Part shown: positions 1 to 64,000 of the stretch, piece by piece
How the letters are laid out: every line of letters begins with the position of its first letter
Position numbering within the stretch: the first letter of the stretch is position 1
Assembly (NCBI GenBank): GCA_001805105.1
Contig: MHEE01000013.1
Coordinates: forward strand, 23,826-87,825
DNA from: Nitrospirae bacterium GWF2_44_13
GTDB taxonomy: Bacteria > Nitrospirota > Thermodesulfovibrionia > Thermodesulfovibrionales > UBA1546
Direction: 5' to 3'
DNA: 64,000 bases
Notes under the pieces: generated by a model
Seen by the model: only the letters and a program-made list of their open reading frames with translations
Databases searched by the model: none
What the model was told of the DNA's origin: nothing
Translations under genes and position numbers: made by a program

Positions 1-587
1 ATGCATCTTTCCTTAAAATGGAAATACTGTTCCGCCGCATCAACCTCTTCTTTGACAAGTTTGGGCACGATAGGAAGGGCGATAAGCTGGCTGTGCGTAT
101 GTTCAAGCGAAGCGCCGGCATCCTCGCCTTCATTCTTGAATATCAGGACATACCTGAATCTCCGGTCTTTCTTCAGGTCGTTAAGTCTCATATAATATGC
201 CCACAACGCATCTTCAACCGCCTTTAAGGGCATGGTTGAGAGTGAAAGATTATGCTCCGGCGTCTCTATCACAACCTCATGAGCGCCTATACCGTTAATC
301 TTGTCAAATATCCCCTCCCCTGTCTTGTTCAATTCTCCATGTATCTGAAGCGCAGGGAACTTATTCGGTACAACTCTCAATGTCCAGCCCGGAGAATCAG
401 GCATAGTGCCCGGAGGCCTGAATGCCATTATCTCAGGCGGAGCCGTATGCTCATTGCCATGACAAAACGGACAGAACCCGCCTTTCTTTCTCTGTGAAGG
501 CGATATAAAGTCCGTCGGCCTTTTGCCCCTTTCGACAGAGATTATAACCCACCGCCCGGCAACCGGATCTTTTCTAAGTTCAGACAT
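1..587 (-). CDS. galT: galactose-1-phosphate uridylyltransferase family protein (HIT superfamily); 3' end cut by window edge
   Basis: Not in the ORF track because no stop lies in the window. Manual minus-strand translation from ATG at 587 (GGAGGA just upstream) gives MSELRKDPVAGRWVIISVERGKRP..GGFCPFCHGNE..RVVPNKFPAL..GAHEVVIETPEHN..ASLEHTHSQLIALP. The CxxC Zn site and HxHxQ active-site motif are typical of GalT. Confidence 0.7.
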   Translation of the reverse strand, partial: MSELRKDPVAGRWVIISVERGKRPTDFISPSQRKKGGFCPFCHGNEHTAPPEIMAFRPPGTMPDSPGWTLRVVPNKFPALQIHGELNKTGEGIFDKINGIGAHEVVIETPEHNLSLSTMPLKAVEDALWAYYMRLNDLKKDRRFRYVLIFKNEGEDAGASLEHTHSQLIALPIVPKLVKEEVDAAEQYFHFKERC

Positions 588-672
588 TGGTCCTCCAATT
601 AACAAATTCAAAATTAAGGGATTCATTAACTTTTAATTTTTATTATTATATCACAATAGGATATAATCCCCT

Positions 673-1644
673 ATGAAACCGACTTTTCATCACAGGCCCA
701 TAAACAGCCCCTTTGACGACCCTTGCGTATATGTCAGGGTGCTCAGGGAGAAACGGGCACTTCTATTTGACCTTGGCTATACAAACAGATTAAGACCAAA
801 CGACATCCAGAAAATAACAGACGTCTTTGTAACACATACTCATATAGACCATTTCATAGGTTTTGACAGTCTTTTAAGAGCGCTCCTGAGAAGAGAGGCT
901 CCACTAAGGATATTCGGGCCATCCAGCATCATAGAGTGCATTGAAGGAAAGCTTCATGGATACACGTGGAACCTTATAAAAGAGTACCCGCTAAAAATAG
1001 AGGCCTTCGGCATAAATGAAGACCATATCAGCCATGCAGGTTTTTATGCGGAGAATTGTTTTAACAAAACAGATTACGGCGAAAAACCATTTGACGGGAC
1101 ATTATTAAAAGAAGGATATTTTGAGGTTAAAGCAGCGTGCCTCACGCATCAGATGCCATGCCTCGGCTTTTCTCTTGAAGAGGATTTTCATATAAACATT
1201 GATAAGGCAGCGCTGAACAGGCTGGCGCTTCCTGTAGGGCCATGGCTTTCAGAATTTAAAAGGGCTGTCAGAGAGAATGCAGGGGGGGACACAGAATTTA
1301 AAATATCAGGCAGAATATATGCCAAAAAAGAACTCATGGAAATCGCGATAATAACAGAGGGGCAAAAGATATCCTACGTTGCTGATTCCTCAATGGATGA
1401 GGAGAATATAAGAAAAATAATAACCCTCGTTAAAGATTCCGATACTCTTTATTGCGAGGCTTACTTTCTTGAGGAAGACATGGAAAGGGCTATAGAGAGG
1501 CATCACCTCACTGCAAAAACCGCAGGAAGGATAGCGAGAGAGGCAGGCGTTAAAAACCTTGTTGTCATGCACTTTTCTCCGAAATACAGGGAATGCCCTG
1601 ACGCGCCTGAAAAAGAAGCGCTGATGGAATATAATAAAGAATAA
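673..1644 (+). CDS. MBL-fold metallo-hydrolase, RNase Z/ElaC-like
   Basis: ORF track, 323 aa. HTHIDH (HxHxDH) metallo-beta-lactamase motif, and a C-terminal VVMHFSPKY block as in RNase Z-like proteins. Confidence 0.7.
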   Translation: MKPTFHHRPINSPFDDPCVYVRVLREKRALLFDLGYTNRLRPNDIQKITDVFVTHTHIDHFIGFDSLLRALLRREAPLRIFGPSSIIECIEGKLHGYTWNLIKEYPLKIEAFGINEDHISHAGFYAENCFNKTDYGEKPFDGTLLKEGYFEVKAACLTHQMPCLGFSLEEDFHINIDKAALNRLALPVGPWLSEFKRAVRENAGGDTEFKISGRIYAKKELMEIAIITEGQKISYVADSSMDEENIRKIITLVKDSDTLYCEAYFLEEDMERAIERHHLTAKTAGRIAREAGVKNLVVMHFSPKYRECPDAPEKEALMEYNKE

Positions 1645-1715
1645 GTTAAAAGTTTAAAATTTAAAATTTCAGATAGTCTTTAACTCTTAACTCCTAACTT
1701 TTAACTCTAAACTTG
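1645..1715. repeat. inverted heptanucleotide arrays (AAAGTTN units, then their complement TTAACTC/CTAACTT units)
   Basis: Read directly: GTTAAAA GTTTAAA ATTTAAA ATTTC..., then TTTAACT CTTAACT CCTAACT TTTAACT CTAAACT. GTTAAAAGTT (1645-1654) is complementary to AACTTTTAAC (1696-1705). Confidence 0.8.
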
Positions 1716-1723
1716 TCGTTATT

Positions 1724-1795
1724 GCCGGGGTAGCTCAGTGGTAGAGCAGCTGATTCGTAATCAGCAGGCCGAGGGTTCAACCCCCTTCCCCGGCT
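1724..1795 (+). tRNA. tRNA-Thr (anticodon CGT)
   Basis: Manual cloverleaf: acceptor GCCGGGG/CCCCGGC, D-arm GCTC-AGTGGTA-GAGC, anticodon arm GCTGA-TTCGTAA-TCAGC, 5-nt variable loop, T-arm GAGGG-TTCAACC-CCCTT. 72 nt, CCA not encoded. Confidence 0.85.
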
Positions 1796-1905
1796 CTTAA
1801 TTTTCCCGACAAGTTAAACCGTTTCAGAAAAAAGATGGACATTGATTTGGATTTATACGGCCTCTAAAAAACCATTGCTGAGGGTGCTGAAGGAATGAAG
1901 GAGTG

Positions 1906-1937
1906 AAAGCAGTCCAGACAAGTCGGGACTGCTTTTT
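1906..1937 (+). terminator. rho-independent terminator between convergent tRNA-Thr and csp (probably bidirectional)
   Basis: Stem AAAGCAGTCC/GGACTGCTTT with a ~10-nt loop, followed by TTTTT on the + strand. An A-run on the other side gives a weaker minus-strand version. Confidence 0.6.
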
Positions 1938-1940
1938 GGC

Positions 1941-2141
1941 TTAGAGTTTTACAACGTTTGCTGCCTTTGGCCCCTTGGGGCTGTCAACAACATCAAAGCT
2001 CACTGCCTGCCCTTCAGATAGAGACTTAAAGCCATCTCCCTGAAGCTCAGAATAGTGAACAAAAACATCTCCGCCGTCTTCACTGGTTATGAATCCAAAA
2101 CCCTTGGATTCATTAAACCACTTAACGGTTCCTTTTGCCAC
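1941..2141 (-). CDS. csp: cold-shock protein, CspA family
   Basis: ORF track, 66 aa: [25 protein letters not shown] (RNP1/RNP2 motifs). GTG start preceded by AAGGAGG. Confidence 0.95.
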
Positions 2142-2296
2142 TGTGCTGTACCTCCTTATTAAAAAACTTCCAAAACTTCATTTGCTATTCTGGCACAGAA
2201 TTCCTGAAATATCAACCCCGTTAGAAACTATTGTGGGGGCTTGCCCCGTGTGAAGCGCTGCTTCTATCGGGGCTTGCTTTTTAACGGGGTCAATCC

Positions 2297-2863
2297 TTAT
2301 TTCTTGCCTTTTGGTTTTTCCTTCGGTTTTACTTTTGGCGTACCTTTAGGCTTCCCTTTTGATTCATTAAGCCTCGTTATAACTGCACTCGTAAGGTCAA
2401 GTTCTTTCTTGGCAGAGAGAACTACCTCGCTTCTTAATATAACCGCATATCCCTCCTCGTACCCGATAGCATCCACAATGTCACTCACGTCTTTAAGAAT
2501 TGCATTTGTAAGCTCATTTTCTTTTTTCTGCAATTCTGTTCTCGCCTCAGCTACAAGCCTTTGGATATCTCTCTGAAGCTTCTCAAACTCCTCCTCTTTA
2601 GCCTTCTTGGCCTCGGCAGAAAGAACGGAAGACTGCTTTGCAATCTCTCCTTCCATTTTTTTAAGAGCATTGACCTTCTCTTCTATCACTGCCTTTTTTG
2701 ATTTTTCAATTGCCTCAATGTCAGCCCTTGCCTTTTTGCCTGCGTCTGATTCTGAAAATATACGCGGTAAATCAACGAACCCTATCTTGAGCGCTTCAGC
2801 CGCTCCCGCAGGTGAGACATAAAGCAGGACTGAACACAATGTTAATAGCAATATCTTCCTCAT
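2297..2863 (-). CDS. skp: periplasmic chaperone Skp/OmpH
   Basis: ORF track. Signal peptide MRKILLLTLCSVLLYVSPAGA, coiled-coil Lys/Glu-rich body, position directly downstream of bamA. Start moved to the internal ATG that has AAAGGAGG upstream. Confidence 0.8.
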   Translation of the reverse strand: MRKILLLTLCSVLLYVSPAGAAEALKIGFVDLPRIFSESDAGKKARADIEAIEKSKKAVIEEKVNALKKMEGEIAKQSSVLSAEAKKAKEEEFEKLQRDIQRLVAEARTELQKKENELTNAILKDVSDIVDAIGYEEGYAVILRSEVVLSAKKELDLTSAVITRLNESKGKPKGTPKVKPKEKPKGKK

Positions 2864-2927
2864 TTTTCCTCCTTTTTCAAGCTGCACTCCAACTCTCAGC
2901 TTTCTGACTTCTGATAACTGTGCCTAT

Positions 2928-5189
2928 TTAAAAAGCCGTGCCAAATGTAAATTCCCATTTGCTTTTGCTTTCCCCTGTTTTTGGATTTAAATTATGTCCC
3001 CATTCCAGTCTAATCGGACCTATAGGAGAGAACCATCTGAAGCCTATTCCTGCCCCGTATTTAAAATCCCCGAAGTCTTTAAAAGAATCAAAGGCCCTGC
3101 CTGCGTCAAAAAAAGTAACGCCTTTGAGTTTTAATTCGCTGACAAGAGGGAAGATGTATTCTGTATTAAATATAAGCTGTTTTGTCCCGCCTATTACTTC
3201 ACCATTTGCATCGCGCGGCCCGCCCTCTCCGAAACCAATGCCTCTCACAGTGTAAATGCCTCCGACATAAAATCTTTCATAAAGAGGAAGCGGTTTGTTG
3301 AATATCCCTGTTGCCTGTCCGTATCGGCCCCTGAAAGCCAGCGTTGTCTCTTCTGTGGCAGGGAAAAACCATGAAGAGTCAACACCGCCTTTTATGAAAA
3401 AATTGTCTCCGCCAAGCCCCGCATAGGTCACATACAGCAGGTTTTTTGAGCCTGTGTGAGGGTCAAGAAAACTATTCCTTGAATCCCTAACAATTGCAGG
3501 CGTAATACTGCTTGTTATTTTTTTGCCTTCCTGATCTTTTATACTCCCTGATGCATTTGGAGATATATTGTGTATTGTTACATTTTCAAGGTTGTATGTC
3601 ACATCTGTTTTCCAGTATTCGGACAGGCTTTTGCCCAGCAGCACATCAAACCCTGACGCTTTTCTGTCAAATGCCGAATATTTCCTTGTCGTTTTATAGA
3701 TATCGGTTCCGAACAAGAGTTCTTTATCAAGAAACCATGGGTCCCTGTATCCAAGGCTATACGCTGTGCTTCTGCCGCCGAATTCACCCTTTAATTTTAT
3801 GAGCCGCCCTGTGCCAAACAGATTTGCCTGCGTGACATCAGCAGTAGCAATGAACTTGTCAACAGAGCTGTAACCGCCTCCAACGCTGAGCATTCCTGTC
3901 GGCTTTTCTTTCACCTTTACATCAATGTCCAAAAGTTTTTCCTCAGGTTTAGGTTTTGGCTGCAGATCAACAGCTTCAAAAAAATTAAGGTTATTAAGCC
4001 TTTCATAGCTCCTTTTCAGGAGTTTGCTGTTAAACGTGTCTCCCTCATCAAGCCTGATTTCCCTTCTTATGACCTTATCCATGGTCTTGATATTGCCTGA
4101 TATGTCTATCCTGCCTATCTTGTAAATACCGCCCTCATCTATCTTGAAGGTTATCTTAACCTGCCTTGCAGCAGCATCAGGCTCAATGTCAGGGCCAACA
4201 TTAACGAGGGCATACCCTTTCTCCGCATACGTCTCTCCGAGCGCAGCCACGTCACTTCTCAGCATCGCCCTGCTGAATACATTCTTCGGAGCGGATTTTA
4301 TTTTTTTCCTCAATTCAGCTTCTGTGAATGCCTTATTCCCCGTAATATTCACGGAAGATATACTGAATTGCTCTCCTTCAGATATCATAATTGAGATTAT
4401 CATCCCTTTTTTATCCTCTGTAAGCTGGATCTTCGGGTCAGATACGGCAACCTTTATATATCCTTTATTAAAGTAGAGATTTTTTATCCTCTCAATATCA
4501 AAGTTCATCTCGTCTTTTTTATAGTAACCTGATGATGTGAAGAACGAGAACAGCCACCATTCGCTTGTTTGGATTGCCTTTTTTATTTCCTTTTTTGAGA
4601 TAACCTTGTTGCCTTCAATCACTATGGACTTTATCTTTACCTTAGGCCCTTCCTCTATTTGATATGTAAGCGTAACCTCATCATCATTCACCTTGTTCAC
4701 AACAGGGACGATTTTTGACAGGTAGTAGCCTTCCTCTTCGTAAAAGGCGCGCAGCTTCTCGGCATTATCCTGTATCAGGACAGTATCTGCTATGGAGTTT
4801 GCCGTGATTGTTATCTTCTCTTTCAGGTCTGAATCTTCCTGTTTTTTATTGCCCTGAAAGTCTATACTTATAATGGTTGGTTTCTCTTTTATCAGGTATA
4901 TAACCCTCACACCGCCTTCAAGCGGCTCTATTTCAACCTGGACGTCGTCAAAATAGCCCATCTTGTAAATGTCTTTTATGTCATTTGTAGTCTTCTCTGA
5001 TGAAAGCGGTTCTCCTGTTTTCTGTGTTATCTTGGATTTCACAGCAGCTTCCTCTATCCTCTTAAGCCCCCTAACCTCCATAGAATTCACCAGAGGCAGA
5101 GAAATTTCCTGCGCTGATACGCTCTCTGTCCCGCCTATAAACACTGCAAGTATTATAAACCAGAAAAAAAGTAAAGACGATTTTCTCAT
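2928..5189 (-). CDS. bamA: outer membrane protein assembly factor BamA
   Basis: ORF track, 776 aa. Repeated POTRA-like segments, a C-terminal beta-barrel ending in F, signal peptide after the internal start MRKSSLLFFW, skp downstream. Confidence 0.9.
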   Translation of the reverse strand: MRKSSLLFFWFIILAVFIGGTESVSAQEISLPLVNSMEVRGLKRIEEAAVKSKITQKTGEPLSSEKTTNDIKDIYKMGYFDDVQVEIEPLEGGVRVIYLIKEKPTIISIDFQGNKKQEDSDLKEKITITANSIADTVLIQDNAEKLRAFYEEEGYYLSKIVPVVNKVNDDEVTLTYQIEEGPKVKIKSIVIEGNKVISKKEIKKAIQTSEWWLFSFFTSSGYYKKDEMNFDIERIKNLYFNKGYIKVAVSDPKIQLTEDKKGMIISIMISEGEQFSISSVNITGNKAFTEAELRKKIKSAPKNVFSRAMLRSDVAALGETYAEKGYALVNVGPDIEPDAAARQVKITFKIDEGGIYKIGRIDISGNIKTMDKVIRREIRLDEGDTFNSKLLKRSYERLNNLNFFEAVDLQPKPKPEEKLLDIDVKVKEKPTGMLSVGGGYSSVDKFIATADVTQANLFGTGRLIKLKGEFGGRSTAYSLGYRDPWFLDKELLFGTDIYKTTRKYSAFDRKASGFDVLLGKSLSEYWKTDVTYNLENVTIHNISPNASGSIKDQEGKKITSSITPAIVRDSRNSFLDPHTGSKNLLYVTYAGLGGDNFFIKGGVDSSWFFPATEETTLAFRGRYGQATGIFNKPLPLYERFYVGGIYTVRGIGFGEGGPRDANGEVIGGTKQLIFNTEYIFPLVSELKLKGVTFFDAGRAFDSFKDFGDFKYGAGIGFRWFSPIGPIRLEWGHNLNPKTGESKSKWEFTFGTAF

Positions 5190-5394
5190 CTCCCTCCTTA
5201 AAACAATATAGGTGTTCTCATAATTTAACGCTTGATTCACGGCATCCTTTAAAAACATAATACATCGTATATTTTACGGATATATTAAGCTCATATTTAA
5301 GGCTCCAGCGTGTTAGTATAGCTTTCCAAAAGGGCGCGTGTAAATAAAAAAATTAAACAATATCCATACGGTTCAGGTTAAAATTAAAACTGCA

Positions 5395-6324
5395 ATGATC
5401 TCGCATAGAGTAAAAGTTCAGAGAAAGGACTCTGGCAAACGTATAGATATCTTAGCCGTTGCTGAAACAGGGATTACCCGTTCACAGATACAGAGACTCA
5501 TAAAAAAGGGATCCCTGCTTGTTGACAGCAGGACTGTAAGCCAGAACTACAGGGTAAAAGCAGGTGACATTATCGTATTAACTGCCGAAGATGAAAAACG
5601 TGAACATCTCATTGCAGAAGCAATCCCTATTGAAATACTCTATATGGACAAACACCTTGTTGTGGTAAACAAACCATCAGGGATGGTGGTTTATCCGGCT
5701 GCCGGACATAGCAGCGGCACATTGATGAATGTCCTCTTCTACCACTGCAAGAAACTTGAAGCGCCGGGCGGCCCGCTAAGGCCCGGCATTGTGCATAGGC
5801 TTGACAAAGACACATCAGGAGTGATGGTAGTTGCTCTTGACAACGCCGCATACTACAACCTTGCAGAGCAATTCAAACAGCGGACCATAAACAGAAGATA
5901 TGTTGCGCTTATCTACGGAAACCCAAAAGAAAACAGCGGGCAGATCAGCCTTGCCATCGGACGCTCTGAGACTGACAGGAAAAAGATGTCAACAAGGGTA
6001 AGGAGGGGCAAAGAGGCCCTGACAATATGGAAGGTAATTGAAAGATTCCGGCAGGCAGCATTTATTGAAGCAAAACTGCGGACAGGAAGGACACACCAGA
6101 TACGCGTCCACTTTGCATCCGTCGGACATCCTGTGCTTGGAGACCGCACTTACGGCAAGAAGATTGAGATAGAGACAAAAGAAAGAGGGAGACTGACATT
6201 CCCGCGGCAGATGCTTCACGCTGAATCGCTCGGATTTATTCATCCGCTCACAGGCGAATGCCTTGAATTCCACAGCTCCATGCCTGAGGATATGGAGGAA
6301 AGAATAAAACAGTTGCGAGGCTAA
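5395..6324 (+). CDS. rluD: 23S rRNA pseudouridine synthase, RluA/RluD family
   Basis: ORF track, 309 aa. N-terminal S4 domain, HRLDKDTSG catalytic motif, GRTHQIRVH block. Confidence 0.9.
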   Translation: MISHRVKVQRKDSGKRIDILAVAETGITRSQIQRLIKKGSLLVDSRTVSQNYRVKAGDIIVLTAEDEKREHLIAEAIPIEILYMDKHLVVVNKPSGMVVYPAAGHSSGTLMNVLFYHCKKLEAPGGPLRPGIVHRLDKDTSGVMVVALDNAAYYNLAEQFKQRTINRRYVALIYGNPKENSGQISLAIGRSETDRKKMSTRVRRGKEALTIWKVIERFRQAAFIEAKLRTGRTHQIRVHFASVGHPVLGDRTYGKKIEIETKERGRLTFPRQMLHAESLGFIHPLTGECLEFHSSMPEDMEERIKQLRG

Positions 6325-6677
6325 AATTCCTTTTCTATTTTAGGGATTGTGGTCTTCAGAACAAATCTGCCCTTTCCGTAATTCCCCTCCGGCTTTATGA
6401 TGAGCGCAAAATAATAATCCTTATTTATCTTCCTCATTATAATTCCGCACTTATCGGAGATTATTGAAAATTCCCTTGCCTCGCCAAGACCGAGTGTCTC
6501 GGCGGCATTGCCTATGTCCTTAATCATTGCGGATGCCTCTGCGCTCAGGTCTTCCAGATTAATAAGCTTCTCGCTGGCATATTCCTCGACAGGCATGCCG
6601 TCCGAGCTTATTATCATAGCAGAAACTGCGCCGTCAACTTTCCCGACTGTTTCCTTAAGAACTTCTGAAAAGCTCAT
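6321..6677 (-). CDS. Roadblock/LC7 (MglB-like) domain protein
   Basis: ORF track. The pattern VDGAVSAMIISSDGMPV...SAEASAMI is typical of the Roadblock/LC7 fold. Start moved to the internal MSFSEV, which overlaps the end of the upstream TPR gene. Confidence 0.6.
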   Translation of the reverse strand: MSFSEVLKETVGKVDGAVSAMIISSDGMPVEEYASEKLINLEDLSAEASAMIKDIGNAAETLGLGEAREFSIISDKCGIIMRKINKDYYFALIIKPEGNYGKGRFVLKTTIPKIEKEF

Positions 6678-7752
6678 TTTTTTTCTCCCTAATCCTTTTA
6701 CCAAAGGTTTCCAGTCTATCAATCACCGCTTCCTTGTCTTTCCCAAGCATCTTGAGCAGCATCCTTAATTCTTCAACTTTCTGCATAACATATTTGTCCT
6801 GCGGATTAGCAGACAACATCTCCCTGTAAATACTCATTGCCTTCATGTAACCACCTATGGATATAAATTGTTCCGCATCATTCAGGCTATATGCGCCTTT
6901 ATCCTCCTTTTCAGGCAGCCTCTCTACAACTGGCGCTTTTTCTTCCCTTAACGCCTCAAAAGAAGAAAGGGGCTGTGCCGTATCCTGCTCCCCGAATGTC
7001 GCGGCATAGGACATTACTTCCTTTTCCGCCTCTTCCATTTCTTCATCTGAAATAACCTCTTCACCAAAAACATCTTCCGGCTGAGTACCCTCTTCAGCCT
7101 TCGTAGCCGAAGCTGCTTCGCCCTGCCCTGCCATAGACCTCTTAAATTCCTCAAACTCATCTCCATGCGGAGGCTGTAAAGGCTCTTCCGCAGGGAGAAC
7201 TCCAACTTCTTCTGCCCTGATTGTTTCTTCACCCGCCGTTTGTGTGGAGGGTTTACCCGTCGTCTGTGTGGAGGGCTCAACAGCTTCATTGCCCTGCACT
7301 GTAAATTCTTCAGGAGCGGATTCCTGCGCTGTTATGCTCTCCTCCTGCATAGGGACTCTCTGAAGAGTCTCAAGATTTGAGACCGCGTCATCATCAAAAG
7401 GGTTCAGTTTAAGCACTACCCTATATTCTCCTATCGCCCTTTCTTTCTCTCCTGAATCCCTGTATATCTCGGCCAATTTCTTATGCGCAAATAAATTATC
7501 AGGTATCGCAGATATCACCTTTTCGAATTCTTCCTTTGCCGCAGGCGCCATCTTTTTCTCAAGATATATCTTGCCTAGCGACACCCTTGCGCTTGTATAT
7601 CCCGGCTGGCTGGTAATTCCGGTCATCAGGACAGATATGGCCTCATCAAGCATCCCTGTTTTTCTGTATTCTTCAGCAAGAGGGACAAAAAGCTTTGAGT
7701 TGGGGTCCTTCTTCACTTTCTCTTTTAATTTGTCAATATCATCAAGCGCCAT
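6655..7752 (-). CDS. TPR-repeat protein with acidic low-complexity linker
   Basis: ORF track, 365 aa. N-terminal and C-terminal TPR-like helices (..AISVLMTGITSQPGYTSARVSLGKIYL.., ..AMSIYREMLSANPQD..) flank an E/P/T-rich linker. Confidence 0.6.
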   Translation of the reverse strand: MALDDIDKLKEKVKKDPNSKLFVPLAEEYRKTGMLDEAISVLMTGITSQPGYTSARVSLGKIYLEKKMAPAAKEEFEKVISAIPDNLFAHKKLAEIYRDSGEKERAIGEYRVVLKLNPFDDDAVSNLETLQRVPMQEESITAQESAPEEFTVQGNEAVEPSTQTTGKPSTQTAGEETIRAEEVGVLPAEEPLQPPHGDEFEEFKRSMAGQGEAASATKAEEGTQPEDVFGEEVISDEEMEEAEKEVMSYAATFGEQDTAQPLSSFEALREEKAPVVERLPEKEDKGAYSLNDAEQFISIGGYMKAMSIYREMLSANPQDKYVMQKVEELRMLLKMLGKDKEAVIDRLETFGKRIREKKNELFRSS

Positions 7753-7805
7753 ATTATATTCAAAAAAGCTTAACAGAACATCTGAAAAAGTTCAAGCTTA
7801 TGCTG

Positions 7806-8819
7806 TTAACTCCATACGCCCTCTATCGCCACGCCGCAGTTTAAACACTTCCCGTCTTTTATCCTGCTTTCTTGAATGCTGAAGCCGAATCTCAGGATAA
7901 GCAGTTCCCTGCAATTCGGGCAATAGGTATTCTCGCCGCCTTCGCCCGGCACATTCCCTTCATAAACATATTTAAGACCGGTATCAAAACCCATCTGACG
8001 CGCCCATCTCAGCGTCTTAATAGGAGTGCGCGGCGCATCTGTTAATTTATAAGTAGGATAGAACTGCGTCACATGCCACGGCATGGCAGGGTCAACAGAT
8101 TTTATAAATTCAGCAATGCTCTTCAAGTCTCCCTCGGCATCATTATAACCTGGGATTATCAATGTTGTAATCTCCACCCATACGCCAAGCTCTTTCATAA
8201 GCCTTATCGTATCCCTGACAGGCTTGGCTTTTGCCCCGCATACCTCCTTGTAAAACTTCTCGTTGCCTTTGAGGTCAATGTTGTTCCCGTCAAGATACGG
8301 CGCAATAGCCCTTACGCTCTCAGGCGTCATGAACCCGTTGCTGACAAATACATTCTTTATCCCCTTTCCTTTTGCAAGCATTGCACAGTCATATGCGAAT
8401 TCAAAGAATATCGTAGGCTCTGTATATGTATAAGCTATGCTCTTGCACCCGTATCTCTCTGCAATGTTCACAACCTCTTCAGGCGTCATATCCTCTCCGG
8501 GTATCGGGACATCAGGCCTTTCCCTCGGGAACTGGGATATCTCATAGTTCTGGCAGTGCTGGCACCTCAGGTTACATCCTGCTGTTGCTATGGAAAAAGA
8601 TGATGATGACGGCAGGAAGTGGAAAAGCGGTTTTTTCTCTATGGGGTCTACATGAGAGGCGACGACCTTACCGTATACAAGACTGAAGAGAACGCCGTCC
8701 ACGTTCTGCCTGACAGCGCATATTCCCCGTTTGCCGTTTGATATGTGACAGCGGTGAGCGCATAAGAAACACCCCACCTTTTTGTCTTCAAGCTTTTCGT
8801 ACAGCAGCGCCTCTTTCAT
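7806..8819 (-). CDS. amrS: AmmeMemoRadiSam-system radical SAM enzyme
   Basis: ORF track, 337 aa. CNLRCQHCQN (CxxxCxxC) radical-SAM cluster motif, an N-terminal Cys cluster CFLCAHRC, and a C-terminal CPNC..CLNC zinc ribbon, as in this family. Confidence 0.8.
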   Translation of the reverse strand: MKEALLYEKLEDKKVGCFLCAHRCHISNGKRGICAVRQNVDGVLFSLVYGKVVASHVDPIEKKPLFHFLPSSSSFSIATAGCNLRCQHCQNYEISQFPRERPDVPIPGEDMTPEEVVNIAERYGCKSIAYTYTEPTIFFEFAYDCAMLAKGKGIKNVFVSNGFMTPESVRAIAPYLDGNNIDLKGNEKFYKEVCGAKAKPVRDTIRLMKELGVWVEITTLIIPGYNDAEGDLKSIAEFIKSVDPAMPWHVTQFYPTYKLTDAPRTPIKTLRWARQMGFDTGLKYVYEGNVPGEGGENTYCPNCRELLILRFGFSIQESRIKDGKCLNCGVAIEGVWS

Positions 8820-8899
8820 GATTTAATTATAGCAGAGTATCAATTGACTTAAACGGCGCAGATGTGCAAAATAAATGAGTTTATACTTGGAGGTAAAAA

Positions 8900-9112
8900 A
8901 TGCCGATTTACGAATATAACTGCAGTAAATGCAAAAAGGCCTTTTCAGTCCTGCAAAAAACAGGGTCGTCAGAAAAAGATACTGTTTGCCCTGATTGCGG
9001 TTCCAATACCGTAAAGAAACTTCTGTCTGCATTTTCGTGCTCCGTTACCGGAGCCGGTACATTCAGCCCTTCATCTTCAGCCAGGGCCTGCGGCAGCGGT
9101 GGCGGCGGCTGA
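8900..9112 (+). CDS. FmdB-family zinc-ribbon putative regulatory protein
   Basis: ORF track, 70 aa. MPIYEYNCSKCKKAF...CPDCGS two CxxC pairs and a Gly-rich tail. Confidence 0.8.
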   Translation: MPIYEYNCSKCKKAFSVLQKTGSSEKDTVCPDCGSNTVKKLLSAFSCSVTGAGTFSPSSSARACGSGGGG

Positions 9113-9156
9113 GGGGTCTCTTCCTGCTGAGCCGTGAGCTCGGCAATTAAAAGAAC

Positions 9157-9184
9157 AGGAATTAGTTTTTAGGTATTAGGAATC
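9157..9184. repeat. heptanucleotide array AGGAATT AGTTTTT AGGTATT AGGAATC immediately upstream of dapF
   Basis: Read directly; four 7-nt units ending 6 nt before the dapF GTG start. Confidence 0.6.
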
Positions 9185-9190
9185 AGCAAA

Positions 9191-10084
9191 GTGAAGATTA
9201 ATTTTACAAAGATGCACGGCCTCGGCAATGACTTCATCTTAATTGACTGCATTACGCAGAAGTTAAAAGTTAAAAGTGAAGAGTTAAAAGTTCTAAGCAA
9301 AAAACTCTGCCACAGGCGGTTCGGCATAGGCTCTGACCAGTTACTCCTGCTTTATCCGTCCGGAACCGCTGATTTCAGGATGCGAATATTTAACGCTGAT
9401 GGCAGCGAGGTGGAGATGTGCGGCAACGGCATAAGATGCCTTGCTAAATATATCTGGAGCAGACGGTTATCCGGAAAGGCCCTTCTTAATATTGAAACCT
9501 TGGCAGGCCTAATAAGGCCTCAGAAAAAAGGCAAACTGGTAAGAGTTGATATGGGAGAACCGTTTTTTGAGCCTGAGAAAATACCCATAAAGATACAGGA
9601 TACACGATACGGGATACAGGATTATCGTGCATCATACATCACGAATCATGCATCACGACCAATCGTTGACTATCCCATAAGGATTGAAGACAGGGAGTTT
9701 AAATTAACCTGTGTTTCAATGGGTAATCCTCATGCTGTAATAGTTGTTGACAACGTTATGGCTTTCCCTGTAATTTATTACGGGCCCTTGCTTGAAATGC
9801 ATGAGATTTTCCCTAAAAGAACTAACGTGGAATTCATAGAGATATTAAATCCCTCGGAAATAAAAATGAGAGTGTGGGAAAGAGGCGCAGGCGAGACAAT
9901 GGCATGCGGCACAGGAGCATCTGCCGCTGCTGTCGCATCCAGCCTTAAAGGGCTTTCAAAGAAGAATGTTACAGTGCATCTCACAGGGGGAGATTTGCTT
10001 GTTGAGTGGGCAAAAGACAATCATGTTTATATGACAGGTACTGCAGAGGAAGTATTTACAGGGGAGATAAGTATTAAATTATAG
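9191..10084 (+). CDS. dapF: diaminopimelate epimerase
   Basis: ORF track, 297 aa. MHGLGNDF, NADGSEVEMCGNG and ACGTGA catalytic Cys blocks. GTG start. Confidence 0.95.
   Translation: MKINFTKMHGLGNDFILIDCITQKLKVKSEELKVLSKKLCHRRFGIGSDQLLLLYPSGTADFRMRIFNADGSEVEMCGNGIRCLAKYIWSRRLSGKALLNIETLAGLIRPQKKGKLVRVDMGEPFFEPEKIPIKIQDTRYGIQDYRASYITNHASRPIVDYPIRIEDREFKLTCVSMGNPHAVIVVDNVMAFPVIYYGPLLEMHEIFPKRTNVEFIEILNPSEIKMRVWERGAGETMACGTGASAAAVASSLKGLSKKNVTVHLTGGDLLVEWAKDNHVYMTGTAEEVFTGEISIKL
9258..9299. repeat. in-frame heptanucleotide array inside dapF (AGAAGTT AAAAGTT AAAAGTG AAGAGTT AAAAGTT CTAAGCA)
   Basis: Read directly. Encodes QKLKVKSEELKVLSKK. Confidence 0.8.
9592..9661. repeat. in-frame heptanucleotide array inside dapF (GATACAG GATACAC GATACGG GATACAG GATTATC GTGCATC ATACATC ACGAATC ATGCATC ACGACCA)
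   Basis: Read directly. Encodes IQDTRYGIQDYRASYITNHASRP, between the conserved MGEPFFEP and VSMGNPH blocks. Confidence 0.85.
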
Positions 10085-10093
10085 GGGGAAATT

Positions 10094-10372
10094 ATGGTTG
10101 AGCAAAGGCAATTTGAAAGGAAACCTTTTGACGAAACTTTTTATTGTGCCGTGACTGTCCTTGATATTGTGGACACAAAGATACTGAACCTTGTGGCAAG
10201 AGGCATTGATATCAGCGATGGCGGAATAGGCATTAAGACAGATTATCCGCTTGAACCCGGTCATGTACTGAGGCTTAATAAGCCCTTGAACCACAAAAAT
10301 GTCGGAGTTGTCAGGTGGTGCGGAAACGGAGAAATTAAGGGCATATACAGGGTCGGCGTAAAGTTTGTATAA
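10094..10372 (+). CDS. single-domain PilZ (c-di-GMP binding) protein
   Basis: ORF track, 92 aa. RQFER (RxxxR) and DISDGGIG (DxSxxG) PilZ signature motifs. Confidence 0.75.
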   Translation: MVEQRQFERKPFDETFYCAVTVLDIVDTKILNLVARGIDISDGGIGIKTDYPLEPGHVLRLNKPLNHKNVGVVRWCGNGEIKGIYRVGVKFV

Positions 10373-10391
10373 ACATAGAGAGGAGGCCAAT

Positions 10392-11264
10392 ATGTTTAAG
10401 GGTTCAACAGTTGCAATAGTCACCCCTTTTAAAAAAGGCAGGGTTGATGAAAAGGCTTTATGCAATTTAATAGAGTGGCATATAAAGCAGGGGACCAACG
10501 CCATTGTTCCGTGCGGAACTACCGGAGAATCAGCTACTCTTGATTATGGCGAACATATAAGGGTAATAGAGATAACAGTCAAGACAGTGAATAAACGCAT
10601 CCCTGTAATAGCCGGCACAGGGGCAAACGCCACAGATGAAACAATAATGATAACCAAGAAAGCGGAGAAGGCAGGAGCAGATGGAGCGCTCCTTGTTTCT
10701 CCTTACTACAACAAGCCTACTCAGGAAGGCATCTACAGGCATTACAAAGCAGTGGCAAAGGCTGTTGATATTCCGCTTGTCCTTTATAATGTGCCCGGAA
10801 GGACTGCATCAAACATCCTTCCGTCAACAGTTGCGCGCCTTGCAGAGATTAAGAACATAGCCGCCATAAAAGAGGCAACCGGAGACATGAAACAGGTAAG
10901 CGAGGTTATAAGGCTGTGCGGAGACAGGATATCGGTCGTCTCAGGCGATGATTTTACAACGCTCACACTCCTTGCGCTCGGCGGAAAAGGCGTAATCTCT
11001 GTTTCTGCTAATGTGGCTCCGAAGGATGTTTCCGACATGTGCGCTGCATGGGAAAAGGGGGACATAGCAAAAGCAAGAAAGCTTCACTATAAATTAGAGC
11101 CGCTGAATGCCTCAATGTTCATAGAGACAAACCCTATACCCGCTAAAACAGCGCTGGCAATGATGGGAAAGATAAAAGAGGAATTCAGGCTGCCCCTCTG
11201 CGAGATGTCTGATGCGAATAAAGATAAGCTTAAAAAAGCATTGAAGGATTACGGGCTGATTTAA
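10392..11264 (+). CDS. dapA: 4-hydroxy-tetrahydrodipicolinate synthase
   Basis: ORF track. GTTGES, YNKPTQEG and YNVPGRT blocks. Start moved to ATG at 10392, which has AGAGGAGG upstream. Confidence 0.95.
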   Translation: MFKGSTVAIVTPFKKGRVDEKALCNLIEWHIKQGTNAIVPCGTTGESATLDYGEHIRVIEITVKTVNKRIPVIAGTGANATDETIMITKKAEKAGADGALLVSPYYNKPTQEGIYRHYKAVAKAVDIPLVLYNVPGRTASNILPSTVARLAEIKNIAAIKEATGDMKQVSEVIRLCGDRISVVSGDDFTTLTLLALGGKGVISVSANVAPKDVSDMCAAWEKGDIAKARKLHYKLEPLNASMFIETNPIPAKTALAMMGKIKEEFRLPLCEMSDANKDKLKKALKDYGLI

Positions 11265-11295
11265 GTTATTGAATGCCTCGCCTTAAGCAACAGAA

Positions 11296-11487
11296 TCATT
11301 CTTCAAGTATAATCGCTTCTACGGGGCAGTTCTCTTCCGCTGCCTCGCAGCAGCCTGCGTAATCGCACCCGTCAGGGTCCACAATCTCTGACTTTCCTGT
11401 CACCTCATTAAGATGAAAAACCGCAGGGCATATCTCCTGACACGTCCCGCAGCCAATGCACTTATCCTCGTCAACTCTTACGTTCAT
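11296..11487 (-). CDS. small [4Fe-4S] ferredoxin
   Basis: ORF track, 66 aa. CIGCGTCQEICP plus a distal CxxxxxC..C..CP pattern. Start codon choice (11496 vs 11487) is uncertain. Confidence 0.8.
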   Translation of the reverse strand: MNVRVDEDKCIGCGTCQEICPAVFHLNEVTGKSEIVDPDGCDYAGCCEAAEENCPVEAIILEE

Positions 11488-11643
11488 GGTACACACATTT
11501 TACCACACTGGGCATATGTGCCACATTTTTAAACTGGAGATTTTAATTATATGCGCTTGCAGAGTTTGTTGCCGAACCCTTTGAGCGACATACCCTACAC
11601 CCATACAATTGCTTACTTTTTACTAAAATGATATATTAAACCC

Positions 11644-12120
11644 ATGAAAAAACTCACGCATATAGACGAAAAAGGCAGGCCTAAGATGGTTGATGTAGGC
11701 TCAAAGCCGTTAACCGAAAGGATGGCTGTTGCAATGGGCTCTGTCTATATGAAAAAAGAAACTTTTAAACTCATAAAAGCAGGCAAACTCTCAAAAGGCG
11801 ATGTTCTGAATGTTGCAAAACTTGCCGGGATTATGGCCGCAAAAAAGACATCCGAGATTATTCCTCTTTGCCATCCTCTTAATATCACATCCGTTTCCAT
11901 TGACTTCAAACTTGATGAGAAAAAAAGCAGAATAGATATAGAATCACGCGTTAAGATAACAGGACAGACAGGCGTTGAGATGGAGGCGCTTACTGCTATA
12001 TCTGCCGCTGCGCTCACAATCTATGACATGTGCAAGGCTGTGGATAAAGGGATGGTTATCTCTGATATTATGCTTATGGAAAAACGCGGCGGGAAAAGCG
12101 GGATATTCAAAAGAAAATAA
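11644..12120 (+). CDS. moaC: cyclic pyranopterin monophosphate synthase MoaC
   Basis: ORF track, 158 aa. [12 protein letters not shown] and [24 protein letters not shown] blocks. Confidence 0.95.
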
Positions 12121-12153
12121 CTATTTAAATCCTCTCTCTTTTCACCTATTCAC

Positions 12154-13818
12154 CTATTTACTCTCCTTTGCCTGTTTCAGCCCCTTCTGTGCCTTTACAT
12201 TTCCGGGGTCAAATTTCAATGCCTTTTCGAATTGCCCTGAGGCCCTCTTGTGCAGGCCTGCCTTAAGGTAAAGGGAGCCGAGATTTGCATAATGCTCTCC
12301 GTTTAAAGGTTCAAGTTTTATTGACTTAAGCAAAGCCTCTTCCGCTTCCTTCATTTTGTGAGGAACTTTTGAAAGCGACAGAGAGAGATAACTCCAGTAC
12401 TGCGGCTTTTCAGAATCTATATCTACTGCCTGCCTGAAAAGAGCAACAGCATCTTCAAACTTGCCCTTCTTGAATTCATCCACTCCCTTTTTGAACAGTT
12501 CCTCGCCCTCATCTTTTTCGCCTCTGCGAATCTCCGACACGATTTCTTTTTCTTCTTTTATTTCTTCTTCCTTTACCTCTTCCTCCAGCGTTCCTTCCAG
12601 AGGCACCTCTCCCCAAGACATTTCTTCTGCATGTTTCACTTCTTCAGGCATTCCCTCACCGGGCAGCTCGGGATGTGCCGCCTCTGTTTGTATTTCCTCT
12701 GCCTGTGCTTTCTCTTCCGGCATTTCATCTGCTTGTTTATTGAGAGAAGCGAAATATTCTTTTCTCTTATAGTCATCCTTCAAAACAGTATATGCCGCTG
12801 TAAGGGCGTCAAAGACTGCCGTAAGCTTATCCTTAAGCGCGGCGTCAGAGGTATTAAAATATCTGTCAGGGTGGAATTCCCGCGCAAGCCTGTAGTAATT
12901 CTTCTTGATTGCCTCCACATCAGCATCTTCGCCGGCCTCAAGGAGTTCGTTCAGTTTGAGCCTGTCAAGGTTTGAATATATCTCCTCCACCTTTTTTATC
13001 AACGTATCCTCTTCCTCGGCAAAGGGTTGGAGCAGTTCGTCCAATGATACGGTTCCGCCTGCTTCCTCTTTCTCCTCCTCCTCCCGAACAGCTTGGGACT
13101 TCTCAACTGTTTTTTCTTCAAGGATTCCGATAGACCACAAGACGTAAATAGTCTTCATCGCTTCAAATGAGTTCATCCACGAACTGTCAATAACCTCTTT
13201 GATTGTTTTTTTGCCGTCTATGATAGTGAGCATTTTCTTGTCATATGGGCTCAACTCCACATCCTGAAATAGGTTTAAAGGGTCTTTTGAAATGGTTAAC
13301 GCAATCCCTGTATCTGGCATCTCTCTCCTTATCCTGGTCCAGTTATCTATCCTTTTTACCCCTTCATGAATAAGATTGCCCATGCTCATCTTGAGGGTTA
13401 TGACCTCATCTGTCAGCACATCTCCTTCAACAAATTCACATTCGCCTTCCTCAAGCTGAAAAAGGCTGTAGATTATTTCTTTTACCTGATATTTAACTCC
13501 CCAGAAAAGGTCTTTAGGCGTCAGATACCCGAGGTCCACAAGTATTGCGCCCTGCCTTTTCTTCGTCCTTTTTAACATCTCCACGGATTTATCGTACTGC
13601 TCAACGGTAATCTTCCCAGCCTTAAGCAGCATTTCTCCGAGCCTGTCGTCTTCATACGATGAGGCTGCAAATATAACGTCACCCTTTACCAAATATGCCT
13701 TCTTAGTAAAATTAGGTGTGCTGACTGCAAGAGTTCCGGTTGCCCGCTTCCTGTGAAGATCGGTAAGTATTTTTGGAAGGCTGTATTCTCTTAGACTGCC
13801 TTTAAGTGCTGTTGCCAT
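12154..13818 (-). CDS. multidomain DUF4388(PATAN-like)/J-domain/TPR protein
   Basis: ORF track, 554 aa. N-terminal GSLREYSLPKILTDL..TGTLAV..GDVIFA (DUF4388 pattern). Central J-domain with NYYRLAREFHPDR. Acidic linker. C-terminal TPR repeats. Confidence 0.65.
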   Translation of the reverse strand: MATALKGSLREYSLPKILTDLHRKRATGTLAVSTPNFTKKAYLVKGDVIFAASSYEDDRLGEMLLKAGKITVEQYDKSVEMLKRTKKRQGAILVDLGYLTPKDLFWGVKYQVKEIIYSLFQLEEGECEFVEGDVLTDEVITLKMSMGNLIHEGVKRIDNWTRIRREMPDTGIALTISKDPLNLFQDVELSPYDKKMLTIIDGKKTIKEVIDSSWMNSFEAMKTIYVLWSIGILEEKTVEKSQAVREEEEKEEAGGTVSLDELLQPFAEEEDTLIKKVEEIYSNLDRLKLNELLEAGEDADVEAIKKNYYRLAREFHPDRYFNTSDAALKDKLTAVFDALTAAYTVLKDDYKRKEYFASLNKQADEMPEEKAQAEEIQTEAAHPELPGEGMPEEVKHAEEMSWGEVPLEGTLEEEVKEEEIKEEKEIVSEIRRGEKDEGEELFKKGVDEFKKGKFEDAVALFRQAVDIDSEKPQYWSYLSLSLSKVPHKMKEAEEALLKSIKLEPLNGEHYANLGSLYLKAGLHKRASGQFEKALKFDPGNVKAQKGLKQAKESK

Positions 13819-13834
13819 GGCTTTATCTTATCAG

Positions 13835-14347
13835 TTAGCGGTATCTTTTAACCTCAAACCTGAAGATTTTAACTTCCTCATTATCATATATGCCTGCCTT
13901 CATCTTTGCAATGCGGAGCTGCTCTTCAACGGTGTCAACACCTTCAAGGTCAGGCAAAAGCAATCCTTTCCTCTGCCCTCTGGAAACTATTACTCCGTAT
14001 TTTTTAGGATTAAGGTCTTCAATTCCCTTAACCTCTTCAGGCAGAGTCAGGACATCAACAGAATAGGCAAGCTCGCTCAGCTCTTCCTTTTGAATACAGT
14101 GGAATCTCGGGTCCTGTGTTGCGGCGCATATTGCGTTTCTTATAATCTCCCCGGCAATATTCTCGCAGGAAGGGATAAAAGTTCCTATGCAGCCTCTTAA
14201 TTCTCCGTGTTTTTTTATAGAGACAAATGCTCCTGCCTTTTGTTTCATCTCAGGCGTAAGCTCCGAGCTGCTCGGAGGCTCTATCACGCAGCGTTCATTA
14301 ACATAAGTCTCTACTGTCTGCCTTGCAAGTTGGACCAATGGATGCAT
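13835..14347 (-). CDS. amrA: AMMECR1-domain protein (AmmeMemoRadiSam system protein A)
   Basis: ORF track, 170 aa. [14 protein letters not shown] and [15 protein letters not shown] blocks are typical of AMMECR1. Confidence 0.85.
14261..14277. repeat. 17-nt perfect palindrome CTCCGAGCTGCTCGGAG inside amrA
   Basis: Read directly. Shares the 13-mer CCGAGCTGCTCGG with the copies at 14746 and 31504. Confidence 0.85.
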
Positions 14348-14348
14348 A

Positions 14349-15332
14349 TTATTTATCTCTTGCTATTGCATAGTCGGCAAGGCTCAGCATGGCGTCCTTA
14401 TCAGGAGAGTCAGGGAATATGGAAAGCTCCTCCTTTGCCTCATCAACAAGAGCCTGCGCCCTTTTGAGCGACTCTTCCAGAACGCTGTACTGCCTGAAGA
14501 GCGCAAGAATCTGCCTGAGTCCTTCTTCCGAGGGTTTTTCTATTATCCGTTTTATTTCCTCTTTCTCATCAGCCGAGACATTTTTTAAAAGATAAATAAC
14601 AGGCAATGTGATTTTCCCTTCCTCTATGTCCTTGCCGAGTTTCTTGCCAAGCTCGCTCTCTTCTGCCATGTAATCAAGAATATCATCCGCCATCTGAAAA
14701 GCCGTGCCTGCCTTGAGCCCGAACATTGCAAGGGCAGCTTCTTCAGCTCCGAGCTGCTCGGAGCTCAGCATTGCGCCAATCCTGCATGCCGCTGATATGA
14801 GCAGGCCTGTCTTGGCAGATATTATTTTTATATATTCGTCTTCTGTAATATTGATATCAGCGGTCTTCTGAAGCTGCAATATCTCTCCTTCTGTCATGCT
14901 TGTTGTCGCTTCTGAGAGGGATTCCATAATCTGCTGATTTCTGAATGAGACAACAACCCTCAGTGCATTTGAATAGAGATAATCTCCTACGAGAATGACA
15001 ATTTGATTCCCCCATACTGAATGGGCTGTCGGCCTGCCCCTGCGTGTATTTGCAGCGTCAACAACATCATCATGAAGCAGTGACGCCATATGTATCAGCT
15101 CAATAATGCTTGCAAGCATTATATGTTCATCGCCTTTATACCCTGCAAGCCTTGCGCTTGAAAGCAGGAAAAGCGGCCTTAATCTCTTGCCGCCGCTCTC
15201 AAGCAGATACCTGCCTATCAACGGTATAAGGGGAGCTTCGCTCTGGAACAGTCTTTCAAGCTTAGCCTCAACGAGACTTAATTCCCTCTCATACGCATCA
15301 AAAACCTTTTTAATGTCTGTTGTCTTAATCAT
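14349..15332 (-). CDS. polyprenyl diphosphate synthase (IspB/HepT-like, quinone side chain)
   Basis: ORF track, 327 aa. LLHDDVVD and MADDILD aspartate-rich (DDxxD) motifs. Confidence 0.9.
14746..14764. repeat. 19-nt perfect palindrome GCTCCGAGCTGCTCGGAGC inside the polyprenyl synthase gene
   Basis: Read directly across the line break 14751-14764. Confidence 0.85.
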
Positions 15333-15343
15333 GCCTCATTATC

Positions 15344-16402
15344 TCAGAGCCTGTACCCTTCAATGTTTGCGCTTTTTTTTGACAGCTTCTTCAGGTCTTT
15401 CGGCCTGAATGCGCCTTTTTCAGTGATAATTGCCGTCACATATTTTGCAGGAGTCACATCAAATGCCATATTTCTCACTTTCACGTTGTCAGGCGCAATC
15501 CGGCATCTGCCGAATATATGTGTAACTTCCTCTGCGCCTCTTTCTTCTATCGGAATCATATCGCCTGTCGGAATTGAAAAATCAATGCTGCTGAGTGGCG
15601 CGGCGACATAGAATGGTATTTTATGCTCTTTGCATAATACAGCTACAGAATACGTCCCGATTTTATTAGCCACATCTCCGTTCCTGACAGTTCTGTCAGT
15701 GCCGACAATGGCAAGGTCTATCTCGCCTTTTTTCATAAGCGCGCCCGCAGAGTTGTCTGTTATAAGCGTCACAGGCACGCCTGCCTGCATAAGCTCCCAT
15801 GCGGTAAGCCTCGCTCCCTGAAGCACTGGCCTTGTCTCATCAGCTATGACCTGTATCTTTTTCCCCTGTTCCATTGCTACAAATATCGGCGCTGTTGCCG
15901 TGCCGTACCCGCCTGTTGCAAGACTTCCTGCATTGCAGTGAGTGAGAACTGTATCGCCGTCTTTTATAAACTGCGCGCCCCATCTTCCTATTGCCTTATT
16001 AACCTCAATATCTTCTTCATGTATCTTTTTTGCCTCTTCAATGAGAAGTTCCTTTAACCGGGTAACCGATTCGCCGCGTCTCTCTTTTAAAAGCCTTTTT
16101 ATCCTCTCAACAGCCCATTTTATATTTACCGCCGTAGGCCTTGTTGAAAGCATGACATCAAATATGGCCTCTATGCCTTTTATGAAGTCCCTGTAATTCT
16201 TTGCCGTTATATCCTGTGCGCCAAGCGCAATTCCCATTGCCGCCGCAATGCCGATTGCAGGCGCGCCTCTTATCCAGAGTTTTTTTATGCCCTCCGCAAT
16301 GATATGATAATCAGCGCACTCTATGAATTTTACTTCCACGGGAAGAATGCTTTGGTCAAGCATTATAACCTTCCCGTCTCTCCACTCTATTGCCTTTACC
16401 AT
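15344..16402 (-). CDS. mtnA: S-methyl-5-thioribose-1-phosphate isomerase (eIF-2B alpha/beta/delta family)
   Basis: ORF track. IRGAPAIG, RPTAVN and CNAG..AT..GTA blocks. Start moved to MVKAIEW (ATG at 16402), which overlaps the upstream stop as TAATG. Confidence 0.85.
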   Translation of the reverse strand: MVKAIEWRDGKVIMLDQSILPVEVKFIECADYHIIAEGIKKLWIRGAPAIGIAAAMGIALGAQDITAKNYRDFIKGIEAIFDVMLSTRPTAVNIKWAVERIKRLLKERRGESVTRLKELLIEEAKKIHEEDIEVNKAIGRWGAQFIKDGDTVLTHCNAGSLATGGYGTATAPIFVAMEQGKKIQVIADETRPVLQGARLTAWELMQAGVPVTLITDNSAGALMKKGEIDLAIVGTDRTVRNGDVANKIGTYSVAVLCKEHKIPFYVAAPLSSIDFSIPTGDMIPIEERGAEEVTHIFGRCRIAPDNVKVRNMAFDVTPAKYVTAIITEKGAFRPKDLKKLSKKSANIEGYRL

Positions 16403-17643
16403 TAAATCTTTCCTCCCGCAGGCATTATGATTGTAACCACAAAAAATACAGCGAGACAGATTATAACCACTATTGTGCCCCACGATATGTAATTATAACT
16501 CTTCGGGTTTACATATTCTCCCATTATCTTTGCGTTGTTCACCAGCGACAGCGCATATATCAGAACAAAAGGCAGTAATATGCCGTTTACAACAGACGCC
16601 AGAATCATAAGGGAAACCAGTGGTGCGCCGGGAATCAATATCACCAACGCAGAAACAACTATGAGGGCGGTGTATATCCACATAAACTGAGGCGCTTCTC
16701 TGAATGTTTTATTGATGCCTGCTTCCCACCCCATTGCCTCGCATATGTAGTATGCTGTTGCCAGCGGGACTATTATCACTCCCAGAAGCGAACCATTGGC
16801 AAGGCAGAGAGCGAATATGAAAGACGCATATTCTCCAGCTAAAGGTTTGAGCGCAATTGCAGCCTCCGATGCCTCATTTATTCTTATGCCTGACGGAAAA
16901 AGCGTGGCTGCACATGTAACTATAATGAAAAAGGCAATTATGTCCGTTATAGAGCATCCCAGTATCACATCAAGCCTGGATGCTTTATAAGCCTCTTTTC
17001 TTATCCCCTTCTCTGCAATAGATGACTGGAGGTAAAACTGCATCCACGGTGTTATTGTTGTGCCTATTATTGCTATGCTAAGTATCGCATATTCGGAATC
17101 CCACTTTATTTGAGGCACAAATGTATTTTTGAAAACAGGAATCCAATCGGGTTTTGCCATAAACCCTGAGATAACATATCCGAAATATAAAAGGCACGCA
17201 AAGAGCAGCACTCTCTCAACTGCCCTGTAACTGCCTTTTGTAACAAGGAACCAAACTGACACCGCGCCAACAGGAACCATCACGTACTTGCTTAATCCGA
17301 GGATATCCATTGACGCTGCCCATCCTGCGAAATTAGCTAGAGTTGTGCCGAAATTTGCGATTAGAAGCGCTGCCATCATATAGAATGTTGATTTTACGCC
17401 ATAGTTTTCTCTTATGAGGTCTGAAAGCCCCTTGCCTGTGACAACTCCCATCCTTGCAACCATCTCCTGTATCACGACAAGCGCAACAGTCGTGGGTATC
17501 AAGGTCCAGAGCAATGAGTATCCGAACCTTGCGCCTGCCACAGAATAAGTGGTAATCCCGCTTGCATCATTATCTATATTTGCAGTTATGATGCCGGGCC
17601 CCATTACGCTCAGGAAGAGAAGAACTTTTTTGCTAAATCTCAT
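16402..17643 (-). CDS. NRAMP-related (SLC11 family) cation transporter with non-canonical metal-binding motifs
   Basis: ORF track, 413 aa, about 11 TM segments. Aligns to MntH (GPG..FGYSLLW), but DPGN is replaced by DASG and GAxxMPH by GTTITPW. Confidence 0.8.
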   Translation of the reverse strand: MRFSKKVLLFLSVMGPGIITANIDNDASGITTYSVAGARFGYSLLWTLIPTTVALVVIQEMVARMGVVTGKGLSDLIRENYGVKSTFYMMAALLIANFGTTLANFAGWAASMDILGLSKYVMVPVGAVSVWFLVTKGSYRAVERVLLFACLLYFGYVISGFMAKPDWIPVFKNTFVPQIKWDSEYAILSIAIIGTTITPWMQFYLQSSIAEKGIRKEAYKASRLDVILGCSITDIIAFFIIVTCAATLFPSGIRINEASEAAIALKPLAGEYASFIFALCLANGSLLGVIIVPLATAYYICEAMGWEAGINKTFREAPQFMWIYTALIVVSALVILIPGAPLVSLMILASVVNGILLPFVLIYALSLVNNAKIMGEYVNPKSYNYISWGTIVVIICLAVFFVVTIIMPAGGKI

Positions 17644-17664
17644 CAGACATACCTCTTAATATTT

Positions 17665-18927
17665 TTATACCCTTCTTCTCTTATGCTTTGCTGCCGGCGG
17701 CAGAATCCTGTCAATAATATCATCCACTGTAACAATGCCGAGGAGAAACCCTTCGCTGTCAACAACCGGAAGCGCAACAAGGTTATATTTCGATATAATA
17801 CCGGCAACCCGCATTTCATCAGTCTCAGGCGTGACTGTCTTGAACTTGGTTACCATAATATCCGACAGTTTTGTTTCAGGCGGAGAAAGCAGAATTTCCC
17901 TGAGCGACACCACCCCTTTGAGTTTCTCTTCAGCATCCGTTACATATATGTAATAGACGGTTTCAACTTCTTCTGCATCTCTTCTGAAACTTTCGATAGC
18001 CTCCTTTACGCTCGTTTCGGGCCTGTACGCTATAAACGCATTTGTCATAATACCGCCTGCTGTGTCTTCTTCATGCCCCATAAGTTCCTGAATGTCCTCT
18101 GCGTCCTCTTTTTCAAGACTGCCTAAAATTTCCTGCGCCTTTTCTGCGGACAGGTCGCTTATGACATCAGCAGCTTCATCAGGAGGCATCTCCTCTATGA
18201 TGTCAGCGGCTTTATCAGTATCCATCCCTGTTATTATTGCCGCCTGTGTCTCGGGTTCAAGTTCTGAAAGCGCCTCAGCAGCTGTTTCCGCATCAAGGCC
18301 CTTAAACAGAATAGCGCCCTCTTTGTGAGAAACCTGGCTTATTATCGCTGCCAGGTCCGCAGGATGCAGATCAGCCACCATCTGCCTTGGAACCGTGAGT
18401 GATATTGCAGTAAGTTTTGGTTCCAGCGGCTGTATATAATTCCAGCTTATAAGATTGTACGGCAGGTGCATCCTGAGAAGCCTCATCAGGTCTTCTCCGC
18501 CTCTCTCAACTCCGAGCCTCCTCATTATTCCCCTCATTCCCACATCAACGGCTAAAAGCACAGCCTCTGTGTTAAGCCCTTCGAGCTTGACGTCATTCAC
18601 CCTCACAACCTTTGCTCCATTTGCATCAACAATCTGCTTATCAAAAATATCCCTTGCCACAAGCAGGTCTTTCTCGCTGAGTTCGTAGGACTGAAGCCTT
18701 GCGCCGTAAATATTCGCGGCGATTATTCTTTTATTGAATATGCTCAAATCACTCCATTGGAGATTAAAGAGCTTTCTTTTCCTCTCGATAACAAGGTTGG
18801 AAATCTTCGGCAATGGCTCGCCTTTAACAACAACAAGGTCCTTCACCCTGCCGAGTTCTTCGCCTCTAGGGTCAAGGACAGGTTTTCTTAATATTTCACT
18901 TACAAAAAGTTCACTGAAAAAAGGCAT
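17665..18927 (-). CDS. soluble PRC-barrel / MgtE-N / CBS-pair protein (MgtE cytosolic sensor module without channel domain)
   Basis: ORF track, 420 aa. MgtE_N-like acidic helical repeat (DLHPADLAAII...DKAADIIEEMPPDEAADVISDL), then two CBS motifs. The protein ends after the CBS pair with no TM region. Confidence 0.75.
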   Translation of the reverse strand: MPFFSELFVSEILRKPVLDPRGEELGRVKDLVVVKGEPLPKISNLVIERKRKLFNLQWSDLSIFNKRIIAANIYGARLQSYELSEKDLLVARDIFDKQIVDANGAKVVRVNDVKLEGLNTEAVLLAVDVGMRGIMRRLGVERGGEDLMRLLRMHLPYNLISWNYIQPLEPKLTAISLTVPRQMVADLHPADLAAIISQVSHKEGAILFKGLDAETAAEALSELEPETQAAIITGMDTDKAADIIEEMPPDEAADVISDLSAEKAQEILGSLEKEDAEDIQELMGHEEDTAGGIMTNAFIAYRPETSVKEAIESFRRDAEEVETVYYIYVTDAEEKLKGVVSLREILLSPPETKLSDIMVTKFKTVTPETDEMRVAGIISKYNLVALPVVDSEGFLLGIVTVDDIIDRILPPAAKHKRRRV

Positions 18928-19043
18928 CTCTATCTCCTGGATATTATCGGGACTTAACTGCTAATTATAAAGTATAGCTTACTGGTTTTTATTTCAGCAA
19001 TACAGAAATGATACTGGTTAAAAGAAACGGGTAATAATTCAAA

Positions 19044-19892
19044 CTAAACGAATACCGGCTTTGACGATTTTTTTATTATCCCTCTCTCCTCTGCCATGTC
19101 CAGAAGTTTCCTTACGGCTCTTATGCCGTCATCGCCAAGGTCAATCGAATAATCATTGACATAGAGCTTGATATGTTCATCAATAACGGAATCATCAAGC
19201 TCCCGTGAATGCTCTTTTATATATTTCACCCCGAGCATCTCGGGGCGGCTCATTGCATATTGCACGCTTTCCCTTATAAGTCTCTCAATTTTGCTAATAA
19301 CATCTATCCCCAGACTTCTCTCTGCGATAATACAGCCCAATGGTATCGGCATATCTGTCTCCTTTTCCCACCACGCACCAAGGTCAATAATCTTTTTCAG
19401 CCCATAAGATGAATAAGTAAATCTTCCTTCATGGATTATCAGCCCTGCATCAGCTTTTCCCTCTTTAACCGCACCCATAATTTCATGAAACGGCATCGCT
19501 TTGACATTACTCCTGAAATCAGGGTCATAAAGCTGTAAGAGAAGATAAGCTGTGGTAAGCTCTCCGGGGATTGCTATTGTCTTTCCTTTCAAATCTTTCA
19601 TTTCACATTCTTTTGAAGCTACAACCAATGGCCCGCATCCCCTTCCAAGCGCTCCGCCTGAACGCAGAAGACAGTAATCATCCCTAAGATTCCCAAATGC
19701 GTTATATGAAACTTTTGTTATATCAAGCTCTCTTTTCATCGCACTCAGGTTGAGAGTTTCCACATCAAGCAGGATTTCCTTGAATTTTAAGCCACCTGTA
19801 TCTATCTTCCCATGCACAAGCGCATAAAAGATGAAGGTGTCATTCGGACAGGGGGAGTATCCAAGAGAAAGGGTTCTCATTTTAATGGACAT
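19044..19892 (-). CDS. mqnD: 1,4-dihydroxy-6-naphthoate synthase (futalosine pathway, MqnA/MqnD family)
   Basis: ORF track, 282 aa. LGYSPCPNDTFIFYALVHG N-terminal block, recalled as characteristic of MqnD. Confidence 0.7.
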   Translation of the reverse strand: MSIKMRTLSLGYSPCPNDTFIFYALVHGKIDTGGLKFKEILLDVETLNLSAMKRELDITKVSYNAFGNLRDDYCLLRSGGALGRGCGPLVVASKECEMKDLKGKTIAIPGELTTAYLLLQLYDPDFRSNVKAMPFHEIMGAVKEGKADAGLIIHEGRFTYSSYGLKKIIDLGAWWEKETDMPIPLGCIIAERSLGIDVISKIERLIRESVQYAMSRPEMLGVKYIKEHSRELDDSVIDEHIKLYVNDYSIDLGDDGIRAVRKLLDMAEERGIIKKSSKPVFV

Positions 19893-20518
19893 CCTTCACA
19901 AACAGGTTTTGGCTTGCAGAATTCTTTTCCTACTCTCACAAACAACGCATGATATTCGTTAAATAGCCTAACATCTTTTTTAAACGCAGAATGGAAAAGC
20001 TCCTGAAATTTATCGTATGCCTCATCATGCCCTAAAATATTATGCCTTGAGAGAACCCTTTTGGTATAAGCATCAATAACAAAAATGGGCTTATCAAGTA
20101 CATAGAGAAGAATAGAATCCGCTGTCTCAGGGCCCATGCCGTTAACATCAAGAAGTTTTTTCCTGAGTGAATGAATCTCTTCACTTCCCATCTTCTTCAT
20201 GCTTCCGTGATAAGCATTCATCAGAAAATTAATAAACGACTTAAGCCTTTTTGCTTTGATATTAAAATAACCTGACGGCTGTATTAATAAGGCAAGTTTT
20301 TTCACGGGCATATCATGAATAGCCTTTGCATTCAGGACTTTCTCTTTTTTTAGATTATTTATCGCCTTCTCAACGTTCCCCCAGTTTGTATTCTGCGTAA
20401 GTATTGCGCCGACTGCAACCTCAAAAGGCGTATCGCCCGGCCACCAGTTCTGCGGGCCAAAGGATTTGTAGAGTTTTTTGTAGATTGAGACAAGTTTTTT
20501 GTTTTTCATAACCTTCAC
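19877..20518 (-). CDS. HhH-GPD superfamily endonuclease III-related protein
   Basis: ORF track, 213 aa. ILTQNTNW, a helix-hairpin-helix LLDVNGMGPETADSILLY, and a C-terminal Cys cluster CKPKPVCEGCPL. Confidence 0.75.
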   Translation of the reverse strand: MKVMKNKKLVSIYKKLYKSFGPQNWWPGDTPFEVAVGAILTQNTNWGNVEKAINNLKKEKVLNAKAIHDMPVKKLALLIQPSGYFNIKAKRLKSFINFLMNAYHGSMKKMGSEEIHSLRKKLLDVNGMGPETADSILLYVLDKPIFVIDAYTKRVLSRHNILGHDEAYDKFQELFHSAFKKDVRLFNEYHALFVRVGKEFCKPKPVCEGCPLK

Positions 20519-22242
20519 CCCACCTTCACCTTTTTCTGCATCTCAAAAAGATCGATTATCTCCTTGACAGAATTAGCATCCTCGGGCTTTTTGTCTTCTC
20601 TCAGAAAGCCGACTGCCCTTGGGAAGCGCAGTGCGTAGCCTATGCCTTCCTTGTCCTTGCCTGCTGTATGTGAAGGAGAGCGTGTAATTTCATCTGCCGT
20701 GACTGTCACAACATATCTCGGCTCTACCCATACATCTGCCTCCATAACGGAATCTACCCTCGGATGCCTGTGAGAGATAGATATTTCATCAAGGATTTTT
20801 TTGAGCTGGAGAAATTCATCCTCTGAAAAGCCTGTGCCGACCTTGCTTACAGTCTTGAATGAGTCTGTCTTTGGCTCATAGACTGCGCCGAGAAAAGCCC
20901 CTACACCGAACTTTGCCCTTGCTCCCTTGCCCCTGAAATAACCGACTATGCACACATCAATCGTATCTGCAAGCTCTCCCCTGTAACTTCTCTTAAGTTT
21001 AATCCAGTTGAAGTTCCTGCCTCCCGCTGCATAGGGCGCATCAAGCCTTTTCGCAACAACACCCTCAAGCCCCCTTGCTATGGCATCCTCAAAATATTTT
21101 GTGATATCTTCATGCCTGTCCGTGATAAACAATTCAGACGGTTCAATCACAGAATTCTTCTTTATAATTTTTTTCAGCTTCTCTCTTCTTTCACTGAAAA
21201 GCTTTGGAGTATAGTCCTCTCCATCTGCATAAAGAAGATCAAAGGCAAAAAACTTCAGGGGATATTCTTTTGCAAGTTCCTCAATCCCGTGCTTTCTTTT
21301 TCTTTGAATCGTAATCTGAAATGGAAAAAGCTCGCCTGTTGATTCATTGTATGCAAGCGCTTCCCCTTCAATGATTGCAGTATCCGCAGTTATAAAATTT
21401 TTTACAGCCTCTTTTATCTCGGGGAACATGAGAGTTGTCCTCTCAAGGTTTCTTGAGAACATGTCAATATTATTTTTGTTTTTATGAATCTGCACCCTGA
21501 AACCGTCGTATTTAGCCTCTATGGCAGCTTCCCCTATTTTCTCTATAATCTCCTCCGATGAAGGAAGCCTTTCACACAACGCCATGCGTATCGGATAACC
21601 GACTCTCACATGAAATTTATTTACCCCCCCTATCCCCTTTTCAAGTAATGTTTTTGCAACAAGCCCCAGATCGGAGCAGAGGTTATAAGCCCTTTCAAGC
21701 TCGGGCCTTAATGATCTGTCTCCCTGCGCAAGCGCCAAGGCTTCGAGCACAGTTGGATCGCCGATTCCAAGCCTCAACCTACCGATAACAAACCGCGCAA
21801 TATACTTTGCCTCTTCCGGAGATACTCCCCTTAAAAGACTGCTTAGAAGCCCAATCTTCTTTTCAACGCTTCCTGTGCCTGAGGTCCGGGCAATGGCCGT
21901 AAGTTCTTCATAAACTTTTCTGACTGTAAGATTTTCTCCTTTGTTTTTTATCAATTCCACGGCAGTTTTCCCGAGGTCTCCTGTGTGTTTAAATACATCC
22001 TCAACTTTTTTTGTAGGCGTATTCGTCGCATCTGATATTGCCCTGACAAGAAGTTTTTCCGACATGCCCATCTCAAGGCCGTGAAAAGGCGGAAGAAGCT
22101 CCCCCTGGCCGAGATAGATTATCTTATCTATATCATCTGCATTTGATTCTTTGAAAAGCTGAGAAAGGATATGAAACATCTCAAGTCGCTTTGAGGTTGC
22201 CTCAAGCTTTTCAAAATATTCAACGAGTTTCAGAAATTTCAT
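20515..22242 (-). CDS. lig: ATP-dependent DNA ligase, three-domain (archaeal/eukaryotic Lig1-like)
   Basis: ORF track, 575 aa. Adenylation motif I EAKYDGFRVQIH, a long N-terminal DNA-binding domain and a C-terminal OB domain. Confidence 0.9.
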   Translation of the reverse strand: MKFLKLVEYFEKLEATSKRLEMFHILSQLFKESNADDIDKIIYLGQGELLPPFHGLEMGMSEKLLVRAISDATNTPTKKVEDVFKHTGDLGKTAVELIKNKGENLTVRKVYEELTAIARTSGTGSVEKKIGLLSSLLRGVSPEEAKYIARFVIGRLRLGIGDPTVLEALALAQGDRSLRPELERAYNLCSDLGLVAKTLLEKGIGGVNKFHVRVGYPIRMALCERLPSSEEIIEKIGEAAIEAKYDGFRVQIHKNKNNIDMFSRNLERTTLMFPEIKEAVKNFITADTAIIEGEALAYNESTGELFPFQITIQRKRKHGIEELAKEYPLKFFAFDLLYADGEDYTPKLFSERREKLKKIIKKNSVIEPSELFITDRHEDITKYFEDAIARGLEGVVAKRLDAPYAAGGRNFNWIKLKRSYRGELADTIDVCIVGYFRGKGARAKFGVGAFLGAVYEPKTDSFKTVSKVGTGFSEDEFLQLKKILDEISISHRHPRVDSVMEADVWVEPRYVVTVTADEITRSPSHTAGKDKEGIGYALRFPRAVGFLREDKKPEDANSVKEIIDLFEMQKKVKVG

Positions 22243-22369
22243 ATGCGATAGCCCCTAATTTTATTAAATTATAGCAGTGATATGATGGATATGTCATTGA
22301 AAAACAGAACGCTGTTATAGACATGGGCGGCTGCCCATATTACCCCCCGCTATGTTATCATCATTAACT

Positions 22370-23110
22370 ATGGAAGAACGTTTACAGAAGATACTTGCAA
22401 AGATGGGGATTGCTTCAAGAAGAGGCGCTGAGGAGATTATCCTTGAAGAAAGGGTCACTATAAACGGAAAGGTTGCATCCCTCGGTATGAAGGCAGACCT
22501 TTCAAAAGACCATATAAAATTAGACGGAAAACTTCTAACAAAACCTGAGCCGAAGGTCTATCTAATGATAAACAAGCCAAGGGGAGTTATTACAACCCTT
22601 GCAGAAGAGGAAGAAAGGCCGACTATAAAAGATTATTTAAGGAATATCAGATACAGGGTTTTCCCTGTTGGCAGGCTTGACTTTGATTCCGAAGGGCTGC
22701 TGCTGCTTACAAATGACGGTGATTTCGCACATTCAATTTTGCACCCGTCAAAGAAGATGCCAAAAACATATCATGTTAAAATAAAAGGCATCATTGAGGA
22801 CGAAAAGATAGAGAAGCTGAGAAAAGGGATAAGGCTTAAGGACGGAGTTACCGCGCCTGCCAAAGTAAAGAAACTCAGAAAAGCAGAGGAAAATTGCTGG
22901 ATTGAGATTACTATCTATGAAGGTAAAAAAAGGCAGGTAAGGAGAATGTGCGAGCAGGTCGGGCACCCTGTGCTTAAACTCAAACGCATAAAAATCAACG
23001 GCATAGATATTGGAAATCTTCGCTCAGGAGAGTTAAGATATTTAACTCCGGATGAGGTTAAAAAAATAAAGAAAGAGGCAATGAATGACTCGGGACAAAA
23101 GCTGCGGTGA
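22370..23110 (+). CDS. rluB: rRNA pseudouridine synthase, RsuA/RluB family
   Basis: ORF track. S4 domain ([15 protein letters not shown]) and [17 protein letters not shown] catalytic block. Start (22352 or 22370) is uncertain. Confidence 0.85.
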
Positions 23111-24878
23111 ACTCAGGGAATCTGACATAGGCTCAAATCTGAGCCTTGCCGGATGGGTATTCAGAAGGAGAGACCACGGAGGCCTCATATTCATTGATCT
23201 CAGAGACAGGAGCGGACTCTGCCAGATTGTATTCAATCCTGACATTGCAGGTGATTCGCATACTAACGCGCATGACTTGAGGGCTGAATATGTCATAGCT
23301 GTGTCAGGCGAGATACGAAGAAGGCCTGAAGGCACGGAAAATCCCAATATCCCAACAGGCGCAGTTGAGATGTACGTCAACAAACTTGAAGTCCTGAACG
23401 AGTCATCACCATTGCCTTATAACATGGAAGAAGCCGCAGACGCAGGAGAGGCATTACGGCTTAAGTACAGATATCTTGACCTCAGAAGGCCTGAGATGCA
23501 GCAGAACCTTACTACGCGTCACAAGATTACAAAGGCAACAAGAGATTATCTCGATGAGAGGGGATTTCTTGAGATAGAAACACCGATGCTTACAAAATCC
23601 ACACCTGAAGGCGCAAGGGATTATCTTGTTCCGAGCAGGCTGAACCCAGGGCATTTTTATGCTCTCCCGCAATCACCTCAGCTTTTCAAACAGATATTGA
23701 TGGTTGCAGGAATGGAGAAGTATTTCCAGATTGTGAAATGTTTCCGTGACGAAGACCTAAGGGCAGACAGACAGCCTGAATTTACACAGATTGATTTGGA
23801 GATGTCATTTGTCGACAGAGAAGATGTCATTTCTCTCATGGAAGAAATGATGAAGAAGATTTTTAAAGATGTGCTTTCAATTGATATAGAAACACCTTTT
23901 CAGAGATTAAGTTTTCATGAATCAATGGAGAGATTTGGAAACGACAAGCCTGATATGAGATTCGGGCTTGAACTTAAGGATATGGCAGACCTTGCCATGA
24001 AAGGCACATTCAAGGTATTTCTTGATGCAATAAATGACAGGGGAATGGTAAAGGCGCTTAACGGCAAGGGCATGGCAGGGCTTTCAAGGAAAGATATAGA
24101 CACGCTAACAGCAGAAGCGCAGTCTTATGGCGCAAAAGGCCTTGCATGGATAAAGGTCAAGTCTGCCTCAGGCGGAGGTTTTGAATCTCCTATAGCCAAG
24201 TTCTTCCCTGAAGAGATACTTAAAAAGATGGCTGAAAGGCTTGAAGCAAAAGAAGGCGATTTAATGATGTTCGTAGCTGATAAGCCCAAGATTACTTATG
24301 ACGCCTTAAGCAGGCTCAGGCTTGCGCTCGGCGAAAGATTAAACCTCATTAAGCCGGGATATAAATTTGTATGGATAACTGATTTTCCGTTGCTTGAATG
24401 GGATGAAGAGGAAAACAGGTTTCAGGCAATGCACCATCCCTTCACATCACCCATGAATGAAGATATAGAAAAAATGCTTTCGGGAAATATTAACGATAAA
24501 GACCTTCTCTCATCATTAAAGGCAAAGGCGTATGACATTGTTTTAAATGGTTATGAGATTGGCGGCGGAAGCATCCGTATTCACAGGCAGGACGTTCAGA
24601 AAAAGATGTTTGATGTCCTGAATATCTCAGAGGAAGAGGCTAAGGTGAAGTTCGGCTTCCTGCTTGATGCGCTCCAGTATGGCGCTCCTCCGCATGGAGG
24701 CATCGCCCTCGGACTTGACAGGCTTGTGATGATAATGGTCGGAGCAACATCTATAAGAGACGTTATCGCATTTCCCAAGACACAGAAGGCTGTCTGCATG
24801 ATGTCCGGAGCGCCTTCAACAGTAGAACCAAAACAACTGAGAGAGCTTTACATAAAGACAGATGTGCCAATAGAATAG
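23085..24878 (+). CDS. aspS: aspartate--tRNA ligase
   Basis: ORF track, 597 aa. Class II motifs ([33 protein letters not shown]) and a bacterial-type insertion domain. Confidence 0.97.
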
Positions 24879-24894
24879 AGTAGTCGTACACATC

Positions 24895-25211
24895 ATGGAA
24901 CAGCCCAAATCAAGGAATGCAGCCCAAAAAATACCATAGCCTTAGTTGTTATCACATTCCTTATCGCTGCAATCATAATCACAAGATTTTACTTAAAGGC
25001 AATAGGCATCCTGATAATATCTGCGGCTGTTCTCATCTATGTTTGGGTATCTTTTGCAAAACTGCCTAAGGAAGAAAAAAGAGCTGTGTTTGAAGCAATG
25101 GAGAAAAGCAATAAAACATCTCTCGGCAAAGCCGTTCAGTTCTTGCAATATCTGATTTACGCCTTAATCGCCGTTGCAGTAATCAGATTGTTTATTGGAC
25201 AGCCGAAATAG
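24895..25211 (+). pseudogene. small two-TM membrane protein ORF with apparent frameshift at an A6 run (or non-canonical start)
   Basis: Manual reading. ATG at 24895 opens MEQPKSRNAAQKIP*, which stops at 24937. The -1 frame continues from ~24930 as NTIALVVITFLIAAIIITRFYLKAIGILIISAAVLIYVWVSFAKLPKEEKRAVFEAMEKSNKTSLGKAVQFLQYLIYALIAVAVIRLFIGQPK*, ending at 25211. The ORF track lists no >=60 aa ORF here, consistent with a missing in-frame start. Confidence 0.35.
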
Positions 25212-25261
25212 ATCAAATAAAAGCAACACGTTCAAGGCTCAGCATTTATTAATATTTCCCC

Positions 25262-25291
25262 TTGTCAAGACATTCTCCACATGGATATAAT
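25262..25291 (+). promoter_or_regulatory. sigma70-like promoter TTGTCA-N18-TATAAT upstream of the sensor kinase
   Basis: Read directly. -35 TTGTCA at 25262-25267 and -10 TATAAT at 25286-25291. Similar architecture at 27634 and 54543. Confidence 0.45.
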
Positions 25292-25354
25292 AAAGCCAAT
25301 ACAGCCATTTGGAAGACACTATACCATGCATCAGGGGTAAAAGGATATTCTTAT

Positions 25355-27604
25355 ATGAAAAGCAAATCCGCAGAAAAACTTCTGAAAGATATTCAAAACC
25401 TTGAAATCCTTGAATCCATAGGTGATGCTGTCAGCATTCAAGATACTAACTTTAAGATTATCTTCCAAAATAAAATCAGTAAGGGGATTGTTGGGTACCA
25501 TGTTGGGGAATATTGCTACGAAGCCTATACCCTTAGAGATAAAACCTGTAAGGACTGTCCTCTGGCTCCAGTTTTTGCTGACGGTAAAACCCATACAGTA
25601 GAAAGAAACAAGCCGTCTGATAAAGGAATGGTTTATCTTGAAATCACAGCCTCGCCTCTAAGGAATTTAAAGGGGGAAATCATAGCAGGAATAGAGGTCA
25701 TGAGAGATATAACTAACCGCAAAGAAACTGAAGAAAGATTAAAGAATAGCGAGGAAAAGTTCAGAAATCTCTCAGAAAACTCTCCAAACATGATTTTTAT
25801 CAATAAAAAGGGTAGAGTGGTTTATGCCAATAAAAAATGTGAAGAAATTATGGGCTATAAGAAAGAAGAGTTTTACTCGCCTGACTTCAACTTTCATGTA
25901 TTGATCGCACCGCAATATCTTGATACAGTCAGCGGAAATTTTCAGAGGCATCTTAAAGGAGAAGAAGTCCCTCCTTATGAGTATACAGTTGTAACCAAAC
26001 AGGGCACGGTTATAGAGGTAATAATCACCACAAAATTAATAAATTACGAAGGAGATACCGCCATTCTTGGAATAATCACTGATATCTCAGAGCAGAAGAA
26101 GACTGAGGAGACGCTGCGGGAAAGCGAAGCACGCTTTCGCAAATTGGTTGAGACAGCCTTTGAAGGTATTGCGATTGCTGAAAATGGCATCTTCTTAGAA
26201 GCAAATAAACTGTTCGCTAAATTGTTTGAATATACATTACCCGAGATAATAGGACTACACATATCTAAGTTAGTAGCCCCAGAAAGTCTTGTTGATGTAA
26301 TGCAAAAGATTCAATCAGGATACGATAGACCTTACGAAGCTGTCTGCGTGACAAAAAATGGGAAACATTTTCCAGTGGAAGCCTGCGGCAAAGCAGTAAT
26401 TTACAACGGCCGGAAAGCAAGAATAACAGCTCTGAGAGACATATCAGGACGCAAAAGATCAGAAGAAGAATCCATAAAGATTCAAAAACTTGAATCGCTC
26501 GGCATACTCGCAGGCGGAATTGCGCACGATTTTAACAATCTTCTTACTGCTATACTTGGCAATGTTTCTTTAGCAAAAATGCATATAAATCCTGAAGATA
26601 AAATTTACGAACTATTGACAGAAGCTGAAAAAGCATCCATGAGGGCAAAAGACCTGACACAGCAACTGCTCACCTTTTCAAAAGGAGGAGAACCCGTCAA
26701 GAAAACTGTTTTGTTAAAGGGGCTTGTACACGATACGTCTTGCTTTGCCCTTAGAGGTTCAAAAACAAAAAGCGAATGCCGGTTTCCTGATAATCTCTGG
26801 CCTGTTGAAATTGACGAAGGTCAGATAACACAGGTGTTTCATAATCTTATCATAAATGCAGACCATGCCATGCCCGAGGGCGGAGTCGTTGATATACATG
26901 CTGAAAATATCACATCAACAGCTGACAAAGCAGGAGCACTACTCATGCCCGGCAAATATGTAAAAATCTCTGTGCATGACAATGGTGTTGGAATACCGAA
27001 AGATCATCTTCAGAAAATATTTGACCCTTATTTCACAACAAAACAGATGGGCAGCGGACTCGGACTTACAACAGCATATTCAATCATCAGAAAACATGAC
27101 GGGGCAGTAACTGTAGAATCTGAACTGGGTAAAGGGACTATTTTAAATATATATTTGCCGGCATCTTCAAAGGAAATTATTTTCCATGAGGAGATAACTG
27201 ACACTGTTTCTTCAGGCAAAGGGAAAATACTGGTAATGGATGACGATGATATGGTCAGGGATGTCGCAGGCGCGATTTTAAGAAGCTTAGGGTATAAGGT
27301 TGAATTTGCAAAAGACGGCACTGAAGCTATTGAACTTTACCAAAAAGCAATAATATCAGGAGAATCGTTTGATGTGGTTATAATGGATCTAACCATCCCA
27401 GGAGGGATGGGCGGAAAAGATGCAATAAAGAAACTGCTGAACATTGACCTGCAGGTTAAGGCGGTTGTATCAAGCGGTTATTCCAATGATCCCATAATGT
27501 CAAACTATAAAGCCCATGGATTCAGCGCAGTAATATCCAAGCCCTACAATGTTATTGATATGAGTAAGACATTGCATGAATTAATAAATAGTTGTATTCA
27601 CTAA
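25355..27604 (+). CDS. hybrid sensor histidine kinase (PAS repeats - HisKA - HATPase - receiver)
   Basis: ORF track. Several PAS/PAC segments, H-box GGIAHDFNNLL, N/G boxes, and a C-terminal receiver (ILVMDDDD...VIMDLTIPGG). Start moved to MKSKSAEK. Confidence 0.9.
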   Translation: MKSKSAEKLLKDIQNLEILESIGDAVSIQDTNFKIIFQNKISKGIVGYHVGEYCYEAYTLRDKTCKDCPLAPVFADGKTHTVERNKPSDKGMVYLEITASPLRNLKGEIIAGIEVMRDITNRKETEERLKNSEEKFRNLSENSPNMIFINKKGRVVYANKKCEEIMGYKKEEFYSPDFNFHVLIAPQYLDTVSGNFQRHLKGEEVPPYEYTVVTKQGTVIEVIITTKLINYEGDTAILGIITDISEQKKTEETLRESEARFRKLVETAFEGIAIAENGIFLEANKLFAKLFEYTLPEIIGLHISKLVAPESLVDVMQKIQSGYDRPYEAVCVTKNGKHFPVEACGKAVIYNGRKARITALRDISGRKRSEEESIKIQKLESLGILAGGIAHDFNNLLTAILGNVSLAKMHINPEDKIYELLTEAEKASMRAKDLTQQLLTFSKGGEPVKKTVLLKGLVHDTSCFALRGSKTKSECRFPDNLWPVEIDEGQITQVFHNLIINADHAMPEGGVVDIHAENITSTADKAGALLMPGKYVKISVHDNGVGIPKDHLQKIFDPYFTTKQMGSGLGLTTAYSIIRKHDGAVTVESELGKGTILNIYLPASSKEIIFHEEITDTVSSGKGKILVMDDDDMVRDVAGAILRSLGYKVEFAKDGTEAIELYQKAIISGESFDVVIMDLTIPGGMGGKDAIKKLLNIDLQVKAVVSSGYSNDPIMSNYKAHGFSAVISKPYNVIDMSKTLHELINSCIH

Positions 27605-27633
27605 CCTCCTCAACGTCTTTAATTTTCATGCCC

Positions 27634-27663
27634 TTGTCAATCCCCGCTCTGCACGGATATAAT
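27634..27663 (+). promoter_or_regulatory. sigma70-like promoter TTGTCA-N18-TATATA upstream of leuS
   Basis: Read directly. CCCTTGTCAA...GGATAT context shared with the 25262 promoter. AGAGGAG RBS downstream. Confidence 0.4.
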
Positions 27664-27696
27664 AAGTGCTATATTTCATAGAGGAGAAAAACTATC

Positions 27697-30234
27697 TTGT
27701 ACGAAAGATATGACCCCAAAAAAGTTGAGCTGAAATGGCAGAAGTACTGGGCTGAGAAAAATATTTTTAAAACAGAACCCGATGCTTCAAAAAAGAAATT
27801 CTACTGCCTTGAAATGTTCCCCTACCCTTCAGGGAAAATACACATGGGCCATGTCAGAAATTATGCAATCGGCGACGTAATAGCAAGATACAAGAGGATG
27901 AGAGGGTTCAATGTCATCCATCCGATGGGATGGGATGCATTTGGAATGCCTGCTGAGAACGCCGCGATAAAAGAGGGAATCCACCCTGCAAAATGGACCT
28001 ACGAAAATATCACCTACATGAAAAAACAGCTTAATCAGTTGGGGCTCAGCTATGACTGGGACAGAGAGGTTACAACATGCAGCCCTGATTACTACAAGTG
28101 GAATCAGTGGTTCTTCCTGAAGATGTATGAGAAGGGGATTGCATACAGGAAATCATCATTTGTGAACTGGTGCCCTTCATGCATGACTGTTCTTGCAAAT
28201 GAGCAGGTTATTGACAATGGATGCTGGAGATGCGATACAGCGGTAATCAAGAAAGAGTTGGAGCAGTGGTTTTTTCGTATTACGCATTATGCAAAAGACC
28301 TCCTGAAGGCGTGTGATGAGCTTAAGGGCTGGCCTGAAAAAGTTATCTTAATGCAAAAGAACTGGATTGGAAAGAGCGAGGGGCTTGAGGCTGATTTCAA
28401 AGTTGCAGGAAGGGACGAAAGAATCCGTATATTCACTACAAGGGCCGACACTTTATTTGGAGCCACATTTGTATGCCTTGCGCCTACACACCCTTTATCA
28501 GAAAAACTCGTTGTTGATAAAGAAGCTCTTAAGAAGGTCAAGGAACACTACGGCAAAGAAGATGAAAAAATTGGGCTCTTTACAGGACACTACGCAACCA
28601 ATCCCGCGAATGATGAGAAGATTCCAATTTATATAGCAAACTTCGTTCTGATGGAATACGGCACAGGAGCAATAATGTCCGTTCCTGCTCATGACCAACG
28701 GGATTTTGAATTTGCAAAAAAGTACAATCTGCCAATACGGGTGGTAATAGAACCAGAGCAGAAGTCAAAACTTACCGAAGCGTACGAAGATGAAGGCATT
28801 CTTGTTGATTCAAATTCTTTTAGCAAGCTAAGAAGTGATGTTGCAAGAATAGAGATAGCAAAGCACATAGAGAAAAAAGGCTTAGGCAAGAGGGTAATAA
28901 ATTACAAGCTCCGTGACTGGGGAATATCAAGGCAGAGATACTGGGGAACGCCGATACCGATAATTTATTGCGAGAAATGCGGTGTTGTTCCAGTCCCTGA
29001 ACAAGAACTGCCGGTAATCCTTCCAGAGGATGTGAAATTCACAGGCACAGGCGGGTCACCACTTGCAGAGTCAGAAAAATTTGTAAATACAATTTGTCCA
29101 AAATGCAAAGGCAAGGCAAGGCGAGAGACTGATACAATGGACACATTTGTTGATTCATCATGGTATTTCATTGCATATTGCGTTGACAATGGAAAGATTA
29201 ATTTCCAATCCCTAACCCCCAATCCCCAATCCCCAATAAGTTACTGGATGCCTGTTGACCAGTATGTCGGCGGTGTTGAACACGCAGTGCTTCATCTCCT
29301 CTATTCAAGATTTTTTACCCGTGTTATAAAAGACCTTGGAATCATTAACTCTCCGGAGCCTTTCACAAACCTTCTCACGCAGGGAATGGTATGTAAAGAA
29401 ACGTTGAAATGTCCTGAGCATGGCTGGCTCTTACCTGAAGATGTTAAGGATGAGAAGTGCATAAAATGCGGAAAGGCTGTTGACATAGGACGGGTTGAAA
29501 AGATGTCAAAATCAAAAAAGAATGTCATTGACCCTGACCATCTTATAAACAGATACGGGGCAGACACATCAAGGCTCTTTTCGCTCTTTGCTGCGCCGCC
29601 TGAAAGAGACCTTGAATGGTCAGACCAGGGGGTTGAGGGTGCATACAGATTCCTGAATAGGATATGGGGACTCTTATATAAAAATAAATTCAAAATTCAA
29701 AATTCAAAATTCAAAATTGAGGAGCTATCAAGCTATCAGCCATCAGCCGTGCGCCTTCTACGAAAAACACATCAGACCATAAAGCGGGTTACAAACGACA
29801 TGGAGCGCGAATACCACTTCAATACAGCGATTGCAGCGCTCATGGAGCTTGTGAATGATCTATGTTCGTTTGAGCCGAAATCAGACGACGACTGGAAAGT
29901 ATTCAGATTCGGCATTGAAGCGCTTCTGCTTTTGCTTTCTCCATTTTCTCCGCACATATCGGAAGAACTGTGGGAATCTATAGGCAACAAAAAAGGCATA
30001 CTTGAACAGAAATGGCCTTTATGGGATGAGAATATCGCAAAAGAAGAAGAAATAGAACTCGTTATTCAGATTAACGGCAAAGTAAAGGCAAAGATTATGA
30101 TAGCTGCGGGGCAGGCGGACGATGAAGTCAGGGGGAAAGCTCTTGGCGAACCCAGGATACAGGAAATTATAAAGGGGAAAACACTGAAAAAAGTCTTTAT
30201 TGTTAAAGGCAAACTTGTTAACATAGTAATATGA
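27697..30234 (+). CDS. leuS: leucine--tRNA ligase
   Basis: ORF track, 845 aa. HMGH and KMSKS class I motifs and a CP1 editing domain. TTG start according to the ORF track. Confidence 0.97.
29203..29237. repeat. in-frame heptanucleotide array inside leuS (TTCCAAT CCCTAAC CCCCAAT CCCCAAT CCCCAAT)
   Basis: Read directly. Encodes [12 protein letters not shown], between [10 protein letters not shown] and YWMPVDQY. Confidence 0.85.
29681..29751. repeat. in-frame heptanucleotide arrays inside leuS (AAAATAA ATTCAAA x4 ATTGAGG, then AGCTATCA AGCTATC AGCCATC AGCCGTG)
   Basis: Read directly. Encodes [24 protein letters not shown]. Confidence 0.85.
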
Positions 30235-30239
30235 CAAGA

Positions 30240-30740
30240 ATGAAAGTTAAAAGTTTTATGTTACTGTCTACTGTCTACTGTCTACTGTTTACTCTCTCCA
30301 GCTGCGGTTATACGCTGCAGGGCAGAGACACGCTGCCCTTTACCTCTGTCAAAATAGGCAGGATTGAAAACAAAACATTTGAACCGAAATTGGAAGATAA
30401 ATTCCAGAAAGCGCTTGCTGATGAACTCATAAGAAACGGAATAATGATTTCAAATAGCGCAAAACATATAATAAACGGCACTATAGATGACCTGAAGCTA
30501 AGCCCCCTCGCAGAAAAAGAAGGCGTAGCATCCGAATATCAGGTAATTATAAAAGCCAAATTTTTTCTTACATCCCCCGACGGGAAGGTCAAAGAGTTAA
30601 GAAACACAGGAGTTTTTATTGTATCTTTTCCAGGTTCGGGCAATATAGAAAGCTTAGTCGCGGCAAAAGAGCAGGCAACAGAAACTGCTATGAGAAATCT
30701 GGCTTCTGAGATACGTGCCGGAATAGTCTATGGCATGTAG
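30240..30740 (+). CDS. lptE: LPS-assembly lipoprotein LptE
   Basis: ORF track. Lipoprotein signal peptide with lipobox LSSC followed by GYTLQGR. Conserved leuS-lptE-holA gene order. Start (30231 or 30240) is uncertain. Confidence 0.7.
   Translation: MKVKSFMLLSTVYCLLFTLSSCGYTLQGRDTLPFTSVKIGRIENKTFEPKLEDKFQKALADELIRNGIMISNSAKHIINGTIDDLKLSPLAEKEGVASEYQVIIKAKFFLTSPDGKVKELRNTGVFIVSFPGSGNIESLVAAKEQATETAMRNLASEIRAGIVYGM
30241..30296. repeat. heptanucleotide array forming the lptE signal-peptide coding region (TGAAAGT TAAAAGT TTTATGT TACTGTC x3 TACTGTT TACTCTC)
   Basis: Read directly. Translates to KVKSFMLLSTVYCLLFTL. Confidence 0.85.
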
Positions 30741-31637
30741 ATGAGCATTAAAACCTTTTTGCAGGAAATAGACAAGGGACTGACCTCGCCTGCCTATCTT
30801 CTATATGCGGATAACGAGTACCCCATAGAAGAAGCTTTGTCTGCAATCAAAAAAACAATCCCTGAGACAGAGATGGATTTTAATTTCAATGTTTTTGACA
30901 TGGACTCTGCCGACAGTATCCCGGCTGTATGGGAAATAATTGACACCTTAAATACAATCTCTTTTTTCGGAAGCCGCAGGTATGTGGTCGTCAGGAATCT
31001 TCAAAAAATTTCTGCAAAGGAATTTAAAAAATTCCAATCCTACACAGCAAATCCGTCACCCAATTCGGCGCTTTTAATGTCCCATACCGGCACATTGAAA
31101 AAAGAAATGAAAGAAAGCACGAAAGGATTAAAGGCCATCTGCCTTGATATACGGGGAAATGACCTGTCTGTATGGATAAAAGAAAAGGCAAGGCAAAAGG
31201 GGATTACGATTAAAGATGACGCTGTGGAATACCTAATCGGAGTTGCCGGAGACGACATAGGGCTTCTGTCTTCGGAAATTGAAAAACTTGCATCATTTGG
31301 GAATGAGGCAATTACAATAAACAGCATAAAAGAAATTGTTGAGGGCAGCAGGGATTACAGCGTATTTGACCTCACAAATGCGCTGAGAGAAAGGAATGCC
31401 GAAAAAGTTCTCAGAATATACAAAAAACTCTCCGAGACAACAGAACCGTATAATCTCTTAGGCGCAATAAACTGGCACTACAGCAAGATGTCCGTGCAGG
31501 CAACCCCGAGCTGCTCGGGGCAACGGAAAGACTTTTCAAGAGCATTTGAAATCCTGAACGATGCCGATATACAGATAAAAACCTCAGGCGGCGCCTATCC
31601 GATGGAACACCTGCTTATCAGGCTGCTGCGTTTTTGA
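30741..31637 (+). CDS. holA: DNA polymerase III subunit delta
   Basis: ORF track, 298 aa. Position after leuS-lptE and typical size/helical pattern. Sequence similarity judged from memory only. Confidence 0.7.
   Translation: MSIKTFLQEIDKGLTSPAYLLYADNEYPIEEALSAIKKTIPETEMDFNFNVFDMDSADSIPAVWEIIDTLNTISFFGSRRYVVVRNLQKISAKEFKKFQSYTANPSPNSALLMSHTGTLKKEMKESTKGLKAICLDIRGNDLSVWIKEKARQKGITIKDDAVEYLIGVAGDDIGLLSSEIEKLASFGNEAITINSIKEIVEGSRDYSVFDLTNALRERNAEKVLRIYKKLSETTEPYNLLGAINWHYSKMSVQATPSCSGQRKDFSRAFEILNDADIQIKTSGGAYPMEHLLIRLLRF
31504..31520. repeat. 17-nt perfect palindrome CCCCGAGCTGCTCGGGG inside holA
   Basis: Read directly. Shares the 13-mer CCGAGCTGCTCGG with the copies at 14261 and 14746. Confidence 0.85.
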
Positions 31638-31914
31638 GAACTGCATTTGCCAGTTTTGAGAGCCTTGATATTTTTCTGGAAGCTGTATTTTTGTGCAATA
31701 CGCCTTTTGAGACAGCTGAATTTACAGCCCTTATTATCTCTCTCAAAAGCTTTTTTACATTTTCCTGATTTTTTTCAGTTATCGCTTCCTCAATCCTTTT
31801 CGAGACAGTTTTTATCTTTGAGCGGATTGAAGCATTGCGCAAATTGCGTTTCTGCGCCTGTCTTATTCTTTTTATTGCTGAAAGATTTTTCTTTTTTGCT
31901 GCTTTAGCCGGCAA
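31618..31914 (-). CDS. rpsT: 30S ribosomal protein S20
   Basis: ORF track, 98 aa. KRIRQAQKRNLRNASIRSKIKT basic helical pattern. Its 3' end overlaps the holA 3' end by 20 nt (convergent). Confidence 0.9.
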   Translation of the reverse strand: MPAKAAKKKNLSAIKRIRQAQKRNLRNASIRSKIKTVSKRIEEAITEKNQENVKKLLREIIRAVNSAVSKGVLHKNTASRKISRLSKLANAVLKNAAA

Positions 31915-32015
31915 TTCCTTCCTCCTTATAGGTCTGAGACCCCGAAAAATTTGGTCGTCTTTTTTAACATAATTTTAGTTATAAAATCAATCTTTTTATG
32001 TTAAAATTTTACACT

Positions 32016-32966
32016 ATGAAAAAATACAAGCCTGTCTCGCTGAAAAAGTTAAAGACATATCCCATCTCAAAAAGGAAGAGCAAGGTGGAGATTGACTTGA
32101 CTGCAGCCCCGCATAAAGCAGGACAGTCATTCAGCGATTTTATCCGTAATCTGCCCGGCATACTCGCGGCAAAGGACTTCAGGGCTGTTGTAATGGCCAT
32201 AGTTAATGCAAGAAAGAGAGAGAGGCCTGTTATTTTAGGCATGGGAGCACATCCAATAAAAGTGGGGTTATCCCCCATTATCATTGACCTTATGAACAGA
32301 GGCATAATAACTGCAATTGCTACAAACGGCGCTTGTATTGTTCATGACTTTGAGCTGTCTTTCATGGGTAAGACATCCGAAGATGTTGCAGCGGAGCTGT
32401 GCAAAGGCACTTTCGGAATGGCAAAGGAGACAGGGGGATACATTAATAAGGCTGTAAATACCGGAGTTAAAAAGGGACACGGCATAGGGGAATCGCTTGG
32501 AGAAATGATTTATAAGAGCAAGTTTAAGTTCAAGAACATGAGCATATTCGGCGCTGCATATAGGCATGGTATTCCTGCAACTGTCCATATCGCCATCGGC
32601 ACAGACATAATTCATATGCACCCCAACGCCGACGGCGCATCAATCGGCGAGGGGAGCCTTAGAGATTTCAAACTTTTCACATCCGTAGTGTCAGACCTTG
32701 AGGGAGGCGTTTATATAAATTTAGGCTCTGCTGTCATTATGCCTGAAGTTTTTTTAAAGGCATTGACGATAGCAAGAAACCTCGGCAGAAAGGTTGAAAA
32801 CATTACCACTGTCAACATGGATTTTATCCAGCACTACAGGCCTCATCAAAATGTCCTTAAAAGGCCTACCATGCAAAAAGGATGCTCGTATGCCCTCACA
32901 GGCCATCACGAGATAATGTTCCCGCTCTTGGCAGCAGCAGTGATTGAGGGGATCCGAATCAGTTAG
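32016..32966 (+). CDS. deoxyhypusine-synthase-like family protein (function unknown)
   Basis: ORF track. The block GAHPIKVGLSPIIIDLMNRGIITAIATNGACIVHDFELSFMGKTSEDV resembles bacterial proteins annotated as deoxyhypusine synthase family. Recognition is from memory, and the start is uncertain. Confidence 0.4.
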   Translation: MKKYKPVSLKKLKTYPISKRKSKVEIDLTAAPHKAGQSFSDFIRNLPGILAAKDFRAVVMAIVNARKRERPVILGMGAHPIKVGLSPIIIDLMNRGIITAIATNGACIVHDFELSFMGKTSEDVAAELCKGTFGMAKETGGYINKAVNTGVKKGHGIGESLGEMIYKSKFKFKNMSIFGAAYRHGIPATVHIAIGTDIIHMHPNADGASIGEGSLRDFKLFTSVVSDLEGGVYINLGSAVIMPEVFLKALTIARNLGRKVENITTVNMDFIQHYRPHQNVLKRPTMQKGCSYALTGHHEIMFPLLAAAVIEGIRIS

Positions 32967-33336
32967 ACAAATTTTTTAAAGCCCTTTTAAAACACCCTCA
33001 TTTTGCTATTTTTTATTCTTTCTCTTTGTTTTTAGGGAGTTATCTATGACGAGATAAAGACAGCATCAAAGCATTTACCAAGCATACATGTTGAAAAATT
33101 GTTAGCAACTTCAATTAAAGATTTTTCTTGCCTCTACAGTCCTCAACCCCAACATTTTGCCTGTTTTTTGTGCAGTTAACTTTTCTTTTAAAAACAATAG
33201 GTTACGTCTTTAGGATTGGCTTTGCAGTAACTTCATTTTAAAACCAATTGCAACGCCTTATTTATCAGGACATTGGCGCTATGTAATTAAAACTTTGTGG
33301 TTATAAACAATGGGAAGGGGCGTCTAACCGTTCTAC

Positions 33337-33900
33337 CTAATCCTGTTTGCCTTTATCCTTCATCGCTGACCGGTATCTGCCTATATAATCGTTAGCAACC
33401 TTTTCAGGATCAAGAGAGAGGTAACGGGCATATTCCATGATATACCCTTTCAGATAAACCTCTGCCGGAAGGGACGAAAATTTCTCGCGCTCTATATCTT
33501 CAAAATATTGTTTGCGGATCTTTGTAAAAACTGCCACATCTTTAAGGTTAACCCCAAGTTTTTCCCTTATCTCTCTTAACAATTCGCCGCTGAATGACGT
33601 CATACCGGACATATACTGCTTTAGTTCTTCACCCACAACAAAAGACGGTTTCTTGCTGCCTGCGGGGTCGCTGCCCTTATTCTCAAAAAAGTCGATAAGT
33701 TTTGTGTATGCCTCTTCTACCTGTTCCACAATGTCATGCCGCTTTTCTTCGGATAATTCATAGGCGATGGCCGAAGTCACAATGGAGTCATTTGAGTACA
33801 ATGATTTCAGATGCAGATACGAATTCCTTACCTCTGACAACTGGGAATCAGGACTAAGCTCAAGCGCCTCAAAGTATTTCTTATAATCTTCTATTGGCAT
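33337..33900 (-). CDS. degenerate J-like domain + RodZ-type helix-turn-helix protein
   Basis: ORF track, 187 aa. N-terminus YFEALELSPDSQLSEVRNSYLHLKSLYSND resembles a J-domain lacking HPD. C-terminus LREIREKLGVNLKDVAVFTKIRKQYFEDIE..YLKGYIMEYARYL is an XRE/RodZ-like HTH. Confidence 0.55.
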   Translation of the reverse strand: MPIEDYKKYFEALELSPDSQLSEVRNSYLHLKSLYSNDSIVTSAIAYELSEEKRHDIVEQVEEAYTKLIDFFENKGSDPAGSKKPSFVVGEELKQYMSGMTSFSGELLREIREKLGVNLKDVAVFTKIRKQYFEDIEREKFSSLPAEVYLKGYIMEYARYLSLDPEKVANDYIGRYRSAMKDKGKQD

Positions 33901-34837
33901 ATTTATCGGCCGTTACTGTTATCTGCCTGCCGTCTCTCAGATTTTCCGTAAGCTTGCTTATCTCTTTTGCCACATGTGAAAACGGGTGCGTAAGCATAAA
34001 AGGCAGCCTCTTGTTTATGCACCTCAACACAGTCTCATCGTATTCTATGTGCCCCGCATACTGCGCATCAAAACCCAGAAATTTCAGGCATACGCTTTTA
34101 ACAGACGCTCCAACCATAATCTCCCTGCCGCTTCTCACTTGATTCAGGACTATATGGATCCTGAAGGTTGCCAGTTCATTCTCAATAATATCCCTGATGT
34201 GAACCGAAGTGCCCATTAGATGCTCAACTACATCCTTAAGGTGTTTTATGCCGTGCGCATCCCTGTTCTTCCAGACATCCTGAATCACATCCTTCAGCCC
34301 GTGTGCGCTGAGTATAATCTTAAGTTTTCTGAAAAAAACATTTTTAATGAAATGATACATATTCTCAAGTGCGGTGATTTCGGGCAGTGTTACAACTATC
34401 ATCTTATCGGCCAACAAAAAAGTGTCGATGGTATTATTATGCGAGCCTGCTCCGAGGTCAATGAGAATATAATCCGTATCTATTGCCTTTATCTGCCTGA
34501 ACAGCTTGAGTTTCTGAGCATATTTTATATTCTCGGAGTCAAGCGAACTGAGAGTCCCTGACACCAATCCAATGTCGGGGATACCGCAATTTACTATAAT
34601 GTCCTTCAGTGATGCTTTTTTTTCAAAAAAATCAGTAAGAGAATTTCTTGGCTTGCTTACTCCAAGCAGAGTATGAAGGTTCGCTCCTCCGAGGTCTGCG
34701 TCAATCAGCACAACCTTGTTGCCCTTTGAAGCCAGATGCGTGCCTATGCTGCTTGTGACGAAACTCTTACCGGTCCCGCCCTTGCCTCCGCCAATAGCCC
34801 ATATTTCGCATCTTTTATCCTGCGCGCCGTTATTCAT
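33881..34837 (-). CDS. MinD/ParA/FlhG-family P-loop ATPase
   Basis: ORF track, 318 aa. Deviant Walker A GGGKGGTGKS, then VLIDADLGGANL and ILIDLGAG. Overlaps the downstream HTH gene by 20 nt. Confidence 0.8.
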   Translation of the reverse strand: MNNGAQDKRCEIWAIGGGKGGTGKSFVTSSIGTHLASKGNKVVLIDADLGGANLHTLLGVSKPRNSLTDFFEKKASLKDIIVNCGIPDIGLVSGTLSSLDSENIKYAQKLKLFRQIKAIDTDYILIDLGAGSHNNTIDTFLLADKMIVVTLPEITALENMYHFIKNVFFRKLKIILSAHGLKDVIQDVWKNRDAHGIKHLKDVVEHLMGTSVHIRDIIENELATFRIHIVLNQVRSGREIMVGASVKSVCLKFLGFDAQYAGHIEYDETVLRCINKRLPFMLTHPFSHVAKEISKLTENLRDGRQITVTADKYANRRL

Positions 34838-34924
34838 AAATTATATAGACAGCTTTTTATACGATAAAACCAGTCATATAGTCAAGCCCTGCACAAAATT
34901 AGCTGATAAAACCTTACAAACTAA

Positions 34925-34963
34925 AAAGGGGATGTTTCCAGATTTTATGGAAACATCCCCTTT
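34925..34963 (-). terminator. rho-independent terminator of hppA
   Basis: Stem AAAGGGGATGTTTCCA/TGGAAACATCCCCTTT with a 7-nt loop. On the minus strand it is followed by TTTTT. Lies 22 nt after the hppA stop. Confidence 0.8.
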
Positions 34964-34984
34964 AATTTCAGTCTTAATTCTCTT

Positions 34985-37057
34985 TTACAGCAGTGGAACA
35001 ATCAGAAGCGCAACAATATTAATAACCTTTATCATAGGGTTGATTGCCGGTCCTGCTGTATCCTTGTAAGGATCGCCGACTGTGTCGCCTGTTACAGAGG
35101 CTTTATGTCCATCGCTCCCCTTCTTGTGTACGACACCTTTGTCATCGGTAACGCCCTCTTCAAAGGATTTCTTGGCGTTGTCCCATGCGCCGCCGCCGCT
35201 TGTCATGGCGATAGCCTGGAAAAGTCCGGTAAGGATACTTCCGATAAGTACGCCTCCGAGGGCCTCTCTGCCGAGAGTAAGACCTACAACAACAGGAATA
35301 ACAACTGGGATAAGCGCAGGAACCATCATCTGCTTGATAGCGCCTTTTGTGACAATATCAACGCACTTGCCATATTCCGGCTTTGCCTTATATTCCATAA
35401 TGCCGGGGATCTCCCTGAACTGTCTTCTGACTTCATCAACAATGCTGCCTGCTGCCTTTCCAACAGCCTCCATAAGGAGTGAGCCGTAATAATAAGGGAG
35501 CAGACCGCCGATAAAGAGACCTGCCAGAACCATTGGATTTGAAAGGTCAAAATAAAGGATCTCGCTGAACGATCTTGAATACTCTGCAAAAAGAACCAGA
35601 GCTGCAAGACCTGCTGAACCGATTGCATAACCCTTTGTAACAGCCTTTGTTGTGTTTCCGACTGCATCCAAGGGGTCTGTGATGTTACGGATCTCTGCAG
35701 GAAGTCCTGACATTTCTGCGATACCGCCTGCGTTGTCAGTGATCGGTCCATACGAGTCGATAGCAACAACGATACCTGTCATCGAAAGCATTGAAACCGC
35801 TGACAATGCAATAGCAAAAAGACCGCCAGCTGCATCACCGGCAAATCCACCGCCTAAATGATAAGCTCCGAGAATTGAGGCAACGATAACTATAACAGGC
35901 GCAGCGGTTGATTTCATGCTGACAGCAAGACCTGCTATAACGTTTGTGCCGTGACCGGTCAGACTGGCCTTTGCAATGTGTTTCACCGGGGGATACTGCG
36001 AAGCAGTGAAGTACTCAGTTATAACCACGATCAGTCCGGTCAATGCAAGGCCGATAACCGCCATAAGGAAAACGTTCATCTGTGTAAATGAAGGGTGAGA
36101 GGCCATTGAAGTCGCATCTACGCCTTTCAGAAATTCACCTGTCACAAAATAAAATACTATTGCCGCGAGAACTCCGGCAACGGCAAGCCCCTTATAGAGG
36201 GCCCCCATGATGTACTGGCTTTTGCCAAGCTTTACGGCAAATGTTCCGATAATGGAAGCTATGATTGATATTCCGCCGAGGAGCATCGGGAATTCCACCC
36301 ATGGGCTCTCAGCGCCAAAAACAGTCTTTGCAAGAAGCATTGCCGCAACAAGCGTAACAGTGTATGTCTCATAAAGGTCTGCTGCCATGCCTGCGCAGTC
36401 GCCTACGTTATCACCAACGTTGTCCGCAATAACCGCAGGGTTTCTTGGATCATCCTCGGGGATACCTGCTTCAACTTTTCCAACAAGGTCAGCGCCTACG
36501 TCAGCAGCCTTTGTATAAATACCGCCTGCAATACGCGCAAACACGCTCATGAGTGAGCATCCGAAGCCAAGCCCTACCAGTGCATGGAATGCCATCTCAG
36601 GGGCTGCCTGCTTTGCTATAAAATAAAATCCCGCAAGGCCTATAATTCCGAGACCAACGACCATAACTCCTGTCACTGAGCCGCCCTTGAACGCAAGGCT
36701 GAGCGCAGACTGGAGGCCCTTGTACGCAGCCTGCGTGGTGCGTACGTTTGCGCGGACAGTAACCCACATGCCTACAAAACCGGCAAGCGCTGAACCGACT
36801 GTGCCGACGATAAAGCCGATAGCAGTCCAAATGCCGAGATTCATCGCCGCGATAAGGACAACGAGAATCACTGCAACCATCGCTACAGTTTTATATTCGC
36901 GTGCCAGGAAGGCATAAGCTCCCTCTTTAACAGCATTTGATATCTCCTGCATCTTCGCACTTCCTGCGTCCTGTTTTGATACCCACATTGCGGTCATCAC
37001 AGCGTATATCACGCCTAATAATCCGCAACCTAAGGCAAAAAGAATTGTTGAACTCAT
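34985..37057 (-). CDS. hppA: membrane-bound proton-translocating pyrophosphatase (K+-independent type)
   Basis: ORF track, 690 aa, polytopic. [26 protein letters not shown] and GNTTKA motifs. The Lys in GNTTKA marks the K+-independent subclass. Confidence 0.95.
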
Positions 37058-37172
37058 CTCTCCTCCTTCTAATTTTAATTATAAATCCTCTAATCTTGCG
37101 AAAACTTTAAATACACCAAAAAGATGATTTCGCCGTCACCTCCTTCGATTCTTTTTTCAAAAAACAGCTATT

Positions 37173-37199
37173 ATTATAGAAAAAAATTTTCCTAATCAA
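37173..37199 (-). promoter_or_regulatory. candidate sigma70 promoter for hppA (TTGATT-N15-TATAAT on the minus strand)
   Basis: Read directly from the reverse complement of 37173-37199. The spacing is short, so this is weak. Confidence 0.25.
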
Positions 37200-37212
37200 T
37201 CCGGGTCCGGAA

Positions 37213-38385
37213 TTACTTCACTTCACGTCCCGAATATTTTGCGAACACCAGAGCCGTAGTCCTGTATGCCATATGCGCCATCTTCGAAAACGGCGCATAG
37301 GCAAAAAGAAAAAATACAGCCACAAGATGAGTGAAATACACAGGATATGCGAGAATAGGGATATTAGCGAGCCTTAAAACCTCTGAAAGAATCCCGGTCG
37401 TCACGATAGTTAATATTACGCTGATAAAGAGCCAGTCATAATAGCTTCCGCTTCCTGCCTTTTCAGCATTCTTCTGCCTGTTTGTGATGACCAGAAGTAT
37501 TCCTGAAAGAAGCACGAGGGCGCTGATGTTTCCGAATATCTTCATAGGGTCATACTGAGGATAGGGTGTTTCTCCAAAGTGAAAGATGGCAGTCGGCTGA
37601 ATACCGAAAATTTCATAGCCATATAAATAGGCAACGCCCCAGGCAGTTGTAATAGCAAGGCCGACAAAACCAAAAAATACGAACATATGAGAATTAGCGC
37701 GCTCAACTGTTACATCACATTTCTTAAATCTCTTATGGGTCACGAACTCAAGAATAGTATTAATGATGATCATGAGCATCGGGCCTTTAACCTTCTTCTG
37801 CCACGGGTTGTCGCTTATATCCACGCCTGATTTAAGGTCTTTCCAGTATCTTGTTATTCCCATTATAAACCCGGCCAACGCAAACAATGCCGCGGCGCTG
37901 AATATAACGTCGATGTAGGGAACTTTCATGAAAGTCTCTGCATATACTATCTTTCCTTCAGGGATAAGGGAATGCCCCTGCATCATCAGAGCAAGTATAA
38001 AGATAATTACCGGCACCACGAGAAGAGCAAGCAGGGCTTTCGGACTGCCTACGGCCTTTCCGAGAAAGCTTGGGAAGGCGTAATGCTCTATGCTCAGTTT
38101 TCTTATCGCACCGAGCACTTCACCGGGCTTCGCCCCTCTGGGACAATATGCTGTGCAGTCGCTGCACTGATGACAGAGCCATATATCGGGATTGCTGAGA
38201 AGCTTATCTTTCAGCCCCCACTGCGCGTGCAGCATTTCTTTTCTCGGGAAAGGCTTGTCATCAGGCGTCACATTGCATACAACTGAGCAGGTTGCGCACT
38301 GAAAACATTTTTTGAGAGACTCTCCTCCGGAACTGATAACATCGTTTATAAAATTTAAGTCAGATTTAATAATCTGTTCTGCCAT
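37213..38385 (-). CDS. qmoC: quinone-interacting membrane-bound oxidoreductase subunit QmoC (HdrC-like FeS + heme-b membrane domain)
   Basis: ORF track, 390 aa. CFQCATCSVVC and CHQCSDCTAYCP ferredoxin-like motifs, then ~6 TM helices. Follows qmoAB. Confidence 0.85.
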   Translation of the reverse strand: MAEQIIKSDLNFINDVISSGGESLKKCFQCATCSVVCNVTPDDKPFPRKEMLHAQWGLKDKLLSNPDIWLCHQCSDCTAYCPRGAKPGEVLGAIRKLSIEHYAFPSFLGKAVGSPKALLALLVVPVIIFILALMMQGHSLIPEGKIVYAETFMKVPYIDVIFSAAALFALAGFIMGITRYWKDLKSGVDISDNPWQKKVKGPMLMIIINTILEFVTHKRFKKCDVTVERANSHMFVFFGFVGLAITTAWGVAYLYGYEIFGIQPTAIFHFGETPYPQYDPMKIFGNISALVLLSGILLVITNRQKNAEKAGSGSYYDWLFISVILTIVTTGILSEVLRLANIPILAYPVYFTHLVAVFFLFAYAPFSKMAHMAYRTTALVFAKYSGREVK

Positions 38386-38399
38386 TGACTCCTCCTCTT

Positions 38400-38469
38400 G
38401 TTATAAGTTATAAGTTTAAAGTTAGAAGTTTTTGAACTTTTCACTTTTCACTTTTAACTCTCAACTCCC
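38400..38469. repeat. inverted heptanucleotide arrays filling the qmoB-qmoC intercistronic spacer
   Basis: Read directly: GTTATAA GTTATAA GTTTAAA GTTAGAA GTTTTTG, then AACTTTT CACTTTT CACTTTT AACTCTC AACTCCC. The two arms are approximately complementary. Confidence 0.85.
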
Positions 38470-38473
38470 TTAT

Positions 38474-40699
38474 CTAAAATTCCTTAAACGGATTCGGTCC
38501 TATTTCTTCCACCCTGCTTACAAAATCCTCTATCATCTGGGGCAGCTTGTCGTATTCGTTTATTGCGACCTGCACAAGCTGGCATCTGTCGGATTCCAGT
38601 TGAAGCTTGTCGAGTGTCTCCTTGACCTTGCTAAACCTGTAATTTGCCAGTTCGCTTCCTTTTATAAAGTGGCATTGATAGTTCTCGCCGTACTTGCAGC
38701 CGAGAAGCATCAGCCCGTCAATCCCCCTTGAAAACGCATCAGAAACCCATACCAGGTTCATTGAGCCAAGACACCTCACAGGTATAATCCTTACCTTGGG
38801 ATTTAATTTAATGCGTTTTATCGCAGCGCTGTCCAATGCCGGGTATGCGTCATTTTCACATGCAAGCACTATTATCCTGAACTCGTCTTCATCCACTTCT
38901 ATGGACTTTATCATTGACCCGACCATATCAACGCTGAAGTCTTTGAATGATACAATTCTTTCAGGACAGGCGCCCATACATGTGCCGCATCTGCGGCAGC
39001 GGTTGAGCTTATAAAACGGCGTGCCCTTGTCATCTTCTTCTATTGCGCTGAAGGGGCATTCCTCCGTGCATCTTTTGCATGAAGTGCATTTGATCATCAT
39101 AGGATCAGGGAAGGTTACATCCCACGCCCTCGGATGGACTGCAATGCCTTTTGCAATATGTTCAACGCACTGAATTGCCTTTAAGGCCGCGCCTGCAGCG
39201 TCTTCCGTAGCGTCCGCCATTGTCATCGGCTGTTTTACGCAGCCGGCGGCATAGACTCCTGTTCTTCTTGTCTCATACTGAAAGCATATGAAGCCCGAGT
39301 CTGCAAATCCGTATGCGCCTTCAAGCGTCGGGATTTCGGGACCCTGTTTGTATGCAAGATTCAAAATAAATTCCGGTTTTGGTGTGTTATCAAGATATTC
39401 CTTCTTTGCTATATCGCCTTTCTTACCTGCTTCAGTAAGTCCATCAAGATATTCCTGCGGGGCGCGTGTGGCAGGCACTATGCCTGTGGCAAGCACGACA
39501 AGGTCCGCCTCCACCTTTATTTTTTCTCCAAGCAGCGTGTTCTCGGCCTCCACAAAAAGATTGCCGTTGCCGGCGTCGCTTATGCCTGTTACCTCAGCCT
39601 TTGTCAATAAAACACCGGGATCATTCTGCATGTTTTTATAGAAGATTTCTGTCTGTCCGGGTGTCCTGATATCTTTATAAAATATCATCGCAATTGCGTC
39701 GCCGTTTTTCTCTCTTATGTACTTGGCCTGTTTAAGTGAGGTGCCGCAGCAGAATGATGAGCAGTACGGGAGATGGTTCGGGTCCCTTGAGCCTGCGCAT
39801 TGAATGAATGCGACCTTCTTTGCCTCTTTACCGTCTGAAGGACGGGTTATCTTTCCCTTCTTTGCCATCTCTTCCATCTGGACATTCGTGATTACATTGG
39901 GCTTGCCGTATCCGAGATGTTCAAGCTTTGAGGCGTCATAGGGCTTCCATCCAACAGCCATGATGACCGCTCCTACCTTAACGGTTTCGCTGTTTCCGTT
40001 CTTTCTGATTGTCACGTCAAAAAGTCCGGGCTGCCCTTCGGTCTTTTCTATTGTCGATGATTTAAAAACCTTGATGTTGGAATGCGCCTCAACTTCTTTT
40101 ATCCTGTCAAATATCTTAGGTTCTTCCAGTTTGTCAAACGGCTCCTGCCTCGGCGTTTCCTTATAAAGTTTTGCAGCCCAGCCGCCAAGCTCTGCTTCCT
40201 TTTCTACAAGCACCACCTGATAACCTGCTTTGGCTGACTCAATCGCTGCAGACAGTCCAGCAGTTCCTCCGCCAACGACGAGTATGGTATTGCTAAGGTC
40301 AGGGAGGATACTAGGTTCAGGAAGGTCACCTTTCTGCGTCTTGATTATTCCCATTACCATATAATCGTCTGCAAGGCTTTGTGCGTCACTGCTCATCGGC
40401 TCCGCAGTCCACGCAACAAATTCTCTCAGGTTGACCCTTTCCGTTATAGTGCAGGGGAAATCAAATTCATCTGTTTTTACACGCGGCGAACATGCGCCGA
40501 TGATTAAAGTATTTGTGCCTTCTTTTATATCATTTTTTATTAACTCCAAACCTTCAGGGCCGCATAAGACCTGGTGCTCTTTTATAATATCTGCAGGGAC
40601 CTTGCCCTTTAATGCGACCCTTTTTTTGAGTTTTTCAAAATCAATCGCTTCACCGATGCCGCAGCCTTTGCACATATATACGCCGAATTTCTTTTCCAT
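38474..40699 (-). CDS. qmoB: QmoB (HdrA-like flavoprotein with FeS and MvhD-like domains)
   Basis: ORF track, 741 aa. FAD-binding VVGGGTAGLSAA, CxxCxxCxxxCP clusters, and its position between qmoA and qmoC. Confidence 0.9.
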   Translation of the reverse strand: MEKKFGVYMCKGCGIGEAIDFEKLKKRVALKGKVPADIIKEHQVLCGPEGLELIKNDIKEGTNTLIIGACSPRVKTDEFDFPCTITERVNLREFVAWTAEPMSSDAQSLADDYMVMGIIKTQKGDLPEPSILPDLSNTILVVGGGTAGLSAAIESAKAGYQVVLVEKEAELGGWAAKLYKETPRQEPFDKLEEPKIFDRIKEVEAHSNIKVFKSSTIEKTEGQPGLFDVTIRKNGNSETVKVGAVIMAVGWKPYDASKLEHLGYGKPNVITNVQMEEMAKKGKITRPSDGKEAKKVAFIQCAGSRDPNHLPYCSSFCCGTSLKQAKYIREKNGDAIAMIFYKDIRTPGQTEIFYKNMQNDPGVLLTKAEVTGISDAGNGNLFVEAENTLLGEKIKVEADLVVLATGIVPATRAPQEYLDGLTEAGKKGDIAKKEYLDNTPKPEFILNLAYKQGPEIPTLEGAYGFADSGFICFQYETRRTGVYAAGCVKQPMTMADATEDAAGAALKAIQCVEHIAKGIAVHPRAWDVTFPDPMMIKCTSCKRCTEECPFSAIEEDDKGTPFYKLNRCRRCGTCMGACPERIVSFKDFSVDMVGSMIKSIEVDEDEFRIIVLACENDAYPALDSAAIKRIKLNPKVRIIPVRCLGSMNLVWVSDAFSRGIDGLMLLGCKYGENYQCHFIKGSELANYRFSKVKETLDKLQLESDRCQLVQVAINEYDKLPQMIEDFVSRVEEIGPNPFKEF

Positions 40700-40705
40700 A
40701 TGTCT

Positions 40706-41959
40706 CTACCTCCTCGCGCTCTGAATGGTTTTGATTGCGACCCCTGTTGCATCCTGAACCGATTTTGCAACGTCAACAGGACTCTTCGCCGTTCCGACCG
40801 CGTACATGCCTTTCTTTAAGTATGACGCTACTACAAAACCATCGTGTGTATATGAAATCTCGCCAGGTACCTTTGAAGCCTTTGTTGAGGGCACCATACC
40901 GGCTGCAAGTACAACCATATCGTATTTTTCAGTAATCTTATTGCCCGCCAATACGTCTTCTACCACTAATTCAACATCACCGGTCGCGCTGTCTTCCGTA
41001 ATCTTGGCGACCTTGCCCTTTGTCAGCGTTACATTCGGGTCTTCCTTGACCTTCCAGTAAAACTGTTCATACCTGCCGGGGGTCCTGATGTCAATATAGA
41101 ATATCCGCACCTTGGAATCAGGATACTGCTCCCTTAAATATGTGGCCTGTTTCAAAGAAGCCATGCAGCAGATATATGAGCAGTACGGCAGGTGGTTTTC
41201 ATCCCTGCTCCCGGCGCACTGGACAAAGGCGATGTTCTTGACTTCCTTTCCGTCGGATGGCCTCAGTATCTTACCGGATGTCGGACCATTTATCGAGGCG
41301 AGCCTCTCCATCTGCATATTAGTTATTACATTCTTGATATTCCCGCCGCCGAGGTTATCCAGCTTGGCCGTGTCATATAAGTCCCAGCCTGTTGCAATAA
41401 CAACTGACGCCACATTCAGATTGACCGTATCGGGCTTCATATCAAGATCAATTGCATCGTATTTGCATGCCTCAACGCATTTTGCGCATGACTTCCCCTT
41501 ACAGTGCTTGCCGTCAATGGCATACTTAAACGGAAAAGCTTGATTGTGGGTAATGTATGCGGCCTTTGTCTTATCGAGACCGAAGTTGAATTCATTCGGC
41601 ATCTCAACAGGACATGCCTCATTGCAGGCATTGCAGCCGACACACTTGTCATTAATAAACCGCGAGTTAATTTTTATTGTGACATTGTAATTCCCTTCCT
41701 GGCCGGAAATACTCTCAACCTCTGCAAGGGTATAAAAGGAAATGTCCGCATTGTTTTTGATCCTCTTAAAATTTATCTCCAGTCCGCAGTTTGGAGGACA
41801 CAGTTTCGGGAAATACTTATTCAATTGGGTTACCCTTCCTCCGAGAAACGGGGTCTTTTCCACAATAACCACATCTGATCCTGCCTCAGCCGATTCAACT
41901 GCGGCAGTAAGCCCGCTGAACCCTCCTCCGATTACTAAAACCTTTTTCTTTTCTGCCAT
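40706..41959 (-). CDS. qmoA: QmoA (HdrA-like flavoprotein)
   Basis: ORF track, 417 aa. VIGGGFSGLTAA dinucleotide fold and CVGCNACNEACP cluster. Directly downstream of aprA. Confidence 0.9.
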   Translation of the reverse strand: MAEKKKVLVIGGGFSGLTAAVESAEAGSDVVIVEKTPFLGGRVTQLNKYFPKLCPPNCGLEINFKRIKNNADISFYTLAEVESISGQEGNYNVTIKINSRFINDKCVGCNACNEACPVEMPNEFNFGLDKTKAAYITHNQAFPFKYAIDGKHCKGKSCAKCVEACKYDAIDLDMKPDTVNLNVASVVIATGWDLYDTAKLDNLGGGNIKNVITNMQMERLASINGPTSGKILRPSDGKEVKNIAFVQCAGSRDENHLPYCSYICCMASLKQATYLREQYPDSKVRIFYIDIRTPGRYEQFYWKVKEDPNVTLTKGKVAKITEDSATGDVELVVEDVLAGNKITEKYDMVVLAAGMVPSTKASKVPGEISYTHDGFVVASYLKKGMYAVGTAKSPVDVAKSVQDATGVAIKTIQSARR

Positions 41960-42000
41960 CTTTATCCTCCTTAAGGCAGTAAGTATTTCTCTTTAGTCCA

Positions 42001-42068
42001 TTGTCATTTCTGCGAAAACAGGAATCTGTATTTTCTCATCCGGATTCCCGCTTTTGCGGGAATGACAA
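42001..42068. repeat. REP-like hairpin doublet in inverted orientation (intact copy ATTCCCGC-TTTT-GCGGGAAT plus degenerate copy)
   Basis: Read directly. 42001-42026 is TTGTCATTTCTGCGAAAACAGGAATC. The reverse complement of 42041-42068 is TTGTCATTCCCGCAAAAGCGGGAATCCG. Identity is 21/26. Confidence 0.7.
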
Positions 42069-42119
42069 AACAATAACATTTACTAACTGAAAACTTTTTG
42101 CAACTTGCTGTAAACTTAT

Positions 42120-42148
42120 GGGGAGGGCTTAGCTTATTAGCCCTCCCC
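42120..42148 (-). promoter_or_regulatory. strong stem-loop 12 nt after the aprA stop (mRNA stabiliser or partial terminator)
   Basis: GGGGAGGGCT / AGCCCTCCCC 10-bp stem with a 9-nt loop. No clear U-run on the minus strand. Confidence 0.55.
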
Positions 42149-42160
42149 ATATAACATCAT

Positions 42161-44164
42161 CTACTTGAACATCTGAACGTACGGCACTTTCTTTAACTCC
42201 CATGTGTTGTTTTCTGCATTGTATGTAGAGTTTGTGAAGCACTTCCAGTTCGCATCATCAATCTTGTTGTAGTCACCCCTGTAGTAGTAACCGGGATATC
42301 TGGATTCCTCTCTGAAGAGCATATGCCTTGCATGTGCCTCTACCGACAGAATTCTGTGGTAATTTTCAAAGCATCTCAAGAGATCATGGAGATTTGATGC
42401 CGCCATCTTGCCTGCATCCTCTTTGAGCATCTCAAGCTGCTTTAATCCTTCTTCAAGCATGGTTTTTGAGGTCATGTACCATGTGGCTACTCCGCCAAAG
42501 TATTCATCCGATATCTTCATCAGTCTTGCCTGAAGCGCTTTCGGTCCAATATAGTTCGGGTTAACGCCAGGTTCGGTTGTATAGGTTTTGTGTTTCTCAT
42601 AAATCTCAAACGGCAGATAAAGTTCGGCCGCAATCTCATCAAGAGACATTTTGGGCGCCGGCTTGTAGCCTGCATTATCGAGGATGTATGCTATTGCACC
42701 CTTTGCTGCCTGCCTGCCCTCTGCATGAGACCCTGATGAGAATTTGTGTCCCGATGCTCCGACAACGTCGCCTGCCATAAAGAGACCGGGTACAGTAGAC
42801 ATTCTGTTATATCCCCAAGAATAATGCTCGGGTGTGCCGGCAATATCGCCAGGGCCGCTTACCCAGAACCCTGCACAGCCTGCGTGCGAGCCGAGCAGAT
42901 AAGGCTCTGTAGGCATAATCTCGGAAACGCTCTTATCCGGCTCAATGTTCCTTGCTGCCCAAAGAGACGCCTGTCCGATAGCCATGTCAAGGAAGTCTTC
43001 CCATGCCTCTGCCTCAAGGTGTTTCATCTTCTTGGCACCTTCTTTATCGCCAAGTTTCTCTTTAAAGGCTGTGCCTAATGCCTTCATCGCCGCAGGAGTT
43101 TGCATAAGAATCGGGCCTCTGCCGTCCTTCATGGCCCTCATCATTAGATGGTTTCTTATAGCTGTACCGAGACCTTTTGCATAGTCTCCGTATCTGGCTA
43201 CTGCGTCATCAAAATATTCCTTATCCGCACAGTAATCATTGCCAAAGCTGTCTGTTGCTTTAGCTTTAAAGAACAGAAACCATGCGCCGACAGGACCATA
43301 ACCATCTTTAAATCTTGCTGGTACGAACCTGTTTTCCATCAAGGTAAGCTCTGCTCCTGCCTGCATTCCGAAGGCATAACCTGAACCCGCGCTGAACACG
43401 GGATACCATGTCCTTCCCATACCCTCGCCGACCGACCTCGGCCTGAAGCAGTTAACCGCTCCGGCAGTTGCACAGATCATTGCCTTTGCCTTAAAGGAAT
43501 AAATCTTGTTTTCTCTTGTGCTGAATCCGATGGCTGCTGCCACGTTTTTGCCGTTCGTATCTTTTACGGCTTTCACTATGAATACCCTCTCAAAGTGGTT
43601 CTGCTCCATGCCGGTTTTTTCCCGGTTGGTCTGGAGCGCCTTCTTTGCTGCCTCTGCAACAATCACTTTGTAGGACTCACCGTTAATCATTATTTGCCAT
43701 TTGCCGGATCTGACCGGCATGCCACCATCCTTTAATGACTTCTTTCCGGCCTCAGCAGCCTGAAAACCGTCAAGTGAAAAACCGTCATCGCCTTTCTTCC
43801 AGATCGGAAGACCCCATTCTTCAAAGAGTTGAACTGAATCGTCAACATGCCTGCCAAGGTCAAATACAAGGTCCTCCCTAATTATACCCATCAGGTCATT
43901 TCTCACGTATTTGACATAATCCTCAACCTTGTTCTCACCGATATATGTATTGATCGCGGACAGACCCATTGCAACGGCGCCGCTTCTGTCTGTTGCTGCT
44001 TTATCAACCATGACAACCTTCAGTCCCTTTTCATTGGCCCAGCGGCATGCCTCATAAGCTGCGCCGCATCCTGCCATGCCTCCGCCCATGATCAGAAGAT
44101 CACACTCAACTTCGGTTACTTCAGGCCTCTTACAATATGAAAATGTACAAGTTTCTTTTTCCAT
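42161..44164 (-). CDS. aprA: adenylylsulfate (APS) reductase alpha subunit
   Basis: ORF track, 667 aa. FAD fold LIMGGGMAGCGAA, fumarate-reductase-like flavoprotein body, paired with aprB upstream. Confidence 0.95.
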   Translation of the reverse strand: MEKETCTFSYCKRPEVTEVECDLLIMGGGMAGCGAAYEACRWANEKGLKVVMVDKAATDRSGAVAMGLSAINTYIGENKVEDYVKYVRNDLMGIIREDLVFDLGRHVDDSVQLFEEWGLPIWKKGDDGFSLDGFQAAEAGKKSLKDGGMPVRSGKWQIMINGESYKVIVAEAAKKALQTNREKTGMEQNHFERVFIVKAVKDTNGKNVAAAIGFSTRENKIYSFKAKAMICATAGAVNCFRPRSVGEGMGRTWYPVFSAGSGYAFGMQAGAELTLMENRFVPARFKDGYGPVGAWFLFFKAKATDSFGNDYCADKEYFDDAVARYGDYAKGLGTAIRNHLMMRAMKDGRGPILMQTPAAMKALGTAFKEKLGDKEGAKKMKHLEAEAWEDFLDMAIGQASLWAARNIEPDKSVSEIMPTEPYLLGSHAGCAGFWVSGPGDIAGTPEHYSWGYNRMSTVPGLFMAGDVVGASGHKFSSGSHAEGRQAAKGAIAYILDNAGYKPAPKMSLDEIAAELYLPFEIYEKHKTYTTEPGVNPNYIGPKALQARLMKISDEYFGGVATWYMTSKTMLEEGLKQLEMLKEDAGKMAASNLHDLLRCFENYHRILSVEAHARHMLFREESRYPGYYYRGDYNKIDDANWKCFTNSTYNAENNTWELKKVPYVQMFK

Positions 44165-44177
44165 TTATACCTACCTC

Positions 44178-44597
44178 CTATTCTGTTCTTGCCGGCCCGT
44201 TAAAGAACCCCGGCTGTTTAAGCGTTGCAAAATCCGGCGCCGGCTTGCCTGCATACGGATCAACGGAACCTTCTGTTGTTGTTCTTATAGGGAACTTAAA
44301 TCTCTTCAATACCCCATTCCTGAACTTGATCGTCCACATAATAGAGTCGGTGCCTCTCAATGGGATAGTGCTGGACCCAAGGGGAACAAAGTCTGAATAA
44401 CCCCTGACCTCAATGGCCTGCTGAGGGCATATCTTCACACAGTTAAAGCACTCCCAGCACTGCTCGGGTTCCTGATTGTATGCCTTCATCTTTTCCCTGT
44501 CAAGCGCCATCAAATCATGAGGACAGATATACTGACATGCAGTCTTATCCTGCGCCTTGCAACCGTCACACTTTTCTGTAATAACAAAACTCGGCAT
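44178..44597 (-). CDS. aprB: adenylylsulfate (APS) reductase beta subunit
   Basis: ORF track, 139 aa. MPSFVITEKCDGCK...CQYICPHD and CWECFNCVKICP two-[4Fe-4S] motifs with an extended C-terminal tail. Confidence 0.95.
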   Translation of the reverse strand: MPSFVITEKCDGCKAQDKTACQYICPHDLMALDREKMKAYNQEPEQCWECFNCVKICPQQAIEVRGYSDFVPLGSSTIPLRGTDSIMWTIKFRNGVLKRFKFPIRTTTEGSVDPYAGKPAPDFATLKQPGFFNGPARTE

Positions 44598-44700
44598 TTT
44601 TACCTCCTTCAGCGATATTGTTTTTAATACAAAATCGGCTTTAGCTTAAAGCCGTAAATCTCTTACTTATTCCTTCACCCCCTTTTCATTAAGTTTATAG

Positions 44701-44764
44701 TGTCAGTGGCAAATCTTACTGACACTAGCCACTGATACTGAATACTGATTTACTGACACTGTTA
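44701..44764. repeat. heptanucleotide array of the ACTGNNN/CAGT family in the sat-aprB spacer
   Basis: Read directly: TGTCAGT ...TTACTGA CACTAGC CACTGAT ACTGAAT ACTGATT TACTGAC ACTGTTA. Confidence 0.7.
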
Positions 44765-44808
44765 TCTTATGCGCCTTTAGAATATTTATGAACTTTAATT
44801 TCGACAAT

Positions 44809-46008
44809 TTATTTTTCAAGACTCTGATAATACTTAATCAGAATTTCAGCCACTTCAGGACGTGAAAATTCTTTAGGCGGCGCAATACCCTTGCCTAACA
44901 TTTCACGAACTTTTGTACCTGAAAGCAGAACAAAGTCTTCTTTTGTATGATCAGGCGCTTCACACATCATCATAACCTTTTTCAGTTTCTTAGAGTATGC
45001 AGTGTGGTCAGCCTTGAAGATCTCAATTTTCAGCGCACCGGCAGGAACTTCCTTATCAAAGATGGTTTGCGCATCGAATGGACCGTAATGATCACCAACA
45101 CCTGCATGGTCACGGCCAACAATAAAGTGGGTTGCGCCCATGTTCTGACGGAATATAGCGTGCAATACACCCTCACGTGGGCCAGCATAAAGCATATCGA
45201 AACCGTAACCAGTAACCATTGCACTGTTTTTCGGGAAGTACAGCTCGACCATCTTACGGATCGCAGCATCACGAACAGGCGCAGGGATATCTCCTTTTTT
45301 CAATTTACCAAGCAACATGTGAATAACCAGGCCATCACAACCTAAACGGTCCATTGCCATATGGCAAAGTTCTTCGTGGGCCAGATGCATCGGGTTACGG
45401 GTCTGGAAAGCAACAACTTTCTTCCAGCCGCGCTCAGCGATTTCGTTACGGATTTCAACTGCGGTACGGAAAGTGTCAGGGAATTCATCCTGGAAGTAAG
45501 AGAAGTTTAGTACTTTAATTGGACCTGACAGACAAACCTTACCCTGAGCATTGAATGCTTCAACACCCGGATGCGCTTCGGGGGGCTTGGGACGGTAAAC
45601 TTTTTCAGACATCATCGCCATATCTGCATCGCTGAATTCTTCAACCGCTTTTACATCCATAACTGCCAGCACAGGATTGCCTTCGACATTTGGATCTTTG
45701 AGGGCAATACGGTCACCTGCTTTAATTTTTCCTGCGTCTTTAACCAGGTTTAAAATTGGGACAGGCCAGAACAAACCGGATGTTGTTTTCATATCTTTAG
45801 CAACAGACAAGGCATCCGCTTTATTCATGTAGCCTGTTAATGGGTTGAAGTAACCGCCACCAAGCATAACTGCATTCGCTGCAGTAGCTGAGCTTACAAT
45901 AATAGAAGGCAGACCTTCAGCTTCTTTCTGCAGGGCTTCATTTTTAGCCGTGTCATATACAAATAGTGGATTTAGTTCGTCTGAACCATGTGGTTTAATC
46001 AATGCCAT
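44809..46008 (-). CDS. sat: sulfate adenylyltransferase (ATP sulfurylase)
   Basis: ORF track. QTRNPMHLAHE and GRDHAGVG motifs. Start moved from the TTG at 46035 to ATG at 46008, which has AGGAGG 5 nt upstream. Confidence 0.95.
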   Translation of the reverse strand: MALIKPHGSDELNPLFVYDTAKNEALQKEAEGLPSIIVSSATAANAVMLGGGYFNPLTGYMNKADALSVAKDMKTTSGLFWPVPILNLVKDAGKIKAGDRIALKDPNVEGNPVLAVMDVKAVEEFSDADMAMMSEKVYRPKPPEAHPGVEAFNAQGKVCLSGPIKVLNFSYFQDEFPDTFRTAVEIRNEIAERGWKKVVAFQTRNPMHLAHEELCHMAMDRLGCDGLVIHMLLGKLKKGDIPAPVRDAAIRKMVELYFPKNSAMVTGYGFDMLYAGPREGVLHAIFRQNMGATHFIVGRDHAGVGDHYGPFDAQTIFDKEVPAGALKIEIFKADHTAYSKKLKKVMMMCEAPDHTKEDFVLLSGTKVREMLGKGIAPPKEFSRPEVAEILIKYYQSLEK

Positions 46009-46061
46009 TTCTTCCTCCTGTTTAGTTTTTATCAATAAAAAAAGCTTTTTCCCCTAAATTT

Positions 46062-46709
46062 CTATTTAAGCCCTAACACTTCACATACTTTTTTGAATAT
46101 GTCGTCTATGCTGCCGGTGCCCTGCACTGACTTCACCATGCCTTTTTTGCCGTAGTAGTCCATAAGCGGAGCTGTCTGGGCATTGTATACCTCAAGCCTC
46201 TTCTTTATAGTCGCTTCCTTGTCATCATCCCTCTGGAAAAGTTCCTTGCCGCACTTATCGCAAACGCCTTCTTTTTTAGGGGCATTAAAATAGATATTAA
46301 ACATCTGGCCGCAGGCCTTGCAGGTCCTTCTTCCGGTAAGGCGTTTCATGAGATCTTCAAATGGGACATCGACGCTGAGGGCCGCAGTTAAAGACATATC
46401 AAGGCTGGCGAGCATCTTATCGAGCTCTTCCGCCTGCTTTGTGTTTCTCGGGAACCCGTCAAGGATGTATCCCTTTTTGCAGTCATCCTTCTTAAGCCTG
46501 TCCTCCACAAGACCCAAAACTACCCTGTCAGGCACCAGTTCTCCTTTGTCCATATAGGACTTTGCCTCTTTGCCGAGCGGCGTGCCCTCCGCTACATTCT
46601 GCCTTAAGATATCGCCTGTTGAAATCTGCGGAATGCCGTATTTGTCAATAAGCTTCTTTGCCTGAGTTCCTTTGCCCGCTCCAGGCGCACCTAACAATAC
46701 TATCCTCAT
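46062..46709 (-). CDS. adk: adenylate kinase (Zn-lid type)
   Basis: ORF track, 215 aa. GAPGAGKGTQ P-loop and lid CKACG...CDKCG. About 53 nt upstream of sat on the same strand. Confidence 0.95.
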   Translation of the reverse strand: MRIVLLGAPGAGKGTQAKKLIDKYGIPQISTGDILRQNVAEGTPLGKEAKSYMDKGELVPDRVVLGLVEDRLKKDDCKKGYILDGFPRNTKQAEELDKMLASLDMSLTAALSVDVPFEDLMKRLTGRRTCKACGQMFNIYFNAPKKEGVCDKCGKELFQRDDDKEATIKKRLEVYNAQTAPLMDYYGKKGMVKSVQGTGSIDDIFKKVCEVLGLK

Positions 46710-46906
46710 ACTTACCCCCTTTATTTCCCTCTGCTGTCAGCTAACTTAAAAACAACGCAAAATACAAATCCGATAAAACAACTGCCTGTATTTAATGCAG
46801 GACTTTCAAAAAAATTTAAGCAGTCTTTGTATTTGTAAGTGTTACATACTATTCTAAACATTGGGTTTTTTCAAGAAAAAAATAAAAATTATTCTATTAA
46901 TTTTTC

Positions 46907-47512
46907 TTATAAACCCCTTTTAAGAAAGTCATAAAGCCTTCCAAGCGCCACGCCCCTGTGGCTGAGAAGGTCTTTTTCCTTATCTGACATCTCTGCAAAT
47001 GTCCTTCCATGCCCTTTTGGATAAAAAACAGGGTCGTATCCAAACCCGTTAGCCCCTTTTGGCTTCTTTCCTATCAACCCCTCCGCATATCCTGAAAAAG
47101 TTTCCACCCTGCTGTCAGGAAATGCCAGAGCTATAACACACACAAACCTCCCGATTCTTTTATCATCAGGCAGAGAATTCATTTCCTTCAGCAGCTTTTC
47201 ATAATTTTTTATGTCCTTTCTGTCGTCTGCGCCTTCTCCTGCATACCTCGCAGAGAAAACTCCGGGCGCTCCGTCCAAGGCGTAAACCTCAAGCCCCGAG
47301 TCATCGGCAAGGGCAGGCATCTTCGTATATTTTGAAACAGCCCTTGCCTTCTTCACGGCATTTTCTTCAAAGGTCTTGCCGTCTTCTTCAACTTTAGGGC
47401 ATTCGGGAAAATCATCAAGCGTGTAGATAGTGACAGGCATATCCTTCACAATCCTCTTTATCTCTTCAACCTTTTTCTTGTTTCTCGTTGCAAGGACTAT
47501 GTTCAAATCCAC
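46907..47512 (-). CDS. rdgB: non-canonical purine NTP pyrophosphatase (RdgB/HAM1)
   Basis: ORF track, 201 aa. ATRNKKKVEE, DDSGLEV and FGYDPVF motifs. Confidence 0.9.
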   Translation of the reverse strand: MDLNIVLATRNKKKVEEIKRIVKDMPVTIYTLDDFPECPKVEEDGKTFEENAVKKARAVSKYTKMPALADDSGLEVYALDGAPGVFSARYAGEGADDRKDIKNYEKLLKEMNSLPDDKRIGRFVCVIALAFPDSRVETFSGYAEGLIGKKPKGANGFGYDPVFYPKGHGRTFAEMSDKEKDLLSHRGVALGRLYDFLKRGL

Positions 47513-47563
47513 ACCTCAAAAATATGTAATGATACTCAGACTACGAGCCTGCCTCTGGCTTCC

Positions 47564-47895
47564 CCTAAAAATCAGGAAACATCTTGATTGAAAGCTCTTT
47601 ATTATCGCCAATAACCGCCTTTGCTGTAAGAATACCACCCTCAACATAGGCAAGGCTGAACTCCTTAAAACCTCTGCGGACGAATTCCTTTGCATCAGCA
47701 GGGCATCCTCTCTCGCACCCTGCTATCCCCCTCACCATTTGCGGGATCAGCCTCTTACATCAACGCCGTTAATAGCAGCGCCTTTTGAAGAACAGAATGC
47801 CCCTATCTGTCCTACAACAAAATCCACATCAATGTGGAATGGACTTTCGATGGCAATAGATATTGAATCACTTCCAACGCCAACGCTAATCTCCA
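47564..47895 (-). other. two adjacent short ORFs in different frames (49 aa + 57 aa); possibly one frameshifted gene of unknown function
   Basis: Manual translation. ORF1, 47895..47746: MEISVGVGSDSISIAIESPFHIDVDFVVGQIGAFCSSKGAAINGVDVRG*. ORF2, 47737..47564: MVRGIAGCERGCPADAKEFVRRGFKEFSLAYVEGGILTAKAVIGDNKELSIKMFPDF*. The ORF2 frame is open back to 47758 and so overlaps the ORF1 end. A TATAAT lies upstream at ~47972-47977 (minus strand). Confidence 0.3.
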
Positions 47896-48056
47896 TTGAT
47901 TCCCCCAAGGTGTTATTAAACTCCTGCGCTCTGACACTTTGATACTTTTGTTTTTCTTATGTGACAGCGTGGTATTATAGATTGATAACGCATCAGGCTT
48001 CAAGCTATATTGCATTTTTTGAAATGTTTCTACAAAATACCCTTACGGCGGCTGTT

Positions 48057-48737
48057 ATGAAAAAAGTCATTGTCACGGAAGATATTATCAGGATACTGAA
48101 AAAAGAGCAGAGCTTTCTTGACAGGTCCGGGTTCATGCTGCTGCCTGCCGGCTCGAACGGGGATGTCCTTGCCATTCATAAAAAAGAAAAGGCAGACCTC
48201 ATCGTGGCAAGCCTTGACTCAACTCCGGGCATCCCGGGGGAGACCCTCTGTTCCATCATACGCGAAGACCCTGAGATGTGCGCTGTCTCAATCATCATTG
48301 TCTGCTCCTCAGAGTCAGATTCAGACAGGTGCATGGCTTGCAAGGCTAACGCATTTCTCCCAAGCGCTGTAAGTTCGGCTATCCTTCTTCAGGAGATGCA
48401 CAGGCTGCTTAATATAGCTGCGAGGGGCTTTTGCAGGGTTCCACTTAAGATAAAGCTGGAGGGCAAAAAAACAGAGGCCTCATTTTCAGGCAGCGTAGAA
48501 AACATAAGCGCTTCAGGGATGCTGTTCAGTTCAGGCTCAGAGCTTTTTGAGGGCGATACGATAGCATGTTCATTCTCTCTTCCGGGCTCCGGAAGCACAA
48601 CAGCCGAGGCAGAGATTGTTCGCATTATAGAAAAAGAATCCAAAGACAAGCAGAACCTCTACGGAATATCTTTTACAGACCCTGACAACAACCTCATTTC
48701 AGCGATAGAGAATTTTATAACTAAAAAAAGTCCGTGA
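48057..48737 (+). CDS. receiver-like domain + PilZ domain protein
   Basis: ORF track (47961..48737). N-terminal CheY-like fold (KKVIVTED...DLIVASLD). C-terminal PilZ motifs RGFCR (RxxxR) and ENISASGML (D/NxSxxG). Start choice is uncertain. Confidence 0.65.
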   Translation: MKKVIVTEDIIRILKKEQSFLDRSGFMLLPAGSNGDVLAIHKKEKADLIVASLDSTPGIPGETLCSIIREDPEMCAVSIIIVCSSESDSDRCMACKANAFLPSAVSSAILLQEMHRLLNIAARGFCRVPLKIKLEGKKTEASFSGSVENISASGMLFSSGSELFEGDTIACSFSLPGSGSTTAEAEIVRIIEKESKDKQNLYGISFTDPDNNLISAIENFITKKSP

Positions 48738-48830
48738 AACAAGCGCAGGGGCTTCAGGGCTCAGAAGCAAACATGCCCCTTGAACTTTTACACATAGCGG
48801 CGTCTCTTTTTTAAAACTTCGTGGCTTAAG

Positions 48831-49979
48831 ATGAAAAAAACAAGAATTCTCATAACATGCCCCAAAGGAATTTCTCCATATCTTAAGGAAGAAATCCTGA
48901 GACTTGAATTCCCTGTCAAGTCCGATTCTGTTTCATGGGTTGAAACTGAGGGTTTCATGGAAGATACAATGAGGCTTAACCTTTTTTTAAGAACAGGCCA
49001 CAGGGTCCTCTATCACATCAGAGATTTCAATGCATCTAATCCTGAAGAGCTTTACGCTGAAGTCAGGAAAATACAATGGGAGGATTATCTTCATGAGGAT
49101 GGATATGTATGCGTAACATCATCAGTTAAAAACTCAACAATAAACGATACAAGATACCCAAATCTTAAATGTAAAGATGCAATAGCAGACAGGATGTCAG
49201 AGAAGTTTGGAAGGAGGCCTGACTCGGGCCCGCTGAGGGACAGGGCCGTCATCCACCTTTACTGGGAAGATAAAGATTGCAGCATATATATAGATACTTC
49301 CGGCGAACCCCTGTCCAAAAGGAGATACAGAAAAATCCCATTTAGGGCGCCGATGCAGGAAACTCTCGCTGCCGCTGTTATCATGGCAACAGGATGGAGC
49401 GGGGAGGGGAATTTCATAAACCCCATGTGCGGAAGCGGAACACTCGCTATAGAAGCAGCCAGTATTGCTCTGAACAGGCCGCCGGGCCTTCTCAGAGACA
49501 ACTTCGGCTTTATGCACATAAAAGGATTTAATAAGGAATTATGGGAACGCTTAAGGGAAAATGCAAAGTCCTCAATAAAAAAGCGGCTTGACTTCAGGAT
49601 AATAGCATCTGACGTAAGCAGTAAGGCCATAGAAGCTGCAAAAAATAATGCGGAAACAGCAGGCGTTGCACACCTCATCGAATTTCATGTCTGCGATTTC
49701 AGAGAAACACCGGTTCCGGAAGGAGGAGGGATAGTTATACTGAATCCTGAATATGGAGAGAGGATGGGAGAGGAAAAAGCTCTTGAAGATACATACGAGG
49801 GAATAGGCGATTTTTTCAAACAGAAATGCAAGGGCTACACAGGCTGCATATTCACGGGAAATCTTAACCTCGCAAAGAAGGTGGGACTTAAGGCAAAGAG
49901 GCGCATACAGTTCTTTAACGGCAGTATTGAATGCAGGCTGCTGGAATACGAGTTATACGAAGGAAGCAGGAAGCCCTAA
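48831..49979 (+). CDS. THUMP-domain class I SAM-dependent RNA methyltransferase (RlmL/UPF0020-like)
   Basis: ORF track, 382 aa. N-terminal THUMP, DPMCGSGT-like INPMCGSGTLAIEAA SAM motif, and ILNPEYGERM (N/DPPY-like) motif. Confidence 0.8.
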   Translation: MKKTRILITCPKGISPYLKEEILRLEFPVKSDSVSWVETEGFMEDTMRLNLFLRTGHRVLYHIRDFNASNPEELYAEVRKIQWEDYLHEDGYVCVTSSVKNSTINDTRYPNLKCKDAIADRMSEKFGRRPDSGPLRDRAVIHLYWEDKDCSIYIDTSGEPLSKRRYRKIPFRAPMQETLAAAVIMATGWSGEGNFINPMCGSGTLAIEAASIALNRPPGLLRDNFGFMHIKGFNKELWERLRENAKSSIKKRLDFRIIASDVSSKAIEAAKNNAETAGVAHLIEFHVCDFRETPVPEGGGIVILNPEYGERMGEEKALEDTYEGIGDFFKQKCKGYTGCIFTGNLNLAKKVGLKAKRRIQFFNGSIECRLLEYELYEGSRKP

Positions 49980-50004
49980 TCCGTCTGATGTATAATAAAC
50001 AGCC

Positions 50005-50985
50005 ATGCTTTCCATCGGACACATAAGGGTTAATTCTCCGTTAGTGCTTGCTCCCATGGCAGGTATAAGCGACCTGCCTTTCCGCATGATTAACAGGCCG
50101 TTCGGCTGTGAACTCGCATTCACAGAGATGATAAACGCCGGCTCGCTTGTGAGACAAAATGCAGCCACACTGAAAAACCTTTCTACGACAGTTGGTGACA
50201 GGCCCTTGGGTGTCCAGCTTCTCGGAGCAGATACTGATGTTATCAGAAGGGCTGTTGATATTGTATCAGGATATGCTTTCGATATAATAGATTTCAACGC
50301 AGCGTGTCCCGTAAACAAGATTGTATCAAGGGGCGAAGGCGCAGGGCTTCTCATGGAACCTCTGAGGCTGCAAAAAATCCTGACGATAATCGTAGAAAAT
50401 ACAGACAGGCCTGTTACAGTAAAGATACGCTCCGGCTGGGATGAATCATCTGTCAACGCATCCGAGACTGCGCTGCGCGCACAGGATGCCGGCGTTAAAG
50501 CCGTCATTATACACGGCAGGACAAGGCAGCAGGCATACAAGGGGAAGGTAGATTACGACATAATAAGAGGGGTGAAAGAGTCTGTTCAGATACCTGTAAT
50601 AGCCAGCGGTGATGCGCTTTCGCCGGAATTAATCAGAAAACTTTTTGATGAGACCGGCTGTGACGGCGTGGCTGTGGCGCGAGGCGCTCTCGGCAATCCA
50701 TGGATATTCAGAGAAACGGAAGAGCTTCTGAAAAAAGGTTCAGCGCCTTTAAGGCCTGATGTTCATGAGATTACTCAAACAATGAAAAAACATCTTGCTC
50801 TAAATATCTCATTCCACAGCGAGGAAAGAGGAGTCCTGCGTTTCAGGAAATTCTTTGGATGGTATACAAGGGGGATGCCGGTAAAGAGGCTAAAAATGAG
50901 GGCATTCCATTCAATAACCGGAGAAGACATGCAGCGTCTGATAGAAGAAGTGGAGGAGGATTATGTTTCTAAAAGTCGGGCATAG
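50005..50985 (+). CDS. dusB: tRNA-dihydrouridine synthase
   Basis: ORF track, 326 aa. LAPMAGISDLPFR, DFNAACP, VKIRSGWD and HGRTRQQ motifs. Confidence 0.9.
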   Translation: MLSIGHIRVNSPLVLAPMAGISDLPFRMINRPFGCELAFTEMINAGSLVRQNAATLKNLSTTVGDRPLGVQLLGADTDVIRRAVDIVSGYAFDIIDFNAACPVNKIVSRGEGAGLLMEPLRLQKILTIIVENTDRPVTVKIRSGWDESSVNASETALRAQDAGVKAVIIHGRTRQQAYKGKVDYDIIRGVKESVQIPVIASGDALSPELIRKLFDETGCDGVAVARGALGNPWIFRETEELLKKGSAPLRPDVHEITQTMKKHLALNISFHSEERGVLRFRKFFGWYTRGMPVKRLKMRAFHSITGEDMQRLIEEVEEDYVSKSRA

Positions 50986-51619
50986 AGGAGCAAGGGCATA
51001 CGAGGTTGAGAACACTCTTGACAGCTTTAAGAAGGCTATTGAGCTTGGCGTAAATGCTATTGAATTTGACGTGAGGGCATCAAAGGACGGAAAGCTTATT
51101 GTCTTTCACGACGATAACCTGAAAAGGGTATTTGGAAAGGACATCGAGTTAAATGCTTCGCCATTAAAAGAACTAAAGCATCTCACGGAAAACAAAATCC
51201 CGGCCCTTGAAGAGGCATTGCAATTCATCGGGAGAAAGGTAGAGAGGATACTCATTGAGCTGAAAGAAACAGGTTACGAAAAGAAAGTCCTTGCGGTTAT
51301 AAAGAAAGAAAAGCTCCTGGACCGCGCAATTATTGTCTCGTTCCATGAAGAGGCGCTCTCTGAAATCAGAAAACTGGACAGCGGGATTGAGACAGGGCTC
51401 ATCTATGCGAGGCACAAGAATCCTATATCTTCAGCCTTGAAATTAAAGGCGCAGTATCTCGTTGCCCTCTATAAGTTTACTCATACAAAAAATATTGAAG
51501 ACGCGCATAAGAAAAACCTCAAGGTAATTGTCTGGACGATTAATACAAAAGAAGAGGCAGAAGAATACCGCGCCAAAGGCGTTGACGGGATTGCAAGCGA
51601 TAAGCCGGATGTTCTGTAA
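50963..51619 (+). CDS. glycerophosphodiester phosphodiesterase family protein
   Basis: ORF track, 218 aa. GHRGA..ENT and IEFDVR GDPD motifs. Confidence 0.8.
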   Translation: MFLKVGHRGARAYEVENTLDSFKKAIELGVNAIEFDVRASKDGKLIVFHDDNLKRVFGKDIELNASPLKELKHLTENKIPALEEALQFIGRKVERILIELKETGYEKKVLAVIKKEKLLDRAIIVSFHEEALSEIRKLDSGIETGLIYARHKNPISSALKLKAQYLVALYKFTHTKNIEDAHKKNLKVIVWTINTKEEAEEYRAKGVDGIASDKPDVL

Positions 51620-51683
51620 CTGCGCATTGACACAATGCCTTAAACCCGTTATTGTAAAACCATATATACCAAAGGAGGCGCTC

Positions 51684-51863
51684 ATGAAAATCGAACTTGA
51701 AGGCACATTGATAAAAATGATACCTGAAAACGACAGAGAGAAAAATGAACTCAACCAACTCTGGGTAATCCTCATAGACTGCGTTAAAGAAAACAAGAAG
51801 CTTGTTCCTGTCGGGCAGTATCTTCAGGGCATGAAAGAAATAGCTACGTTTAATATCGAATAG
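51684..51863 (+). CDS. hypothetical small protein (59 aa)
   Basis: Part of ORF-track entry 51528..51863. The internal ATG at 51684 is preceded by AAAGGAGG, and the upstream part overlaps the GDPD gene. Confidence 0.45.
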   Translation: MKIELEGTLIKMIPENDREKNELNQLWVILIDCVKENKKLVPVGQYLQGMKEIATFNIE

Positions 51864-51888
51864 CGCCGTTTAAAGCCATGACATATTT

Positions 51889-52296
51889 ATGAAAAAAAAC
51901 CGTGTAGTATGCGCCGGAACGTTTGACCATTTTCACCCTGGGCATATTGATTTTTTGAAACAGGCGAAGGTTCTTGGGGATGAACTCGTTGTTATTGTTG
52001 CAAGGGATGAGAATGTCAAACGGATAAAAGGCATTATGCCTGAGCACAATGAAGAACAGCGCCGGGAGAATGTTGAAAAAATCGGTATACCTGACAGTGT
52101 TATTCTCGGATACACGGATAAGGATATTTTCTTGATACTGAAAGAACTCAAGCCTGACATAATCGCACTCGGATACGACCAGCGCGTAAGCGAAGAATCT
52201 GTAGTCAAAAGGCTTCCTAATTGCAAGGTCGTCAGGCTAAAGCCGTTCCATCCCGACAAATACAAATCGTCATATTTCAGAGCAAAGGCAAGATAA
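51889..52296 (+). CDS. cytidylyltransferase-fold nucleotidyltransferase, archaeal RibL-like FAD synthetase
   Basis: ORF track, 135 aa. VVCAGTFDHFHPGHIDFLKQAKVLGDELVVIVARDENVKRIKG closely recalls archaeal RibL (FMN adenylyltransferase). Recognition is from memory. Confidence 0.55.
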   Translation: MKKNRVVCAGTFDHFHPGHIDFLKQAKVLGDELVVIVARDENVKRIKGIMPEHNEEQRRENVEKIGIPDSVILGYTDKDIFLILKELKPDIIALGYDQRVSEESVVKRLPNCKVVRLKPFHPDKYKSSYFRAKAR

Positions 52297-52335
52297 AAAA
52301 GGGCCCGCCCCGATAATATCGGGACAAGCCCTTTT
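52297..52335. terminator. bidirectional terminator between the convergent ribL-like gene and atpE
   Basis: Outer stem AAAAGGGC/GCCCTTTT encloses inner stem CCCGATA/TATCGGG. T-runs follow on both strands. Confidence 0.7.
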
Positions 52336-52355
52336 AAACTAATCAGTTTCCTTTT

Positions 52356-52703
52356 TTAAAAGAAGAGTTTCTGGTTGATTAGGATACCCAATGCCACGAG
52401 CAGCGCATAGATTGCCAGAGACTCTATCATCGCAAGGCCGATGATCAGAAGGAGCTGAATCTTTGCGGTTGCACCAGGATTTCTGGCTGCACCTTCACAT
52501 GCCTTGCTAAGACCGATGCCCTGCCCAATGCCTGTGCCTAATGCAGCTATGCCTATTGCAAGCCCGGCAGCAAGAACTGCCATTGCCTTAACAGAAGAAT
52601 CACCAGATGCTACAGCCTTTGCTTCTTCTGCAAAAACAAATGGAGCAAGCAAACAGACAAGAGCAAGTGTCATTAAAATTACTGCGATTATTTTTCTCAT
52701 CAC
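52356..52703 (-). CDS. atpE: F-type ATP synthase subunit c with N-terminal hydrophobic extension
   Basis: ORF track, 115 aa. GTGIGQG ... ARNPG ... MIESLAIY hairpin, plus a ~35-aa signal-peptide-like N-terminus. Confidence 0.9.
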   Translation of the reverse strand: MMRKIIAVILMTLALVCLLAPFVFAEEAKAVASGDSSVKAMAVLAAGLAIGIAALGTGIGQGIGLSKACEGAARNPGATAKIQLLLIIGLAMIESLAIYALLVALGILINQKLFF

Positions 52704-52732
52704 TTTTCCCTCCTTTCTTTCAAACTCGTATT

Positions 52733-53428
52733 TTAATGTCCTTCTTCTACAGCGCCGGCAAGATATAGAGTGGTAAGAAGGACAAAGACAAATGCCTGTA
52801 TCAGACTAACTAGCGTCCCAAGTCCGAGTATAAGAATCGGAATAAACAATGGGGCAAGCGTTGCAAGCACACCAAGCATTATATGCTTTGCCGCCATGTT
52901 CCCGAAAAGCCTCACCGAAAGAGTAACAGGCCTGACAAGATGACCTATAAATTCTATTAAAAACATCAATACCATCAGCGGCAGTGCAAATACAGAACGA
53001 ATTGGGCCGAGGAAATGATTTAGGTATTTTATCCCATGAATCTTAATCCCGTAATAATGCGTTGCCAGAAACACAGGTATTGCCATTGCTGCATTTGTAT
53101 TTATGTTGCTCGTGGGAGAAGCAAACCCCGGGATGAGACCCATAAAATTGCAAATGAGTATAAACATGAACAATGTGCCGATCAAAGGGAAAAGAGTTCT
53201 GCCCCAGTGGTGACCTATGTTTTCTTCTGTGAGCTTAAGAAATGTCTCAACAACTACCTCAATAAAATTCTGGAAGCCTGTCGGCACCATTCTGAGAGAA
53301 CGCCTTATAACAAGCGCAGATGTTATAAGTATAACCGATGCCAGGACTGCATACGTAACATTATGTGGAATCTTATTTGGATCTATAATTGCGTCCATTA
53401 AAAGCACTTCGTGCATGCCAGCTGCCAT
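52733..53428 (-). CDS. atpB: F-type ATP synthase subunit a
   Basis: ORF track, 231 aa. Conserved LSVRLFGNM (essential Arg) block, polytopic. Confidence 0.9.
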   Translation of the reverse strand: MAAGMHEVLLMDAIIDPNKIPHNVTYAVLASVILITSALVIRRSLRMVPTGFQNFIEVVVETFLKLTEENIGHHWGRTLFPLIGTLFMFILICNFMGLIPGFASPTSNINTNAAMAIPVFLATHYYGIKIHGIKYLNHFLGPIRSVFALPLMVLMFLIEFIGHLVRPVTLSVRLFGNMAAKHIMLGVLATLAPLFIPILILGLGTLVSLIQAFVFVLLTTLYLAGAVEEGH

Positions 53429-53545
53429 AAAAGCCTCCTCTACGTAATCATAGACTACGGGAAAAATCGTTGATATCTTAATTAAAATTCCAACTCAAAG
53501 TCAAGGATTTTAGCATGGGATATGTTATATAAAAAATTTATGAAT

Positions 53546-54412
53546 CTATAATGCGCGTACTGTAACAATCCTCTCTATGCCTGCATAGTCCTTAATAACA
53601 GAGATATTCCGGAAACCGTTCTGCATAGCGATTTCTGAGACTTCCGCTGCCTGTCCTTCTCCGATTTCAAGAAAGACAACTCCGTTGAGCATCAGGTATT
53701 TGCGCGCCTCCGAAAGTATTGTCCTGTAATAATTGAGCCCATCCTCGCCGCCGTCAAGCGCATTCCTCGGCTCCCACTTCTTTATCTCGGGCTGAAGATT
53801 CGCTATGTCACTGCTTCTGATATATGGAGGGTTTGAGACAATCATATTAAAAGTGACGGGTGACGGGTGACGAGTCACAAGTTGCTTTAAAGGCTCAAAC
53901 AGCGAGCCCTTAAGAAATGTTACATTCCTTATATCGTTAAGCCTTGCATTCTCATTTGCGTACCTTATCGCATCTTTTGATATGTCAGTCCCGTATACCT
54001 CGGCGTCAGGGAAACGCTTTGCTATCGCAAGCGCAAGGCATCCGCTCCCTGTGCAGAGGTCAAGGACTGTGAACTGTGAACTGTGGACTGTGAACTGCTT
54101 TATAACTTCTTCTGCCAGTAATTCCGTCTCAGGCCTCGGAATAAGAACGCCTTTGCCAACCTTTATCTTTAATCCGTAAAATTCCACATATCCGAGGATA
54201 TACTGAAGCGGCTCTCTCTGAGCGCACCTCCGAAGAACAACATCGACGTCCTTTATATTTTTTTCAGAAAGAACAGGGTTATCTCTGTAAAGCGCCGTCT
54301 TGTCTATGCCGAGACAATGAGTAACAATAATTTCCGATTCTTTATGAGCATCGTCAATGCCGCAATTTTCAAGAAACGCTGTGATCTCTTTTATTTTCTC
54401 AAGAGCCTTCAT
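53546..54412 (-). CDS. prmC: peptide chain release factor N5-glutamine methyltransferase
   Basis: ORF track, 288 aa. LDLCTGSGCLA SAM motif and IVSNPPYI catalytic motif. Confidence 0.9.
   Translation of the reverse strand: MKALEKIKEITAFLENCGIDDAHKESEIIVTHCLGIDKTALYRDNPVLSEKNIKDVDVVLRRCAQREPLQYILGYVEFYGLKIKVGKGVLIPRPETELLAEEVIKQFTVHSSQFTVLDLCTGSGCLALAIAKRFPDAEVYGTDISKDAIRYANENARLNDIRNVTFLKGSLFEPLKQLVTRHPSPVTFNMIVSNPPYIRSSDIANLQPEIKKWEPRNALDGGEDGLNYYRTILSEARKYLMLNGVVFLEIGEGQAAEVSEIAMQNGFRNISVIKDYAGIERIVTVRAL
53853..53880. repeat. in-frame heptanucleotide array inside prmC (GTGACGG GTGACGG GTGACGA GTCACAA)
   Basis: Read directly. On the coding (minus) strand it encodes LVTRHPSPVT just before NMIVSNPPY. 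Confidence 0.85.
54065..54099. repeat. in-frame heptanucleotide array inside prmC (GACTGTG AACTGTG AACTGTG GACTGTG AACTGCT)
   Basis: Read directly. Encodes QFTVHSSQFTV immediately before LDLCTGSG. Confidence 0.85.
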
Positions 54413-54542
54413 GGTATTTATTACTATATCATTAATAAAGCACAGGAAGGCGAAATTTGAAGATCAGCCTGGAGCTGGCGTAGGATGCAAACAGAGTTCC
54501 GACAGACCTTATTTCTATCTCCCTGCTGAGCCTGAAATGTTC

Positions 54543-54572
54543 TTGTCACTGATTAGTTTATTATGATATTAT
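54543..54572 (+). promoter_or_regulatory. sigma70-like promoter TTGTCA-N18-TATTAT upstream of the DsrE-like gene
   Basis: Read directly. Same -35 hexamer and spacing as the promoters at 25262 and 27634. Confidence 0.4.
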
Positions 54573-54649
54573 TTGACCCATGAAGGGGAAAAGACCCCAA
54601 GAATATAGTAATTGTTAAAAGAAAAATAAATACATAAGGAGTATTCAAC

Positions 54650-54970
54650 ATGAAAATTGGAGTGCTTATTTCGAGCGATGATGCAGAAACCTGCTGGAAT
54701 GCATTAAGATATGCTAATTTCTGTATTGGACAAAAAGACGAAGTGAAAGTCTTTCTTACAGGAAAAGGTGTTGAATACCAACAGATCAGCACCGATAAGT
54801 TCAACACCATTGAGCAAGCCGCTAAATTTCTACAAACTGGCGGGAAGATTTTCGCTTGTGGAACATGCATCAAATCCCGTTCACAAGAAGGCTCTGAAAT
54901 GTGTCCAATTTCAACAATGAAGGACATGTATGAGATAATAAAAGAAAGTGACAAGATTATTACTTTTTAA
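54650..54970 (+). CDS. DsrE/DsrF-like family protein
   Basis: ORF track, 106 aa. MKIGVLISS...VKVFLTGKGV...IFACGTC pattern of the DsrE/YchN fold. AAGGAG RBS. Confidence 0.7.
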   Translation: MKIGVLISSDDAETCWNALRYANFCIGQKDEVKVFLTGKGVEYQQISTDKFNTIEQAAKFLQTGGKIFACGTCIKSRSQEGSEMCPISTMKDMYEIIKESDKIITF

Positions 54971-55099
54971 CAAGTCAATACAGCTGACCGTCGCTCCGCT
55001 CCGGCAGCTGATTTCGGATGTTCGGAGGAAAAGTGGTACCCTCCAAGAAATAGTAATGCCACGTAACCAGTTGAAAAGAAATACACAAGGAGAGCAATA

Positions 55100-55915
55100 A
55101 TGAATAAAACGATATTCATCACGGGTGCCAGTAGTGGCATCGGGAAAATCACCGCCAAGTACTTCCAGGAAAAAGGCTGGAACGTGGTGGCTACTATGCG
55201 CACCCCTGAAAAGGAAGAAGAACTGACTCTGCTGGATAATGTTCTGGTGACGCGACTTGATGTGCGGGATCCGGCTTCGATTAAAGGCGCCGTTAGTGCA
55301 GGCATTGAAAAATTTGGCAAGATCGATGTCCTACTTAACAACGCAGGCTATGGGGCCTATGGGCCGTTGGAAGCCACCCCGATGGAAAAGATTCGGCGTC
55401 AATTCGACGTAAACGTCATTGGCCTGATGGAAACCATCAAAGCCGTCTTGCCGCATTTCCGCATAAACAAGGACGGCATCATCATCAACATCTCGTCCAT
55501 TGGCGGCAAGATGACCTTTCCCTTAGGCTCGCTATATCACGGCTCGAAATTTGCCGTAGAGGGCCTGTCGGAAGCCTTGAGTTTTGAGATGGAGGCCATT
55601 GGGGTCAAGGTAAAGATCGTCGAACCCGGCATGATCAAAACCGATTTTGGCGGCCGTTCCTTTGACTTCAACAACGATGAGAACATGGTTGAGTATCAAG
55701 AAACGATCTCAAAGCTTTTTGCAGCCTTTAGCGTGGTAACTGAAACGGCATCTGATCCAATCGTTGTAGCAGAAGTCATCTACAAAGCTGTAACCGATGG
55801 CTCCGACCAGCTACGCTACACAGCAGGGGAAGATGCAAAAGCTATTGTGGCGCAGCGAAAGCAACTCAGCGATGCTGAGTTCATAGGCGGAATTAAGGCA
55901 CAGTTTGGCCTATGA
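55100..55915 (+). CDS. short-chain dehydrogenase/reductase (classical SDR)
   Basis: ORF track, 271 aa. TGASSGIG, NNAG, and the S...YxxxK (YHGSK) catalytic motif. Ile codons are mostly ATC/ATT, unlike the ATA-rich neighbours. Confidence 0.9.
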   Translation: MNKTIFITGASSGIGKITAKYFQEKGWNVVATMRTPEKEEELTLLDNVLVTRLDVRDPASIKGAVSAGIEKFGKIDVLLNNAGYGAYGPLEATPMEKIRRQFDVNVIGLMETIKAVLPHFRINKDGIIINISSIGGKMTFPLGSLYHGSKFAVEGLSEALSFEMEAIGVKVKIVEPGMIKTDFGGRSFDFNNDENMVEYQETISKLFAAFSVVTETASDPIVVAEVIYKAVTDGSDQLRYTAGEDAKAIVAQRKQLSDAEFIGGIKAQFGL

Positions 55916-56116
55916 ACTGAAACCTGAACAACCGTATTGAGACCAACGCCGAGAAGCGCGGTGGCGCTACGCGGCAAGGTCATTGGCGGCGGCATCGCAT
56001 GCTTTATGTTTTATTTCTTGTGGTCTCCTCCCCCAAAGCATAAAGGCTTTTCTGATCGTGACCGGCTCGAAGCAACCTCACGAGCTATGGGTGGGAGGAG
56101 TGCACCAAACAAAAAA

Positions 56117-56141
56117 GCCCCCGCTTCAAAAAAGCGGGGGC
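56117..56141 (-). terminator. rho-independent terminator of the rpoA-rplQ operon
   Basis: GCCCCCGC/GCGGGGGC stem with a 9-nt loop. On the minus strand it is followed by CTTTTTTG. About 30 nt after the rplQ stop. Confidence 0.85.
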
Positions 56142-56170
56142 TTTCAATTAACTTTATTCAAAACTAAAGA

Positions 56171-56602
56171 TTACTTTTTCCCTTCCTTTTTCTCTTCTTC
56201 TTTCTTCTCTGCCTTCGCCTTCTTCACTTTCGGCTTCTTTATGCTCTCGTAGTCTATGAATTCAAGAACAGCCATCGGCGCCCCGTCATTAACCCTGTTC
56301 CTTGTCTGCACTAGTCTCAGATACCCGCCGTTTCTGCCGCTGAACCTCGGCGCTATCTCGCTGAACAACTTTGCCACAACAGCCCTGTTCGGAACATATG
56401 AAAGCACAAGGCGTTTTGAATGGAGGTCGCCTTTTATCCCCATGGTTACAATTTTCTCAGCAATCACTTTTGCAGCCTTTGCCTTTGCAAGTGTTGTCTC
56501 TATCCTCTGATACTCTAATAACGAAGAGACTATCCCTTTCAGGAGCGCCTTCCTCTGGTTTGCCGTTCTTCCGAATAGCCTTCCGCTAACTTTATGACGC
56601 AT
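56171..56602 (-). CDS. rplQ: 50S ribosomal protein L17
   Basis: ORF track, 143 aa. MRHKVSGRLFGR...TTLAKAK; Lys/Glu-rich tail. Confidence 0.97.
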   Translation of the reverse strand: MRHKVSGRLFGRTANQRKALLKGIVSSLLEYQRIETTLAKAKAAKVIAEKIVTMGIKGDLHSKRLVLSYVPNRAVVAKLFSEIAPRFSGRNGGYLRLVQTRNRVNDGAPMAVLEFIDYESIKKPKVKKAKAEKKEEEKKEGKK

Positions 56603-57629
56603 CTTGTCCTACACTCCTGACCTGTGAAGTTGCCATTTTATTCACCATTTCCCTGTCAATCTTCATGCCGAAATTAAGCCCCATGTTTTGAAGCATTTCC
56701 TTTATCTCATTTAGAGACTTCCTGCCGAAATTTTTTGTCTTCAGCATCTCTGGCTCTGTTCTTTCAACAAGGTCTGCAATAATCTTGATGTCCGCATTTC
56801 TCATGCAGTTATATGCCCTTACGGAAAGCTCCAGTTCGTTAACGCTCTTCAGGAGATTGGGATTAAACGCCGGCGCATCTCCTGATGCCGATGAACTGCT
56901 ACTCATTTCAAACTCCGGGTTTTCCTCGTCTTGTTCAAGCATGAAAATACGCATATGGTCCGTAACTATAGCCGCAGCCTGAGAGACTGCTTTTTTAGGC
57001 GTTACGCTTCCGTCCGTCCATATCTCCATCACAAGCCTGTCGTAGTCTGTGGCCCTTCCGACCCTTGCCTTCTCAACCCAGAAATTCACTTTCCTGACCG
57101 GGCTGAAAACAGAGTCCACCGCAATCATGCCGACTGGAAGCTCTTCTTCCTTGTTAAGTTCGGCTGATACATACCCTCTGCCTTTCTTGATGTACATCTC
57201 AGCCTCAAAAACAGCCCCTTTGTCAAGGGTGGCTATAAGCTGTTCAGGATTAAGTATCTCAACGCTTGAATCAACCTGAATGTCATTGCCTTTAACTTCA
57301 CCCGGGCCCTTAACTTTGATTGTGGCGATCCGCTTTCCATCGGCGTGCATCTTGACCCTGAGCTTTTTTATGTTCAGGATGATGTCCACCACATCTTCTT
57401 TAACGCCGGTAATGGATGAAAGTTCATGAACAGAACCGGTTATTTTTACTGCTGTTACCGCCGCGCCTTCAAGGGACGACAGCAAAACTCTCCGTATGGA
57501 GTTCCCGAGTGTTGTCCCGAAACCGCGTTCTAACGGCTCCGCCACGAGCTTACCGTAGGTGCTCGTTAATGTCTCTTCATCAAACTCGCTGTTTTCAGGT
57601 AACTGAAAGCCTTTTTTCTTTAAATCCAT
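56592..57629 (-). CDS. rpoA: DNA-directed RNA polymerase subunit alpha
   Basis: ORF track, 345 aa. PLERGFGTTLGNSIRRVLLSS N-terminal domain and C-terminal LELSVRAYNCM. Confidence 0.97.
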   Translation of the reverse strand: MDLKKKGFQLPENSEFDEETLTSTYGKLVAEPLERGFGTTLGNSIRRVLLSSLEGAAVTAVKITGSVHELSSITGVKEDVVDIILNIKKLRVKMHADGKRIATIKVKGPGEVKGNDIQVDSSVEILNPEQLIATLDKGAVFEAEMYIKKGRGYVSAELNKEEELPVGMIAVDSVFSPVRKVNFWVEKARVGRATDYDRLVMEIWTDGSVTPKKAVSQAAAIVTDHMRIFMLEQDEENPEFEMSSSSSASGDAPAFNPNLLKSVNELELSVRAYNCMRNADIKIIADLVERTEPEMLKTKNFGRKSLNEIKEMLQNMGLNFGMKIDREMVNKMATSQVRSVGQDAS

Positions 57630-57665
57630 CTAAGGCCTCCCACGCCTCTTTTATTTTTAAAAACT

Positions 57666-58292
57666 CTACTTTGAATAAAGTTCAACTATCAACTGTTCCT
57701 GAACAGGCAGTTGCATCTCTTCCCTTGAGGGTATATGCAGCACCTTCCCTTTGAAGCTTGCGCTGTCAACCTCAACCCATGCAGGAATTCCTCTATTCTC
57801 AAGCCTTGACATATTATCAGCCAGGGTCGGGATCTTTCTGCTTTTCTCCTTAACCTCGATAACATCTTTCGCCTTAACAAGATAAGAAGGGATGCTTACT
57901 GCTTTTCCATTCACGGTAAAATGTCCGTGCGTTATAAACTGCCTTGCCTCTCTTCTGTTTATCGCAAATCCCATTCTGAACACTGCGCTGTCCAGTCGGC
58001 GCTCAAGAAGCTGTAAGAGTAATTCTCCAGTAGGGCCCTTCTTTCTTTCTGCCTCATGAAAATATATTCTGAACTGCTTCTCAAAAAGCCCGTAGCTCTT
58101 TCTTGTCTTCTGTTTTTCCCTAAGCTGGATACCGTAATCCGAGATTTTTGTACGTCTTTGCCCGTGCTGGCCCGGCGGATATTTCCTCCTCTCTACCGAA
58201 CATTTCTCAGTGAAACACCTGTCTCCCTTAAGAAACAGTTTGTCACCTTCTCTACGGCACACTCTGCATAAAGGCCCAGTATATCTTGCCAC
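57666..58292 (-). CDS. rpsD: 30S ribosomal protein S4
   Basis: ORF track, 208 aa. [16 protein letters not shown]... and S4 domain. Confidence 0.97.
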
Positions 58293-58294
58293 TT

Positions 58295-58681
58295 TTAAAC
58301 TCTCCTTCTCTTTGGAGGCTTACATCCATTATGAGGAACAGGAGTAACGTCCTTTATAAGGTTAACCTCAAGTCCGGCTATCTGCAATGCCCTGATAGCT
58401 GATTCTCTTCCGGCGCCCGGCCCTTTTACAAAAACGTCCAGCTGTTTCATCCCCACATCAATCGCCTTTTTAGCCGCTGATTCTCCTGCCATCTGCGCAG
58501 CATAAGGCGTTCCCTTCCTGGAACCCTTGAACCCAAGGCTCCCGGCGCTTGCCCATGCAACAACATTCCCGTTAGGGTCTGTTATGGAAACTATCGTATT
58601 ATTAAATGTTGCCTGAATATGCGCAGCTCCGACATTTACATGCTTCTTGTCTTTCCTTGCGCCCTTTTTCCGCTGAGCCAT
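58295..58681 (-). CDS. rpsK: 30S ribosomal protein S11
   Basis: ORF track, 128 aa. ...[14 protein letters not shown]...[13 protein letters not shown]. Confidence 0.97.
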
Positions 58682-58684
58682 CCG

Positions 58685-59059
58685 CTATGCCTCCTTCTTT
58701 TTGCCCATGATGGTTTTCCTCGGACCTCTGCGGGTGCGGGCATTTGTCTTTGTTCTCTGTCCCCTCACAGGAAGCCCTGTCTTATGCCTTAGGCCCCTGT
58801 AACAGCCAATTTCCATAAGCCTTTTTATCCCCATTGTGGTCTCACGCCTGAGGTCGCCCTCGACCTTATATTCCCTGTCAATGGCAGATCTTATTTTTAC
58901 AATGTCTTCGTCTGTTATATCTTTTACCCTTATGTCAGGATTAACTTTTGTCTCAGCCAGTATTTTCTTCGACAAAGACCTGCCTATCCCTAATATCCTT
59001 GTTAACCCTATCTCAATCCGTTCATTCTTTGGTAAATCCACTCCAGCGATTCTCGCCAT
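58685..59059 (-). CDS. rpsM: 30S ribosomal protein S13
   Basis: ORF track, 124 aa. [20 protein letters not shown]... Confidence 0.97.
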
Positions 59060-59070
59060 TTATTCTCCTA

Positions 59071-59135
59071 TTCAGTGTCAGTGTTTAGTATCAGTAAAGC
59101 CTTTTCTAACTGACACAGTTCACTGTCACTAATCA
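59071..59135. repeat. inverted heptanucleotide arrays (CAGT/ACTG family) filling the rpmJ-rpsM spacer
   Basis: Read directly: TTCAGTG TCAGTGT TTAGTAT CAGTAAA ... CTAACTG ACACAGT TCACTGT CACTAAT. Confidence 0.75.
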
Positions 59136-59141
59136 CTTTAA

Positions 59142-59255
59142 TCATCCCTGCCTTTGCTTGTGGCGGGGATTTTCGCATATTATTCTTCTAACGCCCTTCC
59201 TTTTTACAACCTTGCATTTAGCGCATATTGGTTTTACAGATGAACGAACTTTCAT
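59142..59255 (-). CDS. rpmJ: 50S ribosomal protein L36
   Basis: Below the ORF-track size cut-off. Manual translation gives [37 protein letters not shown]. Lies in the expected infA-rpmJ-rpsM position. Confidence 0.9.
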
Positions 59256-59285
59256 GTCTACCCCTGCTCTTTCTAACTTTTAACT

Positions 59286-59504
59286 TTATTTAAACCTGTA
59301 TGTTATCCTGCCTCTTGTAAGGTCATAAGGCGAGAGTTCCACTGTAACCTTATCACCCGGCAGTATCTTTATAAAATGCATCCTCATCTTGCCGGAAATA
59401 TGAGCGAGGATTATCTGCCCGTTCTCAAGTTTTACCCTAAACATCGCATTGGGCAGCGTTTCAACAATCTTTCCCTCTACCTCTATATTTTCCTCTTTAG
59501 GCAT
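59286..59504 (-). CDS. infA: translation initiation factor IF-1
   Basis: ORF track, 72 aa. ...[21 protein letters not shown]...HISGKMR. Confidence 0.97.
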
Positions 59505-59528
59505 TAGCTGAGAAGTATAACATCTATA

Positions 59529-60275
59529 TTATATTTTCGTCAAGATTCTTGCGTCTCCGTCAGTAATGGCAATCGTATGCTCAAAGTGAGCGGAGAGTCC
59601 GCCGTCAAGGGTAACTGCCGTCCATCCATCGTCAAGTATGCTGACCTCATGCCCGCCTGTATTAACCATAGGCTCAATTGCGAGGGTCATGCCTTCCTTT
59701 AGTCTCGGCCCCTGCCCTGAGACGCCAAAATTCGGGACCTGAGGTTCTTCATGAAGCGACATCCCAATCCCGTGTCCGACAAATGCCTTCACTACGGAAA
59801 AACCGTTTGCCTCAACATAATTCTCAATGGCAGATGATATATCCGAAACCCTGTTGCGGGGCGTCGCTTTATCTATCCCCTTATAAAGGGCTTCCTCTGT
59901 TACCTTTAAAAGTTTTTTTGCAAGCGGGCTTACCTCCCCGACAGGCATGCTGACTGCCCCGTCTCCATAAAAACCATCCCTATAGACTCCAAGGTCTATG
60001 CTTAACACATCCCCGTCGTTAAGCCTCACACGAGAGGGTATCCCGTGAACAACCTGATTATTCACAGACGTACAGATACTGGCAGGGTATCCCCTGTATC
60101 CTTTAAATGCGGGTGTTCCGCCTTTTGAAGTTATTTTTTCTTCTGCAAACATTTCTATCTCTTTTGTTGTAATACCGGGCTTCACAAACGCCTTCAGATC
60201 TTCCAGTATCTCGGCAACTATTTTACAGGCTTTCGCCATCTTCTCAATCTCCTCAGGAGTCTTTATGACAATCAT
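59529..60275 (-). CDS. map: type I methionine aminopeptidase
   Basis: ORF track, 248 aa. VVHGIP, D..D metal ligands, HGIG, EP..., EHT. Confidence 0.95.
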   Translation of the reverse strand: MIVIKTPEEIEKMAKACKIVAEILEDLKAFVKPGITTKEIEMFAEEKITSKGGTPAFKGYRGYPASICTSVNNQVVHGIPSRVRLNDGDVLSIDLGVYRDGFYGDGAVSMPVGEVSPLAKKLLKVTEEALYKGIDKATPRNRVSDISSAIENYVEANGFSVVKAFVGHGIGMSLHEEPQVPNFGVSGQGPRLKEGMTLAIEPMVNTGGHEVSILDDGWTAVTLDGGLSAHFEHTIAITDGDARILTKI

Positions 60276-61582
60276 TACCTCCGGCCCTTTATCCTGCCCT
60301 TCTTTAAAAAGCCTTCGTATGAGCGGGTAACGAGGTGCGACTCAATCTGTGACACTGTGTCAAGGGCAACGCCGACAACAATCAGCAGCGATGTCCCGCC
60401 AAAATAAAAAGGGACGTTGAACCTCTGTATGAGAATCTCAGGAATAATACACACAACTGCAAGATATACTGCGCCGACAAATGTTAATCTCGACATAACC
60501 CTGTAAATGTATTCCGATGTCTTCTGTCCCGGCCTTATGCCCGGAATGTATCCCCCATATTTTTTAAGATTGTCCGCTATATCCACGGGGTTAAACACAA
60601 TTGCAGTGTAAAAATAAGCAAAAAAGAATATCATGCCAACGTAGAGCATTGTATAAAAAACAGTGCCCGGAGAAAGTTGCTTTGCTATGCCCTGAACCCA
60701 CGGGATTGCTATAAAACCGGCGATAGTCGCAGGGAACATTATTATGGAAGATGCAAATATAGGCGGAATAACGCCTGATGTGTTTACCTTCAAAGGAAGG
60801 TGAGTGCTCTGGCCGCCGTATATCTTGCGGCCGACAAGCCGCTTTGCATATTGAACAGGTATCTTTCTCTGCCCTCTCTCGATAAATATAATCACGCCGA
60901 TAACGGCAACCATCATCGCAATAAGAAAGATAACAAGGAATATTGACAGTTCTCCGGCTTTTAACAGTTGATATGTGCTGATTACAGCGTTAGGGAATCT
61001 TGCAACAATACCGGCAAAGATAATAAGAGATATGCCGTTGCCTATCCCTCTTTCCGTAATCTGTTCTCCAAGCCACATTATGAATGCTGTGCCGGACGTA
61101 AGGGTTATCATTGTAATTAACCTGAATGACCAGCCGGGACTCTGTATAAAAGCGCCTCCTGCCATGCTCTCAAGGCCAATCGCAATACCCATTGACTGGA
61201 TTGCGCTTATAACAACTGTTGCGTATCTTGTATATCTTGTTATCTTCTTCCTGCCGGCTTCTCCCTCTTTGGCAAGCTTACCGATTGCAGGGATAACGAC
61301 TGTCAGGAGCTGAAAAATAATCGAGGCGCTTATGTAAGGCATAATCCCAAGGGCAAATATGGTAACCCTTGAAAGCGCTCCGCCTGAAAACATATCAAAG
61401 AACCCCATAAGAGCGCCAGCGCCGCTTGCAGCAAGGAATTTGCTCAGTTCCTCGCCGTTTATGCCCGGGGTCGGGATATGGCCGCCTATCCTGTATACAA
61501 TAAGTAGTGCAAGCGTAAAGAGAACCCTGTTTTTTAACTCAGGGACTTTAAATATGTTCTGAAAGTTTGAAAGAATTCCCAT
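60275..61582 (-). CDS. secY: preprotein translocase subunit SecY
   Basis: ORF track. 10-TM pattern, GIMPYISASII and LGEQITERGIGNGISL. Start moved to MGILSNF, 20 nt after the rplO stop. The secY stop overlaps the map ATG. Confidence 0.95.
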   Translation of the reverse strand: MGILSNFQNIFKVPELKNRVLFTLALLIVYRIGGHIPTPGINGEELSKFLAASGAGALMGFFDMFSGGALSRVTIFALGIMPYISASIIFQLLTVVIPAIGKLAKEGEAGRKKITRYTRYATVVISAIQSMGIAIGLESMAGGAFIQSPGWSFRLITMITLTSGTAFIMWLGEQITERGIGNGISLIIFAGIVARFPNAVISTYQLLKAGELSIFLVIFLIAMMVAVIGVIIFIERGQRKIPVQYAKRLVGRKIYGGQSTHLPLKVNTSGVIPPIFASSIIMFPATIAGFIAIPWVQGIAKQLSPGTVFYTMLYVGMIFFFAYFYTAIVFNPVDIADNLKKYGGYIPGIRPGQKTSEYIYRVMSRLTFVGAVYLAVVCIIPEILIQRFNVPFYFGGTSLLIVVGVALDTVSQIESHLVTRSYEGFLKKGRIKGRR

Positions 61583-61601
61583 AATAGAAATTATTTGATT
61601 T

Positions 61602-62042
61602 TTAGATTGTTTCTGCTTTACCGCCTGCAGCGGCAATCTTGGCTGCAGCTGCAGCGCTGAATATTTTCGCCTTTATTGTAACGGGTCTTTTTATCTCGCC
61701 GGCACCGAGTATCTTGATTCCGTCTTTAATCTGCCTGACTACCCCTCTTTCAACAAGCAGTCCAGGTGTTATAACATCACTGTCTTCAATCCTTGCAAGG
61801 TCTTTCAGGTTTATTACTGCATATTCCTTAGCAAAATGATTTTTAAACCCTCTCTTGGGGATTCTCCTCTGCAACGGCATCTGCCCACCTTCAAAACCTG
61901 CTCCTTTTCCGCTGCCGGCGCGCGCTTTCTGCCCTTTATGACCCTTGCAGGACGTCTTGCCATGGCCCGAACCTATTCCGCGGCCTACTCTCTTATTTCT
62001 TTTTCTGCAGCCGTCTGCGGGCTTTAAATCATCTAGCCTCAT
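61602..62042 (-). CDS. rplO: 50S ribosomal protein L15
   Basis: ORF track, 146 aa. [23 protein letters not shown] overlap with the rpsE stop. Confidence 0.97.
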
Positions 62043-62560
62043 CTAACTCCTCCGCTATTTTCCTGCGCTTCTTCCTCTGTCCTTCCCCTCAATCTGCGGA
62101 CTGCATCAGGGTCCTTAAGCTTTAACAGCCCGTCAATAGTAGCCTCTGCGGTATTGTAAGGATTATGGCTGCCGATTGCTTTGGCAACAATATCCTGTAT
62201 GCCGGCAACATCCAGCACTGCCCTTACAGCGCCGCCTGCGATAAGTCCTGTGCCTTTGACTGCAGGATTCATAACGATATAACCGGAACCGAACCTGCCT
62301 GTTATCCTGTGGGGGATTGTTCCATCTTTCATGGGGAATTTAACCAATGATTTCTTTGCCTGCTCAACAGCCTTTCTTATTGCCTCAGGGACTTCTTTTG
62401 CCTTGCCTTTACCAATGCCCACGATGCCGTCTCCATTTCCAACAGCAACCAGCGCAGCAAAAGAAAATCTTCTTCCGCCCTTCACAACCTTTGCAACTCT
62501 GTTTATAAATACAACCTTATCTTTTAAAGTCAGTCCATCCGGATCAATTCTTTTCACCAT
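62039..62560 (-). CDS. rpsE: 30S ribosomal protein S5
   Basis: ORF track, 173 aa. ...[21 protein letters not shown]... Confidence 0.97.
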
Positions 62561-62573
62561 ACCCCCTGTTACA

Positions 62574-62664
62574 AAAAGTTCAAAGTTGAAAGTTCAAAGT
62601 TGACAATTAACAATTCAAAATGAAGGATTCCATAATTTTTCATTTTGCTTTTTGAATTTTGCAT
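62574..62664. repeat. inverted heptanucleotide arrays filling the rplR-rpsE spacer
   Basis: Read directly: AAAAGTT CAAAGTT GAAAGTT CAAAGTT GACAATT AACAATT CAAAATG ... TTTTCAT TTTGCTT TTTGAAT TTTGCAT TTTAAAA. CAAAATGA pairs with TCATTTTG. Confidence 0.85.
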
Positions 62665-62665
62665 T

Positions 62666-63034
62666 TTAAAACTCAAGTCCGTTTTCTCTGGCAGCATCAG
62701 CTAAGGCCTTAACCCTGCCATGATAAAGATAGCCGCCCCTGTCAAAAACAACCCTCTTTATCCCCTTTTTTAATGCCTTCTTGGCTATGAGCTCGCCAAC
62801 TTGCTTTGCCGCACTAATATTGCCCTTTCCGGACTTCTTATCTTTACCTTTCAGCTCTTTATCAAGGCTTGATGCGGCAGCAATAGTGCTGCCCTTGAAA
62901 TCATCTATAATCTGTGCATACATATGTGACAGGCTCCTGTAAACTGACAGCCTCGGCCTCTCAGTTGTGCCCGCAACTTTTTTCCTTATTCTTTCATGCC
63001 TTCTTGTTCTTGCGTCCTTTATCTCTGCTGCCAA
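62666..63034 (-). CDS. rplR: 50S ribosomal protein L18
   Basis: ORF track, 122 aa. ...[18 protein letters not shown]...[17 protein letters not shown]. Confidence 0.97.
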
Positions 63035-63052
63035 CTTGCAACCTCCAATATA

Positions 63053-63087
63053 ATTTTAAAATTCATTAATTTTGAATTTTGAATTTA
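63053..63087. repeat. heptanucleotide array (NAATTTT units) in the rplF-rplR spacer
   Basis: Read directly: ATTTTAA AATTCAT TAATTTT GAATTTT GAATTTA. Runs from the rplF stop codon towards the rplR RBS. Confidence 0.65.
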
Positions 63088-63627
63088 TTTCTTGCCTGCC
63101 TTGCCTACCTTAAGCTTCAATCTCTGGCCTGCGTATCTTACCCCTTTGCCTTTATAAATATCAGGAGGCCTCAGCGCCCTTAAATCTGCGGCAATCTGTC
63201 CCATCTGCTGTTTGTCAATGCCCGTCAATGTAATCTGCGTCTGCTTCTGGTCTACGGCAGCCTTAATGCCGGGCGGAAGAATAAATTCCACAGGATGAGA
63301 ATATCCCAGAGCAAGCAGAAGTTTATTACCCTGAACCTGAGCCCTGTAACCTGTGCCCGTAATTTCAAGCACTCTCTGGTAACCTGATGAAACTCCGGAT
63401 ACCATATTTGATATAAGACTCCTTGTAAGTCCATGCAATGCCCGAATATTCTTAGTTTCTCCTGTCCTTTCAACCACTACCTTCCCTTCATCTACTTTAA
63501 CCAGCACTCCAACAGGGAACCCAGATGAAAGCTCGCCTTTCGGCCCTTTGACATTAACAGTTGTATCTGCAATTTTTACATCTACGCCTTTTGGTATATC
63601 TATCGGTTTTTTCCCTATTCGAGACAT
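63085..63627 (-). CDS. rplF: 50S ribosomal protein L6
   Basis: ORF track, 180 aa. MSRIGKKPIDIPKGV... Confidence 0.97.
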   Translation of the reverse strand: MSRIGKKPIDIPKGVDVKIADTTVNVKGPKGELSSGFPVGVLVKVDEGKVVVERTGETKNIRALHGLTRSLISNMVSGVSSGYQRVLEITGTGYRAQVQGNKLLLALGYSHPVEFILPPGIKAAVDQKQTQITLTGIDKQQMGQIAADLRALRPPDIYKGKGVRYAGQRLKLKVGKAGKK

Positions 63628-63642
63628 TTATTCCCCTCTCTT

Positions 63643-64000
63643 TTACCACACATAACAAAGAATCTCACCGCCGACACCTTCGCGGCGACAGGTACTGTCA
63701 GTAGCGACGCCCTTGTGCGTTGTCAGTACAGCCATGCCTATGCCTCCCATTACCCTTGGGATCTTTTTGCTGTTTACATAAACCCTGCGTCCGGGTTTAC
63801 TTATCCTTTTCAATCCGGATACAACATTATTCCCATCAACATATTTAAGCGTAATCCTTAAAACACCCTGCTTATCATCTTTTAAGATTTTATATGCCTT
63901 TATGAAACCCTCTTCCTTCAGGATTTTCACTATTTCAAGCTTAAGCTTAGAGGCAGGAATATCAACTTTTTCTGCACGAATAGTAATCGCATTTCTAACG
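63643..64000 (-). CDS. rpsH: 30S ribosomal protein S8 (5' end beyond the window edge)
   Basis: The ORF track shows the C-terminal 95 aa. Manual extension to the window end reads ..RNAITIRAEKVDIPASKLKLEIVKILKEEGFIKAY.., typical of S8. Confidence 0.9.
   Translation of the reverse strand, partial: VRNAITIRAEKVDIPASKLKLEIVKILKEEGFIKAYKILKDDKQGVLRITLKYVDGNNVVSGLKRISKPGRRVYVNSKKIPRVMGGIGMAVLTTHKGVATDSTCRREGVGGEILCYVW

Follow-up and report, generated by a model that had tools for sequence, protein, structure and literature searches.

The window, meaning the whole 64-kb stretch of DNA that was analyzed, carries a sulfate-reduction operon on its minus strand, and the gene order across it was confirmed with NCBIfam (Table 1). 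The source genome belongs to an uncultured groundwater member of the Nitrospirota (Thermodesulfovibrionia) and is rich in heptamer arrays. Array sequences are identical in ten independent assemblies and are therefore not an assembly artefact; none of the arrays varies in length among the ten assemblies compared.

Table 1. Genes and intercistronic features of the sulfate-reduction operon, in order of transcription (window positions)
Feature	Positions	Strand	Basis or description
adk	46062-46709	-	NCBIfam
sat	44809-46035	-	NCBIfam
Fossil 3' end of displaced second sat type (putative)	44767-44808	-	13 codons, IVEIKVHKYSKGA, then stop
Degenerate CAGU-type repeat region	44698-44766	-	begins directly past old sat stop codon
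Conserved Shine-Dalgarno-like box AAAAGGGGGUGAAGG	44672-44686	-	~85 nt upstream of aprB start
8-bp hairpin CGGCUUUA-AGC-UAAAGCCG, then AUUUUGUAUU	44636-44654	-	aprB 5' leader
aprB Shine-Dalgarno sequence GAAGGAGGU	44602-44610	-	sequence and relatives
aprB	44178-44597	-	NCBIfam
aprA	42161-44164	-	NCBIfam
GC-rich 13-bp hairpin AUGGGGAGGGCU...AGCCCUCCCCAU	42117-42151	-	terminator-like; starts 9 nt past aprA stop
Decayed AAGUU-type repeats	42069-42116	-	between aprA hairpin and palindromic insert
qmoA	40706-41959	-	NCBIfam
qmoB	38474-40699	-	NCBIfam
qmoB-qmoC spacer	38386-38473 (88 nt)	-	gene coordinates
5' arm (mRNA) of qmoB-qmoC hairpin	38435-38469	-	five purine-rich heptamers, GGGAGUU GAGAGUU AAAAGUG AAAAGUG AAAAGUU; repeat and fold analysis
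3' arm of qmoB-qmoC hairpin	38400-38434	-	CAAAAAC UUCUAAC UUUAAAC UUAUAAC UUAUAAC
qmoC Shine-Dalgarno region GAGGAGGAG	38389-38398	-	unpaired in predicted hairpin
qmoC	37213-38385	-	NCBIfam
pyrophosphatase	34985-37057	-	NCBIfam

A sequence-only reading of this DNA had described ten heptamers between qmoB and qmoC, and these match exactly at 38400-38469, forming an inverted pair of five units per arm whose hairpin ends directly before the qmoC ribosome-binding site. TRF calls period 7 in two segments, 38400-38430 and 38436-38459. The 5' arm starts 5 nt past the qmoB stop codon, and the 3' arm abuts a AAGAGGAGG stretch containing the qmoC Shine-Dalgarno sequence, whose AGGAGG is unpaired in the predicted fold. 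As RNA, the array is predicted to form an imperfect hairpin of 66 nt (38400-38465) at -17.5 kcal/mol, with z = -2.2 against dinucleotide shuffles and equal stability in 6 of 200 shuffles.

To speak of the same arrays between sat and aprB, as that reading did, is too strong because the unit families differ (CAGTG at sat-aprB, AAGTT/AACTT at qmoB-qmoC). Its ACTGNNN array at 44701-44764 stands as an excess of ACTG/CAGT (7 against 0.42 expected, the densest such 64-nt stretch of the window) but not as a regular heptamer array: the ACTG spacings are 13, 6, 7, 8 and 6, TRF makes no call across 44701-44764, and the period-7 self-match there is 0.57. Judged by its sequence, this is a decayed quasi-heptamer array of the CAGTG unit family, with a predicted fold of -18.6 kcal/mol (z = -2.0) and a short inverted partner (UAGUGUCAGU...ACUGACACUA, alternatively CAGUGGC...GCCACUG) that would give a modest hairpin. 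The putative sat fossil lies in frame directly past the TAA that ends the present sat and is recognized from relatives whose second sat type has the C-terminal end KVEIKVHKYSEGA before its stop. Within the aprB leader, no start codon follows the Shine-Dalgarno-like box; GGRGGTG occurs at -72 to -123 upstream of aprB in 60 of 76 distinct relatives, and of 58 spacers upstream of this box, 39 contain a hairpin and 14 show periodicity. The reported 8-bp hairpin CGGCTTTA-AGC-TAAAGCCG is exact, with ATTTTGTATT next on the minus strand, and is retained in 15 relatives, one pair having changed from U-A to C-G via U-G intermediates.

At the aprA-qmoA junction the whole-spacer fold has z = -5.2, and almost every relative has a GC-rich hairpin (GGGGAGGGC...GCCCTCCCC) there, as a rule followed by a T-run. 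The sequence-only reading does not mention this hairpin. Beyond it lie decayed repeats (AAGUUUAC AGC AAGUUGC AAAAGUUUUC AGUUAGU), at the position where the AAGTT/AACTT inverted pair of one relative, L004, is intact. The terminator-like hairpin 3' of aprA is the likeliest site of an expression break in the cluster and the best candidate to set AprBA above Qmo. The array hairpins might themselves be partial intrinsic terminators that lower the downstream cistrons (aprBA past sat; qmoC and the pyrophosphatase past qmoB), an explanation we consider quite improbable. A T-run does lie 3' of the array hairpin in several relatives (L006, L103, L092, L094, L003, L044), and the hairpin at 44636-44654 fits a simple terminator pattern. 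However, the qmoB-qmoC hairpin of the window is AT-rich and interrupted and is followed by AAGAGGAGG with no U tract, most sat-aprB hairpins of relatives are without a T-run, terminator-like matches in the region show no excess (13 against 11.6 in shuffles), and the cluster already has its terminator-like hairpin 3' of aprA.

The window holds about 18 period-7 arrays. Roughly half lie in frame within genes (dapF, leuS, lptE, prmC), and the others occur only in co-directional spacers (5 of 38, against 0 of 6 divergent and 0 of 6 convergent), including two ribosomal-protein junctions; intergenic arrays start 0-6 nt past the upstream stop codon. With 80% self-match over five copies as the threshold, period 7 gives five regions in the window and periods 4-6 and 8-12 give none. 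The window and related loci together (1.48 Mb) contain 54 period-7 arrays and Markov-shuffled sequence contains 0, an inverted partner lies within 90 nt of 22 of 71 arrays against 2 of 71 in the control, and relatives also show periods 6, 8 and 9. Unit families across loci and species include AAGTT, CAGTG, GGGATTA, AGGTTA, AGTAGT, AATGCAA and TTCAAAA. A core (AGTT/AACT, CAGT/ACTG) stays constant in each unit and the other positions vary. The suggestion that arrays mark boundaries at which subunit stoichiometry must differ is not supported: similar ones occur at the rplF-rplR and rplR-rpsE junctions, ahead of a tRNA gene and inside the four genes named above. Neither the rplR-rpsE array (z = +0.15) nor the one ahead of the tRNA gene (z = -0.65) folds better than shuffles.

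Placement at the operon junctions is nevertheless non-random, as had been proposed. In a comparison set of about 160 related loci, co-directional spacers of 80 related species were scored for arrays of period 6 to 9, with flank genes called by a simple longest-ORF rule. Arrays occur in 12.8% of spacers within the operon and 2.9% of those in the flanks, about five times more commonly (odds ratio 4.9, p = 1.7e-4, a value that is optimistic because the counted species share ancestry). Array density is 1.22 per kb at aprA-qmoA and 1.89 at qmoB-qmoC, against 0.14 in other intergenic DNA.

Comparison with homologous spacers, which the sequence-only reading had offered as a check, supports it in part: orthologous arrays are much better conserved than silent sites, but the qmoB-qmoC hairpin is missing in several close relatives. 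Orthologous arrays are 71-96% identical (about 90-92% for the window's own pairs), whereas identity at third codon positions is 41-71%. In the qmoB-qmoC spacer the window and L098 have 89.7% identity and differ by 2 substitutions within the hairpin itself, against 47% identity at third codon positions in qmoB and 54% in qmoC; predicted unpaired array positions are conserved as well, and the length difference is exactly one 7-nt unit, the 5' arm being one unit shorter in L098 and L099. The whole sat-aprB spacer is about 92% identical between the window and L022, against 60% for aprB third codon positions. Other pairs behave likewise (array against third codon positions: L006 and L103, 84.7% and 46-49%; L173 and L059, 96% and 66-71%; L175 and L104, 71% and 41-50%). 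What relatives conserve is the hairpin: among spacers of at least 45 nt in the clade whose QmoB is at least 75% identical, a significant fold is present in 21 of 29 and periodicity in 14 of 29, and in L091 and L093 plain GC hairpins occupy the qmoB-qmoC site. Some close relatives nonetheless do without it: L004 has a spacer of 13 nt with no hairpin and L172 cleanly lacks what L173 has.

These observations bear on whether the arrays are neutral by-products of lineage-wide 7-nt slippage that persist where harmless and do not affect expression, which we consider unlikely. Neutrality would suit the intragenic half of the window's arrays, which lie in variable loops, and the DapF loop, where different species have different repeat-encoded peptides at the same site, repeating the spacer pattern of one site with different units. 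The clean absences in close relatives point the same way, as do the weakness of the hairpins, some arrays folding into none, and the Xanthomonas and Nostoc repeats, for which no function was found. Nor do array hairpins show strand asymmetry: sense and antisense fold equally well, and the sense strand has no significant excess of G-U pairs (10.3% against 9.0%, p = 0.23), so a role at the RNA level is not separable from one at the DNA level. Against neutrality stand the plain hairpins that replace arrays at the identical site, the roughly fivefold enrichment, and the conservation above third codon positions, which holds unit by unit in the same order and so excludes concerted evolution within the array as its source.

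Some features would suit a periodic binding platform, in which a protein that covers roughly 7 nt of single-stranded RNA or DNA would line up on the array, read the 7-nt register rather than the hairpin and control translation, decay or anti-termination at the junction. Period 7 is independent of unit sequence, each unit keeps its fixed core, conservation between the window and L098 extends to unpaired positions, and even arrays that do not fold are placed exactly between a stop codon and the ribosome-binding site that follows. NAG triplets spaced every 7 nt are recognized by HutP-type hexamers. A bound protein has been suggested for the TAACTGA and Nostoc heptamers, and a cold-shock protein or ribosomal protein S1 has been put forward for other heptamer repeats. 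However, unit families vary from locus to locus within a genome and from species to species at a given locus, so no single sequence-specific reader fits, relatives also have periods 6, 8 and 9, and plain GC hairpins replace arrays at the same site. We assign this platform a low probability.

Mobile or hypervariable DNA, either small transposable palindromes (MITE- or REP-like) or phase-variable contingency repeats, is a highly improbable source. It would account for clean presence and absence between close relatives and for unit families that recur at other sites in related genomes, such as the AAGTT type at aprA-qmoA in L004. Members of one family at different sites are, however, 55-68% identical, close to what shuffled sequence gives (mean 49%, maximum 59%), against 85% for same-site orthologues; the L172/L173 boundary has no terminal repeats or target duplications, and array length is constant over the ten assemblies.

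We tentatively favor, at less than even confidence, repeats made by slippage and retained as intercistronic hairpins. Units of 7 nt would be gained and lost stepwise anywhere in the genome, and arrays would survive only at tolerant sites such as protein loops, a signal peptide and co-directional spacers. Within the operon these sites would be past sat, past the terminator-like hairpin of aprA and between qmoB and qmoC, commonly with two inverted arms that would pair into an imperfect hairpin reaching from a few bases past the upstream stop to just before the next ribosome-binding site. Once established, the arms would stay under purifying selection, as their slower change than silent codon positions in part shows. 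The hairpin may then serve as punctuation in the polycistronic transcript, blocking 3' exonucleases or marking a processing site so that flanking segments decay independently, and by folding the long spacer away it would bring the stop codon near the next start site. The repeats would be building material rather than the function itself, relatives having plain GC hairpins or quite different units at the same two sites. Counting against retained hairpins are the weakness of those in the window (-17.5 and -18.6 kcal/mol, z about -2), the two arrays that fold no better than shuffles, the equal folding of the two strands, the absences in some close relatives, and the conservation of unpaired positions in L098, which would not be expected from a pure hairpin model. 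The role in mRNA stability advanced by the sequence-only reading is a plausible candidate function. Intercistronic stem-loops confer segmental mRNA stability in E. coli malEFG (REP elements) and in the Rhodobacter puf operon (hairpins). The window's hairpins likewise lie between cistrons without a U tract, directly 3' of the gene they would protect; unlike those stem-loops they are weaker, interrupted every 7 nt and known here from sequence. REP elements have a consensus common to hundreds of copies, whereas the window's arrays have only architecture in common.

The original description of the STRR (short tandemly repeated repetitive) heptamers of Calothrix and Nostoc is reportedly that of Mazel et al. 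in 1990. Along with the TTTTGAA/TTCAAAA heptamers of Nostoc PCC 7120 (bioRxiv 10.1101/2022.06.06.494920), these share with the window's arrays tandem heptamers in non-coding parts of operons, a location near start codons and a suspected regulatory role. The TTCAAAA unit itself occurs in the window in leuS (29686-29718) and 3' of rplF (63068-63086). Those repeats belong to another phylum, with a focus on proximity to promoters and start codons, whereas the window has inverted pairs anchored at stop codons. The Xanthomonas GGGAATC and Nostoc GGGGA(T/C)T repeats (Rehm et al. 2015, PMC4692102) are likewise tandem 7-nt units, typically present as about four or five copies and scattered over many loci, mainly between co-oriented genes near the upstream stop codon and rarely between divergent genes, a large share forming convergent inverted pairs capable of stem-loops. 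GGGAATC forms 70-75 inverted pairs near the 5' ORF, mostly between co-oriented ORFs, and one Nostoc case lies between cistrons of the pec operon (PMC4692102). Those genomes have one dominant G-rich, G-quadruplex-capable unit (PMC4692102), whereas the window has many, mostly AT-rich families and operon arrays without G-tracts; intragenic repeats make up 7-11% in Xanthomonas against about half here, and conservation relative to silent codon positions was gauged for the window's arrays but not in PMC4692102. The TAACTGA repeats of marine Beggiatoaceae, for which post-transcriptional control via an RNA-binding protein was proposed (MacGregor 2015, PMC4679880), are also intergenic heptamers placed non-randomly relative to ORFs, in two to six direct copies. 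They have one fixed unit, nearly always direct (one indirect repeat is known), and stop about 1 nt short of start codons, whereas the arrays here have variable units, start at stop codons and form inverted pairs in a third of cases; TAACTGA itself is neither enriched (11 matches against 7.3 expected) nor tandem here. The window's arrays belong to this known class of heptameric simple repeats (Calothrix/Nostoc STRR, Xanthomonas GGGAATC, Beggiatoaceae TAACTGA), and theirs is apparently the first description of such repeats in Thermodesulfovibrionia.

The minus-strand cluster runs adk, sat, aprB, aprA, qmoA, qmoB, qmoC and a membrane pyrophosphatase gene (NCBIfam). All of these genes pass equivalog cut-offs but for qmoA and qmoB; their hits to HdrA-type models fall short of the curated cut-offs, and the two names rest on these hits and on position in the cluster. 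Between qmoB and qmoC the ten heptamers described in the sequence-only reading are present exactly as claimed (38400-38469), and TRF assigns period 7 to both halves. In the mRNA, the stop codon and AUAAG are followed by the purine-rich units GGGAGUU GAGAGUU AAAAGUG AAAAGUG AAAAGUU, then by the complementary-type units CAAAAAC UUCUAAC UUUAAAC UUAUAAC UUAUAAC, and finally by AAGAGGAGGAGUCA and AUG. The spacer is predicted to fold into a single long hairpin that is broken at every unit boundary (-17.5 kcal/mol, z = -2.2). A small peptide encoded here was rejected, as the TTG-initiated mini-ORF is frame-shifted by a one-unit indel in the related locus L098 and is therefore not conserved. The promoter candidate inside the array, TTCAAA-18-TATAAC, lacks the conserved final T when judged by eye.

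Positions of the spacers, hairpins, inserts and heptamer arrays in the window
Feature	Position	Strand	Description
sat-aprB spacer	44598-44808	minus	211 nt
Fossil 3' end of second sat type (IVEIKVHKYSKGA, stop)	44767-44808	minus	42 nt, last 13 codons
Shine-Dalgarno-like box (AAAAGGGGGUGAAGG)	44672-44686	minus	about 85 nt upstream of aprB; no start codon behind
aprA-qmoA spacer	41960-42160	minus	201 nt
GC hairpin after aprA	42117-42151	minus	13-bp stem; conserved across order
Palindromic insert (GTCATTCCCGCAAAAGCGGGAATCC...GAAATGAC)	42004-42068	minus	65 nt, adjoins aprA hairpin; type also interrupts spacer in related locus L002
qmoB-qmoC spacer	38386-38473	minus	88 nt
Array before tRNA-Thr	1643-1713		GTTAAAA-type (GTT) arm, then TAACTCN-type (AAC) arm
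rplR-rpsE array	62561-62665		spacer widened to 105 nt
rplF-rplR array	63035-63084		spacer widened to 50 nt
dapF in-gene arrays	9249-9297; 9588-9657 (pair)		
leuS in-gene arrays	29200-29244; 29678-29758		variable stretches
lptE in-gene array	30253-30301		signal peptide made by TACTGTC repeats
prmC in-gene arrays	53844-53886; 54058-54101		just ahead of two catalytic motifs

The sat-aprB spacer had been read as holding the same arrays, in the form of an ACTGNNN repeat. The families differ, CAGTG here and AAGTT/AACTT at qmoB-qmoC. The enrichment itself is real (7 ACTG/CAGT against 0.42 expected, the densest stretch of the window), but the array is irregular, with spacings of 13, 6, 7, 8 and 6. Its inverted partner is only short, and the fold reaches -18.6 kcal/mol (z = -2.0). 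The proposed 8-bp hairpin at 44636-44654 is exact; with the U-rich run that follows, it fits the intrinsic terminator pattern. This small hairpin is kept in 15 sequences, among which one pair passes from U-A to C-G through U-G intermediates, a change that favours structure in the sense-strand RNA.

The upstream end of the same spacer bears a trace of gene replacement. The present sat ends in YYQSLEK and a stop codon, and IVEIKVHKYSKGA with its own stop comes in frame directly afterwards. Other relatives carry at this place a second type of sat, 44-48% identical to the present one and ending in KVEIKVHKYSEGA and a stop codon. The in-frame tail corresponds to the C-terminus of the type that these relatives have here; one sat type has therefore displaced the other and left a fossil behind. 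The same scar is seen in the related loci L008, L010, L003, L011, L017, L026, L030 and L065, with shifted frames in some; programmed readthrough of the sat stop was rejected on the identity of the tail and on these frame shifts. The repeat hairpin sits after the old sat stop codon and is followed, in the 3' direction, by a Shine-Dalgarno-like box, the small hairpin and the true aprB ribosome-binding site. The box (GGRGGTG) is strongly conserved: of 76 distinct sequences from relatives, 60 have it between -72 and -123. It could stabilise the aprBA message at its 5' end or act on it as a ribosome standby site. No conserved promoter was found upstream of it. In relatives, the plain hairpins that follow sat have no T-runs, and this looks like punctuation for processing or stability rather than for termination. 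At the related locus L022, a 73-nt insert (...GTCACCCTGAGCGTTCGACTGAGCTCACGCTGAAGGCTTGTCGAAGGGTG..., about L022:3615-3690) lies in the loop of the array hairpin orthologous to that of the window. Similar inserts break up the aprA-qmoA spacers of L017, L022, L026 and L031, and the type looks like a small dispersed element.

Directly 3' of aprA, nearly all relatives have GGGGAGGGC...GCCCTCCCC, mostly with a T-run after it, in the classic terminator shape. The copy in the window has the stem of a terminator and a T-run that is weak or not clear. What follows on the 3' side differs by lineage: a perfect TTGACA-17-TATAAT promoter for qmoABC in one sub-clade, inverted arrays of AATGCAA/TTGCATT-type units in other relatives, and decayed AAGTT-type repeats with a palindromic insert in the window. 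If AprBA is to exceed Qmo, aprA-qmoA is the junction most likely to set this difference.

The arrays extend well beyond this operon. A period scan marks 7 as the special period of the window, and TRF and self-match scans confirm head-to-tail 7-nt units in at least three copies. Over the window plus related loci (1.48 Mb) there are 54 period-7 arrays, against 0 in shuffled sequence. With about 18 arrays in the 64-kb window, the wide dispersal within a genome that is typical of the heptamer class is present. So are convergent inverted pairs, with 22 of 71 arrays having an inverted partner within 90 nt versus 2 of 71 in the control. At least six unit families occur in the window (AAGTT, ACTG, TTCAAAA, CCCCAAT, GATACAG and GTGACGG) in place of one or a few dominant units per genome, a feature that defines named sub-families and not the heptamer class as a whole. 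Taken as a class, the arrays are very probably heptameric simple repeats.

All intergenic arrays of the window lie in co-directional spacers and start 0-6 nt past the stop codon. Five such spacers are occupied (before tRNA-Thr, upstream of dapF, qmoB-qmoC, rplR-rpsE and rplF-rplR); none of six divergent and none of six convergent spacers is. The array before tRNA-Thr (1724-1796) fills a 79-nt spacer behind a metallo-beta-lactamase-fold gene and has an architecture like that of the qmoB-qmoC pair, but its predicted hairpin is weak (z = -0.65). The arrays that widen the two ribosomal-protein junctions are of AAUGCAA/AAUUCAA-type, then CAACUUUGAA-type units, and the rplR-rpsE spacer folds no better than shuffled sequence. 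The other half or so of the arrays lies inside genes, in frame, encoding loop or linker peptides (in LeuRS; QDTRYGIQDYRASYITNHASRP in DapF) and the LptE signal peptide. The array pair in dapF adds about 17 residues to a loop when compared with solved DapF structures, and close DapF homologues have the same loop with different repeat-encoded peptides. Ten independent assemblies from several samples, perhaps of one clonal population, agree in sequence over every array they cover, so the arrays are not an assembly artefact. Phase-variable contingency repeats were rejected on the same ten assemblies, possibly one clonal population, which show no differences in array length.

For comparison, 80 species-level loci were collected via AprA, 80 metagenome loci via QmoB and 5 via QmoC; operon genes were placed by tblastn and every spacer was read. 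Every one of the 80 GTDB species nearest by AprA is a Nitrospirota or Thermodesulfovibrionales bin, and gene order is the same in most of those with contigs reaching far enough. An identical QmoC protein is present in groundwater Nitrospirae genome bins. The five QmoC-based contigs yielded no further orthologue of the AAGTT-type spacer, holding other unit families only. In L171-L173 and L175, the loci closest by QmoC, a 146-residue CBS-domain gene stands between qmoC and the pyrophosphatase gene, where the window has a 155-nt spacer (37058-37212).

The sequence-only reading had looked to homologous spacers as a check, and the same junctions are indeed occupied repeatedly, but by differing units, periods or plain hairpins. 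The arrays at qmoB-qmoC nearly always form an inverted pair between the stop codon and the ribosome-binding site. Their units include GGGATTA/CCCCAAA, AGGTTA/AACCTT (period 6), AGCTGTC, AGTAGTG/CTAC, CAGTGTC/GACACTG and TTTCAAA, as well as GAAGGTNN and AAAGTGTC (both period 8) and CGGTTTAAA (period 9). Array density in relatives is 1.89 per kb at qmoB-qmoC, 1.22 at aprA-qmoA and 0.32 at sat-aprB and qmoC-pyrophosphatase, compared with 0.14 in other intergenic DNA and 0.007 in coding sequence of the same loci. Among co-directional spacers of 50-400 nt, an array is present in 30 of 234 from the operon and in 6 of 206 flanking ones (odds ratio 4.9, p = 1.7e-4), a count in which species share ancestry and flank genes follow a simple ORF rule. 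What recurs is the hairpin rather than the repeat. Within the clade of at least 75% QmoB identity, 21 of 29 distinct qmoB-qmoC spacers of at least 45 nt fold significantly and 14 of the 29 are periodic (nine more distinct spacers, of 12-41 nt, fall below this length), and the related loci L091 and L093 have compact GC hairpins in place of arrays. Upstream of the aprB leader a hairpin is found in 39 of 58 spacers; 14 spacers are periodic, 11 of these with period 7.

Identity of orthologous spacers and of third codon positions in adjacent genes (L-numbers, related loci from other genomes)
Pair	Spacer	Spacer identity	Third codon positions
Window and L098	qmoB-qmoC	89.7%	47% (qmoB), 54% (qmoC)
L006 and L103	qmoB-qmoC	84.7%	46-49%
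L173 and L059	qmoB-qmoC	96%	66-71%
L175 and L104	qmoB-qmoC	71%	41-50%
Window and L022	sat-aprB	92%	60% (aprB)

In the hairpin proper, the window and L098 differ by two substitutions and exactly one 7-nt unit; between L175 and L104 the loop differs and the arms are kept. Since arrays of one unit family share only 55-68% identity between sites (shuffled mean 49%, maximum 59%), the similarity at a given site appears to reflect orthology and constraint, not copies of a mobile element. REP/BIME palindromes and MITEs were rejected on this baseline cross-site identity, the lack of a shared consensus and the lack of a duplication at the boundary between L172 and L173. These two close relatives (L172:9974-10000, L173:9910-10000) differ cleanly by the presence or absence of a 64-nt AGGTTA-type hairpin at qmoB-qmoC, without target duplication, which shows that an array hairpin can be gained or lost whole. 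The first 300 nt of qmoC in the window are 82-87% identical to those of L004 and L098, whereas full-length QmoC reaches only 58-61%; the membrane part has therefore either diverged far more than the N-terminal iron-sulfur part or been exchanged. A recombination breakpoint at the qmoB-qmoC spacer, prompted by the low overall QmoC identity to L004, does not agree with 87% identity over the first 300 nt of qmoC and was rejected.

Several known signals were searched for. Beggiatoaceae TAACTGA repeats were rejected, with 11 single hits in the window against 7.3 expected, neither tandem nor enriched. The array hairpins do not fit the pattern of intrinsic (Rho-independent) terminators, having interrupted, AT-rich stems without a U tract behind them. 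Rfam 15 at the gathering score returned only tRNA-Thr across the window, and a relaxed search of 38300-44900 gave only chance-level matches (E at least 0.05). Promoter and terminator counts in 36900-47900 equal those of shuffled sequence, with no convincing promoter in the array spacers. Rex controls qmo, sat, adk and pyrophosphatase genes in Desulfovibrio alaskensis; in the spacers of the window the half-sites of a Rex operator are, by eye, wrongly spaced, and this candidate was set aside.

The arrays are probably under selection at operon junctions. What they would do there is more tentative. The best available mechanism is that they may work as hairpins in the transcript, affecting segmental mRNA stability or processing, in line with the stability role first proposed. 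Folding energy shows no asymmetry between sense and antisense in 39 spacers (p = 0.51), nor do G-U counts in 84 array spacers (p = 0.23). This lack of a strand-specific signature, the conservation of unpaired positions and the presence of arrays that do not fold keep two other readings alive: a platform for a protein with a 7-nt register, and tolerated by-products without function.

Tandem heptamer repeats were first described in Calothrix and have been on record in bacteria for decades. To our knowledge, no function has been shown for them. In our literature searches no report of such repeats in Thermodesulfovibrionia came up, nor any description of hairpin or repeat elements between cistrons of the apr-qmo cluster. 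Heptameric repeats are reported to be over-represented in many bacterial genomes, with polymerase slippage put forward as an explanation (Mrazek et al. 2007, cited in PMC4692102). The Xanthomonas GGGAATC repeats resemble the intergenic arrays of the window in where they lie and in how often they form inverted pairs, about half of the window's arrays being inside genes; Nostoc GGGGATT arrays include one between pecE and pecF, and a function was found for neither (PMC4692102). Beggiatoaceae TAACTGA (PMC4679880) and Nostoc TTTTGAA (bioRxiv 10.1101/2022.06.06.494920) are suspected translational or transcriptional elements.

For annotation in this lineage, repeat-encoded peptides in housekeeping proteins should be taken as real, and long spacers in ribosomal-protein operons are not errors. 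The comparative setting is unusually good: one conserved, highly expressed operon in about 160 related genomes, in which the same two or three junctions hold hairpins from different repeat units, plain hairpins or nothing, and orthologous arrays change more slowly than silent codon positions. A vague question has become testable, namely whether an array hairpin at a defined junction alters transcript ends, segment half-lives or subunit ratios, and cultured Thermodesulfovibrio relatives have similar arrays. It is an unlikely reading as a whole that inverted array hairpins in Thermodesulfovibrionia are a class of intercistronic punctuation kept by selection, and that a putative dedicated factor with a 7-nt register reads them and sets segment output of highly expressed operons (sat-aprBA-qmoABC-pyrophosphatase and ribosomal proteins). 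If true, it would be the first lead on function for the heptamer repeats that have stayed unexplained for decades in cyanobacteria, Xanthomonas and giant sulfur bacteria.

What the first reader, a model, noticed from the sequence alone, without database searches (positions are those of the whole stretch)
53853..54099. Two heptamer arrays flanking the catalytic motifs of prmC
GTGACGG GTGACGG GTGACGA GTCACAA (53853-53880) encodes LVTRHPSPVT immediately N-terminal to the NPPY catalytic loop (NMIVSNPPY). GACTGTG AACTGTG AACTGTG GACTGTG AACTGCT (54065-54099) encodes QFTVHSSQFTV immediately N-terminal to the SAM-binding LDLCTGSG. A single-unit (7-nt) slippage would frameshift the gene. The arrays must therefore be stabilised (the units are degenerate), or they change only in multiples of three units. 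The proximity to both active-site motifs makes functional tolerance notable.
Basis: partly seen in the sequence, partly recalled or inferred. Interest (0 to 1): 0.65.

Follow-up and report, generated by a model that had tools for sequence, protein, structure and literature searches.

The report
Heptamer DNA repeats inside prmC
Two short runs of a repeated 7-base unit really do sit inside the release-factor methyltransferase gene, but they are two of many such runs scattered through this groundwater Nitrospirota genome. They occupy variable helix-end and loop segments of the enzyme and are not a switch or a special feature of its active site.

Summary
They are not peculiar to prmC. The window holds 14 period-7 arrays, about 22 per 100 kb against 4.6 per 100 kb in outgroup loci. 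Seven lie in housekeeping genes (dapF, leuS, lptE, prmC); the rest are intergenic.

In an AlphaFold model the arrays encode the end of a helix plus the loop before strands β1 and β4. By Rossmann-fold topology (inferred, no distances measured) that is the edge of the sheet away from the SAM/NPPY pocket. The site-1 linker is 20 aa, exactly the outgroup median, so this array replaces sequence and adds none. Site 2 adds about 5-8 aa.

In related Thermodesulfovibrionales both sites vary strongly in length and sequence, and many variants also show a 7-aa period. A change of ±1 or ±2 units truncates the protein. No length variant appears in 24 contigs, and six species keep five units at site 1.

Best reading: period-7 slippage or homogenisation filtered by reading-frame selection, a Nitrospirota counterpart of the heptamer repeats known in cyanobacteria and Beggiatoaceae. 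Moderate interest.

The parts
53546..54412 (-). prmC/hemK gene, 288 aa (release-factor glutamine-N5 methyltransferase)
   Evidence: ORF. Pfam PrmC_N plus MTS/Methyltransf_31. phmmer to 1sg9/1nv8/2b3t, E 1e-33 to 1e-37. AF2 model pLDDT 86.9; Foldseek top hits 2b3t_A, 1nv8, 1t43. 100% identical to an NCBI Nitrospirae MAG protein.
54065..54099 (-). Site-1 heptamer array, 5 units. Coding strand CAGTTCA CAGTCCA CAGTTCA CAGTTCA CAGTCCT; encodes QFTVHSSQFTV (aa 106-116)
   Evidence: In the AF2 model it covers the last 2 residues of helix 94-107, loop 108-114 and the start of β1. The same 5-unit array is present in L171, L172, L173, L176 and L177.
54041..54064 (-). Motif I (SAM-binding loop) LDLCTGSG, aa 117-124
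   Evidence: Read directly. D118, L119, C120, G122, S123 and G124 are invariant in 40 orthologues.
53853..53880 (-). Site-2 heptamer array, 4 units. Coding strand (C)TTGTGA CTCGTCA CCCGTCA CCCGTCA C; encodes LVTRHPSPVT (aa 178-187)
   Evidence: Covers the end of helix 173-181 and loop 182-187 before β4; the lowest pLDDT block in the catalytic domain, 74. Related arrays CTCGTCA x3-4 occur in L171 and L177.
53822..53833 (-). Motif IV NPPY, aa 194-197 (catalytic loop at the C-terminal end of β4)
   Evidence: Read directly. N194, P195, P196 and Y197 are invariant in 40 orthologues.
9260..9292 (+). Heptamer array (AAGTTAA-type) inside dapF; encodes KLKVKSEELKV
   Evidence: About +3 aa against solved DapF.
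9592..9622 (+). Heptamer array (GATACAG) inside dapF; encodes KIQDTRYGIQD
   Evidence: Lies in a 16-aa insertion relative to solved DapF.
29205..29237 (+). Heptamer array (CCAATCC) inside leuS; encodes [12 protein letters not shown]
   Evidence: About +6 aa against T. thermophilus LeuRS.
29686..29718 (+). Perfect heptamer array (AAATTCA x4.7) inside leuS; encodes [11 protein letters not shown]
   Evidence: Overlies a variable linker with almost no net insertion.
30262..30297 (+). Heptamer array (TACTGTC x5.1) near the N-terminus of lptE; encodes LLSTVYCLLFTLS
1643..1713 (.). Two adjacent intergenic heptamer arrays in opposite orientation (AAGTTAA-type, then TTAACTC), 10 nt upstream of a tRNA gene
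   Evidence: tRNA at 1724-1795.
38400..38459 (.). Two adjacent intergenic heptamer arrays in opposite orientation (GTTATAA, then ACTTTTC)
   Evidence: Together they fold as an imperfect hairpin, z -2.8.
62575..62667 (.). Two intergenic heptamer arrays filling the 105-nt L18-S5 spacer of the ribosomal protein operon
   Evidence: Gene identities.
63068..63086 (.). Intergenic heptamer array (AATTTTG) in the L6-L18 spacer

Best explanation
The two arrays are local instances of a genome-wide class of short heptanucleotide tandem arrays (about 3-5 units, 21-36 nt). These arrays pervade this groundwater Thermodesulfovibrionales (Nitrospirota) lineage in both intergenic and coding DNA.

Inferred mechanism: a period-7-biased repeat-generating and homogenising process creates and turns over the arrays everywhere. 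The most economical candidate is slipped-strand mispairing or short templated re-copying, as proposed for heptamer repeats in other bacteria.

Shown: inside genes, only arrays that meet three conditions are seen.
- The net length change is a multiple of 3 nt.
- The unit has no stop codon in any of the three frames of the coding strand.
- The array lies in a segment whose sequence the protein does not care about.

Because 3 x 7 nt = 21 nt, the translated product has a 7-residue period (QFTVHSS-QFTV; LVTRHPS-PVT).

In PrmC the tolerated places are the helix end and loop leading into strand β1 and the one leading into β4. By Rossmann-fold topology these emerge on the edge of the sheet opposite the SAM/NPPY pocket, so catalysis should be unaffected (inferred).

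The arrays are not switches. They are short and degenerate, their unit number is fixed, and changes that persist keep the frame.
For: Genome-wide and lineage-wide:
- Period-7 arrays run at 21.9 per 100 kb in the window, 18.0 in four close relatives and 17.3 in 21 other Nitrospirota loci, against 4.6 in 958 kb of outgroup loci.
- Only period 7 has a tail beyond 3 copies.
- Seven of the 14 window arrays lie in dapF, leuS, lptE and prmC.

Selection filter:
- Density is 1.0 per kb in intergenic DNA against 0.12 per kb in coding DNA (P = 3e-4).
- Six of seven coding arrays use units that are stop-free on the coding strand. The seventh avoids a stop through a degenerate unit.
- Changes of ±1 or ±2 units truncate PrmC.

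Permissive location:
- AF2 secondary structure places both arrays at a helix end plus a loop.
- The site-1 linker is 20 aa, equal to the outgroup median. The motif I to NPPY distance is 69 aa against a median of 64.
- The T. maritima HemK alignment shows +1 aa at site 1 and +6 aa at site 2.
- In 40 orthologues both sites are hypervariable. Many variants again show a 7-aa period (NSKLQTLNSKLRI, GCRLTADGCKLNI, LLTHNSSLLTF), while all catalytic residues are invariant. Orthologue DNA shows different heptamer arrays at the same sites.
- The arrays in leuS and dapF likewise fall in variable or inserted segments.

Stability and turnover:
- Contigs from independent assemblies encode the identical protein and show no indels at the arrays. 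The protein's 90% identity cluster has a single member.
- Six genomes at 72-80% protein identity all keep 5 units at site 1.
- Five of the six differences between the window and L171 fall at the same unit position (P about 0.002). This indicates concerted change without a change in length.

Precedent: heptamer repeats are over-represented in many bacteria and have been attributed to polymerase slippage (PMC4692102, citing Mrazek 2007). TAACTGA arrays of 2-6 copies occur in Beggiatoaceae, cyanobacteria and Bacteroidetes (PMC4679880).
Against: - No slippage event was observed directly. Consensus assemblies hide minority length variants.
- A pure slippage model does not obviously explain the ceiling of about 5 units.
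- It does not explain the non-random unit vocabulary: AGT/ACT occurs in 24 of 43 units against 15.6% expected, P = 1.6e-9, and motif information is 5.68 bits against 4.20 ± 0.23 in controls.
- It does not explain the tight clustering. All 14 arrays have a neighbour within 577 nt, matched by 0 of 20,000 random placements.
- It does not explain how a 35-nt array came to occupy the site-1 linker without changing its length.
- The distance from the active site is inferred from fold topology and DSSP, not measured from coordinates.
Confidence: 0.7

Rival explanations
1. A dedicated, sequence-biased process creates the arrays in bursts, not ordinary replication slippage. Candidates are an enzyme or a very small mobile element. 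On this view the arrays are selfish or neutral insertions that also serve as landing sites for about 27-nt hairpin elements.
For: - Units share a loose vocabulary (AGT/ACT and TCA/TGA each in 56% of units). It overlaps the TAACTGA/TCAGTTA unit reported in distant phyla (PMC4679880).
- The same unit type (CYGTTCA) occurs at site 1 in some species and at site 2 in others.
- Arrays are clustered and capped at about 5 units.
- 27-nt hairpins sit inside the fourth unit of the site-2 array in L171 and L003, and another hairpin lies inside an array in L094.
- A Y1 transposase gene lies next to prmC in L175.
- Identical site-1 cassettes occur on distant branches of the backbone tree.
Against: - There are 34 different canonical units among 43 arrays, so no fixed element sequence exists.
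- The arrays have no hairpin or terminal repeats (z +1.0 and -0.9).
- No candidate enzyme is encoded near the arrays in the window.
- When mismatches are penalised the copy-number distribution declines broadly, as stepwise growth would predict.
- Clustering could simply reflect where arrays are tolerated.
Confidence: 0.15
2. The array-encoded peptides are selected at the protein level. The 7-residue periodic segments would give PrmC, LeuRS and DapF a lineage-specific function or interaction surface.
For: The site-1 cassette LFTVHxSPFTV is kept at the same length in nine orthologues. Both prmC arrays emerge before neighbouring strands β1 and β4, so they could form one surface patch (inferred).
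Against: - Equally close orthologues carry unrelated sequences of very different length at the same sites.
- The same kind of array is 8-fold denser in non-coding DNA.
- The peptides differ completely between host proteins.
- The concerted nucleotide change between the window and L171 alters residues (Q/L, S/C, Q/P).
Confidence: 0.07
3. The arrays act at the nucleic-acid level. They would be binding sites for a single-strand-binding regulator (cold-shock or S1-like) that tunes translation or mRNA stability, as proposed for TAACTGA arrays.
For: Several intergenic arrays abut gene starts or stops. One ends 15 nt upstream of the S5 gene, one lies directly after the L18 stop, and one pair ends 10 nt upstream of a tRNA gene. 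MacGregor 2015 proposes such a role (PMC4679880). The arrays are unstructured single strands.
Against: The units are highly diverse. Arrays occur in both orientations and in mid-gene positions. The site-1 and site-2 variants in orthologues have unrelated sequences. There is no expression data.
Confidence: 0.05
4. prmC is a phase-variable contingency gene, switched on and off by gain or loss of single heptamer units.
For: A change of ±1 or ±2 units at either array truncates the protein before or within the catalytic domain.
Against: - The longest perfect tract is 2.9 units.
- The protein is identical in all 24 contigs read, and the ten loci compared show no indel at the arrays.
- The protein's 90% identity cluster holds one sequence.
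- Five units are kept in six species.
- The other hosts of such arrays, leuS and dapF, cannot be switched off.
Confidence: 0.03

Closest known systems
Heptanucleotide simple-sequence repeats of bacteria. Examples are cyanobacterial STRR heptamers (Calothrix, Nostoc) and GGGAATC/GGGGAYT arrays of Xanthomonas and Nostoc. Source: PMC4692102 and the Mrazek 2007 and Mazel 1990 work it cites; STRR details are from my own knowledge.
   Same: Head-to-tail 7-nt units. Period 7 is specifically over-represented among longer repeats. The arrays are mostly intergenic. Adjacent arrays in inverted orientation occur. Length and sequence differ between related species at the same locus.
   Different: This is a different phylum (Nitrospirota, Thermodesulfovibrionales). 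The units are very diverse and not G-rich. Arrays are short (no more than about 5 units; cyanobacterial arrays reach tens of units). Half of the arrays in this window are in-frame inside essential housekeeping genes.
TAACTGA direct-repeat arrays of marine Beggiatoaceae, cyanobacteria and some Bacteroidetes (MacGregor 2015, PMC4679880)
   Same: Both have 2-6 copies per array, are scattered through the genome, and include sites beside ribosomal protein genes. The unit read on the other strand (TCAGTTA, rotated to AGTTATC) fits the loose AGTT-containing vocabulary seen here. Occasional in-ORF copies are translated as 7-aa repeats.
   Different: In Beggiatoaceae a single unit dominates and sits just upstream of start codons. 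Here there are 34 unit types in 43 arrays, and neither prmC unit is TAACTGA. The prmC arrays are mid-gene.
Phase-variable contingency loci (tetra- to heptanucleotide repeats in Haemophilus and Neisseria, e.g. PMC2651432)
   Same: A tandem repeat inside an ORF whose unit length is not a multiple of three, so a one-unit change shifts the frame.
   Different: Contingency loci have long perfect tracts, lie in surface or restriction-modification genes, and vary between close isolates. Here the tracts are short and degenerate, the host is a housekeeping gene, and the length is invariant.
Small dispersed repeats of Nostoc (Elhai et al. 2008, Genome Res 18:1484; recalled from memory, paper not held) and REP/REPIN elements with RAYT Y1 transposases (PMC3116915)
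   Same: In relatives, 25-30-nt hairpin elements are found inserted inside heptamer arrays, in frame within prmC. A Y1 transposase gene lies next to prmC in one relative.
   Different: This applies to the relatives, not to the window's prmC. The heptamer arrays themselves have no hairpin. No link between the hairpins and the Y1 gene was tested.

Membership tests
PrmC/HemK release-factor glutamine-N5 methyltransferase | N-terminal helical PrmC_N domain followed by a class I SAM methyltransferase domain | tested here: met
   Pfam PF17827 (aa 7-74, 53.8 bits against a cut-off of 23.4) plus MTS/Methyltransf_31. AF2 model: helices 3-64, then a Rossmann-type alternation of strands and helices.
PrmC/HemK release-factor glutamine-N5 methyltransferase | Motif I glycine loop and motif IV NPPY | tested here: met
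   LDLCTGSG at aa 117-124 and NPPY at aa 194-197, invariant in 40 orthologues.
PrmC/HemK release-factor glutamine-N5 methyltransferase | Fold similarity to solved PrmC/HemK | tested here: met
   Foldseek: 2b3t_A E 7e-25, TM 0.71-0.74; also 1nv8, 1sg9, 1t43. phmmer E about 1e-37.
PrmC/HemK release-factor glutamine-N5 methyltransferase | Genomic association with prfA (RF1) | tested here: inconclusive
   In relatives L171-L175 prfA lies 0.5-1.7 kb upstream of prmC. In the window the upstream neighbours are a DsrE-like gene, a short-chain dehydrogenase gene and rplQ.
Bacterial heptanucleotide SSR / STRR-like arrays | Head-to-tail tandem copies of a 7-nt unit | tested here: met
   TRF period 7, 2.9-4.6 copies, 92-100% matches. 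Sequence read.
Bacterial heptanucleotide SSR / STRR-like arrays | Genome-wide excess of period 7 over neighbouring periods | tested here: met
   on 64 kb plus about 250 kb of relatives. The whole genome was not available.
Bacterial heptanucleotide SSR / STRR-like arrays | Preferentially intergenic | tested here: met
   1.0 per kb intergenic against 0.12 per kb coding.
Bacterial heptanucleotide SSR / STRR-like arrays | Copy number differs between related strains or species | tested here: inconclusive
   No variation at 99.2-100% identity. Between species the sites differ greatly in content and length, but the shared site-1 allele always has 5 units.
TAACTGA array family (MacGregor 2015) | The unit is TAACTGA and the arrays abut start codons | tested here: not met
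   The prmC units are CAGTTCA and CYCGTCA on the coding strand and lie mid-gene. There is only a loose shared AGT/TCA vocabulary.
Phase-variable contingency locus | Long perfect repeat tract with length polymorphism and out-of-frame alleles among close isolates | tested here: not met
   Longest perfect tract 20 nt. The 24 contigs read encode the identical protein, and the ten loci compared have no indel at the arrays. The 90% identity cluster has a single member. Read-level data were not available.
REP/REPIN or MITE-like palindromic element | Stable hairpin or terminal inverted repeats | tested here: not met
   Both prmC arrays fold no better than shuffles (z +1.04 and -0.93).

The most novel reading that the evidence does not exclude
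A specific molecular machine generates the heptamer arrays of this Nitrospirota clade, and the same or a related machine acts in cyanobacteria, Beggiatoaceae and some Bacteroidetes; generic polymerase slippage is not the source. The machine prefers AGT/TCA-containing heptamers, lays down about 3-5 units at a time in local clusters, and can overwrite existing sequence inside essential genes without changing its length. The arrays then act as preferred landing sites for about 27-nt hairpin elements. Together this would be a previously unrecognised system for diversifying protein loops and intergenic spacers.
Probability: 0.12. Interest if true: 0.75.

Novelty: new member of a known kind. Interest (0 to 1): 0.4.

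Why it matters
- Heptamer-repeat richness, so far described mainly for cyanobacteria, xanthomonads and giant sulfur bacteria, extends to uncultured groundwater Thermodesulfovibrionales.
- In that clade the arrays routinely live in-frame inside essential enzymes (PrmC, LeuRS, DapF, LptE). They write 7-residue periodic peptides into surface segments.
- For annotators, odd low-complexity stretches and large length differences between close orthologues in this clade can come from a DNA-level process; they need not be errors or new domains.
- For evolution, prmC in this clade is a natural experiment. The same two or three sites are rewritten again and again, which makes the origin of period-7 repeats testable by comparing genomes.
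- The finding does not change what is known about how PrmC works.

Tried and rejected
- Chance or assembly artefact: rejected by shuffles, the period spectrum and ten independent, near-identical contigs.
- Strain-level copy-number variation: searched for in L161-L170 and none found. Consensus contigs cannot show minority alleles.
Close orthologue DNA had to be fetched one protein at a time.
- A characteristic array size of about 4.7 units, suggested by the TRF output: largely a threshold effect. With mismatch-penalised copy numbers the distribution declines broadly. Only the ceiling of about 5 units stands.
- Hairpin or REP-like nature of the prmC arrays: rejected.
- Known RNA families: the only Rfam match in the window is a tRNA at 1724-1795.
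- G/C-rich hairpin elements of the PPLPPFxKGG type, seen in relatives' prmC: absent from the window apart from one terminator-like hairpin at 56118-56140.
- Mrazek 2007 and Elhai 2008 could not be read. What I say about them comes from a citing paper or from memory.
- A search for papers linking heptamer repeats with Nitrospirota or Thermodesulfovibrio listed none.
Full report
**Observation**

The region was read on both strands. GTGACGG GTGACGG GTGACGA GTCACAA occupies 53853-53880 and GACTGTG AACTGTG AACTGTG GACTGTG AACTGCT occupies 54065-54099, exactly as reported. Both lie in a minus-strand ORF, 53546-54412, of 288 aa. On the coding strand the units read CAGTTCA/CAGTCCA at site 1 (QFTVHSSQFTV, aa 106-116) and CTCGTCA/CCCGTCA at site 2 (LVTRHPSPVT, aa 178-187). 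Because 3 x 7 = 21 nt, each array is read in all three frames in turn and gives a 7-residue period.

**The gene**

- The ORF has the PrmC_N domain and class I methyltransferase domains.
- It matches T. maritima HemK and E. coli PrmC at E about 1e-33 to 1e-37.
- Its AlphaFold model (pLDDT 86.9) has 2b3t_A, 1nv8 and 1t43 as best structural matches.
- It is 100% identical to a protein of a 'Nitrospirae bacterium' MAG. It occurs on contigs of GCA_001803945.1, GCA_001803715.1, GCA_003500245.1 and several groundwater metagenomes.
- The neighbourhood carries sat and aprBA, so the organism is probably a sulfate-reducing member of the Thermodesulfovibrionales.

**More than chance, and not peculiar to prmC**

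- Tandem Repeats Finder lists about 17 period-7 rows among 49 for the window.
- A strict scan found 6 period-7 arrays against 0.0 in shuffles.
- Non-redundant counts give 21.9 period-7 arrays per 100 kb in the window, 18.0 in four close relatives, 17.3 in 21 further Nitrospirota loci and 4.6 in 958 kb of outgroup loci.
- In 315 kb of window plus relatives, only period 7 has a tail of arrays from 2.5 to 5 copies. No array exceeds about 5 units.
- Of the 14 good arrays in the window, seven are inside genes: two in dapF, two in leuS, one near the N-terminus of lptE and two in prmC.
- The others are intergenic. They include the L6-L18 and L18-S5 spacers of the ribosomal protein operon and a pair 10 nt upstream of a tRNA gene.
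- Density is 1.0 per kb in intergenic DNA and 0.12 per kb in coding DNA.

**Where the arrays sit in the protein**

- DSSP on the model gives helix 94-107, loop 108-114 and strand β1 115-118, followed by the glycine loop. It gives helix 173-181, loop 182-187 and strand β4 188-193, followed by NPPY.
- Each array therefore encodes the last turn of a helix and the loop that leads into a strand.
- In class I methyltransferases SAM and substrate bind at the C-terminal ends of β1 and β4 (established knowledge). The array-encoded loops are at the opposite edge of the sheet.
- The site-1 linker (PRPETE to D118) is 20 aa, equal to the median of 77 outgroup PrmCs (IQR 19-22). The motif I to NPPY distance is 69 aa against a median of 64 (IQR 62-65).
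- Against T. maritima HemK, site 1 is +1 aa and site 2 is +6 aa.
- So site 1 replaces family positions at conserved length, and only site 2 is a modest addition.

**Orthologues**

- In 40 orthologues of 55-80% identity all catalytic residues are invariant, while both sites vary greatly in length and sequence.
- Many variants again have a 7-aa period. At site 1 these include NSKLQTLNSKLRI, GCRLTADGCKLNI and DSELQTSNSELRI. At site 2 they include LVTRHSSLVTF, LLTHNSSLLTF and LFTLHSSLFTF.
- A third hot spot, near aa 240, carries an 11-residue PPxPPLxRGGxGGG-type insert in some orthologues.
- Orthologue DNA confirms different heptamer arrays at the same sites: AGTTAWA and AACTCCA arrays in L174, AGTTACA in L081, CAGTCAT and TGACCAG in L003.
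- Relatives such as L006, L008 and L088 have plain loops of canonical length.
- Arrays in leuS and dapF also coincide with variable or inserted segments when aligned to solved structures.

**Stability and turnover**

- Ten strain-level contigs are 99.2-100% identical to the window and have no indel at any array.
- All 24 contigs read encode the identical protein, and the protein's 90% identity cluster has one member.
- The site-1 allele occurs with exactly five units in six genomes (window, L171, L172, L173, L176, L177) whose PrmC proteins are 72-80% identical to the window's.
- The unit sequence changes in concert. The window has A at unit position 2 in all five units, while the others have T or C there. 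Five of the six window-versus-L171 differences fall in one phase (P about 0.002).
- Simulated gain or loss of one or two units gives stops at aa 113-135 (site 1) or 184-191 (site 2). Three units keep the frame.

**Mechanism**

The most economical reading has two parts.
- A period-7-biased process of slipped-strand mispairing and homogenisation creates and turns over the arrays. This is the explanation offered in the literature for the general excess of heptamer repeats (PMC4692102, citing Mrazek 2007).
- Selection then removes arrays from coding DNA unless they are in frame, free of stops and placed in tolerant segments.

Shown here:
- the period-7 excess;
- the depletion of arrays in coding DNA;
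- stop-free units on the coding strand in 6 of 7 coding arrays;
- the placement in helix ends and loops;
- length constancy with concerted change.

The slippage itself is inferred.

**What this model leaves unexplained**

- The units are diverse (34 types in 43 arrays) but not random. AGT/ACT and TCA/TGA each occur in 24 of 43 units, against 15.6% and 25.3% expected. An alignment of the units carries 5.68 bits against 4.20 ± 0.23 for random heptamers.
- The arrays are clustered. All 14 have a neighbour within 577 nt, which none of 20,000 random placements matched.
- There is a ceiling near five units.
- Identical site-1 cassettes occur on distant branches of a backbone tree. This points to recombination or to chimeric assemblies.
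- In relatives, small hairpins of about 27 nt are inserted inside heptamer arrays, and one relative has a Y1 transposase gene beside prmC.

These points keep a dedicated array-generating process alive as a minority reading.

**Comparison with what is known**

- The closest known phenomena are the heptanucleotide repeats of cyanobacteria and xanthomonads (PMC4692102) and the TAACTGA arrays of Beggiatoaceae, cyanobacteria and Bacteroidetes (PMC4679880). Those are short arrays of 2-6 copies, mostly intergenic and sometimes beside ribosomal protein genes.
- The present case differs in phylum, in unit diversity, and in the frequency of in-frame arrays within essential genes.
- It is not a contingency locus, not a REP-like hairpin, and not a member of the TAACTGA family in the strict sense.
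- A full-text search listed no paper linking heptamer repeats with Nitrospirota.

**Verdict**

The feature is a new member of a known kind, with moderate interest (0.4).

Noticed in passing
L171:10531-10620 (site 2 of prmC); L003 site 2; L094 site 1; L085 site 2: In relatives, small palindromic elements are inserted in frame inside heptamer arrays. The two at site 2 (L171 and L003) are both 27 nt (9 aa), differ in sequence, and sit within the fourth unit. The L003 hairpin folds with z -7.7.
   Followed up: partly
L082, L083, L084, L085 site 1; site 3 (near aa 240) of P0024, P0032, P0034, P0055, P0056: G/C-rich hairpin elements (CCCCCC...GGGGGG) are translated in frame as PPLPPFxKGGxGG-like peptides inside prmC of relatives. 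They occur at site 1 and at a third hot spot after 'YL'. No copy was found in the window's prmC.
   Followed up: partly
L175:1367-2299: A 310-aa Y1 transposase gene (PF01797; the IS200/IS605 or RAYT type) lies between prfA and prmC in one close relative. It is a possible mover of the hairpin elements. No link was tested.
   Followed up: no
window 1643-1713 and 38400-38459; also L174:10325-10395: Adjacent heptamer arrays often come as an AGTT-type array followed by an AACT-type array, i.e. in opposite orientation. The 38395-38463 pair folds as a long imperfect hairpin (z -2.8). The 1638-1718 pair does not fold significantly (z -0.8).
   Followed up: partly
window, all 14 period-7 arrays: The arrays fall into six tight clusters (1.6, 9.3-9.6, 29.2-30.3, 38.4, 53.9-54.1 and 62.6-63.1 kb) with no singletons. 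No random placement in 20,000 was as clustered.
   Followed up: partly
A1 alignment and tree: Site-1 and site-2 cassette types occur in nearly all combinations. Identical complex site-1 cassettes appear on distant backbone branches, for example AAESREQLPPHPPLxKGGTKGGVNI in P0042 and P0056. This suggests recombination between populations or chimeric metagenome contigs.
   Followed up: partly
window 54413-56602 compared with L171-L175: In relatives prmC lies downstream of DUF1385 and prfA. In the window the upstream neighbours are a DsrE-like gene, a short-chain dehydrogenase gene and rplQ (the end of the ribosomal protein/rpoA operon). There is therefore a rearrangement breakpoint just upstream of prmC.
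   Followed up: no
window 9631-9658: A period-14 repeat (ATCATACATCACGA x2) directly follows the second dapF heptamer array, inside the same 16-aa insertion relative to solved DapF. It may be a decayed or compound heptamer array.
   Followed up: no
window 56118-56140: A perfect G/C hairpin, CCCCCGCTTCAAAAAAGCGGGGG, lies just beyond the stop codon of rplQ. It is probably an intrinsic terminator or a small REP-like element.
   Followed up: no

Follow-up and report, generated by a model that had tools for sequence, protein, structure and literature searches.

REP sequences are defined by the GT[AG]G motif conserved at the foot of their hairpin, which is the site that RAYT recognises; the gene of this cognate IS200/IS605-like Y1 transposase is flanked by the repeats. 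Along with BIMEs and REPINs, they are the dispersed, multi-copy, short imperfect palindromes of Enterobacteria and Pseudomonas, predicted to form hairpins in single-stranded DNA and mRNA (PMC3116915). Heptanucleotide repeats are another theme, running from the STRRs of cyanobacteria and the GGGAATC-type repeats of Xanthomonas and Nostoc (PMC4692102) to a general excess of heptamers in bacteria. In marine Beggiatoaceae, TAACTGA repeats sit a few nucleotides 5' of start codons, including some inside ribosomal-protein operons, with other copies in open reading frames; there is a single unit, in 169 direct sets against 1 indirect, and a protein-binding or translational role has been proposed for it (PMC4679880). 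Rickettsia palindromic elements (RPEs) and other MITEs lie in frame in unrelated housekeeping genes, where they are translated as loop peptides, and are also intergenic; RPEs are ~100-150 bp long, family-specific in sequence and without a 7-nt periodicity (PMC10969869). The literature we searched holds no report of heptamer repeats in Nitrospirota.

The window we analysed is a 64,000-nt stretch of DNA from a groundwater Nitrospirota genome. Its gene map shows a minus-strand ribosomal-protein operon that reads rpsH, rplF, rplR, rpsE, rplO, secY, map, infA, rpmJ, rpsM, rpsK, rpsD, rpoA, rplQ. Three of its spacers, each bounded by a stop codon and a Shine-Dalgarno (SD) site, are long; the remaining junctions are all 36 nt or less. 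A preliminary description of the three, made by reading the sequence, had seen in them inverted heptamer arrays that might act on the mRNA like REP/BIME elements. The features in and around them are as follows.

59060-59141, minus strand: rpmJ-rpsM spacer, 82 nt (gene map).
59065-59069, minus strand: rpsM SD, AGGAG, 2-3 nt 3' of the foot of the hairpin and left unpaired by the minimum-energy fold.
59072-59132, minus strand: rpmJ-rpsM spacer hairpin (folding, shuffles, autocorrelation).
62561-62665, minus strand: rplR-rpsE spacer, 105 nt (gene map).
62562-62566, minus strand: rpsE SD, GGGGG (gene map).
62575-62603, minus strand: type-B heptamer array, (CAACUUU/GAACUUU) x4 on the mRNA (TRF).
62589-62668, minus strand: type-A palindromic element, near full-length copy of an ~85-nt family (nhmmer, core motif, TRF).
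62616-62647, minus strand: central 9-bp stem-loop of the rplR-rpsE element (minimum-energy and centroid structures).
63035-63084, minus strand: rplF-rplR spacer, 50 nt (gene map).
63042-63046, minus strand: rplR SD, GGAGG (rplR start TTG at 63034).
63047-63087, minus strand: rplF-rplR mini-element, (AAAUUCA)2.7 then AAUGAAUUUUAAAAUU (TRF, folding, nhmmer).

The arrays had been described as ending just before the SD of the next cistron, and they do so at all three sites. That the spacers are made of heptamers is true of two: rplR-rpsE and rplF-rplR score 0.59 and 0.58 respectively for autocorrelation at period 7, other periods giving ~0.3, and TRF reports period-7 arrays at 62575-62603, 62635-62667 and 63068-63086. 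In rpmJ-rpsM the value is 0.29 against a background of 0.27; this spacer consists of irregular, degenerate 6-7-nt units (AGTGAnn / ACTGAnn) without a clean heptamer array. Nor does it share the unusual length of the other two, which measure 8-27 nt in most relatives, since rpmJ-rpsM spans 57-130 nt in several relatives that are heptamer-less. What was first observed is real, and partly confirmed.

A long rpmJ-rpsM in relatives without heptamers favours the idea that the spacers are conserved ribosomal-protein autoregulatory leaders, such as the S4-binding alpha-operon leader before rpsM. We regard this as highly improbable. No spacer matches Rfam at the gathering threshold, and no match with E <= 1 overlaps a spacer (56000-64000). 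The sister species, L001 (SecY 89% identical), has a spacer of 34 nt here and lacks the window's hairpin, which also resembles none of the spacers of other relatives.

We compared the folding energy of each spacer with that of dinucleotide shuffles (200 for rpmJ-rpsM). The rpmJ-rpsM hairpin has a 5' arm of AGUGAUU AGUGAC AGUGAA CUGUGUCAG, then a loop, and a 3' arm of ACUGAU ACUAAAC ACUGAC ACUGAAU; at -23.4 kcal/mol (z -4.32), it was equalled by 0 of the 200 shuffles. There is no second copy of it in the window or in L001. Plausibly, it is the sole hairpin in the window that would be strong enough to block a 3' exonuclease or to act as a processing site.

The rplR-rpsE spacer is a different object. 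Type A is an imperfect palindrome of ~85 nt with a conserved core, AAAAWTWWGGRATTCATTWAYTTT, and an nhmmer model derived from 8 copies found in other species recognises the rplR-rpsE copy with E = 7e-18. It starts with the rplR stop codon and passes from A-rich heptamers (GCAAAAU, UCAAAAA and similar) through the core AAAAAUUAUGGAAUCCUUCAUUUUG (62621-62636) to U-rich heptamers. The type-B array, of period 7/14 with a 100% match at period 14, takes the place of the outer 3' arm. The whole spacer folds with z +0.36, and the central stem-loop is the sole paired feature retained in the ensemble centroid. In rplF-rplR, the (AAAUUCA)2.7 array overlaps the rplF stop codon, a partial type-A match covers 63050-63086 (E = 2e-6, nhmmer), and folding yields a weak 8-bp AU hairpin at 63058-63080 (-3.8 kcal/mol, z -0.11).

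The expected advantage over shuffled sequence is found only in rpmJ-rpsM; rplR-rpsE and rplF-rplR fold no better than shuffles, the outcome that the preliminary description had itself said would count against its proposal. The inverted arrangement it reported is clear in rpmJ-rpsM, local in rplR-rpsE (the 9-bp stem) and marginal in rplF-rplR (the 8-bp AU stem), and the AAAGTTC/G array offered as partner to TTTGAAT/TTTGCAT is not complementary to it on the mRNA. The predicted structures of rplR-rpsE and rplF-rplR are weak and AU-rich and probably have little effect. An intrinsic terminator, with its G+C-rich stem and U tract, was also considered and rejected: none of the three spacers contains such a site, and the operon terminator lies at 56113-56145, after rplQ.

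Could the elements nevertheless be functional mRNA hairpins of the REP/BIME kind, stalling 3'-5' exonucleases, directing processing by RNase III/E, or uncoupling or tuning the next cistron, with a stability adjustable in 7-nt steps? Their position exactly between stop codon and SD, with the SD left unpaired, argues for it, as do the strongly favoured rpmJ-rpsM hairpin (z -4.3) and the high expression expected of the host operons (ribosomal-protein genes, apr-qmo). Significant folding was seen in 6 of the 10 L001 spacers tested (z -2.6 to -4.75), and many spacer hairpins in L001 and Acidobacteriota are very stable (z -3 to -7). Across the loci of 80 species there is a weak trend toward better folding of the sense strand (18 vs 9, p = 0.056). 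Against it, 16 such elements give the mRNA strand no advantage over the antisense (8 vs 8, p = 0.78), and rplR-rpsE and rplF-rplR both fold better as antisense. Orthologous copies show decay of their arms (z 0.0 in L154, for example), junction occupancy differs between the sister species, and the same repeats lie within coding sequence, where a role of this kind is hard to credit. A function of this sort is possible, but we think it unlikely.

More than 15 contigs assembled independently of one another (ENA, NCBI, JGI, Logan) carry exactly the same three spacers, which are thus not an assembly artefact. Strain L085/L092 lacks exactly one GAACTTT unit of the rplR-rpsE array, our single case of copy-number change within the species, and orthologous type-A copies differ in unit number. 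L001 carries arrays at rpsJ-rplC, rplV-rpsC, rpsC-rplP, rplN-rplX, rpsH-rplF, rplF-rplR, rplO-secY, infA-rpmJ and rpsD-rpoA, with spacers and units that differ from the window's; its rplR-rpsE spacer is 12 nt. The more distant Nitrospirota relatives L002-L009 have no arrays. This want of conservation at orthologous junctions weighs against a REP/BIME-like function. When occupied junctions were set against unoccupied ones among the window, L001 and L002, all at diverged sites, we saw no target-site duplications.

The type-A core recurs at 613-628 and 62621-62636 in the window, at three L001 junctions and in ~12 metagenome contigs, usually between a stop codon and an SD; there are 2-4 type-A copies in the 64 kb of the window and 4 in 21 kb of L001. 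An array's opening units frequently look like the ancestral sequence that directly follows the stop codon. The same architecture recurs in Acidobacteriota operons, with very stable array hairpins at the same junctions in species sharing only 55-60% protein identity, which hints at maintenance or recurrent targeting.

Heptamer arrays are not confined to the operon. The window holds 14 period-7 arrays against 0.5 expected from Markov controls. Besides period 7, only its multiples 14 and 21 are elevated; for periods 4-6, 8-13 and 15-20 the counts (0-3 arrays each against 0.05-0.6 expected) match background or come close to it. This excess, together with the independent assemblies, refutes an origin of the pattern in chance, in AT-rich sequence of low complexity or in faulty assembly; two of the spacers are AU-rich and of low complexity, yet we give such an origin practically no credence. 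Unit sequences vary between loci (AAAATTC, AAGTTAA, ACTGTGA, TACTGTC, GATACAG, CCAATCC, GTGACGG), and half of the arrays (7/14) are in frame inside dapF, leuS, lptE and prmC. The loci outside the operon are these.

598-648, plus strand: type-A copy, core ATTAAGGGATTCATTA at 613-628 (nhmmer E = 3e-11).
1643-1713, plus strand: inverted type-B arrays, (AAGTTAA)n then (TTAACTC)n (TRF; fold z -0.5).
9260-9292, plus strand: type-B heptamer array in frame in dapF, encoding KLKVKSEELKV.
9592-9658, plus strand: two heptamer/14-mer arrays (GATACAG and similar; ATCATGCATCACGA) in frame in dapF (TRF).
29205-29237, plus strand: (CCAATCC)n array in frame in leuS (TRF).
29686-29750, plus strand: (AAATTCA)4.7 array and AGCTATCA array, both in frame in leuS (TRF; encode 11 residues).
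30246-30297, plus strand: AAAGTTA units then (TACTGTC)5, in the lptE signal-peptide core (TRF).
38396-38466, minus strand: inverted type-B arrays filling the qmoB-qmoC spacer (TRF; -17.5 kcal/mol, z -2.19).
53853-53882, minus strand: (GTCACCC)n array in frame in prmC (period-7 scan).
54066-54097, minus strand: (CAGTTCA)4.6 array in frame in prmC, encoding QFTVHSSQFTV.

A GalT-like gene and an MBL-fold gene diverge from a gap of 85 nt; this gap holds the type-A copy at 598-648, which adjoins the SD of the minus-strand gene. The arrays at 1643-1713 lie between the stop codon of a gene and a tRNA gene (1724-1795), and those of qmoB-qmoC fold into an extended AU-rich hairpin interrupted about every 7 nt by an internal loop. 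The few non-coding array loci seen all occupy gaps that have a stop codon or an SD at their edge (0 convergent, 1 divergent). Such placement is equally expected of a functional mRNA element.

Within genes, the dapF arrays at 9592-9658 separate its two epimerase domains. The (AAATTCA)4.7 array of leuS matches one arm of the type-A model, which fits both strands equally, and an identical 23-mer is common to the leuS array at 29686-29750 and 63068-63090. The prmC site at 53853-53882 is hypervariable across the clade, and relatives carry whole inverted heptamer arrays at the site that corresponds to 54066-54097. In PrmC orthologues (280 to 338 aa), these two array sites are insertion hot spots; in L156 the insert is a complete in-frame palindrome, (AAGTTAA)n-loop-(AACTCCA)n. 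With arrays also filling qmoB-qmoC, preceding a tRNA gene and lying in frame within four essential genes, the case for a function specific to the operon weakens further.

How, then, does the locus compare with the systems we began with? The preliminary interpretation is partly supported. Its structural analogy to REP/BIME stands, at least for rplR-rpsE, which is a dispersed, imperfectly palindromic element in transcribed intercistronic DNA; the functions proposed are not supported by this analysis. Like REP/BIME/REPIN elements, the repeats are found for the most part in DNA that is transcribed but extragenic, between operon genes or after them, and their arms change in concert (PMC3116915). 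Type A shares with REP/REPIN its dispersal with conserved sequence; the rpmJ-rpsM hairpin has no second copy in the window or L001. However, the GT[AG]G foot is missing, 8 aligned type-A copies having A/T-rich ends (AAAATGCAAAAT ... TTTTGAATTT), and the repeats are not strictly extragenic, as the intragenic arrays and the L156 palindrome show. Their arms are variable-number tandem heptamers, with several unrelated unit families coexisting. We saw no RAYT transposase in the 64-kb window, and Pfam finds no transposase domain in the ~45 window ORFs outside the ribosomal-protein operon.

The likeness to known heptamer repeats is in the unit of exactly 7, the period-specific excess, the change in copy number by whole units between close relatives, the intergenic and operon-internal sites (pecE-pecF of Anabaena, for example) and the occasional inverted pairs. 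Our repeats have other units, most of them AT-rich, and in one family there is a conserved core that is not itself repeated; inverted pairing of arrays, the exception in known heptamer repeats, is the rule in these spacers. Cyanobacterial STRRs have the units CCCCAGT, TTGGTCA and CAACAGT; none of these is among the units here (AAAATTC, AAGTTAA and so on), and STRR proper is rejected. With RPEs, the inserts share a behaviour (in-frame palindromic insertion into housekeeping genes, seen in the PrmC alignment and the L156 DNA) rather than sequence homology; the inserts here are 30-90 bp of heptamers. MITEs have terminal inverted repeats and are flanked by target-site duplications; here the whole element is an inverted repeat, and no duplications were seen at the diverged junctions compared.

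The Beggiatoaceae repeats match ours in their position upstream of start codons, and differ in that ours have many units and palindromic pairs; TAACTGA itself occurs once in rpmJ-rpsM (59107-59113, plus strand). The reasoning and precedent given for them (PMC4679880) also favour another idea, in which the arrays are tandem sites for a single-strand-binding protein covering ~7 nt per monomer (cold-shock, S1-like or similar) that regulates translation next to the SD. A 7-nt period that is constant while the sequence varies, arrays immediately 5' of SD sites and ACTGA-containing units in the rpmJ-rpsM 3' arm would suit it. The units (AAAATTC, AAGTTAA, ACTGTGA, GATACAG, CCAATCC) are too varied for one specificity, however, self-complementary arms would compete with single-strand binding, and arrays also lie inside genes. 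We consider it improbable.

The best reading of the repeats is that they combine features of REPIN/MITE elements and heptamer tandem repeats (STRR). Two processes probably act together. Some families, type A among them, are dispersed to new sites, where copies would be nearly neutral. The arrays would meanwhile grow, shrink and swap units locally in 7-nt steps, probably by replication slippage, and both arms of a palindrome would stay roughly complementary, perhaps through template switching between them. Purifying selection would eliminate copies that harm genes, SD sites or other signals, so that survivors would be found in operons between a stop codon and the next SD and, within genes, in frame where protein loops tolerate them. 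On a polycistronic mRNA, each copy can form an imperfect hairpin, a heptamer giving ~5-6 pairs and then a mismatch. That these fast-evolving and often palindromic repeats turn up at other sites of the genome, essential genes included, makes them look like spreading repeat DNA rather than a control device of this operon, and we favour, with moderate confidence, the view that the three spacers are lineage-specific repeat DNA built of 7-nt units.

The spc/alpha operon of this genome is read from the minus strand of the window (44% G+C) in the order rpsH, rplF, rplR, rpsE, rplO, secY, map, infA, rpmJ, rpsM, rpsK, rpsD, rpoA and rplQ. Three of its junctions are long, each spanning the distance from the upstream stop codon to the Shine–Dalgarno (SD) site of the next gene. 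The remaining junctions are all 36 nt or shorter.

59060-59141, minus strand: rpmJ-rpsM spacer, 82 nt, SD AGGAG
62561-62665, minus strand: rplR-rpsE spacer, 105 nt, SD GGGGG
63035-63084, minus strand: rplF-rplR spacer, 50 nt, SD GGAGG

The preliminary description held that these spacers consist of heptamer units and end just before the next SD. The SD sites at the spacer ends bear out the second point. The first is right for rplR-rpsE and rplF-rplR, where autocorrelation at period 7 reaches 0.59 and 0.58 (neighbouring periods, about 0.3), but not for rpmJ-rpsM (0.29 versus 0.27), which is made up of irregular 6-7-nt units, AGTGAnn followed by ACTGAnn. Tandem Repeats Finder places period-7 arrays at 62575-62603, 62635-62667 and 63068-63086. 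We can rule out that the spacer sequences are artefacts: upwards of 15 contigs, assembled independently and drawn from four sources, carry them unchanged. The same contigs place the organism as a groundwater Nitrospirae MAG (for example GCA_001803945.1).

The operon has other peculiarities. Its short infA-rpmJ spacer (59273-59285, minus strand) opens with two units, AGTTAAA/AGTTAGA, that may be an array's seed or what remains of one. In L001, the closest species of the genome collection (SecY 89% identical), this junction carries a 71-nt AGTAAGT/GCTTACT hairpin. In both genomes rpmD (L30) is absent between rpsE and rplO, which overlap by 4 nt (62039-62042; L001 9014-9019). Relatives L002-L009 have at this point a stretch of 185-254 nt, outside the tblastn gene set used, which we have taken, untranslated, to be rpmD. 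The usual place of adk is after secY in the spc operon; here it lies at 46062-46709, adjoining the sat-aprBA-qmoABC cluster (37213-46035), whose presence gives the organism a dissimilatory sulfate-reduction/sulfur-oxidation gene set.

The preliminary description also saw in each spacer a forward array followed by its reverse complement, proposed that the resulting hairpins function in the mRNA, and named folding against dinucleotide shuffles as one test. One spacer agrees. For the rpmJ-rpsM RNA the folding energy is -23.4 kcal/mol (z -4.32), a value that all 200 shuffles fall short of. The other two fit the inverted arrangement poorly and fold no better than their shuffles: rplR-rpsE has a z of +0.36 over its whole length, the stable part being a 9-bp central stem only, and in rplF-rplR an AU stem 8 bp long yields -3.8 kcal/mol (z -0.11). 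The proposed function is unsupported, and for these two of the three spacers the test named refutes it. Were mRNA hairpins under selection, G-U pairs should favour folding of the sense strand over the antisense. Among 16 elements of this clade the sense strand has no such advantage (8 versus 8, Wilcoxon p = 0.78), and for both rplR-rpsE and rplF-rplR it is the antisense strand that folds better. No spacer matches Rfam at the gathering threshold across the whole window, or at E <= 1 within 56000-64000. A scan for terminators and promoters found only the rplQ terminator, and, in the AT-rich spacer rplF-rplR, one weak resemblance to a promoter that chance would account for; real terminators of this genome differ from the arrays, having a G+C-rich stem and then a U tract. 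Taken overall, a role for the hairpins in mRNA, resting mainly on that of rpmJ-rpsM, strikes us as fairly unlikely.

Two structured regions of the window stand apart. The 255-nt convergent gap behind rplQ (55916-56170, minus strand) contains the operon terminator at 56113-56145 together with further strongly structured RNA; the whole folds at -98.8 kcal/mol (z -4.9), and its Rfam matches are weak and below threshold. The 201-nt aprA-qmoA spacer (41960-42160, minus strand) contains a pair of long hairpins rich in G+C (-62 kcal/mol, z -5.1) that have no relation to the heptamer arrays; attenuation or processing of the transcript is a possible role.

What the spacers do contain, at least in part, is dispersed DNA. 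Arrays of the AAAATTC type share a non-repeat core, AAAAWTWWGGRATTCATTWAYTTT, found in the window at 62621-62636 and 613-628 and at three junctions of L001. Scanning metagenome contigs with this core gave 55 matches, about 12 of them true family members, on contigs of 40-46% G+C, with A-rich heptamers 5' and U-rich heptamers 3', usually placed between a stop codon and the SD and start codon of the next gene. A profile of this element, which we call type A, was made from eight copies, all from other species. It matches the window at 62589-62668 (E = 7e-18) and 598-648 (E = 3e-11), with partial matches at 63050-63086 and in an array within leuS, and gives no match in L002, L003 or L005, which are more distantly related. 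Profile and core matches together identify the rplR-rpsE spacer as a near-complete palindromic element of about 85 nt, in which (CAACUUU/GAACUUU)n units stand in place of the outer 3' arm. The analogy with REP elements drawn in the preliminary description therefore holds: this spacer is a copy of a dispersed palindromic element. The rplF-rplR spacer is a short element related to type A. For the rpmJ-rpsM hairpin, a search of the window and L001 turned up no further copy.

Period-7 arrays are a genome-wide property. The window holds 14, where Markov controls give 0.5. Other periods (4-6, 8-13 and 15-20) stay close to or at background level, and a rise along with 7 is confined to its multiples 14 and 21. 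Half of the arrays, seven, are outside coding sequence. They make up four loci: two spacers of the operon, the DNA separating an MBL-fold gene from a tRNA (1643-1713), and the qmoB-qmoC junction (38396-38466) of the sat-aprBA-qmoABC cluster. The other seven lie in frame within dapF, leuS, lptE and prmC, are translated into peptides such as QFTVHSSQFTV, and are single direct arrays without a tendency to form hairpins. By hand estimate from the gene map, three of six non-coding elements fall in the operon, which makes up 12.5% of the window (binomial p ~0.03). Occupancy per junction, also a hand estimate (3/13 versus about 2/35), does not differ significantly. We do not claim enrichment there. 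Pfam shows no transposase or RAYT in the roughly 45 window ORFs outside the ribosomal-protein operon. Next to an HhH-GPD glycosylase the window encodes an archaeal/eukaryotic-type ATP-dependent DNA ligase (Pfam DNA_ligase_A_N/M/C; 20515-22242), whose full three-domain form is uncommon in bacteria.

Relatives show how quickly these sequences change. In the super-operon of L001, too, there are inverted heptamer arrays, but their units and their junctions are different (rpsJ-rplC, rplV-rpsC, rpsC-rplP, rplN-rplX, rpsH-rplF, rplF-rplR, rplO-secY, infA-rpmJ and rpsD-rpoA); its rplR-rpsE and rpmJ-rpsM spacers are 12 and 34 nt. Six of ten L001 spacers tested fold significantly (z -2.6 to -4.75). Relatives with SecY identity of 77% or less have short spacers and no arrays. 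Comparison of filled and empty junctions shows that elements fill the entire stop-to-SD gap, with no visible target-site duplication, and the opening units are often similar to the ancestral sequence that follows the stop codon, a hint that some arrays arose locally. Near-identical strains gave one informative variant only, the public contigs coming from a single population: in L085/L092, about 99.5% identical, the rplR-rpsE spacer lacks exactly one GAACTTT. Type-A orthologues at rpsC-rplP (L001, L154, L101) have kept the core; the number of units varies among them, and their arms are no longer complementary (z 0.0 for the L154 copy).

L001 also has its own oddities. Its rpmC-rpsQ spacer (5079-5113) is a period-8 array, (CCTCGAAC)4.4, that forms no hairpin (z 0.08), an exception to the 7-nt rule. 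Three L001 junctions (8053-8133, 9449-9609 and 13597-13749) carry long, similar AATAACC/GGTTATT arrays, in what looks like a second dispersed family, absent from the window. Several public contigs of the window's own organism have trouble at or near the rplR-rpsE array (an N-run or break at 4413-4492 of L097, the contig end of L099), and the repeats seem to disturb assembly; the N-runs of L085 are elsewhere in the operon.

Genes are not spared. Aligning PrmC orthologues of the clade (27 sequences, 280-338 residues long) shows the two array sites of the window prmC to be insertion hot spots, and the inserts are translated heptamer arrays (for example, KLKVKSEKE...NSKLQTPNSKL). At the DNA level the L156 prmC insert is an entire palindrome, (AAGTTAA)n-loop-(AACTCCA)n, that keeps the reading frame (z -3.7). 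It shares this in-frame insertion into a gene with the Rickettsia palindromic elements, for which the behaviour has been described (PMC10969869). A further repeat-derived peptide family (PPLPPFSKGG, PPCPPLRRGGWGGG) occurs at three different PrmC sites in relatives (homologues P0024, P0032, P0034, P0040, P0042, P0055, P0075, P0083 and P0094 of alignment A2) and suggests another translated repeat element in the clade.

Beyond this clade, 80 SecY-anchored loci from other species yielded 29 same-operon spacers with a strong period-7 signal, in 12 loci. Nine are from Acidobacteriota (L045, L051, L057, L059, L064, L065, L067, L071 and L073); L006 and L023 also have it. The inverted arrays of Acidobacteriota have G+C-rich units (xCAGCTx and others, such as GCTTCCC/AGCTGGC and AAAGATG/TTCATCT). 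They form hairpins of very high stability, -35 to -90 kcal/mol, in which each heptamer supplies six pairs and one mismatch; rpsH-rplF of L057 (-45.5 kcal/mol, z -6.05) and map-infA of L064 (-48.5 kcal/mol, z -7.2) illustrate this. The same junctions are filled in species with only 55-60% protein identity, and occupancy differs within a pair 94% identical. Over all 29 spacers there is a trend to better folding of the sense strand (18 versus 9, p = 0.056). Across phyla the architecture recurs; the sequence does not. One might read the arrays as a cross-phylum class of intercistronic RNA element, "zippers" with about six pairs and one mismatch per unit in this Nitrospirota clade and many Acidobacteriota, actively maintained or made by a dedicated enzyme working in a 7-nt register. 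We consider this improbable. If they were so maintained, slippage would set hairpin strength in 7-nt quanta, and in strongly expressed operons the stability of mRNA segments, their processing or the coupling of translation could evolve rapidly.

The reading we prefer is that the spacers hold repeat DNA, with type A probably spreading to new sites and the arrays growing, shrinking and turning over in 7-nt steps while their arms stay roughly complementary. We infer slippage for the steps, template switching between the arms and, likewise, the means by which type A disperses. Selection would spare copies only where they do little harm, in stop-to-SD gaps and protein loops. The preliminary description is confirmed in part as observation and supported in part as interpretation. 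Parallels exist. An excess of heptamer repeats is known in bacteria, those of Xanthomonas and Nostoc including inverted pairs and operon-internal sites (PMC4692102). TAACTGA repeats of Beggiatoaceae sit just upstream of start codons, including within ribosomal-protein operons (PMC4679880), and REPINs are dispersed doublets, mobilised by RAYTs, that form hairpins (PMC3116915). The elements described here resemble each of these in some features but match none completely: some lie within genes, a GTAG-type foot is absent, unit sequences are many, and palindromy is the rule in spacers. We found no report linking heptamer repeats to Nitrospirota or Acidobacteria.

If our main reading is right, a single kind of repeat DNA, in a sulfur-cycling Nitrospirota lineage not yet in culture, behaves at once like heptamer tandem repeats, like REPIN-like palindromes and, in its in-frame insertion into essential genes, like Rickettsia palindromic elements, three behaviours that are mostly treated apart. 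A long spacer in a ribosomal-protein operon would then call for comparison with relatives before it is taken for a conserved regulator. The arrays would explain length-hypervariable loops in proteins such as PrmC, and are likely to break assemblies. Their recurrence in Acidobacteriota, some of which can be cultured, would offer an experimental route to two old questions: why bacterial repeats prefer 7-nt units, and whether such hairpins act on mRNA.
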